This document shows, piece by piece, positions 1 to 64,000 of a stretch of DNA of 64,000 nucleotides. The stretch comes from an uncultured Nitrososphaerota archaeon. GTDB lineage: Archaea > Thermoproteota > Nitrososphaeria > Conexivisphaerales > DTJL01. The notes under the pieces are model-generated. The model was not told where the DNA came from. It was given only the letters and a program-made list of their open reading frames with translations, and did not search any database. The stretch is taken from positions 1-64,000 of the forward strand of contig CAWJIE010000005.1 in the NCBI GenBank assembly GCA_963842885.1. Reading direction: 5' to 3'. Numbering within the stretch: position 1 is the first letter of the stretch; every line of letters begins with the position of its first letter. A program made the translations under genes and the position numbers.

Positions 1-540
1 CGCAGAATTATTATTGATGCTAAAAGAACACCCCTGTCCGAAATACAATGCGTCGCCGCTATTTTTTATGAAGTTGCACGTGTCGATTGTACCCGAGCAA
101 TTACTGCCGAAATATATGGCTCCGCCGACGGTATAGCCCATGATGTCTCGAAGTGCCTTTGTTGTACGAAGGATACCGGGGATATAAATAACCGGTGCCA
201 TAGTATGCAAAATATCGATCTGTATTTGGGTCGCCCACAAACGCCACATAGGCCTTGTTGTTGATAAAATTGCAGTCAGTAAAAGATGGTCCGGAACCGC
301 TCTCAGAAAACACCGCGCCGCCGGCGATAAGGGGATTCGAGCTGGTGTACACAATGCTCGATATGCCGCTCGACACTTCCTGAGTACTGTTAGCTAAGAT
401 GTATACGTTTCCACAACCACGTCCGCCGGCCGGACTTCGCGGGCCTGTTTAGCAACATTGTTCTCGAATAGACATTCGTTAAAAACGGGCTGACAATATT
501 TCGCGGCGTAAATTGCTCCGCCGTCGCCATGGCCTTTATC
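1..540 (-). CDS. Partial Pmp-repeat/right-handed beta-helix protein (frameshifted, probably foreign or chimeric sequence)
   Basis: Manual translation across frames gives repeated GGA(I/V)..CxFxxN units: GHGDGGAIYAAKYCQPVFNECLFENN, GGAVFSESGSGPSFTDCNFINN, VGGAIYFGSNCSGTIDTCNFIKN. Lower GC than the rest of the window. Confidence 0.6.
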
Positions 541-1494
541 TTCTTTTTCACCAGCTTGTTAACATCGGCGAGTTGGCTATTCACGCTGACCGTTGCCCCT
601 GTCCTTCTGTCCCTGTACGGCGACAGCTCGAGGTAGTAGCTTAGAATGAAGTGGAGCCGCAAGAGTTGGTTTTCATCTTCGCTGTCAGTTCGACCAGCCG
701 AGGCTGGGTTTCGAGTATCTGTTTCCATGAGGAGTTTATGACATCTGCAAGTCCCTTTCTGGAAACGTCACCATCCGAAATGTTGTCCGTCATGTAGAGC
801 AAGAAATTCTTGACTTTCTCGAGCTGCGAAAGAGGTTTGCCTCTGTCATTCATGACCTCAAAGATCACGCCGACTTCGGAGTCCTCCTCCACCTCATACA
901 GGGTGAACATCAGGTTCTGAGTTATCTTGGTGATGAGGCCATTGAGGTAGTCGATGTACTGTCTCCCTGGGCGTCCTTCTGTGACTTCAGGTACTGTTGA
1001 ATCTCGCTCTGAGCATCTAGCAACCTATGGTGGGATGCAGTCTTCCTGTCGATTTCGGGTCGCGCCCTATGATGGCGTTCTTGAAGTACATGTCATTGTC
1101 GTTATCTAATTCAAGTTTGCTAATGCCTCCCAACGGGCCCTTCCTAATGATATACCTAGTACGGATGTTCTCGGTCGTGAGGTTCAGTTCCGGCGAACCC
1201 AATGCGTCGAGCTCATGGGCGATTCGTTCAAGAGAATGATGATGGTGGTTATCCTTTGCTGGCGTCGACAATAGCGTATTGTGCGAAGGTTTCACCATAG
1301 CCTATAATGGGTTTTATGGCTTCCAAGACTATCGTGCCTGTGTAGTGTTTCCTTGACGGGGAGACCGATTCGAGGTCTTCGAGAAGGTCTTGCCGGTGTT
1401 GGCTCTCCCACGAATAACCTCTTTGATAGTTGGGTACCTTGAATGCTCTGGCTTCAAAGAGCTTCTGGAGGTTCACAAGGTTGTCCATGAGCAA
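541..1494 (-). CDS. DUF262 (GmrSD-like) domain protein, several frameshifts, 3' end lost at junction near 540
   Basis: VPNYQRGYSW, YTGTIVL, IVD(GQQR)ITT split by a frameshift, and IFEVMNDRGKPLSQLEKVKN are the QR/DGQQR/FxxxN motifs of DUF262. Spread over ORFs 1249-1494, 1017-1298, 641-910, 390-728. Confidence 0.8.
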
Positions 1495-1563
1495 GAGAGC
1501 GGGAATCTTGATTTAAGGGTTGGATCGCGCGCCGGCTACAGTTGGCGCGTTCCCCGCATTAGT

Positions 1564-2335
1564 TCATGACCCCAACATTCGCCTGTAGATCCCGGGCTTT
1601 ACGAATTCGACCATCCCTATGTCGCGAAGCACTTGTAGCTGTTGCCTGATTTTCGCTTCAACGTGGCGGTTTTCGGGGTGCGCCCTGCTCAATTCCCCCT
1701 TGAAGCCATAGATATCGTCTATCGAGAAAATGGGGTTCAGACGCTCCACACACCTGACGATGTCTGAGAGCCATCCCCGCTTGTCCGTGCTGACATCGAG
1801 GGCCTTCTGAGAAACCGACCAGAGCCGCAGGACATCGTTCCCTAGTCATCACCCTGCCGTTCCTGATGATGACAATCCTCGCTAGCTGGGGCATGAGGTC
1901 CAGCCTGAGTATGCAGCCCTGATACCCGGCGCGCTGAGCCATCTTGGAGAGCCGTTTCCGTGGCTCCACACAGCGGGGTGTTATCCATGCCCTGTGGACC
2001 GCGAAGGTGTCTTCCACGGACCAAGAGGGCAGGTCGTAACGGAGGAGGAGCAGCGACGGAAACAGTCCTTCCTCGACACTCCTAAGGGTAGTCTCGTACT
2101 CCCCATCTATGAAGGAATCAGCGAAGGGCCTGTTGGAGGCCTTCAGTTGGAAGGCTTCGCCACAATCAGAGCAGAAGAAGTCGCGCACCTTCATTCCCGT
2201 GGGGTAAGGCTTCAGCTTCCTCCCGCAGTGGGGACAAAAGAGGTTCCGCACAGCCCAACTCTCGGTGGCGACCCTGACCCTCTGGGACGTGCTGTGATAG
2301 TTGTCTGAGGCTACGGAGGGAAGCTCCAGCTCCAT
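1564..2335 (-). CDS. DpnI-family (Dam-replacing protein) methyl-dependent restriction endonuclease, one frameshift
   Basis: YHSTSQRVRVATESW, CPHCG..DFFCSDC..FQLKA, DGEY, RAGYQGC, and C-terminal winged helix HPENRHVEAKIRQQLQVLRD (ORFs 1658-2335 + 1564-1749). Confidence 0.88.
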
Positions 2336-2472
2336 TGCCGAATGTCAGAGCGAAGGTTCCTTAATCCTTTGCGTCTTCGTCCGGCTTACTGACGTGTATT
2401 CTACGACTCTCACCAATAGGTGGGGAGAAACCACAAGAGGTTTAGTGCTGGTCGGAGTATGACCTTGATGTC

Positions 2473-2694
2473 ATGACCCTTGACACATCCGAAAGAGTAC
2501 GGTTCAACATATACCTTGACGGGGTCCTGAGCAACATGTATGACAGGGATCTCTTCTCACAGGACTTCCGGAAGCAGTTTTCGAAGATGGTGAGCCTATA
2601 CAGGAGAATAGCTGAATACGATGTGAAGCTGGCCCAGGAAGTCTCCATTGAAGCTATGATCCTGGTTCATGCCGGCGGGCACCTGGGCAATTGA
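2473..2694 (+). CDS. Hypothetical protein
   Basis: 73-aa ORF with protein-like composition; no recognised motif. Confidence 0.45.
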   Translation: MTLDTSERVRFNIYLDGVLSNMYDRDLFSQDFRKQFSKMVSLYRRIAEYDVKLAQEVSIEAMILVHAGGHLGN

Positions 2695-2862
2695 GCTGGG
2701 AAAGCCCACTAGCTTCAAATGTGTTCTCTACATCGTGCCATGGAGGCCACGCCTTGGTTAGAGAGATCTACAAGATGCCGACCCATAGGGTTTCTGAAGC
2801 AGGCAGAGTCGACGACGGCAAAGACGATGAAGGAACCCAGTCAAACTGCCTGACCTAAATAA

Positions 2863-2936
2863 TGGACGGGGCGGGATTTGGACCCGCGGACTCTCGCTTG
2901 CGAAGCGAGCATTTTACCAGACTAAACTACCCGCCC
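2863..2936 (-). tRNA. tRNA-Ala(CGC), T-loop variant TCCAAAT
   Basis: Cloverleaf GGGCGGG/CCCGTCC with G3:U70, anticodon arm CTCGC-TTCGCAA-GCGAG, T-arm GCGGG-TCCAAAT-CCCGC. TTAAAG box about 28 bp upstream. Confidence 0.85.
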
Positions 2937-3063
2937 GTCCGCCCATGGTGTCCGAGGACTCGGCTTTAAGCAGATATGCGATGAAAGAACGCGTCGGCAA
3001 TTCGTCTCCTTTTTCTACCCGAGAGGAATGCGGAAGCCGTGTCTACCGCGTTCCTGGTGGCGG

Positions 3064-3246
3064 TCATGAGTGTTCGAGTTGCACCAGTCTCACCGACTGC
3101 TTTAACGCAAAGAGGAACTCCTCTCTGGTAATGCTGTCGTCCAGGGATAGAATGAATTGCTTCAGAGCGCTCTGATCGGACAGCTTACCCTGGCGAAATC
3201 CTTCAACGATCTTACGTCTACTCTTTCCCCTGCCTCCATGATGCAT
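3064..3246 (-). CDS. Small hypothetical protein
   Basis: 60-aa ORF, helical composition, TATA-like TTTATTA upstream. Confidence 0.35.
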   Translation of the reverse strand: MHHGGRGKSRRKIVEGFRQGKLSDQSALKQFILSLDDSITREEFLFALKQSVRLVQLEHS

Positions 3247-3377
3247 CGCGGGCCCAACATCCAGACTCAGGGTAATAAATGCCGCCCCTGCACAAGGTAA
3301 TCCATACGCGGGCTCGAGGCCAAAACGTCGTCCTCAGTTGGAGTGAAGGGGATTAACTGCCTCACCCGCCTCTACCC

Positions 3378-3563
3378 ATGATGTGGCAGAAAAAAGCAAA
3401 GAGGCAGAGGACGACGAACGAATCAAGGACATCTGGGAGCGGGCTCATTTCAGGTTCATACGCGTCGGCGGAGAGAGATATCATGCTAGCCAAACCAGAA
3501 GACTTCGAAGATATGATACATGAAACGATCGCCTACTTGAAAGAGCCCCTGAGAAATGAGTAG
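3378..3563 (+). CDS. Small hypothetical protein
   Basis: 61-aa ORF preceded by a GATTAA box. Confidence 0.35.
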   Translation: MMWQKKAKRQRTTNESRTSGSGLISGSYASAERDIMLAKPEDFEDMIHETIAYLKEPLRNE

Positions 3564-3703
3564 CCCTAAGGCTCTTGTTCCTAAATCGGCGCGAGCATCG
3601 CAACCCCACCTCCGACGTCAACAGGTGTTCTCCCAAAATGCCCGAGGCGTGAATGTGGCAGTCATTTAAGCCGCTGGCGGTTGGTCCTTGGCTGGTGAAC
3701 TTG

Positions 3704-3898
3704 ATGGGTAAAGGAGGACGTGGTCAAGGACGTCATCACCCGAGTCCGAACGATCAGCGTTCAAACGCGAAGAACCCGACTGGCCATGAATACACAGCTG
3801 CGGTAGACAACAGAAGCGCCCAGCTCAATCCGACGAGTCCAGAGTACAAGGGACCCGCTCCAAGCAAGGGCGACGATCAAGGAAGCAGCGACGACTGA
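3704..3898 (+). CDS. Small hydrophilic protein with two (N/D)xRSxxxNPT repeats
   Basis: NDQRSNAKNPTGHEY / VDNRSAQLNPTSPEY. TTTAAG box at 3665 and GGTGA RBS before ATG 3704. Confidence 0.6.
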   Translation: MGKGGRGQGRHHPSPNDQRSNAKNPTGHEYTAAVDNRSAQLNPTSPEYKGPAPSKGDDQGSSDD

Positions 3899-4009
3899 CC
3901 TCATGATTCTTTTCTCCCTCCCTCACGTACTGTTTTGTTTGATGATCCTCTCCAGCCCAAAGACAGCTACAACTGAACCAATAATTACTCCGCTAACCAT
4001 GGGCATCTC

Positions 4010-4417
4010 GTGGGACAGTACAGGTTCGAAGTCCGAGTTTCGACGAAACCAATGTCGGGCTCAAGAGCGAAGTACGAGAGGAAGAAGGAATTGATTGAGG
4101 CTATCGAAGAGGCGAAGACGACGGACGAACTTGAAACGGCAAGAAGAGCGTTCGCTGACAAGAAAGTGAAGGTATCCGTTAGATTCAATTTAGAGAAGCC
4201 AGAGAAAGGCCGTTCTGATACGATCGGGAAGAAGGACCTTGACAACATGTTGAAGCTTGTGCTTGATTCTTTGCAGACGAAAGCAGACAGCCAAGGGAAA
4301 CTGGACGGCTTAGGATTGATTTCAAATGACAATTGCATCTACCGTCTAGAAGCTAACAAAAGGCTGGTGGATAGACCAGAACAGGCAGGAATCCAACTCA
4401 GTATATCAGAGTACTAG
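4010..4417 (+). CDS. rusA: RusA-family Holliday junction resolvase
   Basis: KKDLDNMLKLVLDSL...GLISNDNCIYRLEANK matches the RusA DxDNxxKxxxD and NDxxI motifs. Confidence 0.8.
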   Translation: MGQYRFEVRVSTKPMSGSRAKYERKKELIEAIEEAKTTDELETARRAFADKKVKVSVRFNLEKPEKGRSDTIGKKDLDNMLKLVLDSLQTKADSQGKLDGLGLISNDNCIYRLEANKRLVDRPEQAGIQLSISEY

Positions 4418-4532
4418 GCTGATTCGTTACCACCGCTTGGGAGTTGGACCGTCAACCATCCGTATCTTGATTTCACCACAAGGTCATTCGCCCCAGCCCG
4501 CCAAACGCCTTTAATAACTCCAGACAGTTGTA

Positions 4533-5492
4533 GTGGTAGGAACATCTCGGTGCAGCCTGTTGCTGGAACTTGAGACGAGCGAACCACTGCCACGAGCTAA
4601 GGTGCTTCAGAGACCTCGCAAGTCCAAGTTCATAGAGGAGTACTGGGCCCCAGGACAGAAGCCCTCGGGCATACTATGCAACCAGTTCTACGAATTGAAG
4701 TGGTCCAACGGCTGCATGTTCGGCTGCGAATATTGCTATCTGAGAGGTACGTTCAGATATAGTCGTTGGCGAGGATTCGAGCAGACCGTCTTCTCCAACA
4801 CGCAGAAGATGCTTCAAGAGGTGGAGGAGTTCCTGAAGTTGGAAAGACCCTATGTCCTCCACACGGGCGAGGTCTCTGACAGTCTGGCGGTGCCTGGAAG
4901 CGAACGGACAATGGGCGAGTTGGTCAAGCTCTTCGGGATGCAGGACAGGCACACGCTCCTGATCCTCACGAAGTCAGATAACATCGAATCCCTCCTCGAT
5001 CTGCCTCACAATGGGAGGACGGTGATCGGGTTCAGCATCAATCCGCCCAAGATCGCCAGCAGGTTTGAAATCGGCGCGGCCAGCACTGATCAGAGACTAA
5101 GGGCGGCAGAACGTTGTATCGATGCTCGGTACAGGGTGATGGTACGGGTTGATCCGATGATTCCTGCGGTAGGGTGGAGGGCTCAATACGCGAGCTTGTT
5201 CTCGAACCTCAACAATCTGAAGCTGCATGGGATCGTCGTGGGGACTCTGAGGGCCTATCCTGGGCTGCTACACACACTCTCTCCCGCTCTGCGGGCCATG
5301 CTGGAAGAGAGAGACATCGATGGCAGGTGGCACTTGAAGAAGTCGACCAGGGAGAACATGTACGACTTCGCGTTCAGAAGCCTCAAGTTTGAGCGGATGG
5401 GTGTGTGCAAGGAGACTGGAGCAAGATGGGCTGGACTGGTCAAGCAGCACGGGCCGAAAAAGTTCTACTGTAACTGCAACTGCAACGTCTGA
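4533..5492 (+). CDS. Spore photoproduct lyase-like radical SAM protein (copy 1)
   Basis: GCMFGCEYCYLRGT (CX3CX2C), TGEVSDSL, LTKSDN, FSINP..FE..AAS..QRL.AA, RVDPMIP; C-terminal CKET...CNCNC. Confidence 0.85.
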   Translation: MVGTSRCSLLLELETSEPLPRAKVLQRPRKSKFIEEYWAPGQKPSGILCNQFYELKWSNGCMFGCEYCYLRGTFRYSRWRGFEQTVFSNTQKMLQEVEEFLKLERPYVLHTGEVSDSLAVPGSERTMGELVKLFGMQDRHTLLILTKSDNIESLLDLPHNGRTVIGFSINPPKIASRFEIGAASTDQRLRAAERCIDARYRVMVRVDPMIPAVGWRAQYASLFSNLNNLKLHGIVVGTLRAYPGLLHTLSPALRAMLEERDIDGRWHLKKSTRENMYDFAFRSLKFERMGVCKETGARWAGLVKQHGPKKFYCNCNCNV

Positions 5493-5541
5493 AAGCGACG
5501 CAGGCTTATATCCATCACCACGCTCTGACACTGGGGAACTC

Positions 5542-6608
5542 TTGTCCGACGAGAGTAGGACCAAGTACAGAGAGGCCGCCTTTAAGGCTTGGAGAACCAT
5601 ACGCAAGCAGCGTCGGGAGGAGGCTGCGCTTGGTACCGCCAGGCTTGAGTCCTTTGTTCAACCTATAGTTGTCGAACGGATAACGCATCCCGAACTCGCC
5701 CCCCGTGCAACTGGAGGCGCACCGCCTTCCGCATTCAGGATCGTAAGGCCCTTCGATAAGACCCCTTCGAACATCGTCTGCGGCCGTTTCTGGGAGATAA
5801 GGTGGGGCTTTGGTTGCCCATTCAATTGTGCGTACTCATGCACTCAGGGGCACCAGGCGGGGCAACATGAAGCCTATCATTATCAGACCTGAAGTTGTAA
5901 TCGAGGAACTGGGCAGGGTGTTCTCTGACGCCCGTTTCAACGACGGACGGGCGACGCTGTTCAACAGCGGCGAACTGTCGGACTCGCTGATGAACCCCAA
6001 GGTGATGGCGCAGATAGCCGAACTTCTTTGAAACCCAGAATAGGCACAAGCTGTTCGTCCTAACGAAGTCAGGAACCAGGGCCATTCGCGAATTTGCTGC
6101 GAAACGGCGAAAGCAAACGATATGCGCTTGGAGTGTCAATCCGCCCTCGATTGCCACTAGATGGGAGCAGCGTGCATCCACGCCTGAGGATAGGCTCGAA
6201 GCCGCAAAGATTGCCAGATCCCAAAGGCTATGAGGTTAGGCTCAGGGTGGATCCCATAATCCCGATAGATGGATGGAAGCGGGATTACGAGTCTCTGATA
6301 TCTGCTTTGGTTGCAGCTGAGCCGACGAGGGTGATCATCGGCACACCGAGAGGGCTTCACAAGACAATCCTATACGCGGCGCTGGGGGGCTTGGACATGG
6401 GCTGGGCCGCCTACTTCGAGAGCGAAGAGACTGGATGGGGAATGAAACTCCCACTTCAGACTCGACTTGAGATATACGGTTTCATGTATGACAAGTTGCA
6501 ATCCGCAGGGATAGGCGGGCGACAGGTTTCCATCTGCAAAGAAACCGTTGAACTCCACAGGTTGATGGGTCATAATTGTTGGGCAACTGTCTATGTTACA
6601 CGAGTTAG
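5542..6608 (+). CDS. Spore photoproduct lyase-like radical SAM protein (copy 2), multiple frameshifts
   Basis: CGRFWEIRWGFGCPFNCAY, then FNSGELSDSL, LTKS, RVDPIIP, GTPRG, CKET, and a terminal NCLCYTS* in a shifted frame. N-terminal AAFKAWRTIRK motif. TTATAT box at 5507. Confidence 0.8.
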
Positions 6609-6652
6609 TGACACGCGATGGGGAACCGGAGGACCGTCTTCTGGATGGCTTA

Positions 6653-7580
6653 TCAGAACCAATCGGTCAGGTCTACCGTTCCGTCTCTTCGAGCCTTGTC
6701 CATTATGGCCTGCATTATCTTGCCGCCTGTGGGGTTTCTGGTTGTGAAGATCAGATAGGTATCGGGGGTCTCTTCGTCCGATGGGCATTTCCATCCATTT
6801 GATGTTGTCGTAATACTTCCTAAGGCTAGAAACGTACAGGTCTAGCAGCCTTTTCCTTCTGTCCGATGCGGAGACCCCTTCGGTCCATGCGTCCCTCCAG
6901 CTCTGGTCATTCATGTACGAGTCTATCGTGTGCACAGTCTCCTCGGCCTGAGATCTCGGTGGAGTCGTTGGATTCCAGTTTTTTAGTAAGCCTGCCGACC
7001 TCTCGACGGCTTCCAGAGAGAAGTGAATAAAGAGCTCCGTGTGGCTTCTCTCAAGTACCCGTTTTACGGTCTCGAATCGTATGACTGGATTCCCCACGCC
7101 AAACGGATCGATGTAAATGAGAGCGAATGCATCTTTGATCTTGTCAAGTTGGTTTGGAAGGAGCTCGTTGGTGTCGCCACGGAGCCTTGTACAGAAGCTT
7201 TGGTAAGGTTCGGTGTTCTTGAGAAGCCTCGTGTAAGTCTGTTCGTCGTACTCTATGAAGACGCACCTGACTTCCTCCTTCTTCGTCTTGTCTTTGATTT
7301 CGTTCTCAACGATGCTCCTAGTCTTTGCCATGATCAGGGGCGAACCATCGATAGCTCTGTCGTCCCAGCTCTGAACTATTCCGCTGCCGGCGCACGCGTC
7401 AACAAAGAAGTGAGGTATCTCTTGATTACGCATGTATTAGGCTCAGCGGGGGGCAGTACTTCTCAGGACCTCGTACTTGTGACGCGTGTCGGCCGACGCT
7501 TGTACAATGTGGCAGTTGGGGCATATCCTCCGCGGGCGGTCGGGCTCCTTGTGCCCACAGACGCAGCACGTCCACGTCAT
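6653..7580 (-). CDS. tcmP: TcmP (three-Cys-motif partner)-family SAM-dependent methyltransferase with N-terminal Zn ribbon, frameshifted
   Basis: Reconstructed MTWTCCVCGH..CPNCH..DTRHKYEVLEKY..FFVDACAGSG..GSPL..VFIEYD..GDTN..YIDPFG..ELFIHF..YLIFTTRNPTG..IM..IM. Confidence 0.8.
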
Positions 7581-7712
7581 TTTCTCGTACTCCTTTCTTG
7601 GTCGGATGATATTAACATGCAGATTACAAGGCGGACCGCCTCGTGCTACGGGATGCGTCTTTGTTTAATTCGGCGCGGGACTGTGTCAAACAAGCCAAGC
7701 GCTGGTTCTAGG

Positions 7713-7868
7713 CTACTCCCGACGCTTACCCCCAAGCCTGACTTGCTCCATCCACTGATCCATGCACTTGACACAGGTCTAGGCATGCGGCCAGTGCTCA
7801 GGATCAGGCACCGTCAGCGGGATACCATGCTTCCCACAGTAGCCCATCGGCGCTTCCTCGGCTGACAT
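7713..7868 (-). pseudogene. Small Zn-finger protein (CxxH...CxxC) with in-frame TAG at 7779-7781
   Basis: MSAEEAPMGYCGKHGIPLTVPDPEHWPHA*TCVKCMDQWMEQVRLGGKRRE*; metal ligands lie on both sides of the stop. Confidence 0.45.
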
Positions 7869-7922
7869 CCTCTCAAATGTTCGCTCGCAGTTCCTAATAT
7901 GCTATTACTGGGGAGTTACCTC

Positions 7923-8352
7923 TTATCGCTCGTCCTTTCCAGTAAGCTCCTTCCACTGGTCCACTACAGATATGTCATGCATATCTTCCCCTTCCTTCTC
8001 ATATCCTACCGTGATATCGAACCTGATCCTGATTTCGTCGACTCTCTCTCCGCCGTCAGGACCATAATCCGTCAGCTTGGCAAAAACCCTGTAGCAACCG
8101 TCGCCGAATCCTGTCGTCGAGAATACGCCATCAACTCCAGTAGGATCCTTCGAGGTGAATCTGCCGAACTGCCCAGTATCTCCTTTCATCAACGCGTCCT
8201 CGATCAACCTGACGCTCTCATCGGTGCAAAGTCTGAAGGATGGAGGACGTATGCAGGATCCACTACGATAATAGTCCCTGTATTGACACCCACGGTTCCA
8301 ATCTCAACCCACTTGTGAGGATATAGAGGCAACCCAGTCGCCAAGTCATTCA
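7923..8352 (-). CDS. DUF4241-like hypothetical protein, frameshifted
   Basis: IGTVGVNTGTIIVVDPAY upstream of a frameshift, then GVFSTTGFGDGCYRVFA. Confidence 0.55.
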
Positions 8353-8434
8353 ACCAAGTCACCCTTAAGATTTCAGCTCACCCAATCAAGAGCAGATGAC
8401 GTGTTCCTCTCTTCAAGTATAAATCGGTGCGCGG

Positions 8435-9030
8435 ATGCTTTACGATATGTTGACACAACGTGCTCGGGAACTGCAGAGCGAGCCACTCGTTTGGTATGCT
8501 GTGTATGGATCGAACCTCCTTCGAAGCCGTTTCCTACTCTATCTTGAAGGCAAAACTTCCGCGCAGATAAGAGCCGATCAGTCCTTCCGACTCCATCACA
8601 AACTCTACTTTGCTTATGAATCGTCGACTCGCTGGGGGAATGGCGGAGTTGCATTCGTTGGCCTTGAACGGGTGACTCCACCGCCGACCCTCGGTCGCGC
8701 ATATCTTCTGAGCCTTTCTCAATTCAAAGTGGTGGCAGAGGGGGAGAACGGTGGAATCGATGTCAAGATCTCCCCAGAGGATCATTAGTCGGAAAGCAGG
8801 TCGAAATCTCGTCAAGAGGTCGATACCGAGTTCTGCTGCCATGCGGGTCGCTGCGGAGGATTCCAGTCGTGACCTTAACGGGAAAGCCTGGGGAGGCGAC
8901 CCCACGAACGCTGCCATCTAGCAAATACCTGGACGTAATTCTACGCGGTCTGAAGGAAACATATCCGAGAAAGTCCTCGGCCGACATCGAACGATATATC
9001 CAAGAGGTCCTTCGATCCAACGTCAGCTAG
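8435..9030 (+). CDS. Gamma-glutamylcyclotransferase-like fold protein, frameshifted
   Basis: VWYAVYGSNL, LYFAYESSTRWG.GGVAF, GRAYLL...QF...ENG, then PSSKYLDVILRGLKE in a shifted frame. Confidence 0.7.
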
Positions 9031-9483
9031 AGCGCTTTCACCTTGTGTACAGACCAAATGCAGGACTTGTAAACTGCGACGTTCTCAACCATGGCCCTCA
9101 ATAGAACGAAGCGAGCAAAGAGCTCAGGCTCCGAGGTCGCAGGTGCCATCTGGATATCCGTGCGAATCCCTTCCGGCCTGCATGTTCCTTGATTAAACTC
9201 TTCCTAGTACCAGAAGAGATAGTGACTTCGCAATTCTTTTGAACTAACAATCATAACAAGAATAACACGGCCTACAGGACCTGTGCCATCTGCGGAAAGA
9301 AGGCATTGCCCCGGTGAGGGCGTCTACTATGGCGGTCGGCCCATCCACAAGTACCGCATCTAGATGCAACGCCGGGCGTGCGCTTCGTCATTGTGAAATG
9401 ATAAATACGCGAACGTACCATCGATCGCATGCAATGTCTCTTACCGAGAGTGGCGGTAAGGGAACCGGACCCGAGGTTCTAGT

Positions 9484-9500
9484 GCACGCCCGCAGCACCA
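9484..9500 (+). repeat. Left att-like 17-bp direct repeat GCACGCCCGCAGCACCA
   Basis: Identical copy at 19433-19449; ends 6 bp before the integrase ATG. Confidence 0.75.
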
Positions 9501-9506
9501 TACTCT

Positions 9507-10706
9507 ATGGTGCATAATCTCCACCCTGAAAGGAATCTGGCTCTGTCGGTGACCATCAGCGACTCCATCTACGACTACGACTACAGGCTGAGGAACGCCC
9601 TCTCCCTGCTGGGGCGCTCCTCCCTGTGCGACAGGGACAGGGAACTCGTCCTGTCCTTCGTGGACCTCCTCACGGCCCAGGGGGTGAGCAGGGGCCGTCT
9701 CGCCAAATACGTCTTCCACCTCAAGGTCGCAGGCGAGAGGCTGGCTCTCCCCTTCGAGGACGCAGGCAGGCGTGACATCGAGCGCCTGATGGCCTCTCTC
9801 CACAGGGACGGGTACGCCCCCAACACGGTCGCCGACTACTCCATGGTCATGAAGAGGTTCTACAAGTTCGTCAGGTGCGGCAACATCGACGTTGACACCC
9901 CCTATCCCACGGAGGTCAGGTGGCTCAGGAAGACCGTCAAGCCGAACGAAAGGAGGCAGCCCGACTTCTTCAGGACGGACGAAGTCAAGGCCATGATCGC
10001 CGCCTCCAGCAGGCTGAGGGACAGGGCCATGCTGGCGGTGGGTTTCGAAGCTGGCCTCAGGGCTGCCGAGCTGCTGGGCGTCGACGTCGGCGACCTCAGG
10101 TTCGACCAACTGGGCGCCAGGCTACGGGTCAGGGGCAAGACGGGGGAAAGAATGGTCAGGCTCATCGTCTCCTCTCCCGTGCTCGCCAGCTACTTCGACC
10201 TCCATCCCTTCAAGGATGACCCATCGGCCCCGCTGTGGCTGACCGTAAGCACAGGCCGCAGGAACACGAGGGTGTCTTGGCTCGCCTGGGACAGAATATT
10301 GAAAGAACTCGCGGAGAGGGCGGGGATCAAGAGGCGGGTCCATAATCACATGCTCAGGCACGGCTCAGCCACACACAACGCCAAGTACCTCACCGACGCC
10401 GAGCTGAGGTACTACTATGGATGGTCTGCGACATCGAAGATGCCGTCTTTGTACGTGCACCTGAGCGGGCAGGATCTGGATGGGAAGCTGGCAAGCCTCT
10501 ACGGGCTGGCGCCGCCCGATGGCTCGGAGCCCCAGTTCGTCCCCGTGGTCTGTCCGCGCTGCGCCGAAAGCAACACACCAGGGACCCGCTACTGCCACAG
10601 GTGTGGTTCCCCCATCGCCGACTCCGACGTCGCGAGGGCCCGCTGCGCGGCTTCGACTCCCGTCAAAAATGTCATCTTTACGCAAGGAGATATTCCGCCT
10701 GAATAA
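9507..10706 (+). CDS. Tyrosine recombinase/integrase with C-terminal double Zn ribbon (Int1)
   Basis: AGLRAAEL (R), RGKTG (K), HMLRH, GWS (W), LYVH (Y); CPRC...CHRCG. Confidence 0.93.
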   Translation: MVHNLHPERNLALSVTISDSIYDYDYRLRNALSLLGRSSLCDRDRELVLSFVDLLTAQGVSRGRLAKYVFHLKVAGERLALPFEDAGRRDIERLMASLHRDGYAPNTVADYSMVMKRFYKFVRCGNIDVDTPYPTEVRWLRKTVKPNERRQPDFFRTDEVKAMIAASSRLRDRAMLAVGFEAGLRAAELLGVDVGDLRFDQLGARLRVRGKTGERMVRLIVSSPVLASYFDLHPFKDDPSAPLWLTVSTGRRNTRVSWLAWDRILKELAERAGIKRRVHNHMLRHGSATHNAKYLTDAELRYYYGWSATSKMPSLYVHLSGQDLDGKLASLYGLAPPDGSEPQFVPVVCPRCAESNTPGTRYCHRCGSPIADSDVARARCAASTPVKNVIFTQGDIPPE

Positions 10707-10858
10707 TTCTGAATGATGCCTCGATAGAGGCACCCTTGGTATATATAGGGCTGAAAGCGGAACAAACGTCCCTTCTTTCGAACATGCCATCGTGAGGCTG
10801 GGAAGTCGGCGTCAGGCACTGACCCCTGCGGGGCCAAATCCTGATTATATCATGCGAT

Positions 10859-12109
10859 ATGGAAACAATACGAACCGCGACCGACCTGTACAACTTCGAA
10901 TACAGGATGCAGAACGCTACCGACCTCCTCGGAAGGGCCAACACGAGCGACGCCAACAAGAAGCTGATAGAGGGCTTCATCAGCCACCTCAAAGTTCAGG
11001 GAATGGGCTTGGCGAGGAGGGTGAAGTTCAAGCTCCACCTGAAGGTCATAGCCGAGACCTTCGGAAAGGACTTCGTTGACGGAAACAGAAAGGACGCCGA
11101 AAAGTTCGTAGGATGGCTGCGGGATAGCGGCTATGCCCCAAACACCTTCAAAGACTATGTGTCGGTTTACCGTCGCCTCTTCCGTTTCATCCGTTGCGGA
11201 GTCGATGACGAAGATACTCCGTACCCCGATGAAGTAAAATGGATGAAGAAGCTGCTGAAACCAAAGGCCATAGAGCACGAGGAGCTGAAATATCTCACAG
11301 GGGAAGAGGTCGAGACCATGATAGGGGCGGCCGACAACGACCTTGACAAGGCGATGCTGTCGGTAGGCTTTGAGGTGGGCCTCAGGGCTTCGGAGCTACT
11401 GCTGGCCAACGTCGGGGACATAGACATGGGCGGAGCCCGCCAGACCATCACCGTGCGGGGAAGGACTGGCGAGAGAACCATCAGGCTCATTTCATCCGTC
11501 GCCCACCTCTCCCGCTACCTAGAGACCCATCCGAAGATCGACGACCCCAGCTTCCCCCTCTGGTGCACCAAGTCCCCCAGCTGGAAGGACAGGAGGTTGG
11601 GATATGTCGCGTGGGAAAGAAGGATGAAGAAGCTAGTGAAGAAGGCTGGCATTGAGAAACCAGTCCATAACCACATGCTGAGGCACGGGTCGGCGACACG
11701 GTCCTCGATGTTCCTTCAACCTATGGAGATGTGTAAACTCTACGGATGGTCGCCCAACTCCAAGATGCCAGCCGTTTACGCGCACCTCTCTGGCATCGAC
11801 ATCGACGACAAGCTCGAGGTCATGAATGCGGGAAAGCCGTCAGCTCCGCCTCGGCGAGAGTTTGTAGCCTCCACCTGCCCCCGATGCGGTGAACTCAGCT
11901 CTCCAGGGCTTCGGTACTGTGGGAAGTGCGGGACTACATTAGTTCAGAAGGAACTCTTCAAGAGCATGGTAGAAATCGAGGAGACGAAGAGCGCCATACG
12001 CGCTTTCACAAGCATAATCGATGGCGCGCTGGCGGCTACTTCTCCAGCTCGACCTCAAGGCGCTCCAGCAGCTTGCGGAGGAGCAGGAGCTGCGACCTCT
12101 TCATCGTAA
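10859..12109 (+). CDS. Tyrosine recombinase/integrase with C-terminal double Zn ribbon (Int2), paralog of Int1
   Basis: VGLRASEL, RGRTG, HMLRH, GWS, VYAH; CPRC...CGKCG. Confidence 0.93.
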   Translation: METIRTATDLYNFEYRMQNATDLLGRANTSDANKKLIEGFISHLKVQGMGLARRVKFKLHLKVIAETFGKDFVDGNRKDAEKFVGWLRDSGYAPNTFKDYVSVYRRLFRFIRCGVDDEDTPYPDEVKWMKKLLKPKAIEHEELKYLTGEEVETMIGAADNDLDKAMLSVGFEVGLRASELLLANVGDIDMGGARQTITVRGRTGERTIRLISSVAHLSRYLETHPKIDDPSFPLWCTKSPSWKDRRLGYVAWERRMKKLVKKAGIEKPVHNHMLRHGSATRSSMFLQPMEMCKLYGWSPNSKMPAVYAHLSGIDIDDKLEVMNAGKPSAPPRREFVASTCPRCGELSSPGLRYCGKCGTTLVQKELFKSMVEIEETKSAIRAFTSIIDGALAATSPARPQGAPAACGGAGAATSSS

Positions 12110-12297
12110 TCGTGACATCGACGTCATCTTCGGGCTGACCTGTATGGTTTTGCTCTACCATATCTCATATAATGCACTTTGCCATCCTGTCAATCCCCCC
12201 GACTGAGACTCATCACGGGGTGCTCTCGGTGTCGTCCTAACATGGTGCGGGGGTAATTTTGGGGGTCAATTTACGAGAGAGTCTGGATTAGTCATCC

Positions 12298-12320
12298 TTG
12301 TTCCTCGTATTTAGGAACAA
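12298..12320. promoter_or_regulatory. Inverted repeat TTGTTCCT-N7-AGGAACAA upstream of the wHTH gene
   Basis: Perfect 8-bp arms; nearby GGGGGT(C)AATTT direct pair at 12249-12272. Confidence 0.4.
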
Positions 12321-12339
12321 CTCAAGATAATGGAAGAGG

Positions 12340-13443
12340 GTGCTCGTGGTCAACCGCAAGATGTCCGCGCGCTTTGCGACCGTCGCCCCATCGGGAAGCC
12401 ATCGGCAATCTGAGCGCCTGCCAGTGTCTGAGCTGGGTCAGCACGGATTGGCCGCCATTATGTTGATAGTGAGCCGACAGCAAAAACTTTCTAAGGCGTT
12501 TTTGACCCGTCTACAGGTGGTCCTGCCGCTTATTGAGGAAGGGCACTATCAACGGGAGATTGCGATCAGGACGGGGATGTCCCATCAACTCGTCTGCTAC
12601 TGGACGAAGCAATTCGAGCAGCATGAGCTGATTACGAGGATACCCGAACCGATGCCCGTCGGCTGGACCTTGCACAGGCACAAGAGCAACCCAGTGTTCT
12701 ACGAGCTGACCCAAAGCGGGAAAAGGGTCCTCGACACTATCGAGAAGGGTGGAAAGGCTGGGCGGGGCTTCAGGTTGGAGAACTTGAGGTTCAAGTATAC
12801 CGTGCTGAGCGGCCCCGAGAAGGAGATGCCGTCCTCGAAGGAAGTCCACATGAAGCACTGGAATCAGAGCATCGGGACGGAGCTGGGCTACACTTGGCGC
12901 CTCAACCAAGGGAAGGAGAAGTCGCTGGAGATACTCGTCGAGCCGCTCTGGGGGAGGGACCCGTTCGAGCTATACTTCTATGCGCGGTCCGACGCCGACG
13001 CCGTAGCCCTGTCTCTGGCAGAAAGGTTCGGGATGCAGCTTGGTCTGCCAGTCGAGAGTTCGAGGCCAGAGATCGCCATCGATGATCCCGTCTCAAAGGT
13101 CGTGACGGAGTTCATGAACGTAAAGTCGGAGGAACAGAAGTGGGACCGTAGCCCTGGGAAGGGAGAGGGTGGTGAAGCCGAGCTAATTACCATGGACGCC
13201 GTGAGTGAGTATATTCACATGCCAAGACACGTGAAAGAGAACACACAGGCGGTCAAAGGGCTAGCAGAGCAGGTGGCACAGATGGCAGAAGCCCTCAAGG
13301 GGATTGTGAGCGTATCACGCACCCAGAACGCCATTCTACCTGAGCTTGCCCGTACTATTGCTAAGCTGAGTGACGTCTTGGAAGGACAAGAAAGACGTCC
13401 GACTTCAGGTTCAGTGCGAGGAGTGAAGCCAGCTGGAGCTTAA
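12340..13443 (+). CDS. N-terminal winged-HTH protein with uncharacterised core and C-terminal coiled coil (start may be ATG 12460)
   Basis: YQREIAIRTGMSHQLVCYWTKQFEQHELI...YELTQSG is a MarR-like wHTH; 367-aa ORF. Confidence 0.75.
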   Translation: MLVVNRKMSARFATVAPSGSHRQSERLPVSELGQHGLAAIMLIVSRQQKLSKAFLTRLQVVLPLIEEGHYQREIAIRTGMSHQLVCYWTKQFEQHELITRIPEPMPVGWTLHRHKSNPVFYELTQSGKRVLDTIEKGGKAGRGFRLENLRFKYTVLSGPEKEMPSSKEVHMKHWNQSIGTELGYTWRLNQGKEKSLEILVEPLWGRDPFELYFYARSDADAVALSLAERFGMQLGLPVESSRPEIAIDDPVSKVVTEFMNVKSEEQKWDRSPGKGEGGEAELITMDAVSEYIHMPRHVKENTQAVKGLAEQVAQMAEALKGIVSVSRTQNAILPELARTIAKLSDVLEGQERRPTSGSVRGVKPAGA

Positions 13444-13464
13444 TGCAAAATGCATTTCTGTATT
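13442..13464. repeat. Palindrome copy 1 (AATGCAAA-ATGCAT-TTCTGTATT)
   Basis: Degenerate copy of 14214-14235 and 14888-14913; overlaps the stop codon of the upstream gene. Confidence 0.7.
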
Positions 13465-13559
13465 CAACATCAAGACCGTGTCCACTTCGCCTTATCGATG
13501 ATCAACGGCAGGTGCCTTTGGCCGAGGATGAGGGTGAAGGCGCCGCGAGGGCTCCATTT

Positions 13560-13710
13560 ATCACCGCTATTAGCGTTGATGGGCGGACTCGCCCCGACCA
13601 TCGATGTTATTAGCGGTGATATGGAACGTGGACTTAGTAGTAATTCCTTATTGGTACTATGATGGCCGATGGGCGGACTCGCCCCGACCATTGGCACTAT
13701 GATGACCGAT
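13560..13710. repeat. Paired 21-bp imperfect palindromic boxes plus 23-bp direct repeat
   Basis: ATCACCGCTA-T-TAGCGTTGAT (13560-13580), second box 13600-13620; GATGGGCGGACTCGCCCCGACCA at 13578-13600 and 13668-13690. Confidence 0.7.
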
Positions 13711-13821
13711 AAAGGGTGATGAGACGATATTATCGTTGGCATCGTTTCTAAGCGCGAGGTGATGGATAATCCCTAGGGCTTGAAGGTTCATCTGATGATT
13801 ATGTATGTCAAGGCATGACAT

Positions 13822-14136
13822 ATGCCATATAGCAATTGGAAGCATCCCCGTTGGAGACTGAAGGTTCCACCATCCATACTTGAGGAAGCCAAGCGTTACG
13901 AGCCCGCTGGTGAGGAGGATATGTGGCCGCCAGACGAGCTTCAATGGCTCTACATAATGCATTTGGGGAGTGTCCGTAGCCAGTGTCTTCGGCGTCTCCT
14001 CTTCTTGGATTACATCGTGATCCATCGACATTTGGACGTTGAAGAGATCGGGCCTACCGTCGTCATGGAGATACTAGGCGTGAATCAGAGGACCGCCATC
14101 GACTATCTGTATACGTTGAGGGAATTTCGCACCTAG
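13822..14136 (+). CDS. Small protein with C-terminal HTH
   Basis: PTVVMEILGVNQRTAIDYLYTL fits an HTH pattern. Confidence 0.6.
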   Translation: MPYSNWKHPRWRLKVPPSILEEAKRYEPAGEEDMWPPDELQWLYIMHLGSVRSQCLRRLLFLDYIVIHRHLDVEEIGPTVVMEILGVNQRTAIDYLYTLREFRT

Positions 14137-14213
14137 TACTCGGTGCGCCTCTACTTGTTCAGCCTCTCAAGCTCCTTCGGTTTGTGGACGGTCGTGTTGG
14201 TGTCCTTCTTCTA

Positions 14214-14235
14214 ATGCAAAAATGCATTTTTGCAT
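14214..14235. repeat. Palindrome copy 2, perfect 22 bp ATGCAAAAATGCATTTTTGCAT
   Basis: Self-complementary on direct reading. Confidence 0.85.
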
Positions 14236-14530
14236 GGTACAACAGCAAGACTGAGTGCCCTGTGTGTCCGTCCGAGAAGCAATTACGGCGGGTGCCTTAT
14301 TTTTGAACTATTTAAAGCGGGTGACTACTCATCCATGGCTGATGGTTTCCTTAGGTGACGAGGCGCACGGTACTGGAAGAACACCCAGAGAGCAGCTCTC
14401 CCCCTCTGCGGCGTCGAACGCTGGGCCGACTGGCACGACTGACGACGGAAGGCTTATCAACGCAAATAAGGGTGATGGTCGGGCTGCTACGACCATTAAC
14501 GCTAATAAGGGTGATGGAAAGCGTCGCCCA

Positions 14531-14885
14531 ATGCCGATGTCGTTCTTTGCGGCGGTGTTCACCCTAGCGCTCTTCTGCCCTAGGTTTCACCTACGACGAT
14601 ATCCGCGCGGCGTCGGGATACGTCTCGTCACTTACGAGCCAGAGGTACTACATGAAGAAGCTGGTCGAAGCCAAATATCTGACGACCAACAAGGCAAGGA
14701 GAGGTCGCCTGTGGTTCGGGACGTCTAATCTGAAAGCTATGGCCTTCAAGCGCATCGCGGACTCACCAGACGTCGTCTTGGGGATGCTAGAGTCGACGTT
14801 GAAGCTGTACCCGAATCTCTCCGACTACAAGAAGCCATTCATCGAGAAGATGGTCGCAGCAGGGCGTGACGCCGTCCAACACTAG
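14531..14885 (+). CDS. Winged-HTH protein paralog A, frameshifted
   Basis: MPMSFFAAVFTLALF.. joined to MKKLVEAKYLTTNKARRGR..LKLYPNLSDYKKP; aligns end to end with 15175-15585. An upstream ATG at 14342 is also possible. Confidence 0.7.
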
Positions 14886-14887
14886 CT

Positions 14888-14913
14888 GAATGCAGAAATG
14901 CATTTTTGCATTC
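14888..14913. repeat. Palindrome copy 3, GAATGCAGAA-ATGCAT-TTTTGCATTC
   Basis: 26 bp with one mismatched pair, starting 3 bp after the TAG of paralog A. Confidence 0.85.
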
Positions 14914-14985
14914 GACAAGGAGACCAAAGAGGCACCTGCCTTAATTTTTGAAGAATTGAAAGGAAGTTCCTGCTCGTCCTGACTG

Positions 14986-15585
14986 ATGGTCTCCCTGGGC
15001 GACAAGGCGCAAGAGACTGGAAGCACACCTGAAGGGCAACCCTTTCCTTCTAAGGCGTCGGAAGTCGAGCGAACTAGCAGGAGTGGCGATGAAAGCCGCA
15101 CCGCCTCTAATAGAGTTGGTGGGCGGGCTAATTCGACCACCGCCTCTAATAAGGTTGGTAAGAGTCGCCGACCGATGCCGATGTCGTTCTTTGCGGCGGT
15201 GTTCGTCCTAGCGATTTTCCGCCCAGAGGGCTTCACATACAGCGACATCCACGCTGCGTCAGGGTACACTCCATCATCTTCGAGCCAGAGGTACTACATG
15301 GAGAAACTGGTCGAAGATGGTTATCTGACGACCAACAATGCAACAAGAGGCAGACACTGGAACTCGACGCCTAAGCTGAGAGCTATGGCCTTCAAATATG
15401 TCGGAAGCTCGCCAGACGTCATCTTGGCGATACTGAAGTCCACGCTGAAGCTGTACCCGAATCTCTCCGACTACAAGAAGCCGCTCATCGAGAAGATGAT
15501 CGCGACAATCCAGCCGATGTTCGTCTCCGACAGAATGAGAATGGGCAACCCGACTTCACCATCTCCTCTCCAACCAACACACTGA
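14986..15585 (+). CDS. Winged-HTH protein paralog B (true start may be ATG 15175)
   Basis: FTYSDIHAASGY..SQRYYMEKLVEDGYL..wing; duplicated with paralog A at DNA level. Confidence 0.72.
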   Translation: MVSLGDKAQETGSTPEGQPFPSKASEVERTSRSGDESRTASNRVGGRANSTTASNKVGKSRRPMPMSFFAAVFVLAIFRPEGFTYSDIHAASGYTPSSSSQRYYMEKLVEDGYLTTNNATRGRHWNSTPKLRAMAFKYVGSSPDVILAILKSTLKLYPNLSDYKKPLIEKMIATIQPMFVSDRMRMGNPTSPSPLQPTH

Positions 15586-15753
15586 TGCAATGAGCGGCAA
15601 GAAGGTACAACTGGCGGCGCGGTCACCGACGTGACCATCTCGCATCGTGCCGTTGCCGCACACAACCAAGCATCATGGTTTCAGCTGTGATCGTGCCCAA
15701 CGTCTTCTACGTCGTCGCGGGCATTGTAGTCAACGCCCCTCGGCGTATGCAGG

Positions 15754-17157
15754 ATGAGCGGGCCGTCGATTTCTATTATATCAGACGCAATGGCAAATGT
15801 TCCTGCCGAAGATAACCGAGCCGCATCGGCCAGCGTCGCCGCTTTGGGTAACCATCTTCAGGAGATCCCCATTGGTGACATCAGGATCCTCTCGCACAGG
15901 CCGTTGCGCGACGTCTCAAGCCTGATCCAAAGCATACAGGAGGTTGGACTGCTCCACCCAATCATTGTGACCCGTGACAACGTCTTGGTGGCAGGGTATC
16001 ATCGAATTGAGGCGTGCAAAGCGCTCGGCCATCAAACGATTGCCTGCTTGGTCAGGGACTATGATGACCTGCGCCGCGAATACGCCTCCATATCGGAGAA
16101 CTTGTTCAGGAATGAGGGGACAGCACTCGAAAGAGACCTCTGGACGGCACGCCTCAAAGAACTTCACGTCTCGCTCTTCCCTGAGACGCTACCATCCAAT
16201 GGCAGGGAATTGGCCAATAGGAGATGGCATGCGAGCGACAAGATGTCGTTTGCTGGTCAGGCTGCCAGACAGACGAAGCAGAGTAGGCGCACCATCGAAA
16301 GGCAGGCTAGAATCGGCAACGCCCTGAAGGAAGCGGGGATCGATGACCAGCTACGGGGAACCAAGATTGAGAACAACCAGACTGAATTGACCCACCTCTC
16401 CAAGCTTCCGTTGGAGGAGAGAAAGCAGGTTGCCGAGAAGCTGCACAAGGGCGAGGCCGACAACGTCACCGATGCCAAGAAGCTAATCCACCAAGAGGAA
16501 TTGAAGGGCAAGGTTGAGGAACACGCGAAGGTGAAGGATGCATCCGTGTTCCATCTGGACTTCAGGACTGCTGGCGTCATCCCGCCCGATTCCATCCACC
16601 TTATCTGCACGGACCCACCATACCTGAAGGAGTACCTGCATTTGTGGCCAGCCCTCGCCGACTTCGCCAGCGTCGTCTTGAAGCCTGGCGGTTACCTGAT
16701 CTCATATGCTCCGCACGAGTATCTCCCTGAGGTCATAGCAGCCCTTTCGACCAAGCTTTCCTACTATTGGATCATCGCAGTCAAGCAGACTGGCGCGGAG
16801 CCGCGGATGCAGAAAAAGAGTGTTATGGTACAGTGGAAGCCAATGGTCATCTTCTACAAAGGAGAACGCCCGCTCGAACATGAGTGGTTTGGGGACATGC
16901 TGGTCGGAGAGATGGGGAACAAAGAGCTTCATGTCTGGGCGCAGGGCGAGTCGGAGGCTGCGTATGTCATCGAGAAGTTCACCCAGCCTGGTGACGTCGT
17001 TCTAGACCCTATGTGCGGAAGTGGGACTACCCTGCTTGCAGCGACGAATTTGGGACGCAGAGCGGTAGGCATAGACATCGATCCCGTAGCCTGCGACACG
17101 ACGAAGAAGGAGTTGGAGAAGCTCGGCTGGCGGACGTCGGACGTCCTCCGCCAGTAA
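15754..17157 (+). CDS. ParB/Srx N-terminal domain fused to an N6/N4 DNA methyltransferase
   Basis: SIQEVGLLHPIIV..AGYHRIEA..ISENLFR (ParB); TDPPY and VLDPMCGSGTT..GIDID (beta-class MTase order). Confidence 0.9.
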   Translation: MSGPSISIISDAMANVPAEDNRAASASVAALGNHLQEIPIGDIRILSHRPLRDVSSLIQSIQEVGLLHPIIVTRDNVLVAGYHRIEACKALGHQTIACLVRDYDDLRREYASISENLFRNEGTALERDLWTARLKELHVSLFPETLPSNGRELANRRWHASDKMSFAGQAARQTKQSRRTIERQARIGNALKEAGIDDQLRGTKIENNQTELTHLSKLPLEERKQVAEKLHKGEADNVTDAKKLIHQEELKGKVEEHAKVKDASVFHLDFRTAGVIPPDSIHLICTDPPYLKEYLHLWPALADFASVVLKPGGYLISYAPHEYLPEVIAALSTKLSYYWIIAVKQTGAEPRMQKKSVMVQWKPMVIFYKGERPLEHEWFGDMLVGEMGNKELHVWAQGESEAAYVIEKFTQPGDVVLDPMCGSGTTLLAATNLGRRAVGIDIDPVACDTTKKELEKLGWRTSDVLRQ

Positions 17158-17232
17158 AGGAGATATTCTATAACGGTTTCGGACAGAAAAATCCGACGGC
17201 CTAGCCGCTCAGTGTATTACGCTACCGCTACT

Positions 17233-17838
17233 CTAGGAGAAAGGCTTGACGTTCAAGCTGTTACCTATGGTCACCAATTCCCCCAAACAGAGGTCTCGGA
17301 AGCGAACAAGATATGTCCCGTAGTCTGCCGAAGAGTTGGCGGCGATCTGGTAGGTCACGAGCCCGTACGTGCTGTTGACGAGCACTGCGTCGTGAATCGA
17401 GACAGAAATACCCACCTCTTGAGAATTGATGGGTATCAGGTCGCTGACGCCTGTTCCGTTCACCTCTGAAACATAGGTCCAGTCCGCGACCGCGAGGTAG
17501 TCCTTGAAGCCCTGCGTGTCGTTCACTGGATACTGTATGTCGAAGTACACCATGGTAAGGTAGCCAGAGGAGCCTGGCTTCAGGACGTACTGGTTGAGTT
17601 CGGGGACGGTGTTCGGGGCTCCGCCAGGATAAGGCTGGCTGTAAGTGATGAAGCCGTCCGCGCTCCTTATCGAGACCCATGAGAATAGCGCAGGGCAACC
17701 GTTGTCGACTCCCCTCGGCAACTGGCCAGTCGAAACGCCAAGTGACTGCGGAACAAGATAGACGAACGAAGAGCCCGCCACTATCCCCAGCGTCAGGGCC
17801 AGAAGCACCGCGATGGCCGACCTCCTGCGAAGGCTCAA
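17233..17838 (-). CDS. Membrane-anchored exported protein
   Basis: N-terminal RRR plus hydrophobic helix, beta-rich body with NxT/S sequons. Confidence 0.65.
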   Translation of the reverse strand: MSLRRRSAIAVLLALTLGIVAGSSFVYLVPQSLGVSTGQLPRGVDNGCPALFSWVSIRSADGFITYSQPYPGGAPNTVPELNQYVLKPGSSGYLTMVYFDIQYPVNDTQGFKDYLAVADWTYVSEVNGTGVSDLIPINSQEVGISVSIHDAVLVNSTYGLVTYQIAANSSADYGTYLVRFRDLCLGELVTIGNSLNVKPFS

Positions 17839-18214
17839 GACGGATAGGGAGGGGCTCGGCTGGGTTATAATGCCAACATTGGTACAAGGATCAGGTAAGG
17901 GTGTTCAACATTTGGTACGGGAGTAATCACGGGATTCCCTTCCACATGACCCAAGACTCGTAAGCCAAGAAGCCGACGGTCAGCGCGGTGAGCCCTAGTA
18001 TGAAGGCCACCGCCCTGAAATCACTGGGAGGAGAAAGGAGGAGGCGGGGCATGGGCAATGTCGTTTCGCTGAAGTAGATGCTGTATGCCACCTATTCGTC
18101 GGCTATCGTCAGAATCCTGTAACTGGTCCACAATTGGAGACCACGGTGGCGGGGCGACATCAGGGCTGTCCACAAAGCAGGAACTAAATACGGCATGCTT
18201 CCAACACTGGATGG

Positions 18215-19250
18215 TTGAGCGGCAGCCAGTCAGACGACGGGTTCAACAAGGCGAGGGCGGACCTCTTCGAAGCCCTAGGCCACCCGCTCAGACTGGAGAT
18301 ACTGCGCGCCCTGTCCGAGTCGCCCCTGGGCTTCGCGGATTCTTAAGAGGAAGGTGAACGTCACCAGCAGCGGCCATCTGACGCACCACCTTGAGAAGCT
18401 GGACGGGCTGGTGATGACGACGCCAGATGGTCTGTATAGCTTGTCGGACGACGGGAGGGAGGCGCTCAGGGTCGTGGGAGAGCGAGGTCCGTCGGTTGAT
18501 CGGAATGGAGCCAAAGCGAACGCAGGGGGTAGGATACTCGTCAGGCGCTGGCTCGTAGTGGGCGCGGTGGCCTCCATCATCTTCTTGGCTTCCATGACGG
18601 GCCTGGTCTACTCACAGCTCAGCTCCCAGATTGGCGCCCAGCAGAAGGAGATAGACTGGTTGCAGGAATTGCTCGGTCAGTACAACGTCACGACCTATGC
18701 CGATGCCGCTGACATCGGGCTTGGGTTGCGCCTGAGCTTATCAGTGAACTCTAGTGTGATCTCTTCGAACCAAACCCTAGCGGTCGGCGTTTCCATCACG
18801 AACATCCTGGGCCGAACAAACAACGTCAGTGTCGCCAGCTCGTGGGCGTACGGCTTTCCCCCCGCCTTCTGTGGGATGACATTCGGCTCCCTGATCAATT
18901 ACGCTCCCTACAACGTCGCAATATTCTCTGGATTCTATACCCTCGACGACGTTTCCCAGGGAACCCCCTTACCGCTTTACCTTGAGGAGATTACTGGGAC
19001 TCATAACTGCCCCGAGATTCCCGTCGAGATTTCATCGTTCATGTTCTTGCCGTCGAGCGGAGCAGCCACCGTGGTGAGGGCAGACAACGAAAACACGCAG
19101 GTCGACAGCGTCGGGGCGTCCCTTACGATAGGCGCGGGCACGGGCGCAAACTCGTGGAGCCCCCCCATCTCCTTCACGCCAGGCGTCTACACGGTGCTGG
19201 CGGGGGACGAATGGGGTCAGCTCGTCGTGCTTCACTTCTTGGTTCAATAA
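18215..19250 (+). CDS. ArsR-type wHTH / transmembrane / extracellular domain regulator, one frameshift
   Basis: FEALGHPLRLEILRAL..GFAD(LKRK)VNVTSSGHLTHHLEKL, a TM helix, then a beta-rich domain ending PGVYTVLAGDEWGQ. Confidence 0.75.
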
Positions 19251-19432
19251 GGCTCCGAATCTGACCGTGCTCTTGAGATTACACCCACCCTTTTAGGAGG
19301 GTGAAGGTCCCACCGCAACCACCCTGTCGGGTTTCAGTCAGACAACCTCTCTTTCATGCCCTCTATGAGCCATAGGGATTCTATCCCTTGCGATATCATC
19401 TCAGACGGAGATTATAACCCGAAAGCAAATAA

Positions 19433-19449
19433 GCACGCCCGCAGCACCA
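19433..19449 (+). repeat. Right att-like 17-bp direct repeat GCACGCCCGCAGCACCA
   Basis: Identical to 9484-9500. Confidence 0.75.
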
Positions 19450-19817
19450 ACAATTCTGTCCAAACCCCTACTGTCGACGTGGGTCTCTCCTAACCCGCAT
19501 GAGGACCGCGTAGGACGATTGCATCGTTTCATGAGCCATCGACCCTTACTGGCAGATGGTCAACTCCCTCATCAGCACTTTGGACGACGAAGCTTCTCGC
19601 AAGAAGCAGGAGGCCGTCGAAATGCTCAGGCGAGTGGCCAAGGCGAATTCTCTTTGGGGATTTGACGAACAGCAAGTGGAGGCCCCAGACAGACGGGGGC
19701 ATCAGGCACCACATGGCCATCCACCGGCCGAACTGAAAGATGAGGTGGTTCGCCCGGGCATCGAGGCCTATTCAATTCGTTGATTAAGGGCATGGCCTTC
19801 CCGACTGGTGGTGGAAC

Positions 19818-20603
19818 GTGGTCCAGAACATCGATCCGGTGTACCTCCTCGGGCCGATGGTCACCTTCGGCTTCAGCGTCGCCCTGGTCCTCTTTTGGGC
19901 CTTCAAGCGAAGGTTTTCCGCATCGGTCCTACTGTACTCGCTGGTGGCCTATGCCGGGGCCATCGCCCTGAAGTACGCCATACAGATCCCTACGGCCAAG
20001 GCGGTTGCCGACGCATTCGGAGCCTCCAGCGTCGCCACGGGCCTCTACTATGGAACGCAGACCATGATTCTGGAAGTGGGGCTGGCATATGTTGTAGCGC
20101 GGTTCGCCGTCTCGAGGGACAAGTTCGTCGCTGATGATGGAGAAGGCTACGGAATCGGCCTTTCCTTCTGGGAGAACGGTGTGCTCCTGGGTCTTCTCTC
20201 GCTGGTGAGTCTGGCAGCTGACTACGTGATCCTTGCCGGTGGCTCTCCTGCCCTCTCGCAGCAGGTGTATCAGCAGCTGCTGACCGCTGAGCCCCAGCTC
20301 TTCTCACCGCCTCTCCAGGCCCTTCCCTCCATCGGCTTCGGCATCCTCGAAAGGCTTTCGTCGACGCTGCTCCATTTCTCCTGGGGCTACCTGACCCTGA
20401 TGGCTGCCTGCTTCCGTAGAAGGTCCTTGCTCCTCCTTGCCCTGCCGATGGGACTGGTCGATTCCCTGGTGCCCTTGGCGGGCGCCCTCACTGTTCCCGT
20501 CTTCGAGGCGATCGTGTTCGCGCTGGCTTTGACCTGCCTGGTCGCAAGCCTGGCCTCCACTAGAGACCTGCGGAAGAATATGAGGGTGCGGGCAGCCCCG
20601 TAG
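19818..20603 (+). CDS. YhfC/PrsW-like intramembrane metalloprotease
   Basis: Multi-TM; LEVG, GIGLSFWENG, ERLSSTLLHFSWG motifs. Confidence 0.7.
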   Translation: MVQNIDPVYLLGPMVTFGFSVALVLFWAFKRRFSASVLLYSLVAYAGAIALKYAIQIPTAKAVADAFGASSVATGLYYGTQTMILEVGLAYVVARFAVSRDKFVADDGEGYGIGLSFWENGVLLGLLSLVSLAADYVILAGGSPALSQQVYQQLLTAEPQLFSPPLQALPSIGFGILERLSSTLLHFSWGYLTLMAACFRRRSLLLLALPMGLVDSLVPLAGALTVPVFEAIVFALALTCLVASLASTRDLRKNMRVRAAP

Positions 20604-20624
20604 CGGTGGGATGGGTTCCCACGT

Positions 20625-21332
20625 CTACGGGAGCATCTTCTCCCTTCTGATGAGGCGCCCCGACAGGAACAGGAGGCTCAGCGTCAGGAGGGCGACGAGT
20701 GCCGCTATCCCCAGCTCGAGGACCAAGGTCAGCGCAGGCACGAGGGCCGGGACGATCATCGCAGCCACCAAGAAGAGGGCCCCTGCCGCGATGCCTAGAG
20801 GTTGGTTGGCCCCCATGGGCTGCCTCTGGAGAGAGCTGAAGGCTGACATCAGGATGGAAGTCAGGGAGATGACCGAGTAACCCAGAGCCAGCGTTAGAAC
20901 CACTTGCGTGGCGAGGAGAGACAGGCTGTCCTTTGAGACGATCCCCAAAGTCACCTCCAAGACCAGACCGACGGCCAGAAGGACGGTTCCAAGCAGAAGA
21001 GACGCGCCAAGATACCCTCTGAAGATATCCTGCTGGTCCATCCCTAACGAAAGGAGGTATTCCAAGGTCCCGTTCTCCTTGTCATGCACGAACAGCAGAG
21101 AGACGGGCATGGACGCCAGCAGGCCCGTCAGGCTTACGAGCGGCACGGCAAGCAGCGAAAGGTAGAGGCTGAGGTCAACGTTCTCGGGCACGCCGTGCGT
21201 TGGAAGGTTAAAGGCGGAAACCCCTGCCAGCAGGACGGCGGGTACCAGCATTATGAACGAGATCACCACATATGACAGACCCAGCCTGAAGCCCCTCTTA
21301 GCAGTCACAGCGCTGAAACCCATCTTCATCAC
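20625..21332 (-). CDS. ABC-2 type transporter permease
   Basis: Six TM; DKENGTLEYLLS motif; coupled to the ATPase gene. Confidence 0.8.
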   Translation of the reverse strand: MMKMGFSAVTAKRGFRLGLSYVVISFIMLVPAVLLAGVSAFNLPTHGVPENVDLSLYLSLLAVPLVSLTGLLASMPVSLLFVHDKENGTLEYLLSLGMDQQDIFRGYLGASLLLGTVLLAVGLVLEVTLGIVSKDSLSLLATQVVLTLALGYSVISLTSILMSAFSSLQRQPMGANQPLGIAAGALFLVAAMIVPALVPALTLVLELGIAALVALLTLSLLFLSGRLIRREKMLP

Positions 21333-22180
21333 CTGGTGAAGAACTCCTCCAACGGATTGTCCAGCTCCTTGACCTCCGTCACCGTCACCCCCGTTTCGAC
21401 CAGCCTCTTGACTATGGCCCCCACGTCGTCCTGCCCTGACACCCTGAAGACATAGTATCCGTTGACCAGCTCGACGTTGGACAAGCTGGAGACGTCGCCC
21501 GTGGCCCTTATCCCGATACGGTATTCCTTCGCGCGGATGTTCTCCATCCTATCGAAGAGCTTGAGCGTGCCCTCCTTGATCAGGATGAGATAGGTGCCTA
21601 TCTCCTTAGCCTCGTAGAGGTTGTGCGAAGAATAGAGGACTATCTTGCTCTTGCTAAGCTTCAGGAGGAGGTCCCTTACCTCTTTGGCCATGGCCGGATC
21701 GAGGTTGCTCGTGGGTTCGTCCAGAAGGTAGAGATCTCTTTCCCTCAAGAGGACCTTGGAGACCGAGACGCGTTTCTTCTGCCCCTGGGAAAGGCTGGAC
21801 AGCTTCCTCGTCTGTAGCTGCTCGAGCTCCAGCGCGTTCAGGGCCTTGTCCACGTCACCTCCTTCAATCGAGGCGTAGAACTCCAAGGCCTGTCGCACCG
21901 TCATCTCCTCCGGCAAGGCGTTCAGATGAGACAGGTAGCTCATCCTCCCTCTGGTCTCCTTCGAGCCGTATACGTCCTGGCCATCGAAGTCCACCCCTCC
22001 CTTGGTCGGCTTCAGGATCCCGGCAATCGTTCGGAGGAGGGTGGTCTTCCCTGCGCCGTTGGGACCTAGGACAACGTAGATGGAAGGTTCGGTCACGGAG
22101 AGGGTAACGTCGTGGAGGATGTCCTTACCGTTGTAGCCTGAGTCCACGGAGGCGAGGTGCAGCGAGTGCACATGGATCAC
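21329..22180 (-). CDS. ABC transporter ATP-binding protein
   Basis: GPNGAGKT, LSQGQ, LLDEP, SSH. Confidence 0.93.
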   Translation of the reverse strand: MIHVHSLHLASVDSGYNGKDILHDVTLSVTEPSIYVVLGPNGAGKTTLLRTIAGILKPTKGGVDFDGQDVYGSKETRGRMSYLSHLNALPEEMTVRQALEFYASIEGGDVDKALNALELEQLQTRKLSSLSQGQKKRVSVSKVLLRERDLYLLDEPTSNLDPAMAKEVRDLLLKLSKSKIVLYSSHNLYEAKEIGTYLILIKEGTLKLFDRMENIRAKEYRIGIRATGDVSSLSNVELVNGYYVFRVSGQDDVGAIVKRLVETGVTVTEVKELDNPLEEFFTR

Positions 22181-22208
22181 CCAGCGTGCTTGGGACGGAA
22201 GCTCCGTA

Positions 22209-23329
22209 TTAAACCATAGCCAGGCCGCCTGCCTTCTGACGGAGTGCGCTCCTCCTCCACAGCATCCTGATGAAGAGCACCATCAACAGGTCCGCCAGCA
22301 GGGTCACCGGGAACGGCAACTCGGCCAGCACTCCGAAGACAGCTATCGGAACGAGCATGCCAAAGGACAGGGCGACCTTGATTCTCTCGTTCTCATCCTG
22401 CCCGATGCTTCGCAGGACCCAGGCCAGAAGGAGGCCCTCCATGGACACATGACCACTATGGCCGCAGCCGGTGCGATTCCTGCGCCCATCATGAGGTACT
22501 CCGGGAAGAGGATTGAGGCGAAGAAGAGGAGGCCCATCAGGAATGCAGTTCGCGGGCCTGTCTTCGGCAGCCGTGACCTGGCGCTGATGAGGCCAGCGGG
22601 TGCCAGGCGGGCGGCCGACACCAGAGCCGCGATGGCGACCCAGCTTCCAATGAACACGGGCCATCCCATCCAGAAATGCGAACCCATGTTGACCAAGGCA
22701 AACAGGACTAGCACATCCGCCCCCAGGACGCCGAGCGTAATGCTGACCTAGTCGGACCTGAGCAGGCTCCTCCCCCGTGTCTCTGGCAGCGCCAGATTCA
22801 GGAGGAGTATGGGCAAGGCGACGCTGTAGACCATGTGGACCAGCAGAATCCCGACAGTCCAAACCCAGGAGACCCCCAACCAGTGTCCATAGTAGCCCAG
22901 GGTACCCACAGGCTTCGCCACAGGGTTGTAGAGTGTGCTCAGTGCGATCCCCTCCTCTAGGATGCCGTACGCGGCACCGAGGAGGAGGACCGTGGCCCAC
23001 CCCTTCTTCCATCGTACCATGGCCTCCCGAACCAGGAGCGCGCCCGGAAGGTAGAGGCCCGTGTTCAACAGAAGCTGAAACAAGAACTGAAGTGGGTTGA
23101 GGACCGTCGCGTTCAGTGGGCTGGAGCTCGTCAGGTATTCGGGTATGCCCGGTGTAAGGAGGAAGAGGCAGAGGACTGGGTGAGACCGCAGGTAGGAGGG
23201 TGTGCCTCTGCACGACAACAGTCCATGCCAGGGGTTCGGCGTAGTTGAGGTTTCTCCCACCGCTCTCCTCGTCATTGACACTGTCAGATGGCGGGCGGTC
23301 CTTGAGTGTCGTCGTCGATTGCCGGACAT
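22209..23329 (-). CDS. Multi-pass membrane protein, frameshifted
   Basis: LTPGIPEYLTSSS, YGILEEG, HMVYSVALP; pieces in ORFs 22748-23329, 22343-22714 and the end of 22209-23213. Confidence 0.65.
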
Positions 23330-23415
23330 TGATTATCCGCCCTGCATATCGCTCAGCTCGGATGGACGAGAGGGATGAGCGTCGTTCAGCCGCCGATCCG
23401 GACCCGTGATGGCAC

Positions 23416-23868
23416 CTAGCCGGTGGAGTTGTACACCGAGGGGTAACTTTGTATGAGGTCCAGGTTCAGGCGCAGCACGTTGACGTATGGGTCGCCCAAG
23501 CCGAAGTAGACGCCTTCGACGTTCCTGTCAACCACAGACTTCAGTGACGCCTGGTCGATCCCCGTAGCGCCAGAGACGGCAGGGATCTGAGCGTACGCAT
23601 CCTGCAGGGTGATGTCGGGGTCGACGCCGGACGCCGAATCGTTCCTCGCGTGGAAGAACATCGGGAGGGTGAAGTTGTTGTCGATCAGGTATGAGCCCAC
23701 AGCACGGCCTCCCAGGTGGGCTATCTCCCCGTTGGCCTGGCTAGGCAGGGCCAGCTGGGCCACCCCCGTCACGAACAGAGGGTAGAACAGGCCGCAGATC
23801 AAAAGCGAGACCACAGCCAGCGTGATGGCTGGCCGGTAGCTCCCCCATCCCTTCCCTTTCTCTGACAA
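23416..23868 (-). CDS. kdpC: Potassium-transporting ATPase subunit C
   Basis: YPLFVTGVAQ..QANG, SASGVDPDI, YVNVLRLN. Confidence 0.93.
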   Translation of the reverse strand: MSEKGKGWGSYRPAITLAVVSLLICGLFYPLFVTGVAQLALPSQANGEIAHLGGRAVGSYLIDNNFTLPMFFHARNDSASGVDPDITLQDAYAQIPAVSGATGIDQASLKSVVDRNVEGVYFGLGDPYVNVLRLNLDLIQSYPSVYNSTG

Positions 23869-23892
23869 CTCACATACACCTCATTATCTCTA

Positions 23893-26089
23893 TCACACAG
23901 GCAATGCCGTTATCGCGATGTCTATCAGCTTGATCCCGACGAAGGGAACGATGACGCCTCCTACGCCGTAGATGAGCGCGTTCTTGAGGAAGAGCGACAT
24001 CGTGCTGGACGGCCGGAAAGGAACCCCTCGCATGGCGAGAGGTATCAGCAGCGGTATTATGATCGCGTTGAAGATGAGCGCCGAGAGCACCGCGCTATGA
24101 AGGTTCAGCTGCAACACGTTCAGGGCTCCGAGCTCAGGGAGAGACGTGGCGAAAAGCACCGGCATAATGGCGAAGTACTTAGCGACGTCGTTGGCGATGC
24201 TGAACGTCGTGACAGCCCCCCTCGTCATGAGCAGCTGCTTCCCCAGCATCACTACGTCGATGATCTTGGCCGGGCTGGATTCGAGGTCCACCATGTTGGC
24301 CGCCTCCTTGGCGGCCTGGGTCCCCGTGTTCATGGCCAACCCGACGTCGGCGACGGCCAGGGCCGGCGCGTCGTTCGTTCCATCCCCTATCATGGCGATC
24401 ACCCTGGTCTGGGCCTGCTCCTTCATCGCTATGGCGTACTTGTCTTCGGGTTTAGCCTGTGAAACGAATTCATCGATGCCCACCTCCCTTGCGATGGTCC
24501 TGGCGGTCAGGAACTGGTCGCCCGTAATCATCACCGTCTTGATGCCCATCTTCCTGACCGCCTCTATCCGGTCCTTCATCCCCGGCTTGAGGACGTCCTT
24601 CAGCCGTATTATCCCCAGGGCCACACCGTCCCGTGATATGGCCATGGGGGTGTCGCCCGCTTCCGATACCTTCTTCACGATCGAATCATAGCCGGCCGGG
24701 ATCTCCGCCAGGAGCGTCTTGATGGAGTCGGGTGCGCCCTTCATGATCTCAACCCGGTCCTCCTTCAATCGCATCTCCGGACCGAACCGCTTTCTGCTGA
24801 ACCTCTCCCTCCCACTTGTCCCATCCCCTCCCTTCGGGAACAGGAATCCGCCTCCGCTGGACAGCTTGACGCCGCTGGTCCTCGTCGCAGCCGAAAACTC
24901 CTGGAATTCGGAGAGGGCGAGGCTGTTGAGCTCGTCCGGTATGAAGCCCATCTCGTACGCCAGCCTGATGATGCTGCGACCTTCCGGGGTGTCGTCATGC
25001 CATGAGGACAGGAACGCCGCCTCCCCCACCTCCTCCTCAGTGTGGCCCTCGAAAGGCAGGAACTCCACCGCCTGTCTGTTGCCCACCGTTATGGTGCCTG
25101 TCTTGTCCAGCAGGACCGTGTCCGTGTCCCCTGCCGTCTCGACGGCCCTCCCCGACTTGGCAACCACCTTGTCGGCGTATAGGCGCGATATCCCCGATAG
25201 GCCGATGGCCGGCAGCAGGGCCCCTATCGTGGTCGGCAGGAGGCAGACGTAGAGGGCGATGAGGACCGACAGGTCAGCGCCCAGACCCAAGACCAAAGAG
25301 AGGCCCAGCAGCGAAAGGACGATGATGGAGAAGATGGCCGTCAGCCCGATGAGGACCATGGTGACCGCCTGCTCGTTGGGGGTCTTCGGCCTCTTCGACG
25401 CTTCGATCAGCTTGATCATCTGGCTGATGTAGGTCTCGTCGGGGTTCACCGTGACCCTGGCGACAAGCGTGTCGGTCATCACCTTGGAACCCCCTATCAA
25501 CGGGTCACTGGGCGCCTTTCGGGCAGGGGTCGACTCTCCCGTAAGGAGGGATTCGTCCACCATGGCGATCCCCTCCAGAACCACGGCATCAATGGCCACT
25601 ATGTCGCCCTTTTCGATGAGGATGACGTCGCCCTTCTTCAGCTCGGTGGAGGGGGTCATTACCACCTTCTTCGCCCCCGCCCCCTCACTCACCAGCTTCT
25701 TGGCCGTCACCTCGGCCTCGAGCTTCCTCAGGCTACTGGCGGTGCTCCTCATCTGAGATTCCGCCAGCGAATCCGAGAGCGTGCTGAACCAGACCGTGAT
25801 CAGGAGGATGGCGGCCACCTCCACATAGAAGGTCCTCTCGCCAGGGTTGGCCAGCGAGGGGGAAGCCCTGGGGGTAGACGGCCATCGCCGCGACGATGAA
25901 GAAGGTCACCTCCACCAGCAGCATTACCGGGTTGGCGATGAGGCTGGCTGGGCTCAGCCTGAGGAGGGAATCAGCGATCACCCTCCTCGTCAGGACGCGC
26001 CCAATGGAATTCAGACGACCCTCCTGGGCTGCCGCTCCTCCTGGTGATGTCGTGACGGCGAGGTCTCCGTCGGGCCTGCTGGATGTCAT
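23893..26089 (-). CDS. kdpB: Potassium-transporting ATPase subunit B, frameshift near 25840-25860
   Basis: NPVM..VE, TGES, LLPTTIG, DKTGT, GDGTNDAPAL, TTFSIANDVAKYF. Confidence 0.95.
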
Positions 26090-26107
26090 TTCAATGGCTC
26101 ACTCTCC

Positions 26108-27763
26108 TCACCCTAGGAAGTTCCTCAACCCCTGGAACAGTGCCAGCAGCGGTCCCAGCGCCAGGAACGGGAAGAACGTCAGCACCACCAGGACCAAGAT
26201 GCTTCCTACCAGTACCAGCGAGAACACCACGCTGTCCGTCCTCAGGCCCGCTTCGGTGCTCCTCTTCCTCCCTATCATAGACCCTCCCAGCGCCAGCAGA
26301 ATCCCGATCGGAGCGTATCGCCCGATGAAGATCACGACCGCCGTCGCGACGTTGAAGAAGGGTGTGTTCGCCGCCGCTCCGAGGAAGTCCGACCCGTTGT
26401 TGGCTGCTGCGCTAGTGAACTCGTAGAGTATCTGCGTGAAGCCAACGGAGCCGCTCCCCACGCCTATCGCAGCCGCCGCGCCCGACGCATAGGCCAGGAC
26501 CGTCGGCACCAGAATGATGAGAGGATGGATGAGGAAGGCCACCATCACCAACTTCACGTCGCGCCCGGTGATCTTGATGCCGAGGTATTCCGGAGTCCTC
26601 CCGGTCATCAGCCCCACTATGAAGACCGTGATCACGATGTACATGATCATGTACATCAGGCCCACGCCCTTCCCGCCTGGCGTTGATTGGATGAGCATCC
26701 CCATGAATGCGGCGAGTATCGTCAGCGGATGCATCGCCCCGAGGGCCGAATTCACCGAGCCCGTCGTCACGGCGGTCGTCACCACCGTCCAGAAAGCCGA
26801 GAAGAAGCCGCCTATCCTCGTCTCTATCCCTGCCCCCAGGGGGGTCGACGGAATGAAGGCCAGGGCCAGGTCTATCCCGAAGAGCATGTACGCAGCGTAG
26901 AGCACCGGCCGTGCCTCCCGCTTCTTCCCGAGGAGCTCTCCGAACACGAAGATCAGGGCCGTCGGAAGGAGAAGCATCAACGCTATCTGCAGCACGTCGG
27001 ATATGGGGCTCGGGTTCTGGAACGGGTAGGCCGAGTTCGCCCCGTAGTACCCTCCGCCGTTCGTGCCCAGCTGCATTATGGAAACGAGGGATGCGACCGG
27101 TCCCACCAGGACCGTCTGCGAGGCACCCTCCACGGTGGTCACAGTAAGATATCCGCCCAGAGTCTGTGGCACGCCCATGGCGACGAAGATCACTGCGGCG
27201 ACCGCGCAGAGCGGGACCAGTATCCTGGTCAAGGTCCTGACGAAGTCGACGTAGAAGTTGCCCAGGTCCTTCGAGCCAGATACGAAGCCCCTCACCATGG
27301 CCACCCCCATGCAGATCCCCGTAGCCGCCGACGTGAACTGAAGGAACTGGATGGCCGTCATCTGGCTGAAGTACGACAGCGTGCTTTCGCCTGCGTAGTG
27401 CTGGAGGTTCGTGTTGGTCCCGAATGATACGACGGTGTTGAGGGCCAGGTCCCAACTCAGGCCCGGGAACTTCTGGGGGTTGAGCGGAAGGACCCCCTGG
27501 AAGTAGAGGATGAAGAAGCCTATGGCCATCTGGAGCACGTTGAGGAGGAGCCCCGCGAAGAAGTACTCCTTCCATCCCATCGCGTGGTCCGAGCTCACTC
27601 CCAGAAGCCGATATATCGAGTTCTCGATAGGAGAGAAGACCCGGTCCCAGCGTGTGGGTCTCCTAGTATAGACTCCCGTGATGTACGGAGCTAACAGCCG
27701 CGCTATCGCTACGGTTGCGCCTATTATCAGCGCTGCGATGGTGACGTCGATGGCGGTTGTCAT
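26108..27763 (-). CDS. kdpA: Potassium-transporting ATPase subunit A
   Basis: TNTNLQHY, GTNGGG, TTGSVN, ANNGS filter motifs; GRTPEYLG.K. Confidence 0.95.
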   Translation of the reverse strand: MTTAIDVTIAALIIGATVAIARLLAPYITGVYTRRPTRWDRVFSPIENSIYRLLGVSSDHAMGWKEYFFAGLLLNVLQMAIGFFILYFQGVLPLNPQKFPGLSWDLALNTVVSFGTNTNLQHYAGESTLSYFSQMTAIQFLQFTSAATGICMGVAMVRGFVSGSKDLGNFYVDFVRTLTRILVPLCAVAAVIFVAMGVPQTLGGYLTVTTVEGASQTVLVGPVASLVSIMQLGTNGGGYYGANSAYPFQNPSPISDVLQIALMLLLPTALIFVFGELLGKKREARPVLYAAYMLFGIDLALAFIPSTPLGAGIETRIGGFFSAFWTVVTTAVTTGSVNSALGAMHPLTILAAFMGMLIQSTPGGKGVGLMYMIMYIVITVFIVGLMTGRTPEYLGIKITGRDVKLVMVAFLIHPLIILVPTVLAYASGAAAAIGVGSGSVGFTQILYEFTSAAANNGSDFLGAAANTPFFNVATAVVIFIGRYAPIGILLALGGSMIGRKRSTEAGLRTDSVVFSLVLVGSILVLVVLTFFPFLALGPLLALFQGLRNFLG

Positions 27764-27825
27764 GCCCTTTCATCATGTCCTTCTCCAGCGTAGTCTCCAC
27801 TAGGGATTGCTATGCCCTCCCCGAG

Positions 27826-28125
27826 TTACTCGGAGACAGACGAGGCGGCAGAAGGCTTCTTCCCTCCCGTGCTGTAAGGCCCCTTCTGCGAGTGAAGCAC
27901 GATGGCGCTCACAGTGCTCTTGACGCCTACAGTCTTCATGATCTTGTTCTTCAGGATGTCCCTGAACTCCTCAATGTCCTCTGCCGACACGAGGGTGACT
28001 AAGTCGAACTCCCCCGTGACTTCGTAGAGCTCCTCCATGCAGTCCAGCTTAGAAAGTGATTTGACTACGTCGTCCATATACGGTGAGTCGACGAAGATGT
28101 CTACAAACGCCAGAAGTCGACTCAA
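27826..28125 (-). CDS. Stand-alone Lrp/AsnC ligand-binding (RAM) domain protein
   Basis: YEVTGEFDLV..I..GVKST without an N-terminal HTH. Confidence 0.8.
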   Translation of the reverse strand: MSRLLAFVDIFVDSPYMDDVVKSLSKLDCMEELYEVTGEFDLVTLVSAEDIEEFRDILKNKIMKTVGVKSTVSAIVLHSQKGPYSTGGKKPSAASSVSE

Positions 28126-28299
28126 GCATGGTCATCGGAGCCCGTTCTTCCACCTCGGTTTATATGTGTTGTGCCTCTCGCCAGTGGCTCTCATCGGAAA
28201 GGGTTTCGAAGGCAAAGCCGATTGTCGATCTGATGGGTCTGCGCCGGCCCTTTCGCATTTCCAATGGGAGTGCGAGCTCGAGTTCCAACCGCGCTGCTG

Positions 28300-28548
28300 C
28301 TACTGGGTCCCGACGCTTGTTCCGGCGCGCGAGGCTGTACGCCTTCCAGTCTTCGAAGCGATACCCATGATCGTCACGAGGACACCTATCACCGCGAGAA
28401 GGCCTCCCACGTAGGTCCACGTGGAGCTCCCGTTCATCACGGAGCTTCCACCTATCACGTTCGCTCCCTGCAACGCGAAAACGGTGCCGGCGAGCAGCAT
28501 GAAGATCCCAGCGGCTACCACTGCAGTTCTAATTGGCAAGTTCTTCAC
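28300..28548 (-). CDS. Small two-TM membrane protein
   Basis: GTVFALQGANVIGGSSVMNGSSTW pattern. Confidence 0.65.
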   Translation of the reverse strand: MKNLPIRTAVVAAGIFMLLAGTVFALQGANVIGGSSVMNGSSTWTYVGGLLAVIGVLVTIMGIASKTGRRTASRAGTSVGTQ

Positions 28549-28862
28549 ATACCTCTGTGGACCGCGTTCTTCATGGTCCGCCTATATGAGTCCAGCGAAG
28601 GTTTCCACAAGTCACCCCTCCCGAGAGCTAGTTGCTCCTCGATGAGGCCGGATTCCCTCCTGGGGGCAACTATGGAGGCGAAATCATGGCTCCGAAAGGT
28701 CTTCCTGACTGCCCGCGCTCACTGCCTCCGTTCTTTAGGCAACGGGCTCCCTGGCAGCTTGGGTGTTCAGGCGTCTTTCGCTCTTTGTGCGCGAACATTG
28801 GGCATCGTCGATCGAGCGCAGGTATAAACGGCAGGAGGCATTGCGGGACTGGTGACAAAGCA

Positions 28863-30059
28863 TTGAGCCGCGCAGCTCCTCTCGATGGAATCAGAGTCGT
28901 CGACCTCACCCGGGCACTGGCGGGGCCCTACTGCACGATGATGCTGGCCGACCTAGGCGCCGAAGTGATCAAGGTGGAGGCCCCCGGAGCGGGCGACGAA
29001 TCGCGCTCCTGGGGTCCGCCTTTCGTCAACGGTGAAAGCGCCTATTTCATGAGCATCAACCGCAACAAGAAGAGTCTGGCCCTGGACCTGAAGTCGCCTG
29101 AAGGTCGGCGTGTCCTCCACAGGCTGGCGAAGGATGCGGACGTATTCGTCGAGAACTTCAGGCCCGGGACGGCTGCAAGGCTTGGCGCAGGCTACGCCAC
29201 CTTGAAGAAGCTCAACCCCCGCCTCGTCTACTGCTCTATCTCGGGCTTCGGGCAGACCGGACCCCGCCGCGACATGCCCGGCTACGACATCATCGCGCTC
29301 GCCCTGAGCGGCATGATGAGCATCACGGGAGAGGAGGGGAGGCCCCCCGTCAAGATGGGCGTTCCAGTTTCCGACATAGGAGCGGGGATGTTCGCCGCCT
29401 TCGCCATAGCCGCATCCCTTTTCAAGCGATTCGAGACCGGAACAGGGAGCTACATCGACGTGAGCCTCCTGGAAGGCCAGCTTGCGTGGCTCACTCATCA
29501 GGCCGGGTCGTACTTCGCCACTGGGGAGGTTCCGAAGAGGACGGGGTCGGCCCATTCCTCCATAGCACCATATCAGGCCTTCAAGGCCAGCGACTCCTAC
29601 TTCATCGTGGCCGTCGGGAACGACGCCCAATGGCAAGCCTTCTGCTCCTCCCTTTCTCTTCCGGAGCTGCTGAGCGACCCAAGGTTCGCTACCAACTCTC
29701 AACGCGTAACGAACAGGGAGCTCCTGGAGGCTCACCTCACGGGCATCTTCTCGAAGGGGACGGCTTCCCACTGGATTAGGCTGCTGAACGAAGCTGGCGT
29801 CCCCAGCGCGCCCATAAGCTCGGTCGACGAGGCCCTGTCGGACCGTCAGGTCGCGTCGAGGAGGATGTTAATGGAGATAGAGCATCCCAAATCCGGACGC
29901 ATCAAACAGCTGGGCATCCCCTACCGCGTGAGGGGGTATCGTTTCTCCATTCGGCTACCCCCTCCCCTCCTGGGGCAGCACACCGACGAGGTGTTGCGAA
30001 GCATCGGCTACCTGGCCAAGGAGAGAGCCTCACTGAGAGCGGCCGGTGTCGTAGCCTAG
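28863..30059 (+). CDS. Family III CoA-transferase (CaiB/BaiF)
   Basis: PLDGIRVVDL..AGP, GAEVIKVE, NRNKKS, ENFRPG, GYD (catalytic Asp). Confidence 0.93.
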   Translation: MSRAAPLDGIRVVDLTRALAGPYCTMMLADLGAEVIKVEAPGAGDESRSWGPPFVNGESAYFMSINRNKKSLALDLKSPEGRRVLHRLAKDADVFVENFRPGTAARLGAGYATLKKLNPRLVYCSISGFGQTGPRRDMPGYDIIALALSGMMSITGEEGRPPVKMGVPVSDIGAGMFAAFAIAASLFKRFETGTGSYIDVSLLEGQLAWLTHQAGSYFATGEVPKRTGSAHSSIAPYQAFKASDSYFIVAVGNDAQWQAFCSSLSLPELLSDPRFATNSQRVTNRELLEAHLTGIFSKGTASHWIRLLNEAGVPSAPISSVDEALSDRQVASRRMLMEIEHPKSGRIKQLGIPYRVRGYRFSIRLPPPLLGQHTDEVLRSIGYLAKERASLRAAGVVA

Positions 30060-30167
30060 GCTTGGCCGGCTCCTTCGAGCCGATTTATGGCGTTTTCTCC
30101 ATCAGGGAGAGCCATTCTAGTCATATTTATTAGGGAAAAGGAGCTCAAACGTTCAGTAAAGCTCGGC

Positions 30168-31565
30168 ATGCCCTCCCTCTTGGTAAGAAATGGAACGATC
30201 GCAACCGCGTCCGATGTCTTCCAGGCCGACGTCAAGGCCGAAGATGGAATGATTACGAAGATCGCATTCTCCATCGACGAGCCCGCAGACAGGGTGGTGA
30301 ACGCGCAGGGAATGATAGTCGTGCCGGGAGGGATCGACGGCCACACCCATTTCGAGATGCCATCCAAGGGGACCGTAACGGCTGACGATTTCAGGACGGG
30401 TACCATCTCGGCTGCGGCCGGCGGCATAACCTCCATCATTGATTTCGTGACGCCGTCGGCCGGAGAGAGCCTCAAGGCGGCTCTCGAGAAGAGACGCGAA
30501 AGTGCTTCTTCGAAGGTCCTGGTGGACTACGGCTTCCACATGGTCTACCGTGACTCGACGGTCCAGTCGATGCAGGAGATTAAGGAGATCATAGCGGCGG
30601 GCGTCCCCAGCTTCAAGCTCTTCACGACCTACAAGGTCGACGGGCTGATGCTAGAGGACGGCGAGCTCTTGGAGGTCATGAGGGAGGTTTCGTCGAACGG
30701 AGGACTTGTGGCTGTCCACGCCGAGAACAACGGCATCATTGAACGGAACATCGAGCTGCTCCGCCGGGAAGGCAGGCTCTCGCCCGAGTTCCACCCCCAG
30801 AGTAGGCCGCAAATTGCAGAAGGAGAGGCCGTTCGCAGGATGATCACCTTCGCCGGATACCTCGGTGCCAATCTCTACATCGTCCACCTTTCATCGAAGA
30901 TGGGACGCGAGTCCATCAGGGATGCGCAAAAGGGCGGTCTCCCTGTGTTCGCCGAGACCTGCCCTCACTACCTGGTGTTCAACGATCTTGTCTACAAGCG
31001 CTCTGATGCGAGTCACTACCTGATGAGCCCTCCAATCAGGAGCGAGGAGGACAGGCTCGCCCTCTGGGAGGGGCTTGTTGAAGGTGACGTCAAGACCGTC
31101 GGAAGCGACCATGCCGACTTCAACTCCCAGCAGAAGGCCGCAGGAGGGGACGACTTCACCAGGATCCCCAACGGGGTCCCCGGCACGGAGGTCATCATCC
31201 CCGTGCTCTTTACCGAAGGTGTAGCCAAGAAGCGGCTCTCGATAAACAGGTTCGTCCAGGTCACCTCCACCAACGCGGCGAAGGCCTACAACATCTTCCC
31301 CAAGAAGGGGACCATCGCGGTAGGGAGCGACGCCGACATGGTCATCATCGACCCCGCCTTCAAGGCAAGGCTCACGGCCGACTTCCTCCATGCCAACATC
31401 GACTATTCGATCTATGAGAACTACTTGACCGAAGGTTATCCCATTATGACGATTTCGAGGGGTGAAGTGGTGGTGGAGCAGAACCAGCTTGTGGCTGAGC
31501 AGGGGAGGGGGAGGTTCCTACCTAGGAAGCCCTATCCCGGAAACCGCTCCCCCCTGTTCAACTGA
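30168..31565 (+). CDS. hydA: Dihydropyrimidinase / D-hydantoinase
   Basis: PGGIDGHTH, SFK, VHAEN, VHLS, ETCPHYL, SPP.R, GSDH, IPNG.PG.E. Confidence 0.9.
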   Translation: MPSLLVRNGTIATASDVFQADVKAEDGMITKIAFSIDEPADRVVNAQGMIVVPGGIDGHTHFEMPSKGTVTADDFRTGTISAAAGGITSIIDFVTPSAGESLKAALEKRRESASSKVLVDYGFHMVYRDSTVQSMQEIKEIIAAGVPSFKLFTTYKVDGLMLEDGELLEVMREVSSNGGLVAVHAENNGIIERNIELLRREGRLSPEFHPQSRPQIAEGEAVRRMITFAGYLGANLYIVHLSSKMGRESIRDAQKGGLPVFAETCPHYLVFNDLVYKRSDASHYLMSPPIRSEEDRLALWEGLVEGDVKTVGSDHADFNSQQKAAGGDDFTRIPNGVPGTEVIIPVLFTEGVAKKRLSINRFVQVTSTNAAKAYNIFPKKGTIAVGSDADMVIIDPAFKARLTADFLHANIDYSIYENYLTEGYPIMTISRGEVVVEQNQLVAEQGRGRFLPRKPYPGNRSPLFN

Positions 31566-31645
31566 GCGGAGTTCAACGGCTGAGGAGGCCTGCTGCGGTC
31601 CCGTCGGACGGGGGATAGGCATTTACGTTCCGCTGTCCGCCGGTC

Positions 31646-32098
31646 GTGCTGATGAACAAGGTGGCAGTGGCGGGGATTCTGGTCATCGTCGTCATGGCGG
31701 GCTCGGTCCTGTACTGGTACTACCAGCCCGAGTCCACGGGCACCATTGAGTTCGCCGGCCAGCATTTGACAGTGGACTTGGCCAAGACCCCCAGCCAGTG
31801 GCAGGAAGGCCTGTCTGGGAGAGCTTCGATGCCAGCCGACCACGGGATGCTCTTCGTATTCGACCATCCTGACCTCTGGCAGTTCTGGATGCATGGGATG
31901 GAGTTCCCACTGGACATCATATGGTTCGACGCAAACCGCTCTGTCGTTTACTTTGTTCAGGGACTCCCGACGTGTCTTGCGAACGACTGCCAGACATACT
32001 CCCCGCCGACCGAAGCGTCCTACGCGTTGGAAGTCAACGCTGGCTTTGTCGCCGCCCACAACGTTTCCCTCGGAGACACTTTCTCTCTGACATCATAG
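31646..32098 (+). CDS. DUF192 family protein
   Basis: GLSGR..GMLFVF..FWM..FPLDIIW..LEVNAG. Confidence 0.9.
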   Translation: MLMNKVAVAGILVIVVMAGSVLYWYYQPESTGTIEFAGQHLTVDLAKTPSQWQEGLSGRASMPADHGMLFVFDHPDLWQFWMHGMEFPLDIIWFDANRSVVYFVQGLPTCLANDCQTYSPPTEASYALEVNAGFVAAHNVSLGDTFSLTS

Positions 32099-32286
32099 TC
32101 CGCGCGCTCTGAGGCCCGCCGTCCTCGTCTACCCCCGCCGAACGCGGTACTGTGGGGTGAAGCCGGATGACGTGCCTTCGATCATCGAAGAGCATGCATG
32201 CAAGGGAAGGCCTGTCAACACGCTCGCCTGCCCCGACTGACGGCGGTTTAGGCGGCCGGCGCTGCCCATCCCTTGAGAGCTCAGAG

Positions 32287-32416
32287 TGCGAGGGGTGGGG
32301 TTTGAACCCACGAAGGCCTACGCCAGCGGATCTTAAGTCTGGGCACCCTCCGAACGGGCACCGCCCCCTATGGTCGCTACGGTGCGCCGGCTTTGGCCAG
32401 GCTTGGGTACCCTCGC
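32287..32416 (-). tRNA. tRNA-Leu(TAA) with two non-canonical introns (D-arm about 32369-32392; position 30/31 at 32339-32360)
   Basis: Removing the two inserts gives GCGAGGG..GCGGA-CTTAAGA-TCCGC, long variable arm, GTGGG-TTCAAAC-CCCAC. Intron 2 forms a strict BHB (GGGC/GCCC). Confidence 0.88.
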
Positions 32417-32528
32417 AGCTTTGCCCAAGGGCAAAGTCGTCTATTAAGCGTTTCAGGGACGGCCGCCTTTCACGGCCACTCTCCGAGGTAATGATTTAAA
32501 GGGTGATGCGTAGCCTCCTATTGGAAGC

Positions 32529-32602
32529 GGGCCCGTAGCTCAGCATGGTAGAGCGACCGGCTCATAACCGGTCGGTCAAGGGTTCAAGTCCCTTCGGGCC
32601 CA
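32529..32602 (+). tRNA. tRNA(CAT), most likely tRNA-Ile2 (agmatidine type)
   Basis: Perfect cloverleaf, anticodon CAT; GGGCCC acceptor stem is typical of archaeal Ile rather than Met tRNAs. TTTAAA box at 32495. Confidence 0.9.
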
Positions 32603-32810
32603 TGAAATCTTTCTACTCTTGACCATATTCTTCCATGTTCTTCGTGATCCATTTCTTATCGTGTTGGATGATGTACACACGCCCTGACGGGCCAATCCTC
32701 TGGATCGCTTGCAGTGCAGGAATCCGTTCTTGGGCGAGATTGGTATCCATCTGGAGGCGAATCCCCAACGGTGCGGACTCGATGGTGTTAAGCTGGTGTG
32801 GCAGGAGGGG

Positions 32811-33239
32811 TCAATCGGACTCTGTCTTGAGGAACGACAGCTTGATCTGCAACACGCCTTTCAAGTTCCTGAGGCTCCTTTCAAGGCTTTTCATTTCATC
32901 ATAACGTCCTCTTAGGACCACGATCTTCAAGCAGCGTCTGGTGTCCATATGGATGTGGATGGAGGATGAGATTATCTTCATGCTGTGGTGCTCAAGGTCC
33001 GTCAGGGCGGCGTCTATCCCCCTGGCTTCGTGGTCGTACAATACGAGGAGGGAGCCAGTGATAGGGCTGTCATCTCTTACGGTCTGCGCCTGCTCGGTGA
33101 TGAAATCCCGCATCGTAGCCTGAATTGCCTTTGAGCGGTCTGAGAAACCAGCCCTGTCGGCGGTTTCGTCGAATTTCGTCAGAAGCTCGGGCGGCAGTGA
33201 CAGACTGATCCTCGTCACACCTTCACCTGTATGGGTCAT
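32811..33239 (-). CDS. nikR: Nickel-responsive regulator
   Basis: RISLSL..FSDRSKAI (RHH), YDH, EH, HIHMD..C nickel-site ligands. Confidence 0.9.
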   Translation of the reverse strand: MTHTGEGVTRISLSLPPELLTKFDETADRAGFSDRSKAIQATMRDFITEQAQTVRDDSPITGSLLVLYDHEARGIDAALTDLEHHSMKIISSSIHIHMDTRRCLKIVVLRGRYDEMKSLERSLRNLKGVLQIKLSFLKTESD

Positions 33240-33280
33240 TCCGATTCTGGTATTACTCGCACAGGTCGCCCGCTAATAAA

Positions 33281-33308
33281 GTATTACCAACCCACAATAT
33301 TTTAATAC
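33281..33308. promoter_or_regulatory. NikR operator GTATTA-N16-TAATAC overlapping the cbiM TATA box
   Basis: Perfect 6-16-6 palindrome between divergent nikR and cbiM, with the spacing of the canonical NikR site. A weaker second site lies at 33250-33279. Confidence 0.8.
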
Positions 33309-33330
33309 ACAAAACGTAATCGAGCAGACG

Positions 33331-33999
33331 ATGCACATCCCAGACGGATACCTCGACCCGTCCGTCTGCCTCGTCATGTACGCGGTGTCTGCGGTCTCCC
33401 TTGCTTGGGCTCTCCACAGGATAGGTTCCAGGTCTAGCAGGTCCATGATTCCGACGATCGCTGTCTCGAGCGCGTTCGTCTTCGTCGCCCAGATGTTGAA
33501 CTTCCCCATCGTCAACGGAACCAGCGGCCACCTGGTGGGCGGTACCTTCCTCGCCATGCTCTTGGGTCCCGAAGGCGCGATGGTGGGAATGACGATCGTG
33601 CTCGTAATCGAAGCCTTCCTGTTAGGGGACGGTGGAATCACCACCTTGGGCGCCAACGCGTTCAATATGGCGGTCATCGGCGCCTTTTCGTACTACTTGG
33701 TCTTTCTGCTCGTCGATAGAGGAAGGCTCCGACCTTCTCTCGCCATCTTCATCTCGTCCCTTTCGAGCGTCCTCCTTGGGGCTCTCGCGGCAAGCTTAGA
33801 GCTGGCATCTTCGGCGACTTTCGCCCCATCGGGTAGCTTATGGATCATCCTTTCTTCTATGCTCTTCTACCATGCGATAATAGGCATAGGCGAGGGAGCC
33901 ATAACCACGGCCCTGGTGACCCAGCTCATCAGGACCCATCCTCTCTCGCTTTCGGGTCTGAACGTTATCAGGGGGCTCGTTCATGAAGGGCATACATAA
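33331..33999 (+). CDS. cbiM: ECF Ni/Co transporter S component CbiM/NikM
   Basis: MHIPDGYL N-terminus, GTSGHLVGG, GDGGIT.LGAN, IGIGEG.IT. Confidence 0.93.
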   Translation: MHIPDGYLDPSVCLVMYAVSAVSLAWALHRIGSRSSRSMIPTIAVSSAFVFVAQMLNFPIVNGTSGHLVGGTFLAMLLGPEGAMVGMTIVLVIEAFLLGDGGITTLGANAFNMAVIGAFSYYLVFLLVDRGRLRPSLAIFISSLSSVLLGALAASLELASSATFAPSGSLWIILSSMLFYHAIIGIGEGAITTALVTQLIRTHPLSLSGLNVIRGLVHEGHT

Positions 34000-34279
34000 G
34001 GCCCTCCTCCTGACGGCGCTGACGGCGGCCTTCCTCATTCCCGTCGCCTCTTCTAACCCAGACGGCCTCCAAAGGGTCGCCATCATCTTGGGCGCGCAAG
34101 CCCCTGCGCCTCTGTGGGCGGGCCTCATCCCTCAATCTTCCACCGCATCCCAAATCAGCGCCTACGCGGGAAGGGTCCTGGCAGCCGTTGTGGGCATGCT
34201 CCTCGTTTTTGGGATAGCCTGGCTCGTCGGCTCGGTCCTGTTGAGGAGGAGGTCCGAGCCAGGCTCAAGTCGGAGCTAG
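33983..34279 (+). CDS. PDGLE-domain protein (NikN-like)
   Basis: ASSNPDGLQRVA with two TM helices; overlaps cbiM. Confidence 0.8.
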   Translation: MKGIHKALLLTALTAAFLIPVASSNPDGLQRVAIILGAQAPAPLWAGLIPQSSTASQISAYAGRVLAAVVGMLLVFGIAWLVGSVLLRRRSEPGSSRS

Positions 34280-34547
34280 ACGGGAATCCGATTTCCGGTG
34301 GCTTTGGGTGTCCACGTGACCACGAATCCCCAACGGTGCGGACTTGCTGCTGAGATCGCTGAAGCGCCATCCTTGAGGATATCACTTTTCTTTTCCAGCA
34401 GCAATAGATATCCAAAAAGGACCCATGAAGGCACAATTCCTGTTCATCTAAACTGCAGGTTGGGCAGACTTAACCCTCAATAGGCCGATTTGCACTGAGA
34501 AGAGATATAACCACCCTGGGCGGTTTCGACGACTGAGGGAAGGGGAC

Positions 34548-35201
34548 GTGACGAACGAGCAGCTCTTCAGAGTCCTGTTCTCGGCCCTCTGGATCATCTT
34601 CGTTGTCTGCATAATATGGGCAAGGTACTCGTTGAGGGAGCCGAAGGGCGAGCCGTCCGGTCATCAGACGGTTCGACACGAAAGGTGGTCGTACTTCGTA
34701 GCCCGTGCCTCGCTTGCTCCATTATGGTGGGCGGGAATAATCCTCTACACCATGCTTCCCAGTTGGATAGTGTTTCTCTCGATTCCGTTGCCTGATTGGT
34801 TCAGGTTGATAATGGTCAGCGTAACCGCTCTGAGCATTCCACTTACGCTGTGGGGTTTTCTAACGCTTGGCAAGAACTGGGTTCACGTCCTAGACCCATC
34901 GACGTTCCAACGGAGAAAGACGGCGACACTTGTGACGAGCGGCCCATACCACTATGTCAGACATCCGATGTACTTGGGAGCCTTCGCCTTTCTCTTGGCA
35001 CAAGCTCTTGTGGCAGCCAATTGGCTCATCCTTTTGCCTGCACTTGTCACAATCACGTTATTCTACACCCAGATAGGCAAGGAGGAGACGATGCTCATCG
35101 ATAGGTTCGGCGATGAATACCGTGAATACATGAAGAGAACTCCACGAATCATCCCAAGGTTCGGGCATTTGGCCCGAACAGAAGAACCCAGGCTAACTTG
35201 A
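34548..35201 (+). CDS. Isoprenylcysteine carboxyl methyltransferase family protein
   Basis: LGKNW, LVTSGPY.YVRHPMY, EE.ML..FGDEY.EY...TPR.IP. Confidence 0.9.
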   Translation: MTNEQLFRVLFSALWIIFVVCIIWARYSLREPKGEPSGHQTVRHERWSYFVARASLAPLWWAGIILYTMLPSWIVFLSIPLPDWFRLIMVSVTALSIPLTLWGFLTLGKNWVHVLDPSTFQRRKTATLVTSGPYHYVRHPMYLGAFAFLLAQALVAANWLILLPALVTITLFYTQIGKEETMLIDRFGDEYREYMKRTPRIIPRFGHLARTEEPRLT

Positions 35202-35497
35202 ATGCATGAAAGAATCCCTTGTTTGCCCAAGCTGCAGGTTGGGCAAACCTAGACCCGAATCAGCCCATTCGCAGGTCCAAGCCTACGTCCAGGCAACAAC
35301 TCACTTCTGCCTGTCGTTGCCATCAAATGGGATGACTGGCTCGAAGCGGGCGATGAGAGCTGACATGAGAAGTTCCTCACTCAAGAACTGCAGGAGTTGA
35401 GAAGAGTAAACCCTCGTTCAGATTCGGGCGATGCGGTTACAGAACGTAAGGGACGCTTGAAGAAAAAGAAGAGTTGGGTGAGTCCGCAAAAGGAGAC

Positions 35498-35674
35498 TCA
35501 CTTTTGGGGCTTGTACTTGAGCCTGATCACAGCGATGACCAGCAGCACGACACCTATCACAATTAGGGCGGTGCCCAGACCTGAGCCGCGCAGATGAGTG
35601 CCTTTAATAGTTGCTACTGCCACTCCAGCGATAAATAGGATTATTCCTAACACCGTCAAAATGATGGCATGCAT
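35498..35674 (-). CDS. Small two-TM protein
   Basis: MHAIILTVLGIILFIAG..GLGTALIVIGVVLLVIA. Confidence 0.6.
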   Translation of the reverse strand: MHAIILTVLGIILFIAGVAVATIKGTHLRGSGLGTALIVIGVVLLVIAVIRLKYKPQK

Positions 35675-35925
35675 GTTGCGGTTGTCGGTAGCCTTTACCG
35701 GTTCTGTCAATTGGAAGTCCTTCCCTATTCCGCACCACTTCTCTTCGTATATAAGCTTGTGGCGAATGAGACTAGTCACTGAACTCTTATACAGTCAGAC
35801 CGCTTTTAGCTTTGTAGCGGTGGGATGTATGTGGGATGGGTTTACCCAGCAGCAAAGTCAGACACGAGCCTAGGAGAGCAACATCCTAATCGAAACCTAG
35901 CGTCGTAGGTGGCACGTCTCGCGTT

Positions 35926-35955
35926 CACTTTGCATATTGATTTCAATATGTTAAA
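35926..35955. promoter_or_regulatory. AT-rich palindrome CATATTGA-TT-TCAATATG (core 35933-35950)
   Basis: Perfect 8-bp arms in intergenic DNA. Confidence 0.35.
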
Positions 35956-36487
35956 GATGACTAACCTATTGAAGCATCTAGCCCCGCTGCCTGCAGAAGT
36001 CTCTAAATCATTGTGGCAGGCAAAGTAGAATCCAATCTACTAATGGCAAGGTATCCACATGGAGCCGTATCCATCCAGTTCCGTTGTCGGGCTCCAAAAA
36101 GTTCGATTTATGAACCCAAATGGGCACTCGTCCCTTTGGGCCCACCAATCAAATCCAAACCCTCTTCGTCTTGGCGAAATGAGGCTCGTCGGTATCGCAA
36201 GGGACCCGGAGCTGCTCGGCCGTCGCCACGTCATTCATCAAGCAGACAAAGCCGCAACTCTTTGTGGGCAGAAGCTCAACAGAAGGGATTTCTCCACAAT
36301 CGAGCTTCCATGGTTCGGGCAGGCGACCCGTCCGTCTCTTCCGGGATTCAAACGGCGGCAGTCGGCAAGGGGAAACGTTAGTCCTGGGCGTCGGACCATC
36401 TCCCCAGGATGCCCGTGCAGGACGCCGATGTTTAAGACGTCGTAAACAGAAATGCTTATGTAAGCGTTTTCCCTTCATAGCGTTCAA

Positions 36488-37810
36488 GTGTTAGAATTGG
36501 CGACAGGACAGTATGTAGACATGTGGAAGGGGCTGGGACTGAACCTTGAGAAGCACGACGTACTTCTCAACGCCCTCGGGAAGATCTACGGCGACCTTTT
36601 CCTGACGCAGAAGAACAGGCCAACCGGGATGCAGTACTTCGACTTCGTCATGTCGGAGGTCCACGGCCTGCGAATAAAGGAGCTGGTGGACCGGAAGAAG
36701 GCTGGAAAGAAGATCATAGGCGCCTTCTGCCTCTACGTGCCGGAGGAGCTCGTGTACGCCTCCGATGCGACCATGGTGGGCCTCTGCGGAGGGGCCGACT
36801 TCTCGATCCCGGACGCCGAGGCAGTGCTGCCGAGGAACATCTGCCCCCTCATCAAGTCGTTCTTCGGTTTCAAGGTGGGAGGGACTTGCCCCTACTTCCA
36901 GTCCTGCGACATGGTGGTGGGCGAGACCACCTGCGACGGGAAGAAGAAGGTGTACGAAGTGCTCGAGGACTACACGCCCACCTACGTGATGGAGATACCT
37001 CACAGGGTGGACACGCCCCAGGCGAGGGCGCTCTGGCTGGCCGAGGTGAAGCAGTTCAAGCAGAAGATGGAGGACCTCACGGGCAACGCCATAGAGAAGG
37101 ACGCGCTGAAGGACGCCATCAGGCTGATCAACGCGAAGAGGACGGCCATGAGGCGGGTCAGCGAGACCAGGAGGGCCTCCCCGACGCCGATCAGCGGACT
37201 TGACGGCCTCCTCGTCAACCAGGTGAGCTTCTACGACGACGTGAACAGGTTCACCCAGAAGACCAACGAGCTGGCGGACGAGCTCGAGAAGAGGGTCAAG
37301 GAAGGCGTGGGCGTGGCCGACAAGGACAAGCCAAGGCTGATGTTCTCGGGTTGCCCCATGGCCATCCCCAACTGGAAGCTGCACTCCATCATCGAGTCGA
37401 TGGGCGTGCCCGTGGTGGCGGAGGAGAGCTGCATCGGCTCCAGGTACTTCACGGACCTCGTGGAGCCGAAGGGCGACTCCATGGAGAGCCTCCTCGAGGC
37501 GCTCGTCAACAAGTACTCCAAGATATCGTGCGCCTGCTTCACCCCCAACAAGGAGCGGATCGGCAAGGTGGTCGACATGGCCAAGGAGTTCAACGCCAGC
37601 GGCGTCGTGTACAACGTGCTGCAGTACTGCCACTCCTACAACATCGAAGCCATCAAGGTCGAGAAGGCGCTGAAGGCCGCGGGCGTCCCGATGCTGAAGA
37701 TCGAGACGGACTACGGCTCCGAGGACGTGGAGCAGATCAGGACGAGGGTCGAAGCGTTCACGGAAATGCTGCGCCCCGCAGTGACCGCTCACAAGGGCGC
37801 ATCTCCATGA
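36488..37810 (+). CDS. Double-cubane cluster protein (DCCP)-type member of the 2-hydroxyacyl-CoA dehydratase family
   Basis: W..L.L.LEKHD..L, NRP..M.YFD.V..VHG.R, FCLYVPEE, GLCGG, PRNICPLIKS, CPYF, GETTCDGKKK, EESC, CACFTPN, YCHSY, as I recall the Carboxydothermus DCCP sequence. Confidence 0.85.
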   Translation: MLELATGQYVDMWKGLGLNLEKHDVLLNALGKIYGDLFLTQKNRPTGMQYFDFVMSEVHGLRIKELVDRKKAGKKIIGAFCLYVPEELVYASDATMVGLCGGADFSIPDAEAVLPRNICPLIKSFFGFKVGGTCPYFQSCDMVVGETTCDGKKKVYEVLEDYTPTYVMEIPHRVDTPQARALWLAEVKQFKQKMEDLTGNAIEKDALKDAIRLINAKRTAMRRVSETRRASPTPISGLDGLLVNQVSFYDDVNRFTQKTNELADELEKRVKEGVGVADKDKPRLMFSGCPMAIPNWKLHSIIESMGVPVVAEESCIGSRYFTDLVEPKGDSMESLLEALVNKYSKISCACFTPNKERIGKVVDMAKEFNASGVVYNVLQYCHSYNIEAIKVEKALKAAGVPMLKIETDYGSEDVEQIRTRVEAFTEMLRPAVTAHKGASP

Positions 37811-38651
37811 CAGTGGCAGGAGTGGACATAGGCGCGGTGGCGACGAAGGTCGCCATCCTCGCCGGAGGCCAGCTGAAGGCCTTCCACATCCTGCCCACCG
37901 GCGTGGACGGCAACAGGGCGGCCAGGCGCGCCCTCAAGCTGGCGCTGGTGGAAGCAGGCTGCACTCGGGAGGACGTGGATTTCATCGTCTCGACGGGGTA
38001 CGGCAGGCGGGTCTTCAGCGAGGCGGACAAGACCGTCACGGAGATCACCGCCCACGCGGAAGGGGCGAAGATGGTCTGCCCCAGAGGCGAGGACGATTAT
38101 AGATATCGGCGGGCCAGGACAGCAAGGTGATCAGCCTCAGCGAGGAGGGTCAGGTGGCCAACTTCATGATGAACGACAAGTGCGCGGCGGGCACGGGGAG
38201 GTTCCTGGAAGTCATGTCCAGGGTGCTCCATGTCAGGGTGCGCGACATGGGGGAGCTGGCGCTCAGAAGCGCATCCCCTGCGAAGATCAACAGCATGTGC
38301 ACGGTCTTCTCCGAATCGGAGGTCATCTCGCTGCTGACCAACGGAAGGAGCCGAGAGGACGTCGCCGCGGGGCTCTGCGAATCCATAGGGAGGAGGGTCT
38401 CCTCGATGGTCAGGTACGTGGGCGTCAAGGAGAGGGTGGTGTTCACGGGAGGTGTGGCGAAGAACGTCGGCATGGTCGCAGCGCTTGAGAAGGAACTGAA
38501 GACGAGGCTGCTCATTCCCCCTGAACCACAAATCGTCGGGGCTCTCGGAGCGGCGGTGTTAGCCCAAAAGTCCGTCTCCGAAGGGGAGAAGCCCGCCTTG
38601 GTGAGGGCGAACCAGGCGACGGTGAACGACGGGGGCCAGCGCAGGACGTAG
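37807..38651 (+). CDS. ATP-dependent activator (HgdC/BadFG family, DCCP reductase-like), one frameshift
   Basis: GVDIGA..TK, STGYGR, EITAHA.G, DIGG(QDSK), MNDKCAAGTGRFLE, CTVFSESEVIS, FTGGVA, GALGAA. Confidence 0.9.
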
Positions 38652-38867
38652 ATGGAGATGGACTGCAGAGGGTGCGGAGGCCTCATGAGGGTAAGCGGCA
38701 ACACCTCTTGTAGCGGCGAAATCGAGTACTACTGCCACAGGTGCGCCTTGGTCGTGATCTACGATACGAAGACGATGAAGATTGACGAGAAGAAGAGCGG
38801 CGAGCACACCGACACCCTCCGGAGACTGAGGATTGAAGCCGCCGCCGAAATGAAACGTGGCAATTGA
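38652..38867 (+). CDS. Small Zn-ribbon protein
   Basis: CRGC...CHRC; starts right after the activator stop. Confidence 0.6.
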   Translation: MEMDCRGCGGLMRVSGNTSCSGEIEYYCHRCALVVIYDTKTMKIDEKKSGEHTDTLRRLRIEAAAEMKRGN

Positions 38868-39057
38868 TTTCGCCGGCCCGAATGGAGATTCGCCGTGGAA
38901 CGTGACGAGTGGGCGACGATGACTGGCGCGAAGCTGATCGAAGGTTTCCCCTCTTCATGGGTTGCCGTCCGAGGTAGCCCTATCGTGCAATATACACAAT
39001 AACGCCCCCCAAAGGGGACGGCGTTACCCGTATTCGCAGACCCTTTCCGATGGAGTC

Positions 39058-39303
39058 TTACTTGGAGCGTTTCTTGTAGGCGACCGCGCAGGCCTTGGCA
39101 TGGAACGGCAGCTTGGTCCCGCCAATGGTCTCGAAGTATGGCCCATAGACGATGATGCCTCCGCAGAAGGCGCACTTCTTCTCGCCGAATGCATCGGCGC
39201 AGGCCTTGGCATGGAACGGCAGCTTCTTTCCACCGATTACCTCGTAATAGGGCTCGTACGCGATTATTCCACCGCAGAAAGCGCATTTCAATTCTTTTGC
39301 CAA
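39058..39303 (-). CDS. Tandem TRASH/YHS-like metal-binding protein
   Basis: Two 37-aa repeats KCAFCGGII.Y.PY.E.IGG.KLPFHAKACA.A, a 111-bp DNA duplication. Confidence 0.75.
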   Translation of the reverse strand: MAKELKCAFCGGIIAYEPYYEVIGGKKLPFHAKACADAFGEKKCAFCGGIIVYGPYFETIGGTKLPFHAKACAVAYKKRSK

Positions 39304-39419
39304 TTACGTTCGCACCTCTTGAGCGTGCCAGAGCTTAAGAAGTTTTTCATGTTGACGATATCTATTAACGTCCACCGATGCCTTGTCTGATCTCAAGCTA
39401 GAGGAAGAGAAGAGGCCAG

Positions 39420-40115
39420 TCAGTCCTTGCCGATCCTCTGCTTCAACTCGTCGACGATTTGAAAGCCGGATGAAGTGCCAAGCGTATCGGCCCCATCACC
39501 TATGAGGCGCAACGCCGTGTCCAGGTCCTTGATTTCGCCGGTGGCCTTGACCTTGACCCTGGAGCCCACGGTGGTCCTCAGAAAACGGATGCCTTCTTCC
39601 GTCGCGGCCCCCCCTGTTCCCCAGCCGCTGGAATTGGTCACAGAGGCGACTCCTGCCTCTTCGGCCAGCGACGCTGCCCTTATCCGTTCCTCGATGTCCA
39701 GCTGAGGGAGCTCCAGCGCCGCGTTCACAGGTCTCCCACGCGCAGCCTTGACGACTGCGGCCAGCTCGCCCTTGAACCTTGTGAACAGGCCTGACCTGAG
39801 GTACCCGAGATTGGGTAGATACTCGAACATGTCAGCCCCAGCCGCGATCCCACGTTCGACCTCGACCACCTTCGATTCGGTGGATGAGCCGCCCAGAGAA
39901 TACCCAACAAAGACGGACAGGAGGACATCCTCTCCTCGGATTACCTGCTTGACGTCAGTCGCCCAGCAGCCCTGGACCGCGACAGCGCGAAATCGATATT
40001 GGGCAGTCTTGGTCACGAACGCCAGGACCTCCTGCCAGCTGGCCCCCGGAGCAGAGAAGGTGCTGTGAATCATCGAGCGTAGTGCCTCCACGGAAGGCAA
40101 CTCTTCTGTCGACAT
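39420..40115 (-). CDS. Deoxyribose-phosphate aldolase-like protein lacking the Schiff-base Lys
   Basis: DeoC layout (VGYSLG..TESKVVE, GAD, GAT.E, VKATG.I, GTSSG) but VTNSSG in place of VKTSTG. Confidence 0.8.
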   Translation of the reverse strand: MSTEELPSVEALRSMIHSTFSAPGASWQEVLAFVTKTAQYRFRAVAVQGCWATDVKQVIRGEDVLLSVFVGYSLGGSSTESKVVEVERGIAAGADMFEYLPNLGYLRSGLFTRFKGELAAVVKAARGRPVNAALELPQLDIEERIRAASLAEEAGVASVTNSSGWGTGGAATEEGIRFLRTTVGSRVKVKATGEIKDLDTALRLIGDGADTLGTSSGFQIVDELKQRIGKD

Positions 40116-40382
40116 CGATTCTCAGCGGATGGTTAGACCCTGCGCCTTTAAAGTCCATGTCCATGACCCTGTCGACTCCGGTGGGCTCGGGGACCCCTGC
40201 AGCGCGAACCGCATGACTCCCTATTCTTCAATCCCTACGGTTCCTTCGGACCCTTCTCGCGGCGTCCCCTTGGCACCTCGGACAGTGCCAGAGAGGGGCG
40301 GCGGCCGACGAAGCGCGAGGCATCCCCTATATACTCGCCAAGGCTACTATGACTGGCGGAACGCGCATCGGTTGATTGTATA

Positions 40383-41171
40383 ATGTTGAAACTACATGAC
40401 AAGCTGCAGCGCGGGATAGAGAGGGCCTTCTTCGGAGGCAGATCGACCCGGGCGAGCGCCTACGTCACCTACGCGCTAGGAAGCATCGTACTGATGTTGA
40501 TCCTCTTCTACTTCCTGCTCAATACCGTCGGCTACGATTGGACCGGACGGTTGTACGCGCCCGGGACAGGCTTCCACCTCGACGTCCTGACAGGCGGCCT
40601 GGACGATGCGATTCCGTTCGTGCCACAGATGGTCATCTTCTACGTCTACCTCTTCTACCCCATGGTCATATTGACCATGCTCTACTTCGCGTTTGTTGAA
40701 TACAGGGGAGGTTATGCCCTTGGGTGGTCTCTCGTTTCGATCAACGCCATCGCCCTAGCCGTTTACGTTGTCTTCCCCGTTTCGACGTACTGGTGGAGGC
40801 AGGAGCTGTTGGCGCAACCCATCGCCGGCAACTTCTGGGCCACCCAGGTGTACGGCATCTTCGCCAACGACACCTCCTTCAACTGCTTCCCCAGCCTTCA
40901 CGCCGCGGTCTCCACCATCTGTTTCTACACCTGGTACAGGTACGCCAAGGTGCGATCCGGAAAGGTCACTTGGACCCTGGCCCTCCTCTCCCTAGGCGTG
41001 GCGGTGGGCGTCATCCTTTCGACCCTGTTCATCAAGCAGCACTACATCGCCGACGAGGTCTCCGGGATAATATTGGCCTTGGCCGTCGGCAAGCCCCTCT
41101 TCGACAGGCTGTGGATCCCCTCCAGGGCGGCCGAATACCATTCGGAACGGCCGCCGGTGGCGACGGCCTGA
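40383..41171 (+). CDS. PAP2-superfamily membrane phosphoesterase (AUR1-like)
   Basis: LDD.IPFVP, NCFPSLH, STLFIKQHYIAD. Confidence 0.85.
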   Translation: MLKLHDKLQRGIERAFFGGRSTRASAYVTYALGSIVLMLILFYFLLNTVGYDWTGRLYAPGTGFHLDVLTGGLDDAIPFVPQMVIFYVYLFYPMVILTMLYFAFVEYRGGYALGWSLVSINAIALAVYVVFPVSTYWWRQELLAQPIAGNFWATQVYGIFANDTSFNCFPSLHAAVSTICFYTWYRYAKVRSGKVTWTLALLSLGVAVGVILSTLFIKQHYIADEVSGIILALAVGKPLFDRLWIPSRAAEYHSERPPVATA

Positions 41172-41191
41172 GATCGAGACCGTCGGAGTTG

Positions 41192-42202
41192 GTGATTCGC
41201 TTGCATGATGTCGTCGGGCGGCTCCTGCTCTCCCGAGACCCTTCGATCAGGCTGAGGACGAGGGTCGAAGTGCTGGGAGAGGACCTAAGCGGGCATGAAA
41301 GGGAGAGGCTCGACCAAGAGATTGTGTCGTCGGTCAGGGTCCGCTCTCTGCTCTCTGAACGGGAAGCAGACGGCCGGATTCAATCTCATCCCTACGCCAA
41401 ATGGTTCGGAGCCCACTGGGTCTTGGCCTCCCTGGCCGACCTAGGGTATCCTCCCGGGGACCGGTCTCTGGGTCCGCTGATGGAGCAGGTTTACGAATGG
41501 CTCTTCTCCGAGGCGCACTTGAAGCTGCAACCCCATCGCCACGCCTACGCCGCTCCCATCAGGCTGGTCTCGGGAAGGCCGAGGATTCACGCTTCCATGG
41601 AGGGGAACGCCGTCTACTATTCCCTGAAGCTCGGCATCGGCGACAAAAGGACCGACCTCCTAGCAAAGAGACTCGTTGACCTCCAGTGGCCCGACGGTGG
41701 CTGGAACTGCGACCGGAGACCGGGGGCCACGAACTCCTCCTTCCATGAAAGCCTTCTCCCTCTGAGGGGTCTTGCCCTCCATGCACGCACGAAGGGGAAC
41801 GCCGAGTCACTTCATGCAAGCGCGCGGGCGGCGGAGATCTTCCTGAAGAGGAGGCTTCTCTGGAGCTATCGCAGGCCCGAAGAGCTGATCTCTGTGCGGT
41901 TCCAAGAAACGGCCTATCCCTACTACTGGCATTATGGAGTCCTGCCCGGCTTGAAGGTCTTGGCCGAGGCAGGTTTCATCGGTGACAGGCGCTGCGACGA
42001 CGCGATCAGCCTCCTCATGGGCAAGCGCCTGCCTGATGGCGGTTTCCCTTGCGAAAGGACATACTACCGTAGGGGCCGGAGAGCCACCTCCGGTCGTTCT
42101 CTGTGCGACTGGGGTGTAGCGGGCCACACAAGGATGAACGAATTCGTCACGGTGGATGCACTCTGCGTCCTCAAATCCAAGGGCCTCTCCCTCCAGGGTT
42201 GA
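41192..42202 (+). CDS. Prenyltransferase/squalene-cyclase repeat-like protein
   Basis: HPYAKW.GAHW, QWPDGGWNC, SSFHE, YPYYWHY, DGGF. Confidence 0.7.
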   Translation: MIRLHDVVGRLLLSRDPSIRLRTRVEVLGEDLSGHERERLDQEIVSSVRVRSLLSEREADGRIQSHPYAKWFGAHWVLASLADLGYPPGDRSLGPLMEQVYEWLFSEAHLKLQPHRHAYAAPIRLVSGRPRIHASMEGNAVYYSLKLGIGDKRTDLLAKRLVDLQWPDGGWNCDRRPGATNSSFHESLLPLRGLALHARTKGNAESLHASARAAEIFLKRRLLWSYRRPEELISVRFQETAYPYYWHYGVLPGLKVLAEAGFIGDRRCDDAISLLMGKRLPDGGFPCERTYYRRGRRATSGRSLCDWGVAGHTRMNEFVTVDALCVLKSKGLSLQG

Positions 42203-42253
42203 ACAAGAGGACCATCGCGTGCGCCGCTGGGCGTGACAATGACGAACGAAAGA

Positions 42254-42691
42254 CTAGGAGCCCTGTAGAGCCATATGCTGACTGATCTTCGCCATGAGCG
42301 TCTCCCTAGGGAGGGCACCGACTATCCTGTCAATCACAGTGCCGTCCCTAGATATCAGGATCGTGGGGATTCCCTGTATGCCGAAGCGATCGGAAGTCCT
42401 CGGGTTCTCGTCGACGTTCATCTTGCCTAGGACGAGCTTACCGGCGTTCTCCTTGGCTATCTCTTCAAGGATGGGCGAAACCCATTGGCACGGGCCGCAC
42501 CACGGTGCCCAGAAATCGACCAGCATCAGTTTCTGGCTACCCAGGACCTCATCGAAGTTGGCGTCCGTGAGCTCCACGACGTTGTTCTCCCCGGCCGCGC
42601 CACCCCTAGCCTCTGCGGCCTTCTCCTTGTCCCACTGCCTCCTCCTCTTCTCAAGGAGGGTCGCGATGTCGTCTTCAGCTTCCAAGCCCAT
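42254..42691 (-). CDS. trxA: Thioredoxin
   Basis: DFWAPWCGPC, GIPT; N-terminal helical extension. Confidence 0.93.
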   Translation of the reverse strand: MGLEAEDDIATLLEKRRRQWDKEKAAEARGGAAGENNVVELTDANFDEVLGSQKLMLVDFWAPWCGPCQWVSPILEEIAKENAGKLVLGKMNVDENPRTSDRFGIQGIPTILISRDGTVIDRIVGALPRETLMAKISQHMALQGS

Positions 42692-42803
42692 GCTCACTCC
42701 GTCACGCGTCCCTGTGAATGAGTCTCTAGTCTTAAAAAGTTGCCCGCCTTCCCGGCTCTGCACGCTCGATTGACGGCCTCTCCATGGCAACCTTTAATCG
42801 GAT

Positions 42804-43511
42804 GTGCCTTGGTGGCAGGCCAGAGAGAGGATGGCGCTCATTTCGAAAGGCCTTTCCCTGCTTCTGGAATGGGGTGCCAGGGCGGTCGCACTCATGGCCT
42901 TGGCCTATTCACTGTTTCTGATCGCCAGCCAGGAATTCTGGATCACCCCATTGGGAGGCACAAGCCCATTCTCCCTCGGTTCTGCCAGCCTCCTATACCT
43001 TCTGTCCCAGTACCAGTTCGCCCGAGATGGGCGAGGCAGGGCTGGCTCGGTCATCCTCGGCGTCCTTTTCGCCAACGCCTTCCTTCAGACGTACGAAATC
43101 ATCTATCATTTCACCTTCCCGGTGTACAGCCTCCGGTATCCCTTCCTGCAGGGGATGGACGTCAAATTCCTGATTGTGGAGCTCACCATGGTGCTGCCCC
43201 TGCTCCTCATGCGCAAGGACCTGTCGGTGAAGAAGGTCAGCGCCTACACCCTGGGTCTCTTCCTCCTGAGCATGCTCGTCTGGGTTCTCTTTGGCTTCCC
43301 CCAGTACTTTTCGAGTGTCTACTACTTTCAGCCTGTCTTGCATACGGGCGACCCGTACCACGTGGCACTCGCTCTCAATTACGGCTCCAAGGTGATCCTG
43401 GCAGCCTTCTTCCTGACCCTGCTCAAGATTCGCAGGCCGGGAAGGGCAGCCCTCTGGGGGAGGAAGGTTAAGGCAGCTCGGCCGGGGGGCGCTCCGGGCT
43501 CCGCTCAGTAA
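42804..43511 (+). CDS. Hypothetical membrane protein
   Basis: About six TM segments. Confidence 0.65.
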   Translation: MPWWQARERMALISKGLSLLLEWGARAVALMALAYSLFLIASQEFWITPLGGTSPFSLGSASLLYLLSQYQFARDGRGRAGSVILGVLFANAFLQTYEIIYHFTFPVYSLRYPFLQGMDVKFLIVELTMVLPLLLMRKDLSVKKVSAYTLGLFLLSMLVWVLFGFPQYFSSVYYFQPVLHTGDPYHVALALNYGSKVILAAFFLTLLKIRRPGRAALWGRKVKAARPGGAPGSAQ

Positions 43512-43560
43512 CTACTGTAGAGTTTAAAGCTCTCGGAGAGGACCATTGGGCGGATAGGAC

Positions 43561-44013
43561 TTGGTCGTTCAAGTGAAGGAGATCATGGTAACCAAGATAA
43601 CTTCTCTGGCCATTGAACGCAACGTCAGAGAGGCCGCAGAGCTGATGACTAGGGCCGATGTGGGCAGCATTCTGGTTTACGCCGAGGGAAACCCCGTCGG
43701 AATCGTCACCGAGAGGGACATCGTAAGGAAGATCGTCGCCGAAGGGGTCGACGCCTCCAAGGTACTCGTAACGGATGTGATGACCACCCCTCTCATCACC
43801 ATCCCGTCCACCTCCTCCATAGAGGAGGCCTCTGAGCATATGACCACCTACAGGATTCGATACCTTCCTGTAGTCGACGAAGGCGAAGTAGTCGGAATGG
43901 TGGCGGCTAGGGAAATCGCCTTCGCTCTTGCCAAGGAACACAACTTCGAAGACGTAAGGCTCAACGCCATCGCCGGAGTCAGGTCAGGGCAGCTCCCATC
44001 TCCCTACGATTGA
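43561..44013 (+). CDS. CBS domain pair protein
   Basis: VKEIM, GIVTERDI, V.DVMT.P, LPVVD. Confidence 0.9.
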   Translation: MVVQVKEIMVTKITSLAIERNVREAAELMTRADVGSILVYAEGNPVGIVTERDIVRKIVAEGVDASKVLVTDVMTTPLITIPSTSSIEEASEHMTTYRIRYLPVVDEGEVVGMVAAREIAFALAKEHNFEDVRLNAIAGVRSGQLPSPYD

Positions 44014-44074
44014 ACCGGCACACCTTCGGAAGTAGGCTGACCCTGTGTGTCTCACTCTAGGGTTAAATTGGAGG

Positions 44075-44200
44075 CGCCGCCGGCAGGACTCGAACCTGCG
44101 ACCAGCTGGTCTCTGCGTGGATTAACAGCTTCAGCCTTCTTGGAAGTCAGCTGCTCTACCACGCTGAGCTTTCGTCGACCGCAACGGGGCCAACGGCGGC
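44075..44200 (-). tRNA. tRNA-Asn(GTT) with three introns (8/9 at 44171-44192; 30/31 at 44130-44147; 37/38 at 44111-44122)
   Basis: Removing the three inserts yields a perfect 74-nt cloverleaf GCCGCCG TA GCTC AGCGTGGTA GAGC A GCTGG CTGTTAA CCAGC TGGTC GCAGG TTCGAGT CCTGC CGGCGGC G; each insert forms a BHB/BHL. TTATAA box at 44239-44244. Confidence 0.92.
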
Positions 44201-44554
44201 TCGACGGCAGCGCTCGGAAGGGCTGAAGGGAGGTTTCGTTATAAGCGTTATGGGGACAAGTCTGTCACTGTAGGCACCGCCTTAACTGGAGGTGGAACAC
44301 GACATGGTCGGCGGGCCTTCGAAGACAGAGCCCTTGTGAATAGGACGGAAGCTCTGACGAGGACCGCCGTGACAAAGCACTGCTCCCAGAATCGCTTCAG
44401 CTAGTTTCTGGCCTTCTGCAACTGGACGCGTTCTCGTGTGCTCGCGCAGGGACCGTGGACGGCCGACGACAGGGAGAAGGAATCCTCCTCCCACCGGCGC
44501 GTCCTCTGTGAAGAAACAGGTGCAGGCAGGAATTGAAAGGGGGGAGGCCCAGAT

Positions 44555-45548
44555 CTAGCTTCCGGCGCTCATTGTCGCCCCGAGCTCCCGCCGCCTCTGC
44601 CTGCAGAGGAGGATAGGCCGGTCCGCCTTGTTCAGGAACTCGCCCATATCGAGGGAGGACCTCTTGGGGAGCTGGCTCTCGACGACGGGTTTGTCCTGGT
44701 TGGCGACGATCCTGTTGAACAGCTTCCCTATCATGTCGAAGGCCTGACGGAGGAGGGGAACCCTGACCATCCTCTGGTACTGCCGAATGTACATCATGGT
44801 GTTGCCTTCGTCCACAGGCGCGAACGCGGCAAACACCCTTAGTCCGTCCGAAATCCAGTTCTCCCAGATGTTGGGGAAGATGAATTGGAGATGGGTCTTC
44901 GAGGTTTCGATCCTCGCCTCCTCGGGCATCAGCGGCCTCTGCCCGTTGTCCTTTTGGTTGTCGGGCCAGATAACGAGCGAATCCCCCTCCAGTGTGCAGG
45001 CCGGGCCATTCACGAGGGTCCTTCCTCCGCGCCCTATGGTCGAAGCATGCACGAAGGGAACATGGGCTACGTCCAGCTGGTTCTCTATGGCGCGGGAGTA
45101 GTGAGTGGCCCAGGGGGACCTAAGGGTGGAGCTGGAGAAGGATTCGTCGATGTCATCGAAAAAGGGGATGTGCGGATAGGCGTCGCGGGGCTCGCCCCAC
45201 CATAGCCAGATGAAGCCGTGTTCGTCTCTAACGGGGAATGAGGGGGCAGAATAGCGGTCGGGGATTGGCGATGCCTTGCCGTTTGCCGGTATGAGCTTGC
45301 ATGCCCCCGAGCCTCCGAACTCTCAGCCCGTGGAACGGGCACTGGATGTTGCCTCCTAGGACCTTCCCGGTGCTAAGGGACGCCCCACGGTGGACGCAGG
45401 TGTCGGCCACGCACTGGACGGCACCCTTCTGGTCGCGCCAGAACGCTAGCTTCTTCCCCATTCGTGTGGCGCCCAAGGGCCTCCCTTGCCTGACTTCCTC
45501 GGATTCAAGTATGGCGTACCAGCGGTCGGGAATCAAATCTTGCTTCAT
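44555..45548 (-). CDS. Rieske non-heme iron oxygenase alpha subunit (VanA-like), frameshifted
   Basis: CVHRGA..CPFHG Rieske motif; ENQLDVAHVPFVH, QD..VV mononuclear iron motifs. Confidence 0.85.
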
Positions 45549-45614
45549 GCGTGGGGCTCCCCTAGTTAAACCCTGCTTGGCCCTGAAGTGCTTGTAAGCG
45601 TCGCTAGGACGAGC

Positions 45615-46590
45615 CTACTTCAGGTAAGCCTTCTCGAAGTCGGCCATGGCCTTCTTGACCTTGACGGCCCTCGGGGGGTTCTTGAACCCGAAGGCAGATA
45701 TGACCTCCTCGACGCCTCCCCTGCCCTTCGCCGCGAACGCCGCCCTGGCGGAGTCTAGGAGGATGTTGACCGCGTTGACGGGGTCGCTGCTCTTGAAGAA
45801 CACGTCCATAACGTACGGCTCGTCCAGCGGCCCCTTCCCCACTATCCACAGATACACCGTCCTCTTAGAGCCCATGAACTCCACGAAGTCCGTCGTCCCC
45901 GCCACCGTGTCCACCTTGTACGGCAGCTCCTCCGCGATGGACCTGCTCTTGATCCCCCTCTTGAACGCCCTTATTTCGTCTTGGAGAGTGTTCAGCGTGT
46001 CGGGCGAGCCGCCAACGTCCAGCTGGTAGCTCTTGACGACCCTTATCCCCCTCTGGTTGAGGAAGTCAAGTATGCCCTTGTGGAGCATGGTCCCGCCCAT
46101 CTGGCTCAGCAGGTCGTCGCCCACCAGGGGTGCCTTCGTCTTCTCGAATACCCGTCACGATGGACCGGTCGTTGGCCACGAGCGCCGGCGTCGCGTTCAC
46201 GAATGCGATCCCCATCCTCCCGCAGATCTCGGCGTACTTCTTCGACGACTTGTCCTGCCCCGAGCTGACGAGGTTGAGCGCCACGTCTATCTTCCCCTTC
46301 CTCAGCTCCGATGCCAGCGAGGATTCCCCCTGCTTCTCGAAGGACCCCTGCGACAGGCGCCTCGGCGGCTCGTCCAGGAGGAGCCCGGGCCTGACCTTCA
46401 CGCCAACCAGGGGGCTGCCCACCTTGTCGCCGTCGACGTCGTAGATGAGCCGGACCGAGAGCTCCTTCACGACGTGGCCGCCGACCTTCTCGTGCCACAG
46501 GCCCGACTTCTGGCCGGCACCGTACCTCTTCACCGATTCAACGAAAGCTCTTGCGCTGTTGCCCGCACCGAACAGGGCCACTCTGATCAA
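45615..46590 (-). CDS. Myo-inositol-1-phosphate synthase family protein, frameshifted
   Basis: GAGNSA, FVNATP, GDDL.SQMGGT.LH, YQLDVGG..D.LN, KI.S, FKNPP. Confidence 0.85.
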
Positions 46591-46596
46591 CTGGGC

Positions 46597-46788
46597 TCAC
46601 TCTTCGTACTTCGAAATCAGGGTCAAGAAGCCGGCCCCGCCCATGACGGCCCCCACTATGGCATAAGAGGCCTGTAGCGGCGGGTAGAGGGGCGGCGACG
46701 TGGTCAGCGCGTAGAACGCCACCAGGAAGCCCATGACCAGAGCTGCGGCGCCTAGAAGCCGCAGTATGACGGCGGCCCTGTCTGTCAT
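46597..46788 (-). CDS. Small two-TM protein
   Basis: 63-aa hydrophobic ORF coupled to the MIPS gene; TTTAAA box upstream. Confidence 0.6.
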   Translation of the reverse strand: MTDRAAVILRLLGAAALVMGFLVAFYALTTSPPLYPPLQASYAIVGAVMGGAGFLTLISKYEE

Positions 46789-46832
46789 TCCATCTAAAGC
46801 CCCCTAGCCCGTGAATTTAAACCCTTTTGCTT

Positions 46833-47924
46833 TCAGTGGCTCTTGGCCCACTCCAGCTTGTCGGGGAGGTACTTGTCCACGATGTAGGTGAGCCCGTACC
46901 TGGCGAACGCCTCCAGCTCGGCCTTCTTCCTGTACTTCAGGAAGCAGTCTATCTCGTCACGCCACAGCTTCTCCTCGTACCTGGGATCCTTCTGCAGCTC
47001 GTAGAGGCGCTTGATGTCCAGCTCGTTGAGCTTGTCGTGCGGCAGCTTGTACCTGTTGACGTCCGTCGCCCACACGCCGATCCACTTGGCGTCGGGCGTG
47101 GTCAGCTCCCTCAGGTGCGCGGCGTTCGCGGACCCGCTTATAATGACCATGGCGATGTGAGTGCCCCAGGGATCCGCGTCCGCAAGGACGTACACGGGGA
47201 GGTGGAGCTCCTGGTTGAGCCTCCTGATGATGTACCTGGTGCTCCTGGGCGGCTGCCCCGCCGTGTTGATGAGTATGGCCTTGTGCTTCCTGTGGACGTT
47301 CTCTTCGATGAACCTGGTGAAGAGGCCGCCCTTCTCGATGGCTATCACCATCTCCGCGTCGGTGTCGGCGAACTCGGCCGTCGTCAGGGCCGGCCCGATC
47401 ATGACCCCGTCGGGATGCGACGTCAGGTCCAGCCTCCTCCCCTCGTAGCCCGGAATGGTGTACTCCACGGTAAGGTTGCCGAAGATGGAGCTCCTCTCCT
47501 CCGGGTAGATGTTGAAGTCCTCCCTGGCCTTCATGAGTGCCGTCTCCAGGTCCGTTATGGTCTCGTCGGACTCGTCCTGGTCGGCGAACTCCGTGTTGTA
47601 CGCCTGGGCTGAATAGTACACGTCCCTGAGCGTCGAGGTCTTCTTCTCCCTGACCAACTGCTGCGAGAAGAACGCCAGCCAGAGGAGCTGGGTGTACGGC
47701 CGGATGTGCTTGACGTTGTGGGACGAGCGCTTCACCGACGACGCCCCCAGGATGAACTGCCTGAGCGCCTCGTCGTAGACTATGTTCTTGACGGACCGGC
47801 TGGGAAGCGTGATCTCGGGGAACCTCCCTCCCTCTATGGCCTCGTAGGCCTCCCTGCCCAGCTCCCTGAGCTGCCTGAAGACCTCCTCCTTCCTCTGCTC
47901 GGAGACCTTCCGCGCCTCCCTCAT
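46833..47924 (-). CDS. top6A: DNA topoisomerase VI subunit A
   Basis: STLRDVYY, IEKGG, AGQP, DADPWG, KAELEA. Confidence 0.96.
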   Translation of the reverse strand: MREARKVSEQRKEEVFRQLRELGREAYEAIEGGRFPEITLPSRSVKNIVYDEALRQFILGASSVKRSSHNVKHIRPYTQLLWLAFFSQQLVREKKTSTLRDVYYSAQAYNTEFADQDESDETITDLETALMKAREDFNIYPEERSSIFGNLTVEYTIPGYEGRRLDLTSHPDGVMIGPALTTAEFADTDAEMVIAIEKGGLFTRFIEENVHRKHKAILINTAGQPPRSTRYIIRRLNQELHLPVYVLADADPWGTHIAMVIISGSANAAHLRELTTPDAKWIGVWATDVNRYKLPHDKLNELDIKRLYELQKDPRYEEKLWRDEIDCFLKYRKKAELEAFARYGLTYIVDKYLPDKLEWAKSH

Positions 47925-49474
47925 TCCTCTCCCTCCTCACCCGCCGCCTCCTGACCCAGGAGCTTCGAATAGCTGGGCGGCCTCTTCTTGCCGTAGAGCG
48001 AGGCGCTGAACCTGGCTATCATGGGGATGTACTTGGCGTAGATGTTCATCCTCTTCACCTGTCTCTCCATCGTCCCCTTCCTGCTGAGGTAGAGCTGAAG
48101 CCTCCTGAGGACCTCCCTTATCCCATTCCTCAGCTCCCTCTCCACTTCGGGCCTGTCGGCGATGTACTCCTTCCCCACCGTCTTGTAGGGGATCCTCGTC
48201 GAGCACAGATGCGTGATGATCACCAGCGAAGAATCCGCGGGGACCCTGTACCTCTTGAGGTCTATCTCCTCGTTGATTACCTTCCACGAAACGTCGCTCC
48301 CCTCGTCGTAGAGAAGCGGTATCCTGTTGGCGAAGCGCAGCAGCCTGAGCCCCGCCGGGAGGGCCCTGCTCCCGTAGGCCAGGCCCACCTCGACGATGAA
48401 GGGGTACCCCGAATACGCGGCCGGGTCCCGCACGGCCACCGCCGAGAACTCCGGCGAGAGCTCCTTCACTATGCCCGCCGTGAATATCTTCTCCCCCATG
48501 GGCGACAGGCACCTAGCGTCGGGCGGCAGGAACTTCTCGTAGGCGTGCAGGGCCTCCGTGAACTTGACCAGCTCCTCGTTGGTGAGCGTCCTCGGGTCGG
48601 CCGCCGGGTCGAACCCCGCCCAGGAGAGGAAGTCCTTCGCGATCTTGTCGCCGACCCTGTGGAAGTTCCTGACCATGAACCTGGCCATGGTCCCGCCCTT
48701 CCATCCCCTGATGAGCCTCTTCACGGCCTCCACGTCCAGGCCGTGGGGGTGCGGAAGGGTCTCCTTGGGGGGATCTGGCATCTCGCTCGTCCCCCTCTCG
48801 AACGCCATCAGCTTCCCTGTGGGATCGACGAAGGTGAGGTCGGCGTAGGGGGTCACCAGGGCGCTCTCCCTGAAGTAATCTTGGATCTTGTTTGCCGACC
48901 TGAAGTAGTCCCCCTCCAGCTCGATCCTGACCTGCGTCCCCCTCCAGCCTTTGGCGTCGACGACTTCATGCTTCAGGATGACGGGGTTGTTCCTCTCGAT
49001 GTCGATGGTTATCAGGAAGTCGTGAGCCTTGACGCCGTCGGTGGAACTGGCGACTTCGAGGGGCTTGTTGGTGGTGATTTGACCGTAGAGGACGGCCATG
49101 GTCCCGCCCATGCCGAACATGCCCCTGGACTGCCTCAGCTTGTACTTCGAGCCGTAGAAGATGCGGCCGAACGCCCGGGGTACGTGCTCGGCTTCCACCC
49201 CCGAGCCGTTGTCCCTTATGAGGAGCACGTATCGCTTGGGGTCGGGCTTGTCCTCCTCGCCAGGTGCGCAGGAGATGCGGACGTAAATCTCAGGCTGAAT
49301 GCTGAACAGCTCACACGAGTCCAGCGAGTTCTCCAGGAGCTCTCTCACGGCGCTGTAGAGGGCCCTCGACGGGTTGCTGAATCCTGCCAAATCCCGGTTT
49401 CTATAGAAAGAAGTCAGAAGGGCTAACTTCGCTGAAAGAAACGTTGCTCTGCGGCATCCTCGCTCACCCGCCAC
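47921..49474 (-). CDS. top6B: DNA topoisomerase VI subunit B (indels in first ~20 codons)
   Basis: RELLENSLD, DNGSG, GSKY..QSRG.FGMG, PHPHG, RFANRIPLLY, PYKTVGKE; the conserved SPSDFF lies in a shifted frame. Confidence 0.96.
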   Translation of the reverse strand: MAGERGCRRATFLSAKLALLTSFYRNRDLAGFSNPSRALYSAVRELLENSLDSCELFSIQPEIYVRISCAPGEEDKPDPKRYVLLIRDNGSGVEAEHVPRAFGRIFYGSKYKLRQSRGMFGMGGTMAVLYGQITTNKPLEVASSTDGVKAHDFLITIDIERNNPVILKHEVVDAKGWRGTQVRIELEGDYFRSANKIQDYFRESALVTPYADLTFVDPTGKLMAFERGTSEMPDPPKETLPHPHGLDVEAVKRLIRGWKGGTMARFMVRNFHRVGDKIAKDFLSWAGFDPAADPRTLTNEELVKFTEALHAYEKFLPPDARCLSPMGEKIFTAGIVKELSPEFSAVAVRDPAAYSGYPFIVEVGLAYGSRALPAGLRLLRFANRIPLLYDEGSDVSWKVINEEIDLKRYRVPADSSLVIITHLCSTRIPYKTVGKEYIADRPEVERELRNGIREVLRRLQLYLSRKGTMERQVKRMNIYAKYIPMIARFSASLYGKKRPPSYSKLLGQEAAGEEGEE

Positions 49475-49977
49475 AAACCTGTCGATAGATGCTCATAAGA
49501 CTTTCAGCCGTCGACTCTCGTGTCTTGCAGTCGGCGAAGACACCCGCGGAGCGCCTTCCCCAAAGGCTATGTTCTTATTAGGAAACGCACAGAAGCACCC
49601 GCGAAATGATGCTCTAGTCTTTGCCATAACATATCCTTTATCCTGCCTTTTTCACGATGACGTGCGGGCCTGGTGTGAACCCCACCCCTTTGATGAATCG
49701 CGTCACATCTTCCCCCTTATGATTTGAGCGCCGATTCTGCTGACGCTGGAGCTGATGCCGATGGTACGAAAGGTCATCGTCCGCTGTGCGCCAAGGGAGT
49801 ATCTGACGACCCACGCGGCATCCCTTTGTCGGCTCTTGCGTGATGGAGAGCCCGTCACTTGAATGCGCCTCTTTCCACCGTATCCTAATCAGATGTGAAC
49901 CACGCGGTGGAACAAGATGCTGGGCCCTCCATCGGGTATGTTGTCAGGGTCTCCCAAAAGCGACCCTAGCGCCCTGC

Positions 49978-50538
49978 CTAGTCTTCCCAGAGCTTCAGGC
50001 GGTCGAGCTTCTCCTTCGTCCTGGCCTTCTGGAGGATTTCGTAGACGGTCCTGTGCTCGCTCCCGGCTGCCAGCATGGAGATGGCGTCACTGGCGAGCCT
50101 CGCGTGCACTTCATCGCAGATTATGGCGACATAGTGACCGTAGACGGAAATGGAGGCGCCCGTTAGCTCCTCGATGACCCTCCTCGCCTTGCCGCGCTCA
50201 CCGATGATCCTGCCCTTTATCCTCTCCATGGAGGACTTCGACCCCCCCGTCGTCTCCCTGAGATCTATCACCGTGAAAGTCTCCCCCTCCTTGATGAGCC
50301 TCCTCGCCCTCTCAGGCGAGAAGCCCTTCCCGATGGCGTCGATGACTTCGATGGCCTTGAAGGGGTTCACTTCTTCGAGGTCGGCGGCCTCGGCCCTGAC
50401 CATGACCTCACCCGTCTCGCTCTCGACGGTGAGTTTGACCTTCAGGAGCTCCTCCAGCTCCTTCTTCTCCTCGCCGCTCCGTCCGATGATTACGCCCACC
50501 CTTTCCTTGGGGACCCTGACCATCTGCTCGAAGCTCAT
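49978..50538 (-). CDS. KH-domain rRNA processing protein (Dim2/Pno1)
   Basis: VIIGRSG, GKGFSPE, RIKGRIIGERG, GSEH.TVY. Confidence 0.92.
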   Translation of the reverse strand: MSFEQMVRVPKERVGVIIGRSGEEKKELEELLKVKLTVESETGEVMVRAEAADLEEVNPFKAIEVIDAIGKGFSPERARRLIKEGETFTVIDLRETTGGSKSSMERIKGRIIGERGKARRVIEELTGASISVYGHYVAIICDEVHARLASDAISMLAAGSEHRTVYEILQKARTKEKLDRLKLWED

Positions 50539-51314
50539 TCGCCTGACACCATCTCGAGTATCTCCTTTGCGGGCTTAATCACTATTCCCCTCTTTGCGAA
50601 GAAAGCGTTGACGTTGTCGACGTCCCGTCTGAGGAACTCGGCGGACATCGGGTGCCTTATGTCGACGGCGGACCCGAAGTCGAAGAGGGTCAACCTCCCG
50701 TGCAGCTTGAAGACATTGTAGGCGGAGAGGTCTGCGTGGACGAGGGAGGCCTCCCTGTAGAGGAGCTCCACCAGCCTCAGCACGCCGGCGTAGTCACGAG
50801 CGGTCACGGTGGTCTCCTCCAGGGTCGGGGCGGGGACCCCCCCTTCGCCTATGAACTCCATCACCAGGACGTTCTTGCTCAAAGAATACGGCTCGGGGAC
50901 CCTGACGCCCGCGTCGAAGGCCCGCCTCAGGTTGGAGTACTCCTTCCTGGCCCACTCGAAGATGAGGCCGTGGCCGTACTTCCTCACCCTGCTGAAGCGC
51001 GGGTCGCCGGTCATGTAGATGAGCCTCTTCTTGAAGTCCGACGTAGTCGTGTAGAAGAGCTTGACGGCGACGTCCTTCCCCTTCCTGACGCCCCAGTACA
51101 CCCTCCCCTCCTTCCCGGCCTGCACCACCCCGTTGAGATAGTCGAGGTCGCCTCTCTTCATCATGTCATAGAGGGCGAAGAGGGTGTCCCTGTCGAAGAC
51201 GGCCTGCCGAGAGTCCCTGTTTTCAGATCGGTTCCTGAGGTACCTGTTCTGCTTGTCTGACCTGAAGAGTTCCCGTACTATCTGGTCTTCCTGTTTAGAA
51301 GTCCCTTCGCTCAA
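50535..51314 (-). CDS. rio1: RIO1-type serine protein kinase
   Basis: GKEG.VY, AVK, WARKEY.NL, LVMEFIG, LVHADLS.YN, DFGSAV, HP...FL.RD..N. Confidence 0.93.
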   Translation of the reverse strand: MSEGTSKQEDQIVRELFRSDKQNRYLRNRSENRDSRQAVFDRDTLFALYDMMKRGDLDYLNGVVQAGKEGRVYWGVRKGKDVAVKLFYTTTSDFKKRLIYMTGDPRFSRVRKYGHGLIFEWARKEYSNLRRAFDAGVRVPEPYSLSKNVLVMEFIGEGGVPAPTLEETTVTARDYAGVLRLVELLYREASLVHADLSAYNVFKLHGRLTLFDFGSAVDIRHPMSAEFLRRDVDNVNAFFAKRGIVIKPAKEILEMVSGE

Positions 51315-51316
51315 GC

Positions 51317-51628
51317 TCAAAGCTCCGGCGCGATTTGGCCCTTCTCTTTGAGCTGGTCCACCTGTCCCACAGTGTAACGCCAGAGTATGTCGCATCTCTC
51401 CGCGGACTTGAAGTCCCAGGGGGCGACGAGGACGATGTCCCCTTCACGGATCCATATCTTCCGCTTCAGCTTCCCCCTGATTCGACCCATCCTAGTCAGG
51501 CCGTCACTGCAGTGGACCATGATGTGGTCGCTGCCGAGGAGCTTGATGACCCTGGCGAACATCTCTCCTTCGGACGGCGACATGAACTCCTTGAGGGCCT
51601 TCTCGCTCAGTACCTTCCTCTTTCCCAA
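51317..51628 (-). CDS. eif1a: Translation initiation factor aIF-1A
   Basis: LLG, C.DG..R.GRIRGKLK..IWIREGD.V.V.PWDF, WRYT. Confidence 0.95.
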   Translation of the reverse strand: MGKRKVLSEKALKEFMSPSEGEMFARVIKLLGSDHIMVHCSDGLTRMGRIRGKLKRKIWIREGDIVLVAPWDFKSAERCDILWRYTVGQVDQLKEKGQIAPEL

Positions 51629-51750
51629 AGCTGACCGTTGAGAATCAAATTCGCACAAGTAATAAACTTATTGTAAAGCGCGAATGGCTGTCGTCTGCCA
51701 ATGGAGTTCAGGCTGGAGACCAGTATCTAGACTCGCAGGCGCTCTCAGAC

Positions 51751-52062
51751 CTAGAACTTGTAGATCATCAGAATGGAGACCTCCTCGATCTTCCTCACCG
51801 CCCTGGGGTGACCCAGCTTCTCATTCAGCGCCTTAGCCACTATCCTGTTCCCTACGAGGTTCACGATGTCGGTCTCCTTGATCTGCTTCAATGCCGTCTC
51901 TTCGTCCACCCTGACCCCGGAGAAGTAGTCCGGCGTGATGTCGACCTTGAGCTTCCCCTCCCTGAGGGTCCTGCCCAACAGTTCCTCGTCACATATGTTG
52001 ACCGTCCTGGCGGTCTGGTACCTGAGTTCCCTGCTGATGAAGCCCCTCTTCCTGGCCGGCAC
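51751..52062 (-). CDS. DUF424 family protein
   Basis: NICDEELLG, YF.G, IVNLVG. Confidence 0.88.
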   Translation of the reverse strand: MPARKRGFISRELRYQTARTVNICDEELLGRTLREGKLKVDITPDYFSGVRVDEETALKQIKETDIVNLVGNRIVAKALNEKLGHPRAVRKIEEVSILMIYKF

Positions 52063-52066
52063 TTCC

Positions 52067-52483
52067 CTATCCCTTCGCAGGTGACTTCGCGCCGCACGCT
52101 TCGCAGACCAGAAGAGAGACCTTCTTTAGCTTCTCGATGTGCGTGTCCGGGCTGGCGCAGACCGGGCAGATGACGTTCTCCTTTACATAACGCTCCAGGA
52201 GGACCGCGAAGGAGTCCTTCCCCCTGCGACCGATGAAGATGGCCCTTCCCTCGGCGTCGAGCGAGGCGGCCGTGGCCAGCTCCTTGGCCAGGTACATCAG
52301 TATCTTCGACGGCTCACGGCGGATGGCCGAAGACACCTCCTTGAAGTTCCGGAAGATGGTGCGGCTCCCCACGAAGACGACCACAGGCTGGGGCAGGACA
52401 AAACGGCTCTCACGCTTGGCGCCCTCCGTGGGCAGGTCGGCCTTTATCCTGTCGAGGAGCTCCCCGTAGCTCCGTGTGGACAA
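52067..52483 (-). CDS. eif2b: Translation initiation factor aIF-2 beta subunit
   Basis: Y.ELL.R, RF..P, T...NF, KELAT, C..C.SPDT...CEACGA. Confidence 0.93.
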   Translation of the reverse strand: MSTRSYGELLDRIKADLPTEGAKRESRFVLPQPVVVFVGSRTIFRNFKEVSSAIRREPSKILMYLAKELATAASLDAEGRAIFIGRRGKDSFAVLLERYVKENVICPVCASPDTHIEKLKKVSLLVCEACGAKSPAKG

Positions 52484-52617
52484 CGCAACACCCGACTTGT
52501 TCCATGCCCAATCCGTATCCCCTTAAAGCTTTCCTTTCAAGCCGGGCCCCGCCATGAAGCAGTCTCAGGCTCAGACATCTTTATTACTGACTGTCGGCCC
52601 TTCGTCCTCCACATCGG

Positions 52618-52959
52618 GTGGTCTTGGTGAGCGCCGACAAGGTGAGCTACGAGGAATTCTCGAAGCTGGACATCAGGGTCGGCAGGATCGTGGAGGCGAA
52701 GAAGGTCGAGGGTTCGAGGAAGTTGGTCGAGCTGAAGATAGACATCGGAGGGACGGTCAAGAGGGCCGTCGCCGGCATCGCGTCGTACTATGACTTGGAG
52801 AAACTGCCGGGCGCCCAGGTGGCCGTCGTGACCAACCTGCAGCCCAGGGTGCTCATGGGACTGGTGAGCGAAGTCATGATCCTCGCCGCCTTCGCCAACG
52901 ACAAGCTCTCGGTCTTGAGACCTGATACAGAAATGGAGAACGGCGCCAAGGTATCCTAG
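52618..52959 (+). CDS. tRNA-binding OB-fold protein (Trbp111/CsaA/MetRS C-terminal-like)
   Basis: F.KLDIRVG.I, KL..L.IDIG, AGI, NL.PR.LMG..SEVMILAA. Confidence 0.88.
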   Translation: MVLVSADKVSYEEFSKLDIRVGRIVEAKKVEGSRKLVELKIDIGGTVKRAVAGIASYYDLEKLPGAQVAVVTNLQPRVLMGLVSEVMILAAFANDKLSVLRPDTEMENGAKVS

Positions 52960-53930
52960 TCTAGCGTGGGGATGCCCAGGTCTATGGCGAGACCTTGTTC
53001 TGGCTCGTCATCGAGCGACCTTCCGCCCAGCACCTGGGCGACCGGGTCGTAAATCCGCAGCTGCGTCTCCTGCTTCATGACCATCACCATGGCGATGACG
53101 GAGCCTCCCCTGTCCGAGACCTTGCTCCCGTAATGGAGCCTCATCTCGTTGCCCAACAGGTTCTTCAGGCCTTCGGCGGAGAACTTCGCCTGCTCGAAGG
53201 TTATGGGCCGGTTCCCGCTGGTGTATATCATCACTTCATCGACTCCGTTCTGTCCCATCGCATACGCCCTCCTGACCAAGGCAGCCAGGCCCTCGTCGAA
53301 GCCACCGGCGAGATCTCTGATCTCAAGCGAGGCCTTCCCCTTCTCCATCATCTTGATGAGCTTCCTTATCTCGACGGCCGGGGCCCCCCCGTTTTCGTTC
53401 ACGAAGAGCGCCTCCAGGGCGTCCGCCACCCTGCTGTCGATCGTCTCGTAGAGCCTGTTAAGCGGCAGCTCCTCGAGCGTCTCCTCGACGAACTGCTCCC
53501 TGTCGATCACAAGAAGACCACCGCAGTGGTTCTTCATCTTCGCGAGGCCGACGCCGGCCCTGTACTCCATCCACTTCTGGTACCTGAAGGGCAGCAACGT
53601 CACGCCGAAGGTCTTGGCCCCTGCGCCGGTCACAGCCTTTGCGAGCCTCGGGGCGAGGTTGCTTCCAGAAGAGCCTCCTAGGCCAGCGACCACGAAAGCC
53701 ACGTTCCTTCCCGCGATCGCGCGGCTCACGACGCTCTCGATCTCCTCGTCGTCCCAGCCGTTCATGTTCACGCCGTCAGTTCCAGCAAGGTCCTCTTCGT
53801 CTAGGCTGGCGAAAAGATACGCCGCCTGAATTCCGCGTCCCTGAAGGAGGTTTACGATCCTGCAACCTGACGTGCCAACGCCCACGAAAAGTATACGCCC
53901 GCCGCTAGCCTCCAAACTATTCCCTCGCAA
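52956..53930 (-). CDS. ftsZ: Divergent FtsZ/tubulin-family protein
   Basis: VGVGTSGCRIV, AGLGGSSGSNLAP (degenerate GGGTG signature), LPFRY, LVID; C-terminal YDP..LD.EP tail. Confidence 0.75.
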   Translation of the reverse strand: MRGNSLEASGGRILFVGVGTSGCRIVNLLQGRGIQAAYLFASLDEEDLAGTDGVNMNGWDDEEIESVVSRAIAGRNVAFVVAGLGGSSGSNLAPRLAKAVTGAGAKTFGVTLLPFRYQKWMEYRAGVGLAKMKNHCGGLLVIDREQFVEETLEELPLNRLYETIDSRVADALEALFVNENGGAPAVEIRKLIKMMEKGKASLEIRDLAGGFDEGLAALVRRAYAMGQNGVDEVMIYTSGNRPITFEQAKFSAEGLKNLLGNEMRLHYGSKVSDRGGSVIAMVMVMKQETQLRIYDPVAQVLGGRSLDDEPEQGLAIDLGIPTLD

Positions 53931-54108
53931 GTGCTACCCATAACGGATGCCGATATAAGATACAATCATCACATTGCATTTACATATGATTAACTATTGT
54001 TGACTAATCCAAGCCTGAAAAGGTCAACAAACGTTCCTTTTGTACATATTGAAGTCGCACTAGTCTTAAATTCATCACCGCTTCGTCTAATTCTTGGTTG
54101 AGTGATTC

Positions 54109-55638
54109 ATGCAGAAGAGCGGGCGAAGTCTGAAGCTGGACGAGTTCTTCGACGGGGTCTACAAGGAGTACGAGGACCAGCAGGTGTTTCAGTTGTTCAT
54201 CGGCGGCGAGTGGAGGGAGAGCGGCGACGGCAAGCTGTTCAGCCTCGTCAGCCCCGTGGACGGGGGCATGTTCGCCAAGGCCTCCGCGGCGACGCAGCTG
54301 GACGTTTCGGACGCCGTCGCCTCGGCCTTCGAGAGGCAGCACCTCATCCGGGACCTTGCAGGTATCGAAAGGGCGGGGATAATCGAGGAGGCCCGCCACA
54401 TCCTCCTGGACCATGAGGAGGACTTCGTCAACGCCCTGATGCTTGAGGGAGGGAAGACGAGGGCCGATGCCCAGGGGGAGCACCGGGGGATAGCCAACAG
54501 GATGGCGCTGGTGCTGGACGAGGCCAGGAGGATCTACGGCGAATACATACCCGGCGACTGGTCGAGGGACACGCTGGCGAAGATAGCCCTGGTCATCAGG
54601 GAGCCCGTCGGGGTCGTCGCAGCGATTTCACCCTTCAACTACCCCCTCTTCATCCCCGCGACCAAGATCATCCCGGCCCTGCTCGCGGGCAACTCGGTCG
54701 TGGCCAAGCCCGCCAGCGCCACGCCCATCGCGACACTGCTCTTCGCGAGGGTGCTCGAGGCGGCAGGCCTGCCGAAGGGTGTCCTCAACGTGGTCACCGG
54801 CAGCGGAGCGGTAGTGGGCGATTCGCTCGTGAGCGATCCTCGTGTCGCCATGGTGAGCCTCACCGGGAGCACCGATGCCGGCAAGAAGATTGTTGAGAAG
54901 GCGGGCATCAAGAAGCTGCATCTGGAGCTGGGAGGGAAGGCCTACGCAGTCGTCCTCTCGGACGCCGACCTGAAGCTGGCCGCCATGAAGACGGTCGAAG
55001 GAAGCCTGAAGAGCGCCGGGCAGCGTTGCGACGCCGTCAGCGCCATCATCGTCGAGGAGTCCGTTGCCGACTCCTTTGTCGAGAAGGCCCTGGAGGCGTT
55101 CGATTCCTTCAAGTTCGGGAACCCCTTCGACGAGGGAGTCCAGGTGGGCCCTCTTATCTCCAAGGAGGCAGCGATACGGGTCAACCTCCTGGTTTCTGAC
55201 GCCGTGCACAAGGGGGCTAAGCTCCTTAGAGGAGGAGACTTCAAGGACGCCTACCACCAGCCCACCTTCCTCGACGGGGTCCCTCTGGATTCGCGCATCG
55301 CCTGGGAGGAGACCTTCGGACCCGTGGTGACGGTGATAAGGGCGAAAGGCGAGGAGGAGGCCCTGGGCATCACTTCGAAGAGTCGGTACGGGCTCGACGG
55401 ATGCGTCTTCTCCAACGACTTCTACAGGATGTGGAGGGTGGCGAAGAGGATCCAGGCCGGCGAGATAGTCGTGAACGATCTGCCGCGCCATGGCACCGGC
55501 TTCTTCCCCTTCGGCGGAGCCAAGGAATCGGGGACTGGAAGGGAGGGGATCGGGTACAGCATAGACGAGATGACCAACCTGAAAACCATCGTTTTCAACC
55601 TGGAACCCGGGAAGATGGGCAAGAAGACGCTCGGCTAG
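54109..55638 (+). CDS. gapN: Non-phosphorylating NAD(P)-dependent glyceraldehyde-3-phosphate dehydrogenase
   Basis: ALDH motifs plus archaeal GAPN-type YIPGDW..DT, AGQRCDA, NDLPRHG.G.FPFGG, REGIGY. Confidence 0.85.
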   Translation: MQKSGRSLKLDEFFDGVYKEYEDQQVFQLFIGGEWRESGDGKLFSLVSPVDGGMFAKASAATQLDVSDAVASAFERQHLIRDLAGIERAGIIEEARHILLDHEEDFVNALMLEGGKTRADAQGEHRGIANRMALVLDEARRIYGEYIPGDWSRDTLAKIALVIREPVGVVAAISPFNYPLFIPATKIIPALLAGNSVVAKPASATPIATLLFARVLEAAGLPKGVLNVVTGSGAVVGDSLVSDPRVAMVSLTGSTDAGKKIVEKAGIKKLHLELGGKAYAVVLSDADLKLAAMKTVEGSLKSAGQRCDAVSAIIVEESVADSFVEKALEAFDSFKFGNPFDEGVQVGPLISKEAAIRVNLLVSDAVHKGAKLLRGGDFKDAYHQPTFLDGVPLDSRIAWEETFGPVVTVIRAKGEEEALGITSKSRYGLDGCVFSNDFYRMWRVAKRIQAGEIVVNDLPRHGTGFFPFGGAKESGTGREGIGYSIDEMTNLKTIVFNLEPGKMGKKTLG

Positions 55639-55714
55639 ACCAAAGACCAGCCTCCCGGCCGCCCCTGCCCTCTCCTCTTTCCTTATATGCGCGCCGAATC
55701 CAATAGGACGCGAC

Positions 55715-56905
55715 TTGCGTAGCAGGCGACCTTCGGCTCGAGGGAAAACGGACCCTGGCCTTCCCTCGCCCGGCGGAACCCGGTCGAGCCGCAAGGCGCT
55801 GGTCCTCCTGGACGACGTTGAGCTCGGCCACCGTTTCAGGGTCCTGCTGCAAGAGAAGGAACAGAAGGCCCTTAGGAAGGGCGTGTCAGAGCTGGAGTTG
55901 GCCGTATCCAAGCTTGCAAAGGACGGTTTCGCCAAGCCCGTCCGCAAGGTCGAGACCGAAAGCCTGGGGATTCGTTCTGACGTCCTTCTCGGCGAGCTCC
56001 GGCAGGTCCGAGAGGCGCGCACGATGTCCAGGGCCAAGTACTACCTGCGGCGTCTCAGGGCGGGCCTGGAGGAGCCCAGGATTGGCACCATCAACGACAT
56101 CAACTTGCGTCGCTGGAAGGAGTATGACGATGTCTGGACGGACAGCCTGTGGGTCATGGGGAGGAGGGACAGCTCGGGCGCCCACAAGGGCTGGTACTGG
56201 GGGAATTTCGTTCCTCAGATCCCCCGCCAGATGATGCTGAGATACACGAAGGCGAACGACTGGGTCTTGGATGGTTTCGCAGGCAGCGGAACCACACTTA
56301 TCGAGTGCAGGAGACTGGGGAGGAACGGCTTCGGGATTGAGCTGAACCACAAGGTCGTCCAGGCTGCTCGGCGGCTCGTCTCGGAGGAGGCCAACCCTTC
56401 AGGCGTCACTACCGAGATCTTCGAAGCTGACAGCTCCAAGGTCGACCTGAGACCAATCATGGAAAGGTTGGGGGCGAAGAAGGTGCAGATGCTCATCTTG
56501 CATCCACCCTACCATGACATAATCCGCTTCTCGGATGACCCTGGGGACCTAAGTAACGCAGCTGACGTCGACGCCTTCGTCGGAAGGTTCTCAGCCTGCG
56601 TTGACAACCTGGCCCCGTTTCTCGAGGACGGGCGCTATATGGCGTTGGTCATAGGCGACAAGTACTCACGCGGGGAATGGGTTCCCCTTGGCTTCCTCTG
56701 CATGAAGGAAGTGCTTGACAGGGGCGACTTCGTGCTCAAGAGCATCATCGTCAAGAACTTCGACGAGACTAGGGGAAAGAGGAAGCAGACGTCGCTCTGG
56801 CGGTACCGCGCGCTTGCCGGCGGGTTCTACGTGTTCAAGCACGAGTACGTCTTTCTATTCTTGAAGGTCGGCGCCCGTGAAAGCGACGGCCGCAGAGGGC
56901 ACTAG
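55715..56905 (+). CDS. Orphan N4/N6 DNA methyltransferase
   Basis: GNFVPQIP, VLDGFAGSGTT..GIELN, HPPY, FKHEY. Confidence 0.85.
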   Translation: MRSRRPSARGKTDPGLPSPGGTRSSRKALVLLDDVELGHRFRVLLQEKEQKALRKGVSELELAVSKLAKDGFAKPVRKVETESLGIRSDVLLGELRQVREARTMSRAKYYLRRLRAGLEEPRIGTINDINLRRWKEYDDVWTDSLWVMGRRDSSGAHKGWYWGNFVPQIPRQMMLRYTKANDWVLDGFAGSGTTLIECRRLGRNGFGIELNHKVVQAARRLVSEEANPSGVTTEIFEADSSKVDLRPIMERLGAKKVQMLILHPPYHDIIRFSDDPGDLSNAADVDAFVGRFSACVDNLAPFLEDGRYMALVIGDKYSRGEWVPLGFLCMKEVLDRGDFVLKSIIVKNFDETRGKRKQTSLWRYRALAGGFYVFKHEYVFLFLKVGARESDGRRGH

Positions 56906-57064
56906 CCCATTCCCGCCAAGAGGCCCACCGTCATCCCACGCCTCCCAGTGGTGACTTCGGGTGCATGGATGCGGCGCCCCTCTCCATCCGACAAAATTTA
57001 TATGTCAGGTTGGGAACACCTCATTTTATGTTTTCCCGTCAGTTCCAAGCCAGATTAGTTCAGT

Positions 57065-58320
57065 TTGGGGGAAGATACAGCCTTGGCGTTGGTGGCTGCT
57101 GATATCTCCTGGATGCTGACGGCCACCGGGCTCGTCATGATAATGACGCCGGCCCTCGGCTTCTTCTACGGAGGCCTTGTCCGGCGGAAGAACCTCGTCT
57201 CCACCATCGTCCAGTGCTTCATCATCTTCGCCGTGGTCAGCCTGGTCTGGGCGCTTTGGGGATATTCGTTAGCCTTCAGCCCATCGGTCAACGGTGTGAT
57301 CGGGGACCTTTCTGCCGCGGGCCTCAACGGCGTAGGGGCAGCGGCCAATCCCATCTACGCGGCCACCATACCCGCGCTGCTTTACTTCGCCTTCCAGCTC
57401 AAGTTCGCCGCCATAACACCGGCCCTCATCATCGGTGCATTCGCGGAGAGGATCAGGTTCAAGGCTCTCCTCATATTCATCGTCCTCTGGGCGACCTTCA
57501 TCTACGCGCCCATAGCCCACTGGGTCTGGGGGTACGGCGGCTGGCTGCGAGCGCTGGGCGTGATCGATTTTGCGGGTGGCCTGGTCGTTCATATATCCGC
57601 AGGGATGTCCGCCCTTGCGGCGGCCGTCGTCATCGGCAGGAGGAAGGGCATCGAAAAGACCGCCGAGACGCGGCCGAACAACATCCCCTATGTGATTTTG
57701 GGCGCATCCATCCTTTGGTTCGGCTGGTTTGGCTTCAACGGAGGTAGCTCCTTCGCCGCGGACGCGCTTGCCGTGCAAGCTCTTGGTCAACACAAACATG
57801 GCGGCGTCGGCGGCAGCGGTCAGCTGGATGCTGGTTGACTGGTCAAGAAAGGGGAAGCCGTCTGCGGTGGGCATATCGATCGGGCGCGGTGTGCGGCATG
57901 GTCGCCATAACGCCGGCGGCCGGCTTCGTGGGCGTGGGGCCTGCCATCTTCATAGGTCTCGTCGTCGGCGTCCTCTCCAACTTCGTTTCGAATTGGCGTG
58001 CAAGCAGGACTAGGGTGGACGATGCCTTGGACGTCTTCGCCTGCCACGGCGTCGGGGGCATCTGGGGGGTCCTGGCGACGGGCATATTCGCGTCCACCGC
58101 CATCAACGCCGCAGGTCCCAACGGGGCACTGTACGGAAACCCCCATCTCCTTGCGGTGCAGGCGTTCGCCATCGTCGTGGTCGCCGCCTTCGCCTTCTTC
58201 GGCTCCTACTTCCTTCTGAAGGTCATTGACTTCATCACGCCAGTCAGGGTGAGCCCCGAAGAGGAGGAGACGGGGCTGGACATGAGCCAGCACGGCGAAG
58301 AAGCGTATGACGAAAGGTGA
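57065..58320 (+). CDS. amt: Ammonium transporter, frameshifted near 57785-57890
   Basis: MTPALGFFYGG, GAFAER, HWVW, DFAGG.VVH, LWFGWFGFNGGS, DDALDVF.CHG, EEE.GLD...HGE.AY. Confidence 0.95.
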
Positions 58321-58588
58321 GCCCGGAGAACGCGCAGAAGCACCACCTGAAACCGAAGTGGCCGAGCGCAGCCGCTCCCCGCCACCCTGAGGTCCCCCTG
58401 CCTTTCTTCAGACAGATCGCCAAATGTCGTGGAACGTCTTGCTCAGTTCGGGAGCCGACGACCTCAAGGTCACGGAGCCTCCGAAGAAGAAGGACAAGTA
58501 GTTCCATCATCATTCCGTTCTTCTCCCCCTTCATCGACCGCACTCCATCGAAATGGTAATGGCTTATAGGACACCATGGGCTGAAGCA

Positions 58589-59869
58589 ATGTCGATGGCG
58601 AAGAAGCTCATCCTGACGCTGGTCGTGTTGGTGCTGTGCCTGGGCACCCTCTCCAGGGTATCGGCTGCCTCTACCCCTTCGGTCTTGGTGGCCAAGTTCT
58701 CCGTGGCCGTCGACCCAGGCAGCGATCAGTTCATCCAGGGAGTCGTGGCCCAAGCCCAGAACGATGGCGTGAAGGCCATCGTGATAGAGATGAACACTCC
58801 AGGAGGCCTGCTCGCGAACATGCAGGACATCATCAACGATATCACGGCCGCCAGGGACGCCGGAATCAAGGTCTACACTTACGTCGTGCCGGGCGGATGG
58901 GCTGCGTCCGCAGGCAGTTACATCGCCATGGCCACCGATGGGATCTACATGGGGGACGGCTCTGCCATCGGATCATCCACTCCGATCGTGGTTGGCGGGA
59001 CCGATCTCGAGGAGAACCATACGGAGAGCTTCATGCTCGCCTACATGGTGACCCTGGCGGAGAGCCATGATAGGAACACCACGGCAGCTGCGGCCATGGT
59101 CCTCGACGACCAGGCCTATTCGGCTGCGGATGCCATTCAGATCGGCATCGCCGACGGCAGCGCGAACAGCATATCCGGGGTCCTCGCCCAGGTGGGGCTG
59201 GCCAACGCTCAGGTAATCACTACGTCGCCCAGCGCCTATGACAGCTTCATCAGCGCCCTCAGCGACGCCACCGTGGACGGCTTCTTGTTGCTCCTCGGCG
59301 TCATAGCCATCCTCCTTGACCTGTTCCACGGGTCCATCGTCCTTACCGTCGTCGGTGTCATCTCCATAGCCTTGGGTCTGTTCGGCTCCCAGCTCATAGG
59401 AGCGCCGATCCTAGCCCTGGTGGTCTTCGCGGTGGCCGGGGCCCTGATCATACTCGAAGTGAAGGTTTCCCATGGCTTCGCCTTGCTCGCGGGCGTCGTC
59501 TGCGCCGTCTTCGGCATATGGCTCCTGGCGGGCAACGCGGCCGGGTACTCGCCGTCGCCTTTCGGCCTTCTCCAGTACGCCAGCTGGGCGGTGGTGGCTG
59601 CGCTCTCGTTCATCGGCAGCCTATACCTAATCAAGCTCAGGGAGGCGACCATGAGCCGCCCCAAGGCCGTCAGCCCGCAGAGGGTCATCGGCGGAGTCGG
59701 CTACATGCTCAACGATCTGAACCCACCTGACTTCGGCACCGCCAACATTTCTTCAGAGGATTGGAGCGTGAAGTCCGACACCCCGATCAAGTCTGGCGAG
59801 AGGGTCAGGGCGCTGAAGGTCGAGGGAAGCGTCGTGACCGTAGAGAAGGTCGACGCAGATGGCAGGTAG
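58589..59869 (+). CDS. NfeD (long form) membrane-bound ClpP-class protease
   Basis: NTPGG, AASAG, IGSSTP, TM domain, C-terminal OB domain. Confidence 0.9.
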   Translation: MSMAKKLILTLVVLVLCLGTLSRVSAASTPSVLVAKFSVAVDPGSDQFIQGVVAQAQNDGVKAIVIEMNTPGGLLANMQDIINDITAARDAGIKVYTYVVPGGWAASAGSYIAMATDGIYMGDGSAIGSSTPIVVGGTDLEENHTESFMLAYMVTLAESHDRNTTAAAAMVLDDQAYSAADAIQIGIADGSANSISGVLAQVGLANAQVITTSPSAYDSFISALSDATVDGFLLLLGVIAILLDLFHGSIVLTVVGVISIALGLFGSQLIGAPILALVVFAVAGALIILEVKVSHGFALLAGVVCAVFGIWLLAGNAAGYSPSPFGLLQYASWAVVAALSFIGSLYLIKLREATMSRPKAVSPQRVIGGVGYMLNDLNPPDFGTANISSEDWSVKSDTPIKSGERVRALKVEGSVVTVEKVDADGR

Positions 59870-60273
59870 TAGAAACGTCGGGCGCTTCGGCGTCATAGGC
59901 CTTACATTCATCACGGGCCTGGCCCTTGTGTGCGTGGTTTCGCTCATCATCGGGTACATGAGGGTGATTGACAACGAGGAGGGGGGCGGCACACTTGATC
60001 ATCGCCGGGCTCCTGCTTCTCCTGGTCGACGTAGCGTTGGTCGTCGGCCTGGCCACAACGAGGGCGGAGAGGGTCAAGAAGACCTACCATCGCCTTCAGG
60101 CTATGGTGGGGGAACAGGGGATTGTGAAGGATGCCATACCCGCTCACGGAAAGGGCGTGGTCCTCGTCAGGAACGAACTGTGGTCAGCCACCAGCTCGTC
60201 GGAGCTGCCCTCCGGGTCACTCGTCAACATCGTTAAAATAGAAGGCCTCCTCCTTTATGTTGAGGGGAAGTAG
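59859..60273 (+). CDS. Short NfeD-like OB-fold membrane protein, frameshifted
   Basis: MVGEQG.V..GVV.V.NELWSA..G..V.IV.IEGL.L.V; TM segments in both frames. Confidence 0.75.
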
Positions 60274-60278
60274 TCGGC

Positions 60279-61199
60279 TTGTTTTCCGCTCTTATGCAGA
60301 CCGCCGGCCAGCTCACCAGCTTGGTCGCGGTTCTGATCTTCCTTGCCATCATCGCCTTGTTCCTGTCGATGGCCATCAAGATCGTCAAGGAATACGAAAG
60401 GATAGTGGTGTTCAGGTTTGGCAGGGTCTTGGCGGAGAAGGGTCCTGGCCTCGTGCTGATCATCCCCTTCATCGATCAGCCAAGGAAGGTCGACCTCAGG
60501 GAGCGCTTCATACAGGTCCCGCACCAGACCTGCATCACCAAGGACAACGCCCCCGTCGACGTCGACTTCATAGTATACTACAAGGTGTTCAACGCGGCCG
60601 ACTCCGTCATCCAGGTGCAGAACTTCGAGGGAGCCGCCATGGGCATTGCCACCACGACGCTCAGGGCCGTCATCGGCGACATCGCCTTCGACGAGGTCCT
60701 GGCCAAGAGGGAGTCGGTCAACGCCATCCTCAGGACCAAGCTGGACGAGGTCACTTCCAGGTGGGGCGTCAAGGTCGCCAACGTCGAGATTAGGGAGATC
60801 CTTCCGCCGAAGAACGTCTCCGACGCCATGATCCTGCAGATGTCCGCCGAAAGGAGCAGGAGGGCAGTGGTCACCGAGGCGGAAGGGAAGAAGACGGCCA
60901 CGGTCACCGTGGCCGAGGGCGACAAGCAGTCCCAGATCCTGAGGGCGGAGGGCGACAGGCAGGCAGCGATCCTGAGGGCCGAAGGGTACGCTCAGGCCCT
61001 GGGGACGGTCTTCGGTGCCGCGAAGTCCATCGACTCCAAGACGATGGTGCTGCAGTATCTCGACGCGCTCAAGACCATCGGGTCCAGCCCTGCGACCAAG
61101 TTCATCTTCCCGATGGAGTTCACCGAGCTCATGGCGCCCATACAGAAGTTCCTCAGCTCGAGCTCCCACGACGCGAAGGAATCGAAGGACGACAAGTAG
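60279..61199 (+). CDS. SPFH/stomatin-like protein
   Basis: EYER.VVFRFG, ITKDN, TTLRAVIG, WGVKV..VEI, AER.RRA. Confidence 0.93.
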   Translation: MFSALMQTAGQLTSLVAVLIFLAIIALFLSMAIKIVKEYERIVVFRFGRVLAEKGPGLVLIIPFIDQPRKVDLRERFIQVPHQTCITKDNAPVDVDFIVYYKVFNAADSVIQVQNFEGAAMGIATTTLRAVIGDIAFDEVLAKRESVNAILRTKLDEVTSRWGVKVANVEIREILPPKNVSDAMILQMSAERSRRAVVTEAEGKKTATVTVAEGDKQSQILRAEGDRQAAILRAEGYAQALGTVFGAAKSIDSKTMVLQYLDALKTIGSSPATKFIFPMEFTELMAPIQKFLSSSSHDAKESKDDK

Positions 61200-61339
61200 G
61201 CCGAGGCTTGGCTGCTCGCAGCGCCTTTGCCCAGGGAACCCTCCGAGCCAACCCACGACCGCACCCGCAGATGACGCGTCTCCCGACCCCCTCATTCCCG
61301 CCGCATATCATAATTAGTAGGGAGGGCTCACCAGAGACG

Positions 61340-62947
61340 TTGCCCCTCCTCAACCTGGGCTCGCACGACGGCAGCCCGTTCTTCGCCGACGCCGACCGGA
61401 TCGTCACCGGAAGGACCTGCGTCATCGGCGCAAGCGGCAGCGGGAAGAGCTACCTTGTGGCCGTCCTGTGCGAGGAGCTCTGCAAGGCTGGCATACCCTT
61501 CCTGATCATCGACACAGAGGGCGAATACTACACTCTCAAGGAGAAGTACAACCTGCTGTGGGTCGGAGACGACGAAAGGTGCGACATCAGACTGAATGAG
61601 CTCAGGCTCGACGACCTGGCTGCGGCCGCCCCCGAGAGCCAGCCCATCATCCTCGACCTCTCCGAGACGGGAGACCAGCCGTCGGTGCTGGGGACCTTCC
61701 TGACCGCGTTGTACTCGGAGGTGTCGCGCCGCAGGCTGCCCTACCTGGTCGTCCTCGAAGAGGCCGACCGATTCGTCCCCCAGGCCGGAGAGAGGCTCCC
61801 GGTGCTCGACGAGATAGCCCGCCGCGGGAGGAAGAGGGGACTCGGCCTGGTCATCTGCACTCAGCGCCCTTCCGTGGTGGACAAGAACGTCCTCAGCCAG
61901 TGCAGCAACCAGCTCATAGGGAGGCTGGTCATAAGGAACGATCTGCAGGCCGTTTCGCATTTCTTCCCGGGGCAGCGGCTCCCGAAGCAGCTCACCACGC
62001 TCGCGCCGGGCTCCTTCTACGCCATGGGAGACCTGGCGCCGCAGCCTATCCAGGTCACGGTAAGGGCCAGGGAGACTAGCCACGGAGGGTTCACGCCGCT
62101 TCTATCGTCCAGGCCGCCTGCGCCGCTCCTCCCCTATCCCAGGAGCTCCACTCCTCATGGCATAGGCACATCCGCAGAAGGACGCGAGCGGGCGCAGGCC
62201 GGTGTGGCCCCCTCGGAGGCTACGGGGCCCGGTGGGACCTTCGGCTTCGCGTCGCGCATCAAACCGGCGGAAGTGCCCTCCCTGGTTCGGCTGGCGAGGA
62301 GCTATGTCCTCTTCGGTGGAAGGGAGATGATAGTCGGCGTCCAGAAGGTTCTGGTGCCCATCACCGAGCTGGTCGTGAGGTCCAAAGTGGGGCTGCTCAA
62401 GAAACACTATGAAACGAAGTATCTCCTCATCGACGGCCGAGATGGACGATCGGTGGAGGTGGGCGACGGCATATCCTTCGGCCTGGGCTTCTCACAGGTC
62501 TTGGGTCTGGAACAGAGGGACATCGAGGTACTTCAGGCCTTGGAACCCAACGGCGAACTCACCGTCTTCGATCTAGTAAAGAGCGTCAGGCTCTCCGAAG
62601 ACCTCGTCCGGCAATCGCTCAAGACCCTCGAGGACCGGCGCCTCGCCCTTTCCTACCGTCGGGGGAGGGTCAAGGTCTACCATAGGACGGTGGACGTTCC
62701 TCAGATTAGACTCGGGCCGAGGCAGGCCGTGGTCGAGAAGATCGACGAAGGGGGCACAAGGGAGGCGCCCAGGGCGAAGGACGAGGAGCTTCGCCAGATC
62801 GTCAGAGGCCTGGTCGAAGGGGGAGAGGTGGAAAGGACCTCTCTGATTTACTATCCTCTCTACAGGGTGCGGCTGGAGTTGAACGGGAAGGGGAGGACCG
62901 TGTGGATCGACGCCAGGACAGGCAGACAGGTGGAGACCGCCCAGTAG
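61340..62947 (+). CDS. HerA/DUF87-like ATPase with C-terminal wHTH
   Basis: GASGSGKS, IIDTEGEY, LEEADRFVP, RRGRKRG, TQRP; later LTVFDL..LVRQSL..LEDRRL wHTH. Confidence 0.85.
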   Translation: MPLLNLGSHDGSPFFADADRIVTGRTCVIGASGSGKSYLVAVLCEELCKAGIPFLIIDTEGEYYTLKEKYNLLWVGDDERCDIRLNELRLDDLAAAAPESQPIILDLSETGDQPSVLGTFLTALYSEVSRRRLPYLVVLEEADRFVPQAGERLPVLDEIARRGRKRGLGLVICTQRPSVVDKNVLSQCSNQLIGRLVIRNDLQAVSHFFPGQRLPKQLTTLAPGSFYAMGDLAPQPIQVTVRARETSHGGFTPLLSSRPPAPLLPYPRSSTPHGIGTSAEGRERAQAGVAPSEATGPGGTFGFASRIKPAEVPSLVRLARSYVLFGGREMIVGVQKVLVPITELVVRSKVGLLKKHYETKYLLIDGRDGRSVEVGDGISFGLGFSQVLGLEQRDIEVLQALEPNGELTVFDLVKSVRLSEDLVRQSLKTLEDRRLALSYRRGRVKVYHRTVDVPQIRLGPRQAVVEKIDEGGTREAPRAKDEELRQIVRGLVEGGEVERTSLIYYPLYRVRLELNGKGRTVWIDARTGRQVETAQ

Positions 62948-63069
62948 GGCCTTCTTCGTCCTGGTACGACGGTCTAATCCCGTCCAGCAGAAGGCTCGCG
63001 CCCGGGAGTCTTCCGACAAAGACGAAGGAGGGCTCCTCTCATATGGCTGATTAGCTTTGCTCGCTTTTC

Positions 63070-63363
63070 TCAACCGCCAGCGACGGGCGGTATCAGGACG
63101 ACTTCGTCTCCGTCCGAAATCTTCTCCTTGCCCATGGCGGCCGAGGGGCAGACCATGCCGTTGTGGAGCAACCTGTACCTCCTTGGCAGCTTTCCGTTAG
63201 CGTCCAGCACGGTGGGGACGAGCTCATCCGCGTGATGGGTCGCCAGCCACCGCAGCACATCTATGACCTTGCCTCCTTCCACTTGTACCTTCTCTTCGGA
63301 CATCCCCATGGCCTCTCTCACAAGCGCGAAGTACCTCAGCGTAACGGTGACCAACTCCGTCAC
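63070..63363 (-). CDS. MoaD/ThiS-family ubiquitin-like protein (SAMP)
   Basis: RYFA.VRE, NG, DGDEV.LIPPVAGG C-terminus. Confidence 0.9.
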   Translation of the reverse strand: MTELVTVTLRYFALVREAMGMSEEKVQVEGGKVIDVLRWLATHHADELVPTVLDANGKLPRRYRLLHNGMVCPSAAMGKEKISDGDEVVLIPPVAGG

Positions 63364-64000
63364 TCCTTCACCGGCGTGGCCCACCGCAGCTTGAGGCTCA
63401 GAGGGTGCGAGGCCTTGAAGTCGTCCAGCTGGCCAGACGAGTTGCACAGGGGCCTCTTCATCACGTCCTCGGGATGGTCGCCAGCCTCCCTTCCGATCTC
63501 GTTCAGGTTGTGTGCAAAGCGATCAATCTCCTCGACGGGCTCGGTCTCCGTGGGCTCGATCATCAGCGCCTCGTCCACGATGAGCGGGAAGTAGATGGTG
63601 GGGGCGTGCTGGCCCTCGTCGATGATGGCCTTCGCGACGTTCAGGGCTTTCACGCCCGTCTTGGCCAGCGGCTTGGAGGACACGACGAATTCATGCTTCC
63701 TCGGGACCCCTTCGGCGTAGGGGAGGGAGTAGTACTTCGGGTCGAGCTTCTTCATCAGGTAGTTCGAGGAAAGGACGGAGAGGCCGGAGACCTCCTTCAG
63801 GCCCTCCGGTCCCAACGTAAGAAGGTAGGCGTAGGCCCTGACGAGGACGCCGACGTTGCCCCAGAAGCTCTTCACCCTTCCCACGGAGTGAGGGAGCTCA
63901 TGCTCCCAGTGATAGAGGCTGCCGTCATAGGCGAGGAGCGGCGTGGGGAGGTAGTCGTGGAGGAAGGCCTTCACGCAGAGGGGGCCGGCCCCGGGGCCGC
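63360..64000 (-). CDS. gcvPB: Glycine dehydrogenase subunit 2, partial (runs off window)
   Basis: GPGAGP, FWGN, RAYAY, HEFV, HAPTIYFPLIV.EALMIEPTETE. Confidence 0.93.
   Translation of the reverse strand, partial: GPGAGPLCVKAFLHDYLPTPLLAYDGSLYHWEHELPHSVGRVKSFWGNVGVLVRAYAYLLTLGPEGLKEVSGLSVLSSNYLMKKLDPKYYSLPYAEGVPRKHEFVVSSKPLAKTGVKALNVAKAIIDEGQHAPTIYFPLIVDEALMIEPTETEPVEEIDRFAHNLNEIGREAGDHPEDVMKRPLCNSSGQLDDFKASHPLSLKLRWATPVKE

Follow-up and report, generated by a model that had tools for sequence, protein, structure and literature searches.

A Putative Duplicated Regulator Array, Apparently Lineage-Specific, within a Cryptic Integrated Element from an Archaeon of the Nitrososphaeria

Introduction

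Does a series of three similar modules, each comprising a palindrome centered on ATGCAT, paired boxes of 21–23 bp and a small gene, and lying downstream of two integrase genes, constitute a set of mobile cassettes, an origin of replication or an array of regulators? We have studied this question in a stretch of 64,000 nucleotides from a Nitrososphaeria archaeon (the window). The whole array is known from a single locus, and the metagenome-assembled genome that contains it is 87% complete. An earlier note on this DNA had offered two readings, one of cassettes shuffled by an integrase, and the other of a switch with several regulators, or an origin, where the boxes of each module are read by its own protein. 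From the sequence we infer that the locus is a lineage-specific duplicated regulator array. The reading that we prefer, albeit tentatively, is a tandemly amplified autoregulatory gene unit inside an integrated element of ~10 kb.

Results and Discussion

The Array Lies within a Putative Integrated Element

The region from 9484 to 19449 has the appearance of a ~10-kb cryptic integrated element, encoding two tyrosine integrases and bracketed by an exact 17-bp direct repeat that provides candidate borders. The left copy (9484–9500, candidate attL), located by repeat search and by a break in synteny, ends 7 nt upstream of the start of the first integrase gene; the right copy (19433–19449, candidate attR) was found by repeat search. 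The 17-mer is GC-rich and unrelated to the ATGCAT palindrome. It is the sole exact repeat of at least 15 nt with a spacing of more than 1.5 kb in the first 26 kb, and the only long direct repeat bracketing both integrases. A search of the first 30 kb for a third copy with up to four mismatches gave none except one 4-mismatch site at 26174. That two integrase genes lie upstream of the array had been seen earlier; the bracketing repeat, and with it the element, had been missed.

Synteny with a congeneric genome (G002) breaks just past the left copy of the repeat. The left flank is common to both, with 90% identity up to the single copy of the repeat in G002, which matches at 16 of 17 positions. 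Beyond this G002 carries 3.6 kb of other genes, after which homology returns at position 19745 of the window; no clean empty site was seen in G002 at the position of the element.

The first integrase, Int1 (9507–10706, + strand), is a tyrosine recombinase with a C-terminal zinc ribbon, identified by a Pfam Phage_integrase match of 59 bits. Int2 (10859–12109, + strand), recognized by Pfam Phage_integrase and NCBIfam, is its paralog with 42% identity. Scores of 59.0 and 58.8 bits against PF00589 (cut-off 27.1) show that both contain the catalytic domain. Profile searches also identified as cargo a protein (15754–17157, + strand) in which a ParB-N domain is joined to a DNA methyltransferase of the N6/N4 type. 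In an Rfam scan of positions 1–21000 tRNA alone was matched, and Tandem Repeats Finder reported no array at the locus.

Krupovic et al. (2019; PMC6563490) describe cryptic integrated elements (CIE) in Thaumarchaeota that are flanked by short repeats and encode integrases together with winged helix-turn-helix (wHTH) proteins of unresolved role. As far as that account extends, the present element resembles them in its small size, a tyrosine integrase at one end and a short flanking direct repeat, and also in its wHTH proteins, cargo of DNA-methylase type, lack of recognizable virion or conjugation genes and intergenic target site. It differs from the CIE of that account in having two tandem paralogous integrases, and in the triplicated palindrome/box/gene array, which is without counterpart in the collections searched.

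The Palindromes May Be Transcription Terminators

Two of the three palindromes are well formed. Copy 2 (14214–14235) is a perfect 22-mer with A5 and T5 runs, and copy 3 (14888–14913) is 26 nt long and has a T5 run and a single mismatched pair; both were characterized by sequence and DNA folding (−7.3 kcal/mol, z = −3.1 and −7.0 kcal/mol, z = −2.5, respectively). Searching with TGCANAAATGCATTTNTGCA and allowing up to three mismatches, we found palindromes 2 and 3 only in the 64 kb, where 0.00 were expected by chance, and these are the only two such sites in the 2.03-Mb genome. Copy 1 (13442–13465), recognized by alignment and examined by DNA folding, is degraded, with a 1-nt deletion and two substitutions, and its palindromy is largely lost; it folds no better than shuffled sequences (−4.3 kcal/mol, z = −0.8). 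The earlier description of three ATGCAT palindromes is thus accurate for the two near-perfect, locus-unique copies, and too generous for the first. In each of the three modules the palindrome is followed by the shared tail and the GGC..TGCCTT element previously described.

The positions of the palindromes relative to the genes are suggestive, and the earlier note had placed two of them at a preceding stop codon. Copy 1 overlaps the TAA stop codon of the upstream gene encoding a 367-amino-acid protein (P367), and copy 3 begins 3 nt past the TAG that ends the reading frame of module 2. Copy 2 overlaps a TAA (14212–14214) that shares the frame of the module-1 ORF, 78 nt past the TAG at which that ORF stops. 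Terminators in archaea are recognized by an oligo-T run, with at least five T in the sense strand soon after a stop codon. There are five plus-strand T5 runs in 9400–19500. Four of them are in the two intergenic stretches that precede modules 2 and 3, and of these four, two are inside palindromes (at 14227 in copy 2 and 14903 in copy 3); copy 1 has T3 and no T5. Since the palindromes lie at or just after stop codons and account for two of the five T5 runs of the element, a role as transcription terminators is suggested.

Further signals follow the palindromes. Module 2 contains a small GC hairpin (GGCGGGTGCC), a T5 run and TATTTAAA (14285–14318, + strand, from the sequence), which we take to be a promoter-like and/or second terminator signal. 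In module 3 a GC hairpin (AGGCACCTGCCT) precedes TTAATTTTT (14929–14950, + strand), identified by a terminator-like match and a T5 run. The corresponding motif of module 1, ACGGCAGGTGCCTT (13505–13518, + strand), is identical at 13 of 14 positions to 14285–14298, with no T-run or TATA behind it. The TGATGCAA at 15583, formerly regarded as a possible remnant, is too short for evaluation.

The Integrases Are Not of the Integron Type

Could the modules be an integron-like array, in which one integrase recombines the ATGCAT palindromes so that modules are excised, duplicated, inverted or reordered? A palindrome is present at every module boundary, the duplication of modules 2 and 3 begins at a palindrome, and the 8-6-8 geometry is one that we take to be formally compatible with the core site of a tyrosine recombinase. 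Moreover, one integrase is left with no assigned site, because there are two integrases and a single pair of flanking repeats. Yet Int1 and Int2 are unlike integron integrases. They score 26 and 28.6 bits against the integron-integrase model TIGR02249 (cut-off 265) and 16–21 bits against PRK15417 (cut-off 435), so far under the cut-offs that an IntI identity was rejected; the best NCBIfam match of Int1 is XerA-type, at 90.6 bits and also under its cut-off (220). The candidate att site is the unrelated 17-mer, and the fully symmetric spacer of the palindrome would give no directionality. The earlier note had suggested looking for modules beside homologous integrases in related genomes, and none was found near five related integrases (53–56% identity) in other Nitrososphaeria genomes.

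The attC sites of integrons are imperfect single-strand hairpins of 57–141 nt, with R and L boxes and extrahelical bases. The palindromes here, at 22–26 bp and nearly perfect, look unlike these on inspection by eye. In Ghaly et al. (2022; PMC9668308) attC sites are described as folding into longer imperfect single-strand structures, and integrons, including those of archaea, share with this locus a tyrosine recombinase gene upstream of gene units that are each bounded by a palindromic element; by comparison with that description the present locus has no IntI-type integrase, and its palindromes are much shorter and more perfect. Whereas integron cassettes are unrelated and mostly promoterless, modules 2 and 3 encode paralogous proteins (70% amino acid identity), and all three modules share upstream non-coding DNA. 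All the units have one orientation and promoter-like upstream DNA of their own, and all go back to one gene, as its paralogs or remnants. With integrases that are not of the integron type, an unrelated att site and units that are copies of one another, the proposal of shuffled cassettes finds no support, and we consider it highly improbable.

Modules 2 and 3 Arose by Duplication

The gene of module 3 (14986–15585, + strand), defined as an ORF and by alignment, is intact, and its product comprises 199 amino acids from the ATG at 14986, or 136 from that at 15175. The paralogous gene of module 2 (14342–14885, + strand), recognized by alignment, has lost 2 nt near 14577–14582 and so continues in a second frame; the earlier note had overlooked this frameshift, but was right to call the two genes paralogs, as the proteins have 70% amino acid identity over 100 residues. 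Module 1 has an orphan ORF of 104 amino acids (13822–14136, + strand) with no family match.

The proteins encoded by modules 2 and 3 (M2 and M3) have no Pfam match even at E = 10, and none in PHROG or NCBIfam. A winged helix is nevertheless probable at residues ~17–54 of the 136-amino-acid form of M3, judging from models. Using hhalign, M2/M3 residues 17–54 align weakly with the P367-family winged helix (E = 1.2e-3, probability 19%), and the AlphaFold model of M3 (poor, with pLDDT 61) has the order helix-strand-helix-helix-strand; AlphaFold models of the module proteins were poor in general, with pLDDT values of 61 and 62. The best Foldseek matches of M3 are chains of the MarR family, at E values (0.13–0.8) that are not significant. 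The protein of module 1 (M1) has no match in Pfam, PHROG or NCBIfam and found only itself among 5.8 billion proteins, fold searches gave nothing above background, and hhalign against the P367-family wHTH gave E = 0.11. The genes had all been described as encoding helix-turn-helix proteins; this holds for the P367 family (by Pfam), weakly for M2 and M3, and is unsupported for M1. The statement that module 1 places the same scaffold before an unrelated gene stands insofar as that gene is an orphan ORF, though its helix-turn-helix assignment does not.

Modules 2 and 3 align over ~645–676 bp, including the gene and the upstream region. Their identity is 86% in the palindrome block, 66% in a gapless 189-nt upstream ORF segment and 78–91% in the domain-coding part. 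In the GFTY..QRYY stretch of 23 codons there are six synonymous and six non-synonymous codon changes, and the C-terminal 100 codons have 16 synonymous changes in the true frame compared with 11 and 4 in the other frames. Because synonymous changes peak in the true frame, the domain has evidently been under selection. We conclude from these comparisons that modules 2 and 3 are a recent tandem duplicate, and that module 1 is an older, partial copy with its own box pair duplicated, now lying before the unrelated orphan ORF. The array looks to be decaying, as module 2 is frameshifted and a premature stop may have arisen in module 1, the frame of which continues past its TAG to the TAA at palindrome 2.

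The Box Pairs Vary Together

There are four box pairs, each enclosing a spacer hairpin. M1a (13560–13622), identified by repeats, folding and the spacer motif, has two boxes of 21–23 bp, 40 bp apart, and forms an inverted repeat with 28-nt arms (DNA fold −20.7 kcal/mol, z = −6.6). M1b (13650–13712, boxes at 13650 and 13690) was found from direct repeats and the spacer motif, and pairs M2 (14456–14517) and M3 (15100–15161) from repeats and the spacer motif; their boxes are identical at 21 and 19 of 23 positions respectively, and 39 bp apart in both. The pairs spaced by 39–40 bp reported earlier are therefore real, although the fourth, M1b, and the conserved spacer hairpin had escaped notice. 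The hairpin, TGGKCGGRCT-N4-6-CGACCA, has four matches in the genome, all on the + strand, one at each box pair; a scan of 400 other genomes of the class gave four single matches, against four for a reversed control. The box consensus given earlier, ATCANCGCTA-W-TAGNGNTGAT, fits the first box of M1a (18 of 21 positions self-complementary) and is poor for the others (10–16 of 21).

Boxes are more alike within pairs than between them. Within-pair identity is 16, 19, 21 and 19 of 23, compared with 14 of 23 for M2 versus M3 at the same position, and 9–17 of 23 between pairs overall. There are six shared fixed differences for M2 versus M3, and six for M1a versus M1b; when independent change was simulated, at least six arose in 0 to 3 of 50,000 runs (P < 1e-4). 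The co-variation of the boxes within each pair favors their being cognate protein-binding sites. The switch with cognate boxes that the earlier note put forward together with an origin is consistent with this within-pair likeness and with the six shared differences.

The preferred reading, an amplified self-regulating unit, would combine these elements. In each unit a T-rich palindrome, located where the preceding gene ends, would be joined by a small GC hairpin with a T5 or TATA-like stretch, a box pair around the spacer hairpin and the gene for a small, probably winged-helix protein. Transcription coming from the upstream gene would be halted by the palindrome, which would act bidirectionally through its T5 and A5 runs, and the box pair would be the operator of the module's own protein, with one dimer per box bound on the same face of the DNA, four helical turns apart. 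A TAATAA in box 2 of M2 precedes the ATG at 14531 by 25 nt, and one in box 2 of M3 precedes the ATG at 15175 by the same distance, so that box 2 would overlap a TATA-like element at this spacing from the start codon of the conserved domain; protein binding there would thus shut the gene off. After duplication, each protein and its boxes would have diverged together. The boxes of module 1 fit this reading less well, being separated from its ORF by 110–260 nt and lacking a TATA-like center.

Such an arrangement has parallels in autoregulated winged-helix repressors of the MarR/ArsR/Lrp type whose paired palindromic operators overlap the archaeal BRE/TATA: the boxes here are paired, partly palindromic, 21–23 bp long and about four helical turns apart, and the proximal one overlaps a TATA-like element. 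The small size and predicted helix-strand-helix-helix-strand topology of the protein would likewise fit such repressors. M1, M2 and M3, though, have no significant match to a named wHTH family, and in contrast to autoregulated repressors the units have been amplified in tandem, their boxes differing from copy to copy, and the M2 and M3 boxes also lie inside longer ORFs.

These ORFs start at 14342 and 14986. The segment is open and ungapped in both and the first codons (MVSLGD) show synonymous changes, so the boxes could encode a repeated peptide; differences by codon position ([13, 26, 25]) favor neither coding nor non-coding sequence. The open, ungapped frame would also suit a neutral tandem duplication in a decaying element, where palindrome, tail and boxes were merely carried along, a 39-nt tandem repeat (1.5 copies), coding or not, was homogenized by slippage or gene conversion, and no specific binding occurs. 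The frameshift in module 2 and the TAG that perhaps cuts short the module-1 ORF agree with this, as does the absence of module homologs from everything searched: none of the collections examined yielded a homologous module or palindrome, or a homolog of the M1 or M3 protein. Within-pair likeness could come about in the absence of selection if the 39-nt repeat underwent slippage or gene conversion.

Conservation, which the earlier note had proposed as a check, speaks on both sides. Between modules the boxes (61%) are no better conserved than the flanks (66–72%), as neutral duplication would have it, whereas palindromes 2 and 3, identical at 21 of 22 positions, are far better conserved than the neighboring non-coding DNA, in which the adjoining downstream sequence carries an indel of ~30 nt. 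Furthermore, the box-spacer-box layout and its borders have been kept in four copies despite 9–14 differences in 23 positions of the boxes. M1a and M1b have identical 21-nt spacers even though their boxes share only 11–13 of 23 positions, and module 1 retains the layout though its frame corresponding to the M2/M3 box ORF is closed by stop codons. On balance we regard neutral duplication as unlikely.

P367 and the Question of an Origin

P367 (12340–13443, + strand), characterized through its family profile, has an N-terminal winged helix and an uncharacterized C-terminal domain. Its true start is likely to be the ATG at 12460, and its homologs align from residue ~45–60 onward. The family has 156 representatives at E ≤ 1e-3; among 28 aligned members MarR_2 was recognized in 17 and HTH_24 in 16 (Pfam), P367 itself being under the Pfam cut-off with 20 bits for HTH_23 and 18 bits for MarR. 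The family profile matches MarR-family chains in the PDB (E = 1.5e-7).

The box pairs might instead serve replication or maintenance of the element, being iteron-like sites for P367 as initiator, or centromere-like in conjunction with the ParB-domain protein, with the small genes as accessory regulators of copy number or partition. The module-1 box pairs begin 117 nt past the P367 stop codon, with the strong inverted repeat of M1a, and the ParB-N gene is downstream of module 3. An integrase adjoins P367-family homologs in two of seven loci examined, as for a core gene of small integrated elements. That wHTH proteins of cryptic elements might initiate replication is raised, as unverified, by Krupovic et al. 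(2019; PMC6563490).

Repeated 21–23-bp sites beside a winged-helix protein gene in a small mobile element do recall iteron-type origins. Iterons, however, form an identical run phased at ~22 bp, whereas here eight boxes form four pairs, 39–40 bp apart, with sequences that differ by pair, and a single initiator would be expected to need a single iteron sequence. P367 has no Rep family match in Pfam, PHROGs or NCBIfam, and its PDB matches are winged-helix regulators only. The locus lacks two features of an iteron-type origin: it has no neighbor of a known Rep family, and no set of at least three near-identical phased repeats, given 9–17 of 23 identities between pairs. Beside P367 homologs we found no palindromes like these in 14 loci scanned, and no such repeats in four. 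We judge a role in replication or maintenance, taken as a whole, to be rather unlikely. The M2 and M3 pairs, at a fixed 25 nt before the conserved ATG, are better suited to control of a promoter, as in the autoregulatory unit that we prefer.

We consider the tandem modules 1 to 3, each comprising a palindrome, a tail, paired boxes and a small gene (encoding the proteins M1, M2 and M3, respectively), to be best explained as one regulatory gene unit that has been amplified in tandem and has partly decayed, within a cryptic integrated element.

Paired boxes that change together

The paired boxes described in the earlier note are real, and to them can be added a second pair in module 1 and a conserved spacer. 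Module 1 contains the pairs M1a (13560/13600) and M1b (13650/13690), which arose from a 90-bp internal duplication; modules 2 and 3 contain the pairs at 14456/14495 and 15100/15139. For the module-1 boxes, the suggestion that they form part of an origin is a possible one. Between the boxes of every pair lies the conserved sequence TGGKCGGRCT-N4-6-CGACCA, which can form a 7-8-bp hairpin. Searched across the whole genome, this spacer motif gave four matches, exactly the four box pairs, while 400 other genomes of the class yielded four single hits, equal to the reversed control (4). Across the genome the half-site motif ATCANCGCNANTA showed no enrichment (88 hits vs 70 in the control), and Tandem Repeats Finder reported nothing for 13300-15800.

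Within the four pairs the two boxes are identical at 16, 19, 21 and 19 of 23 positions, and at equivalent positions the boxes of modules 2 and 3 share only 14 of 23. There are six positions at which both boxes of module 2 differ in like manner from both boxes of module 3, and likewise six for M1a vs M1b. When independent change was simulated at a probability per site of 0.2, 0.25 and 0.3, at least six such shared positions were obtained in 0, 0 and 3 of 50,000 runs, respectively. The likeness within pairs and the shared fixed differences therefore indicate that paired boxes change in step with each other and that the spacer between them is retained. This co-variation is the strongest functional signal in the array, and to judge from the sequences it is what would be expected if one protein must recognize both boxes. 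A possible neutral alternative is that a 39-nt repeat has been homogenized by slippage or conversion. If cognate recognition is the correct explanation, the co-varying pairs would act as operators for their own proteins.

Two other explanations of the boxes were dropped. Target-site duplications of a tiny insertion do not account for the homology between boxes of different pairs (up to 17 of 23), and in a CRISPR-like repeat-spacer arrangement the conserved and variable parts would be exchanged, since in these pairs it is the central part that is conserved and the flanking parts that differ.

The module genes and their products

A tandem duplication of ~645-676 bp, taking in the gene, gave rise to modules 2 and 3. 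The 189 nt from the ATG at 14342/14986 to a second ATG at 14531/15175 align without gaps between the two modules at 66% identity, and the first six codons (MVSLGD) carry synonymous differences only. Over this upstream segment the three codon positions carry 13, 26 and 25 differences, with 11 synonymous and 35 non-synonymous codons, a pattern barely distinct from that in the other frames. The domain part is under coding constraint, with 16 synonymous changes in frame vs 11 and 4 out of frame; in the GFTY..QRYY stretch, six of the 12 changed codons are synonymous (counted from the M2/M3 alignment). The TAATAA in box 2 is centered 25.5 nt upstream of the ATG of MPMSFF in modules 2 and 3 alike, and a gap of this size is the usual TATA-to-start distance of leaderless archaeal mRNA. 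A TATTTAAA/T5 stretch lies ~30-40 nt ahead of the upstream ATG. The protein-database gene caller places the starts yet further downstream, giving products of 95 and 71 aa. A sigma-70 promoter and terminator scan, using a model ill-suited to archaea, remained at background level.

Two of the genes appear to be damaged. In module 2 a 2-nt deletion near 14577-14582 leaves the first helix (MPMSFFAAVF...) out of frame with the rest of the domain. The module-1 ORF stops at a TAG, and the frame runs on for 25 hydrophobic codons to a TAA that overlaps palindrome 2, in a TAA-TGCA arrangement matching the end of the gene for P367, the 367-aa protein encoded before module 1. Because the frame continues to a TAA placed in this way, the TAG may be a secondary change.

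The proposal that all the modules encode helix-turn-helix proteins is probable for M2 and M3 and unsupported for M1. M2 and M3 match no family model, and their AlphaFold model is poor (pLDDT 61), with the element order helix-strand-helix-helix-strand. Using hhalign, residues 17-54 align on the winged helix of the P367 family (E 1.2e-3, probability 19%); the top Foldseek rows are MarR-family chains with non-significant E values, and the A4 profile gave one hit (E 1.2) against PDB sequences. The order of elements and the hhalign alignment make M2 and M3 probable winged-helix proteins. In M1 there is a helix-turn-helix-looking stretch aligning at hhalign E 0.11, and M1 fold searches were at background level. 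Fold searches of the two low-confidence models (M1 and M3) returned generic helical matches, none of them significant. The distinctness of the module-1 gene from the M2/M3 paralogs is upheld, with no relationship by BLASTP or hhalign.

The ATGCAT palindromes

Three ATGCAT palindromes had been described. Copies 2 (14214-14235, a perfect 22-mer) and 3 (14888-14913, a 26-mer with one mismatched pair) are clear, but copy 1 (13442-13465) is a degraded homolog carrying one deletion and two substitutions, and folds no better than shuffled sequences. With up to 3 mismatches allowed, a 20-nt degenerate pattern found copies 2 and 3 as the sole matches in the window (0.00 expected), and again as the sole matches in the whole genome. 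The tail following each palindrome, together with the GGC..TGCCTT motif, is common to all three modules, as previously noted. Copies 2 and 3 differ at just 1 of 22 positions and the DNA immediately downstream contains a ~30-nt indel, so that these two palindromes are conserved above their surroundings. A purely neutral reading of the whole array is nevertheless possible.

There are only five plus-strand T5 runs in 9400-19500, and four of them fall in the two intergenic regions that precede modules 2 and 3. Of these four, two are within palindromes 2 and 3, which provide T5 on the other strand too. From these runs and the location at or just after stop codons, the simplest reading is that the palindromes serve as terminators or insulators, and they would then act as gene-end signals; protein-binding sites fit equally well. 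At 15526-15545, where the module-3 gene is extended at its 3′ end, ACAGAATGAGAATGG aligns loosely to palindrome 3 in its left half (CTGAATGCAGAAATG). This weak match may be a decayed fourth palindrome through which the ORF reads.

The other proposal for the palindromes was that they delimit cassettes shuffled by an integrase. The candidate enzymes, Int1 (9507..10706, + strand) and Int2 (10859..12109, + strand), are both tyrosine recombinases with C-terminal zinc ribbons and are 42% identical; their scores are far under the integron-integrase and XerA cut-offs. On the integron criteria that can be applied here, the type of integrase and an array of unrelated, mostly promoterless cassettes, the integron-like reading fails (see Ghaly et al. 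2022, PMC9668308). Nothing in this analysis ties the palindromes to the integrases, and we have set the cassette model aside.

Search for counterparts

The palindrome occurs in none of the eight other genomes of the family, and the five archaeal loci of integrase relatives contain neither module DNA nor such an array, so the comparison with related genomes gave no second example beside a homologous integrase. No records were found in the species-representative genome collection or in viral contigs. The pattern is present in three metagenome contigs of 41-42% GC that have no further similarity to the locus, apparently an unrelated coincidence. M3 has no match in 300 further genomes sampled from the class or in viral contigs, and among 7 candidates in a set of 5.8 billion proteins it recovered itself alone, as did M1 among 2 candidates; these searches were word- or pattern-seeded and can miss distant relatives. 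The layout is without a described counterpart in the literature and sequence collections searched, and the array, a single orphan instance, is probably degenerating.

If the working inferred for the boxes is right, the array provides a compact natural case in which a DNA-binding protein has diverged jointly with its paired operators right after gene duplication, and this in a class of archaeal integrated elements about which little is known. The array would also supply testable sequence sets for specificity change, with three to four box variants and two to three proteins. The general importance is limited by its being one locus in one uncultured genome, with no relatives found and two of three genes apparently damaged. 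A more ambitious reading, which we regard as improbable, is of self-diversifying repressor-operator 'immunity' cassettes. Each winged-helix protein would read only its own co-evolved boxes, and the ATGCAT palindrome would be both a bidirectional insulating terminator and the place where the second integrase, which otherwise has no site assigned to it, adds copies of cassettes or deletes them. In this way the element might accumulate specificities directed at related elements that enter the cell.

The P367 family

A more solid by-product of the analysis is a family of about 150 clusters with a winged helix and a C-terminal domain matching nothing, sometimes adjoining an integrase. Its member here, P367, is encoded at 12340..13443 (+ strand). 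An exhaustive HMMER search gave 156 representative clusters at E≤1e-3 and 55 at E≤1e-10. The N-terminal winged helix is clear (MarR_2 in 17 of 28 aligned members), and against the PDB the profile matches MarR-type regulators only; the C-terminal ~200 residues match nothing searched. Among 400 other genomes sampled from the phylum the profile matched over most of its length in 13, the majority from one other family; viral contigs contained no relatives of P367. Just upstream of the P367 homolog there is an integrase-domain gene in two of seven neighborhoods, and one of these two genes scores under the Pfam cut-off. When 11 proteins of the window were compared by tblastn with 15 loci from 13 genomes, the matches were P367 itself and one methylase fragment, with no relatives of Int1, Int2, M1 or M3; similar palindromes or boxes were absent downstream of the homologs, in 14 loci scanned for palindromes and 4 scanned for repeats.

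Since the alignment with every homolog begins at residue ~45-60, the P367 ORF probably starts at the ATG at 12460, giving 327 aa. With this start, Int2 is followed by ~350 nt of non-coding DNA that is free of module-type boxes and palindromes. In several loci of P367 homologs from another family of the phylum (L037-L042), the first ~100 nt past the stop codon contain a conserved hairpin, GCATGGAAAAAGTCCATGC, with CTGTTCAAAAGC before it and T4-5 after it. This hairpin is terminator-like and lacks homology to the ATGCAT palindrome, yet is equal to it in position and style.

An integrated element at a variable locus

The second more solid by-product is the delimitation of an element of ~10 kb, which carries two integrase genes in tandem and is bracketed by an att-like repeat of 17 bp. 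This 17-mer (9484-9500 and 19433-19449) is the sole exact repeat of at least 15 nt spaced by more than 1.5 kb in the first 26 kb, and its left copy ends 7 nt upstream of the Int1 start codon. Allowing up to 4 mismatches, the only further copy is a 4-mismatch site at 26174. In the congeneric genome G002, the left flank is homologous to 9169-9512 (90% identity) up to a single copy of the 17-mer (16 of 17); beyond it lie 3.6 kb of other genes before homology resumes from 19745 (85%). The presence of different genes at the corresponding site indicates that the locus is a variable hotspot within the genus. We read 9484-19449 as an integrated element in this variable locus, with the right border less certain than the left because no clean empty site was seen in the G002 comparison. 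The element is best read as a cryptic integrated element of the type cataloged for this archaeal group by Krupovic et al. (2019, PMC6563490).

The G002 site (contig C91, ~3250-6900 as oriented) contains a 739-aa serine/threonine-rich protein of secreted or surface type and small zinc-ribbon ORFs. In the right part of our element there is a short ArsR-like helix-turn-helix ORF (18215-18346, motif LFEALGHPLRLEILRAL) and directly after it, within 18215-19250, a 298-aa membrane-anchored ORF without family match.

The source genome is a 2.03-Mb metagenome-assembled genome in 11 contigs (87% completeness); the window covers the initial 64 kb of contig 5 and thus begins at a contig end. The nearest integrase relatives belong to Nitrososphaeria / Nitrososphaerota archaeon genomes. 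Bases 1-18,000 have a G+C content of 51-56%, vs ~60% for the remaining window, and contain mobile and defense-type genes (DpnI-like, RusA, radical SAM, the two integrases and a ParB-methylase fusion). An Rfam scan of 1-21000 found a tRNA-Ala and no other RNA family. To the left of the element, 1-9480 forms a second low-GC stretch (51-54% G+C) carrying the DpnI-like gene (1658-2335, - strand), the tRNA-Ala (2863-2936, - strand), RusA (4010-4417), a spore-photoproduct-lyase-like radical SAM gene (4533-5492) and other fragmentary ORFs. It is probably a separate island, or a remnant array of mobile and defense genes.
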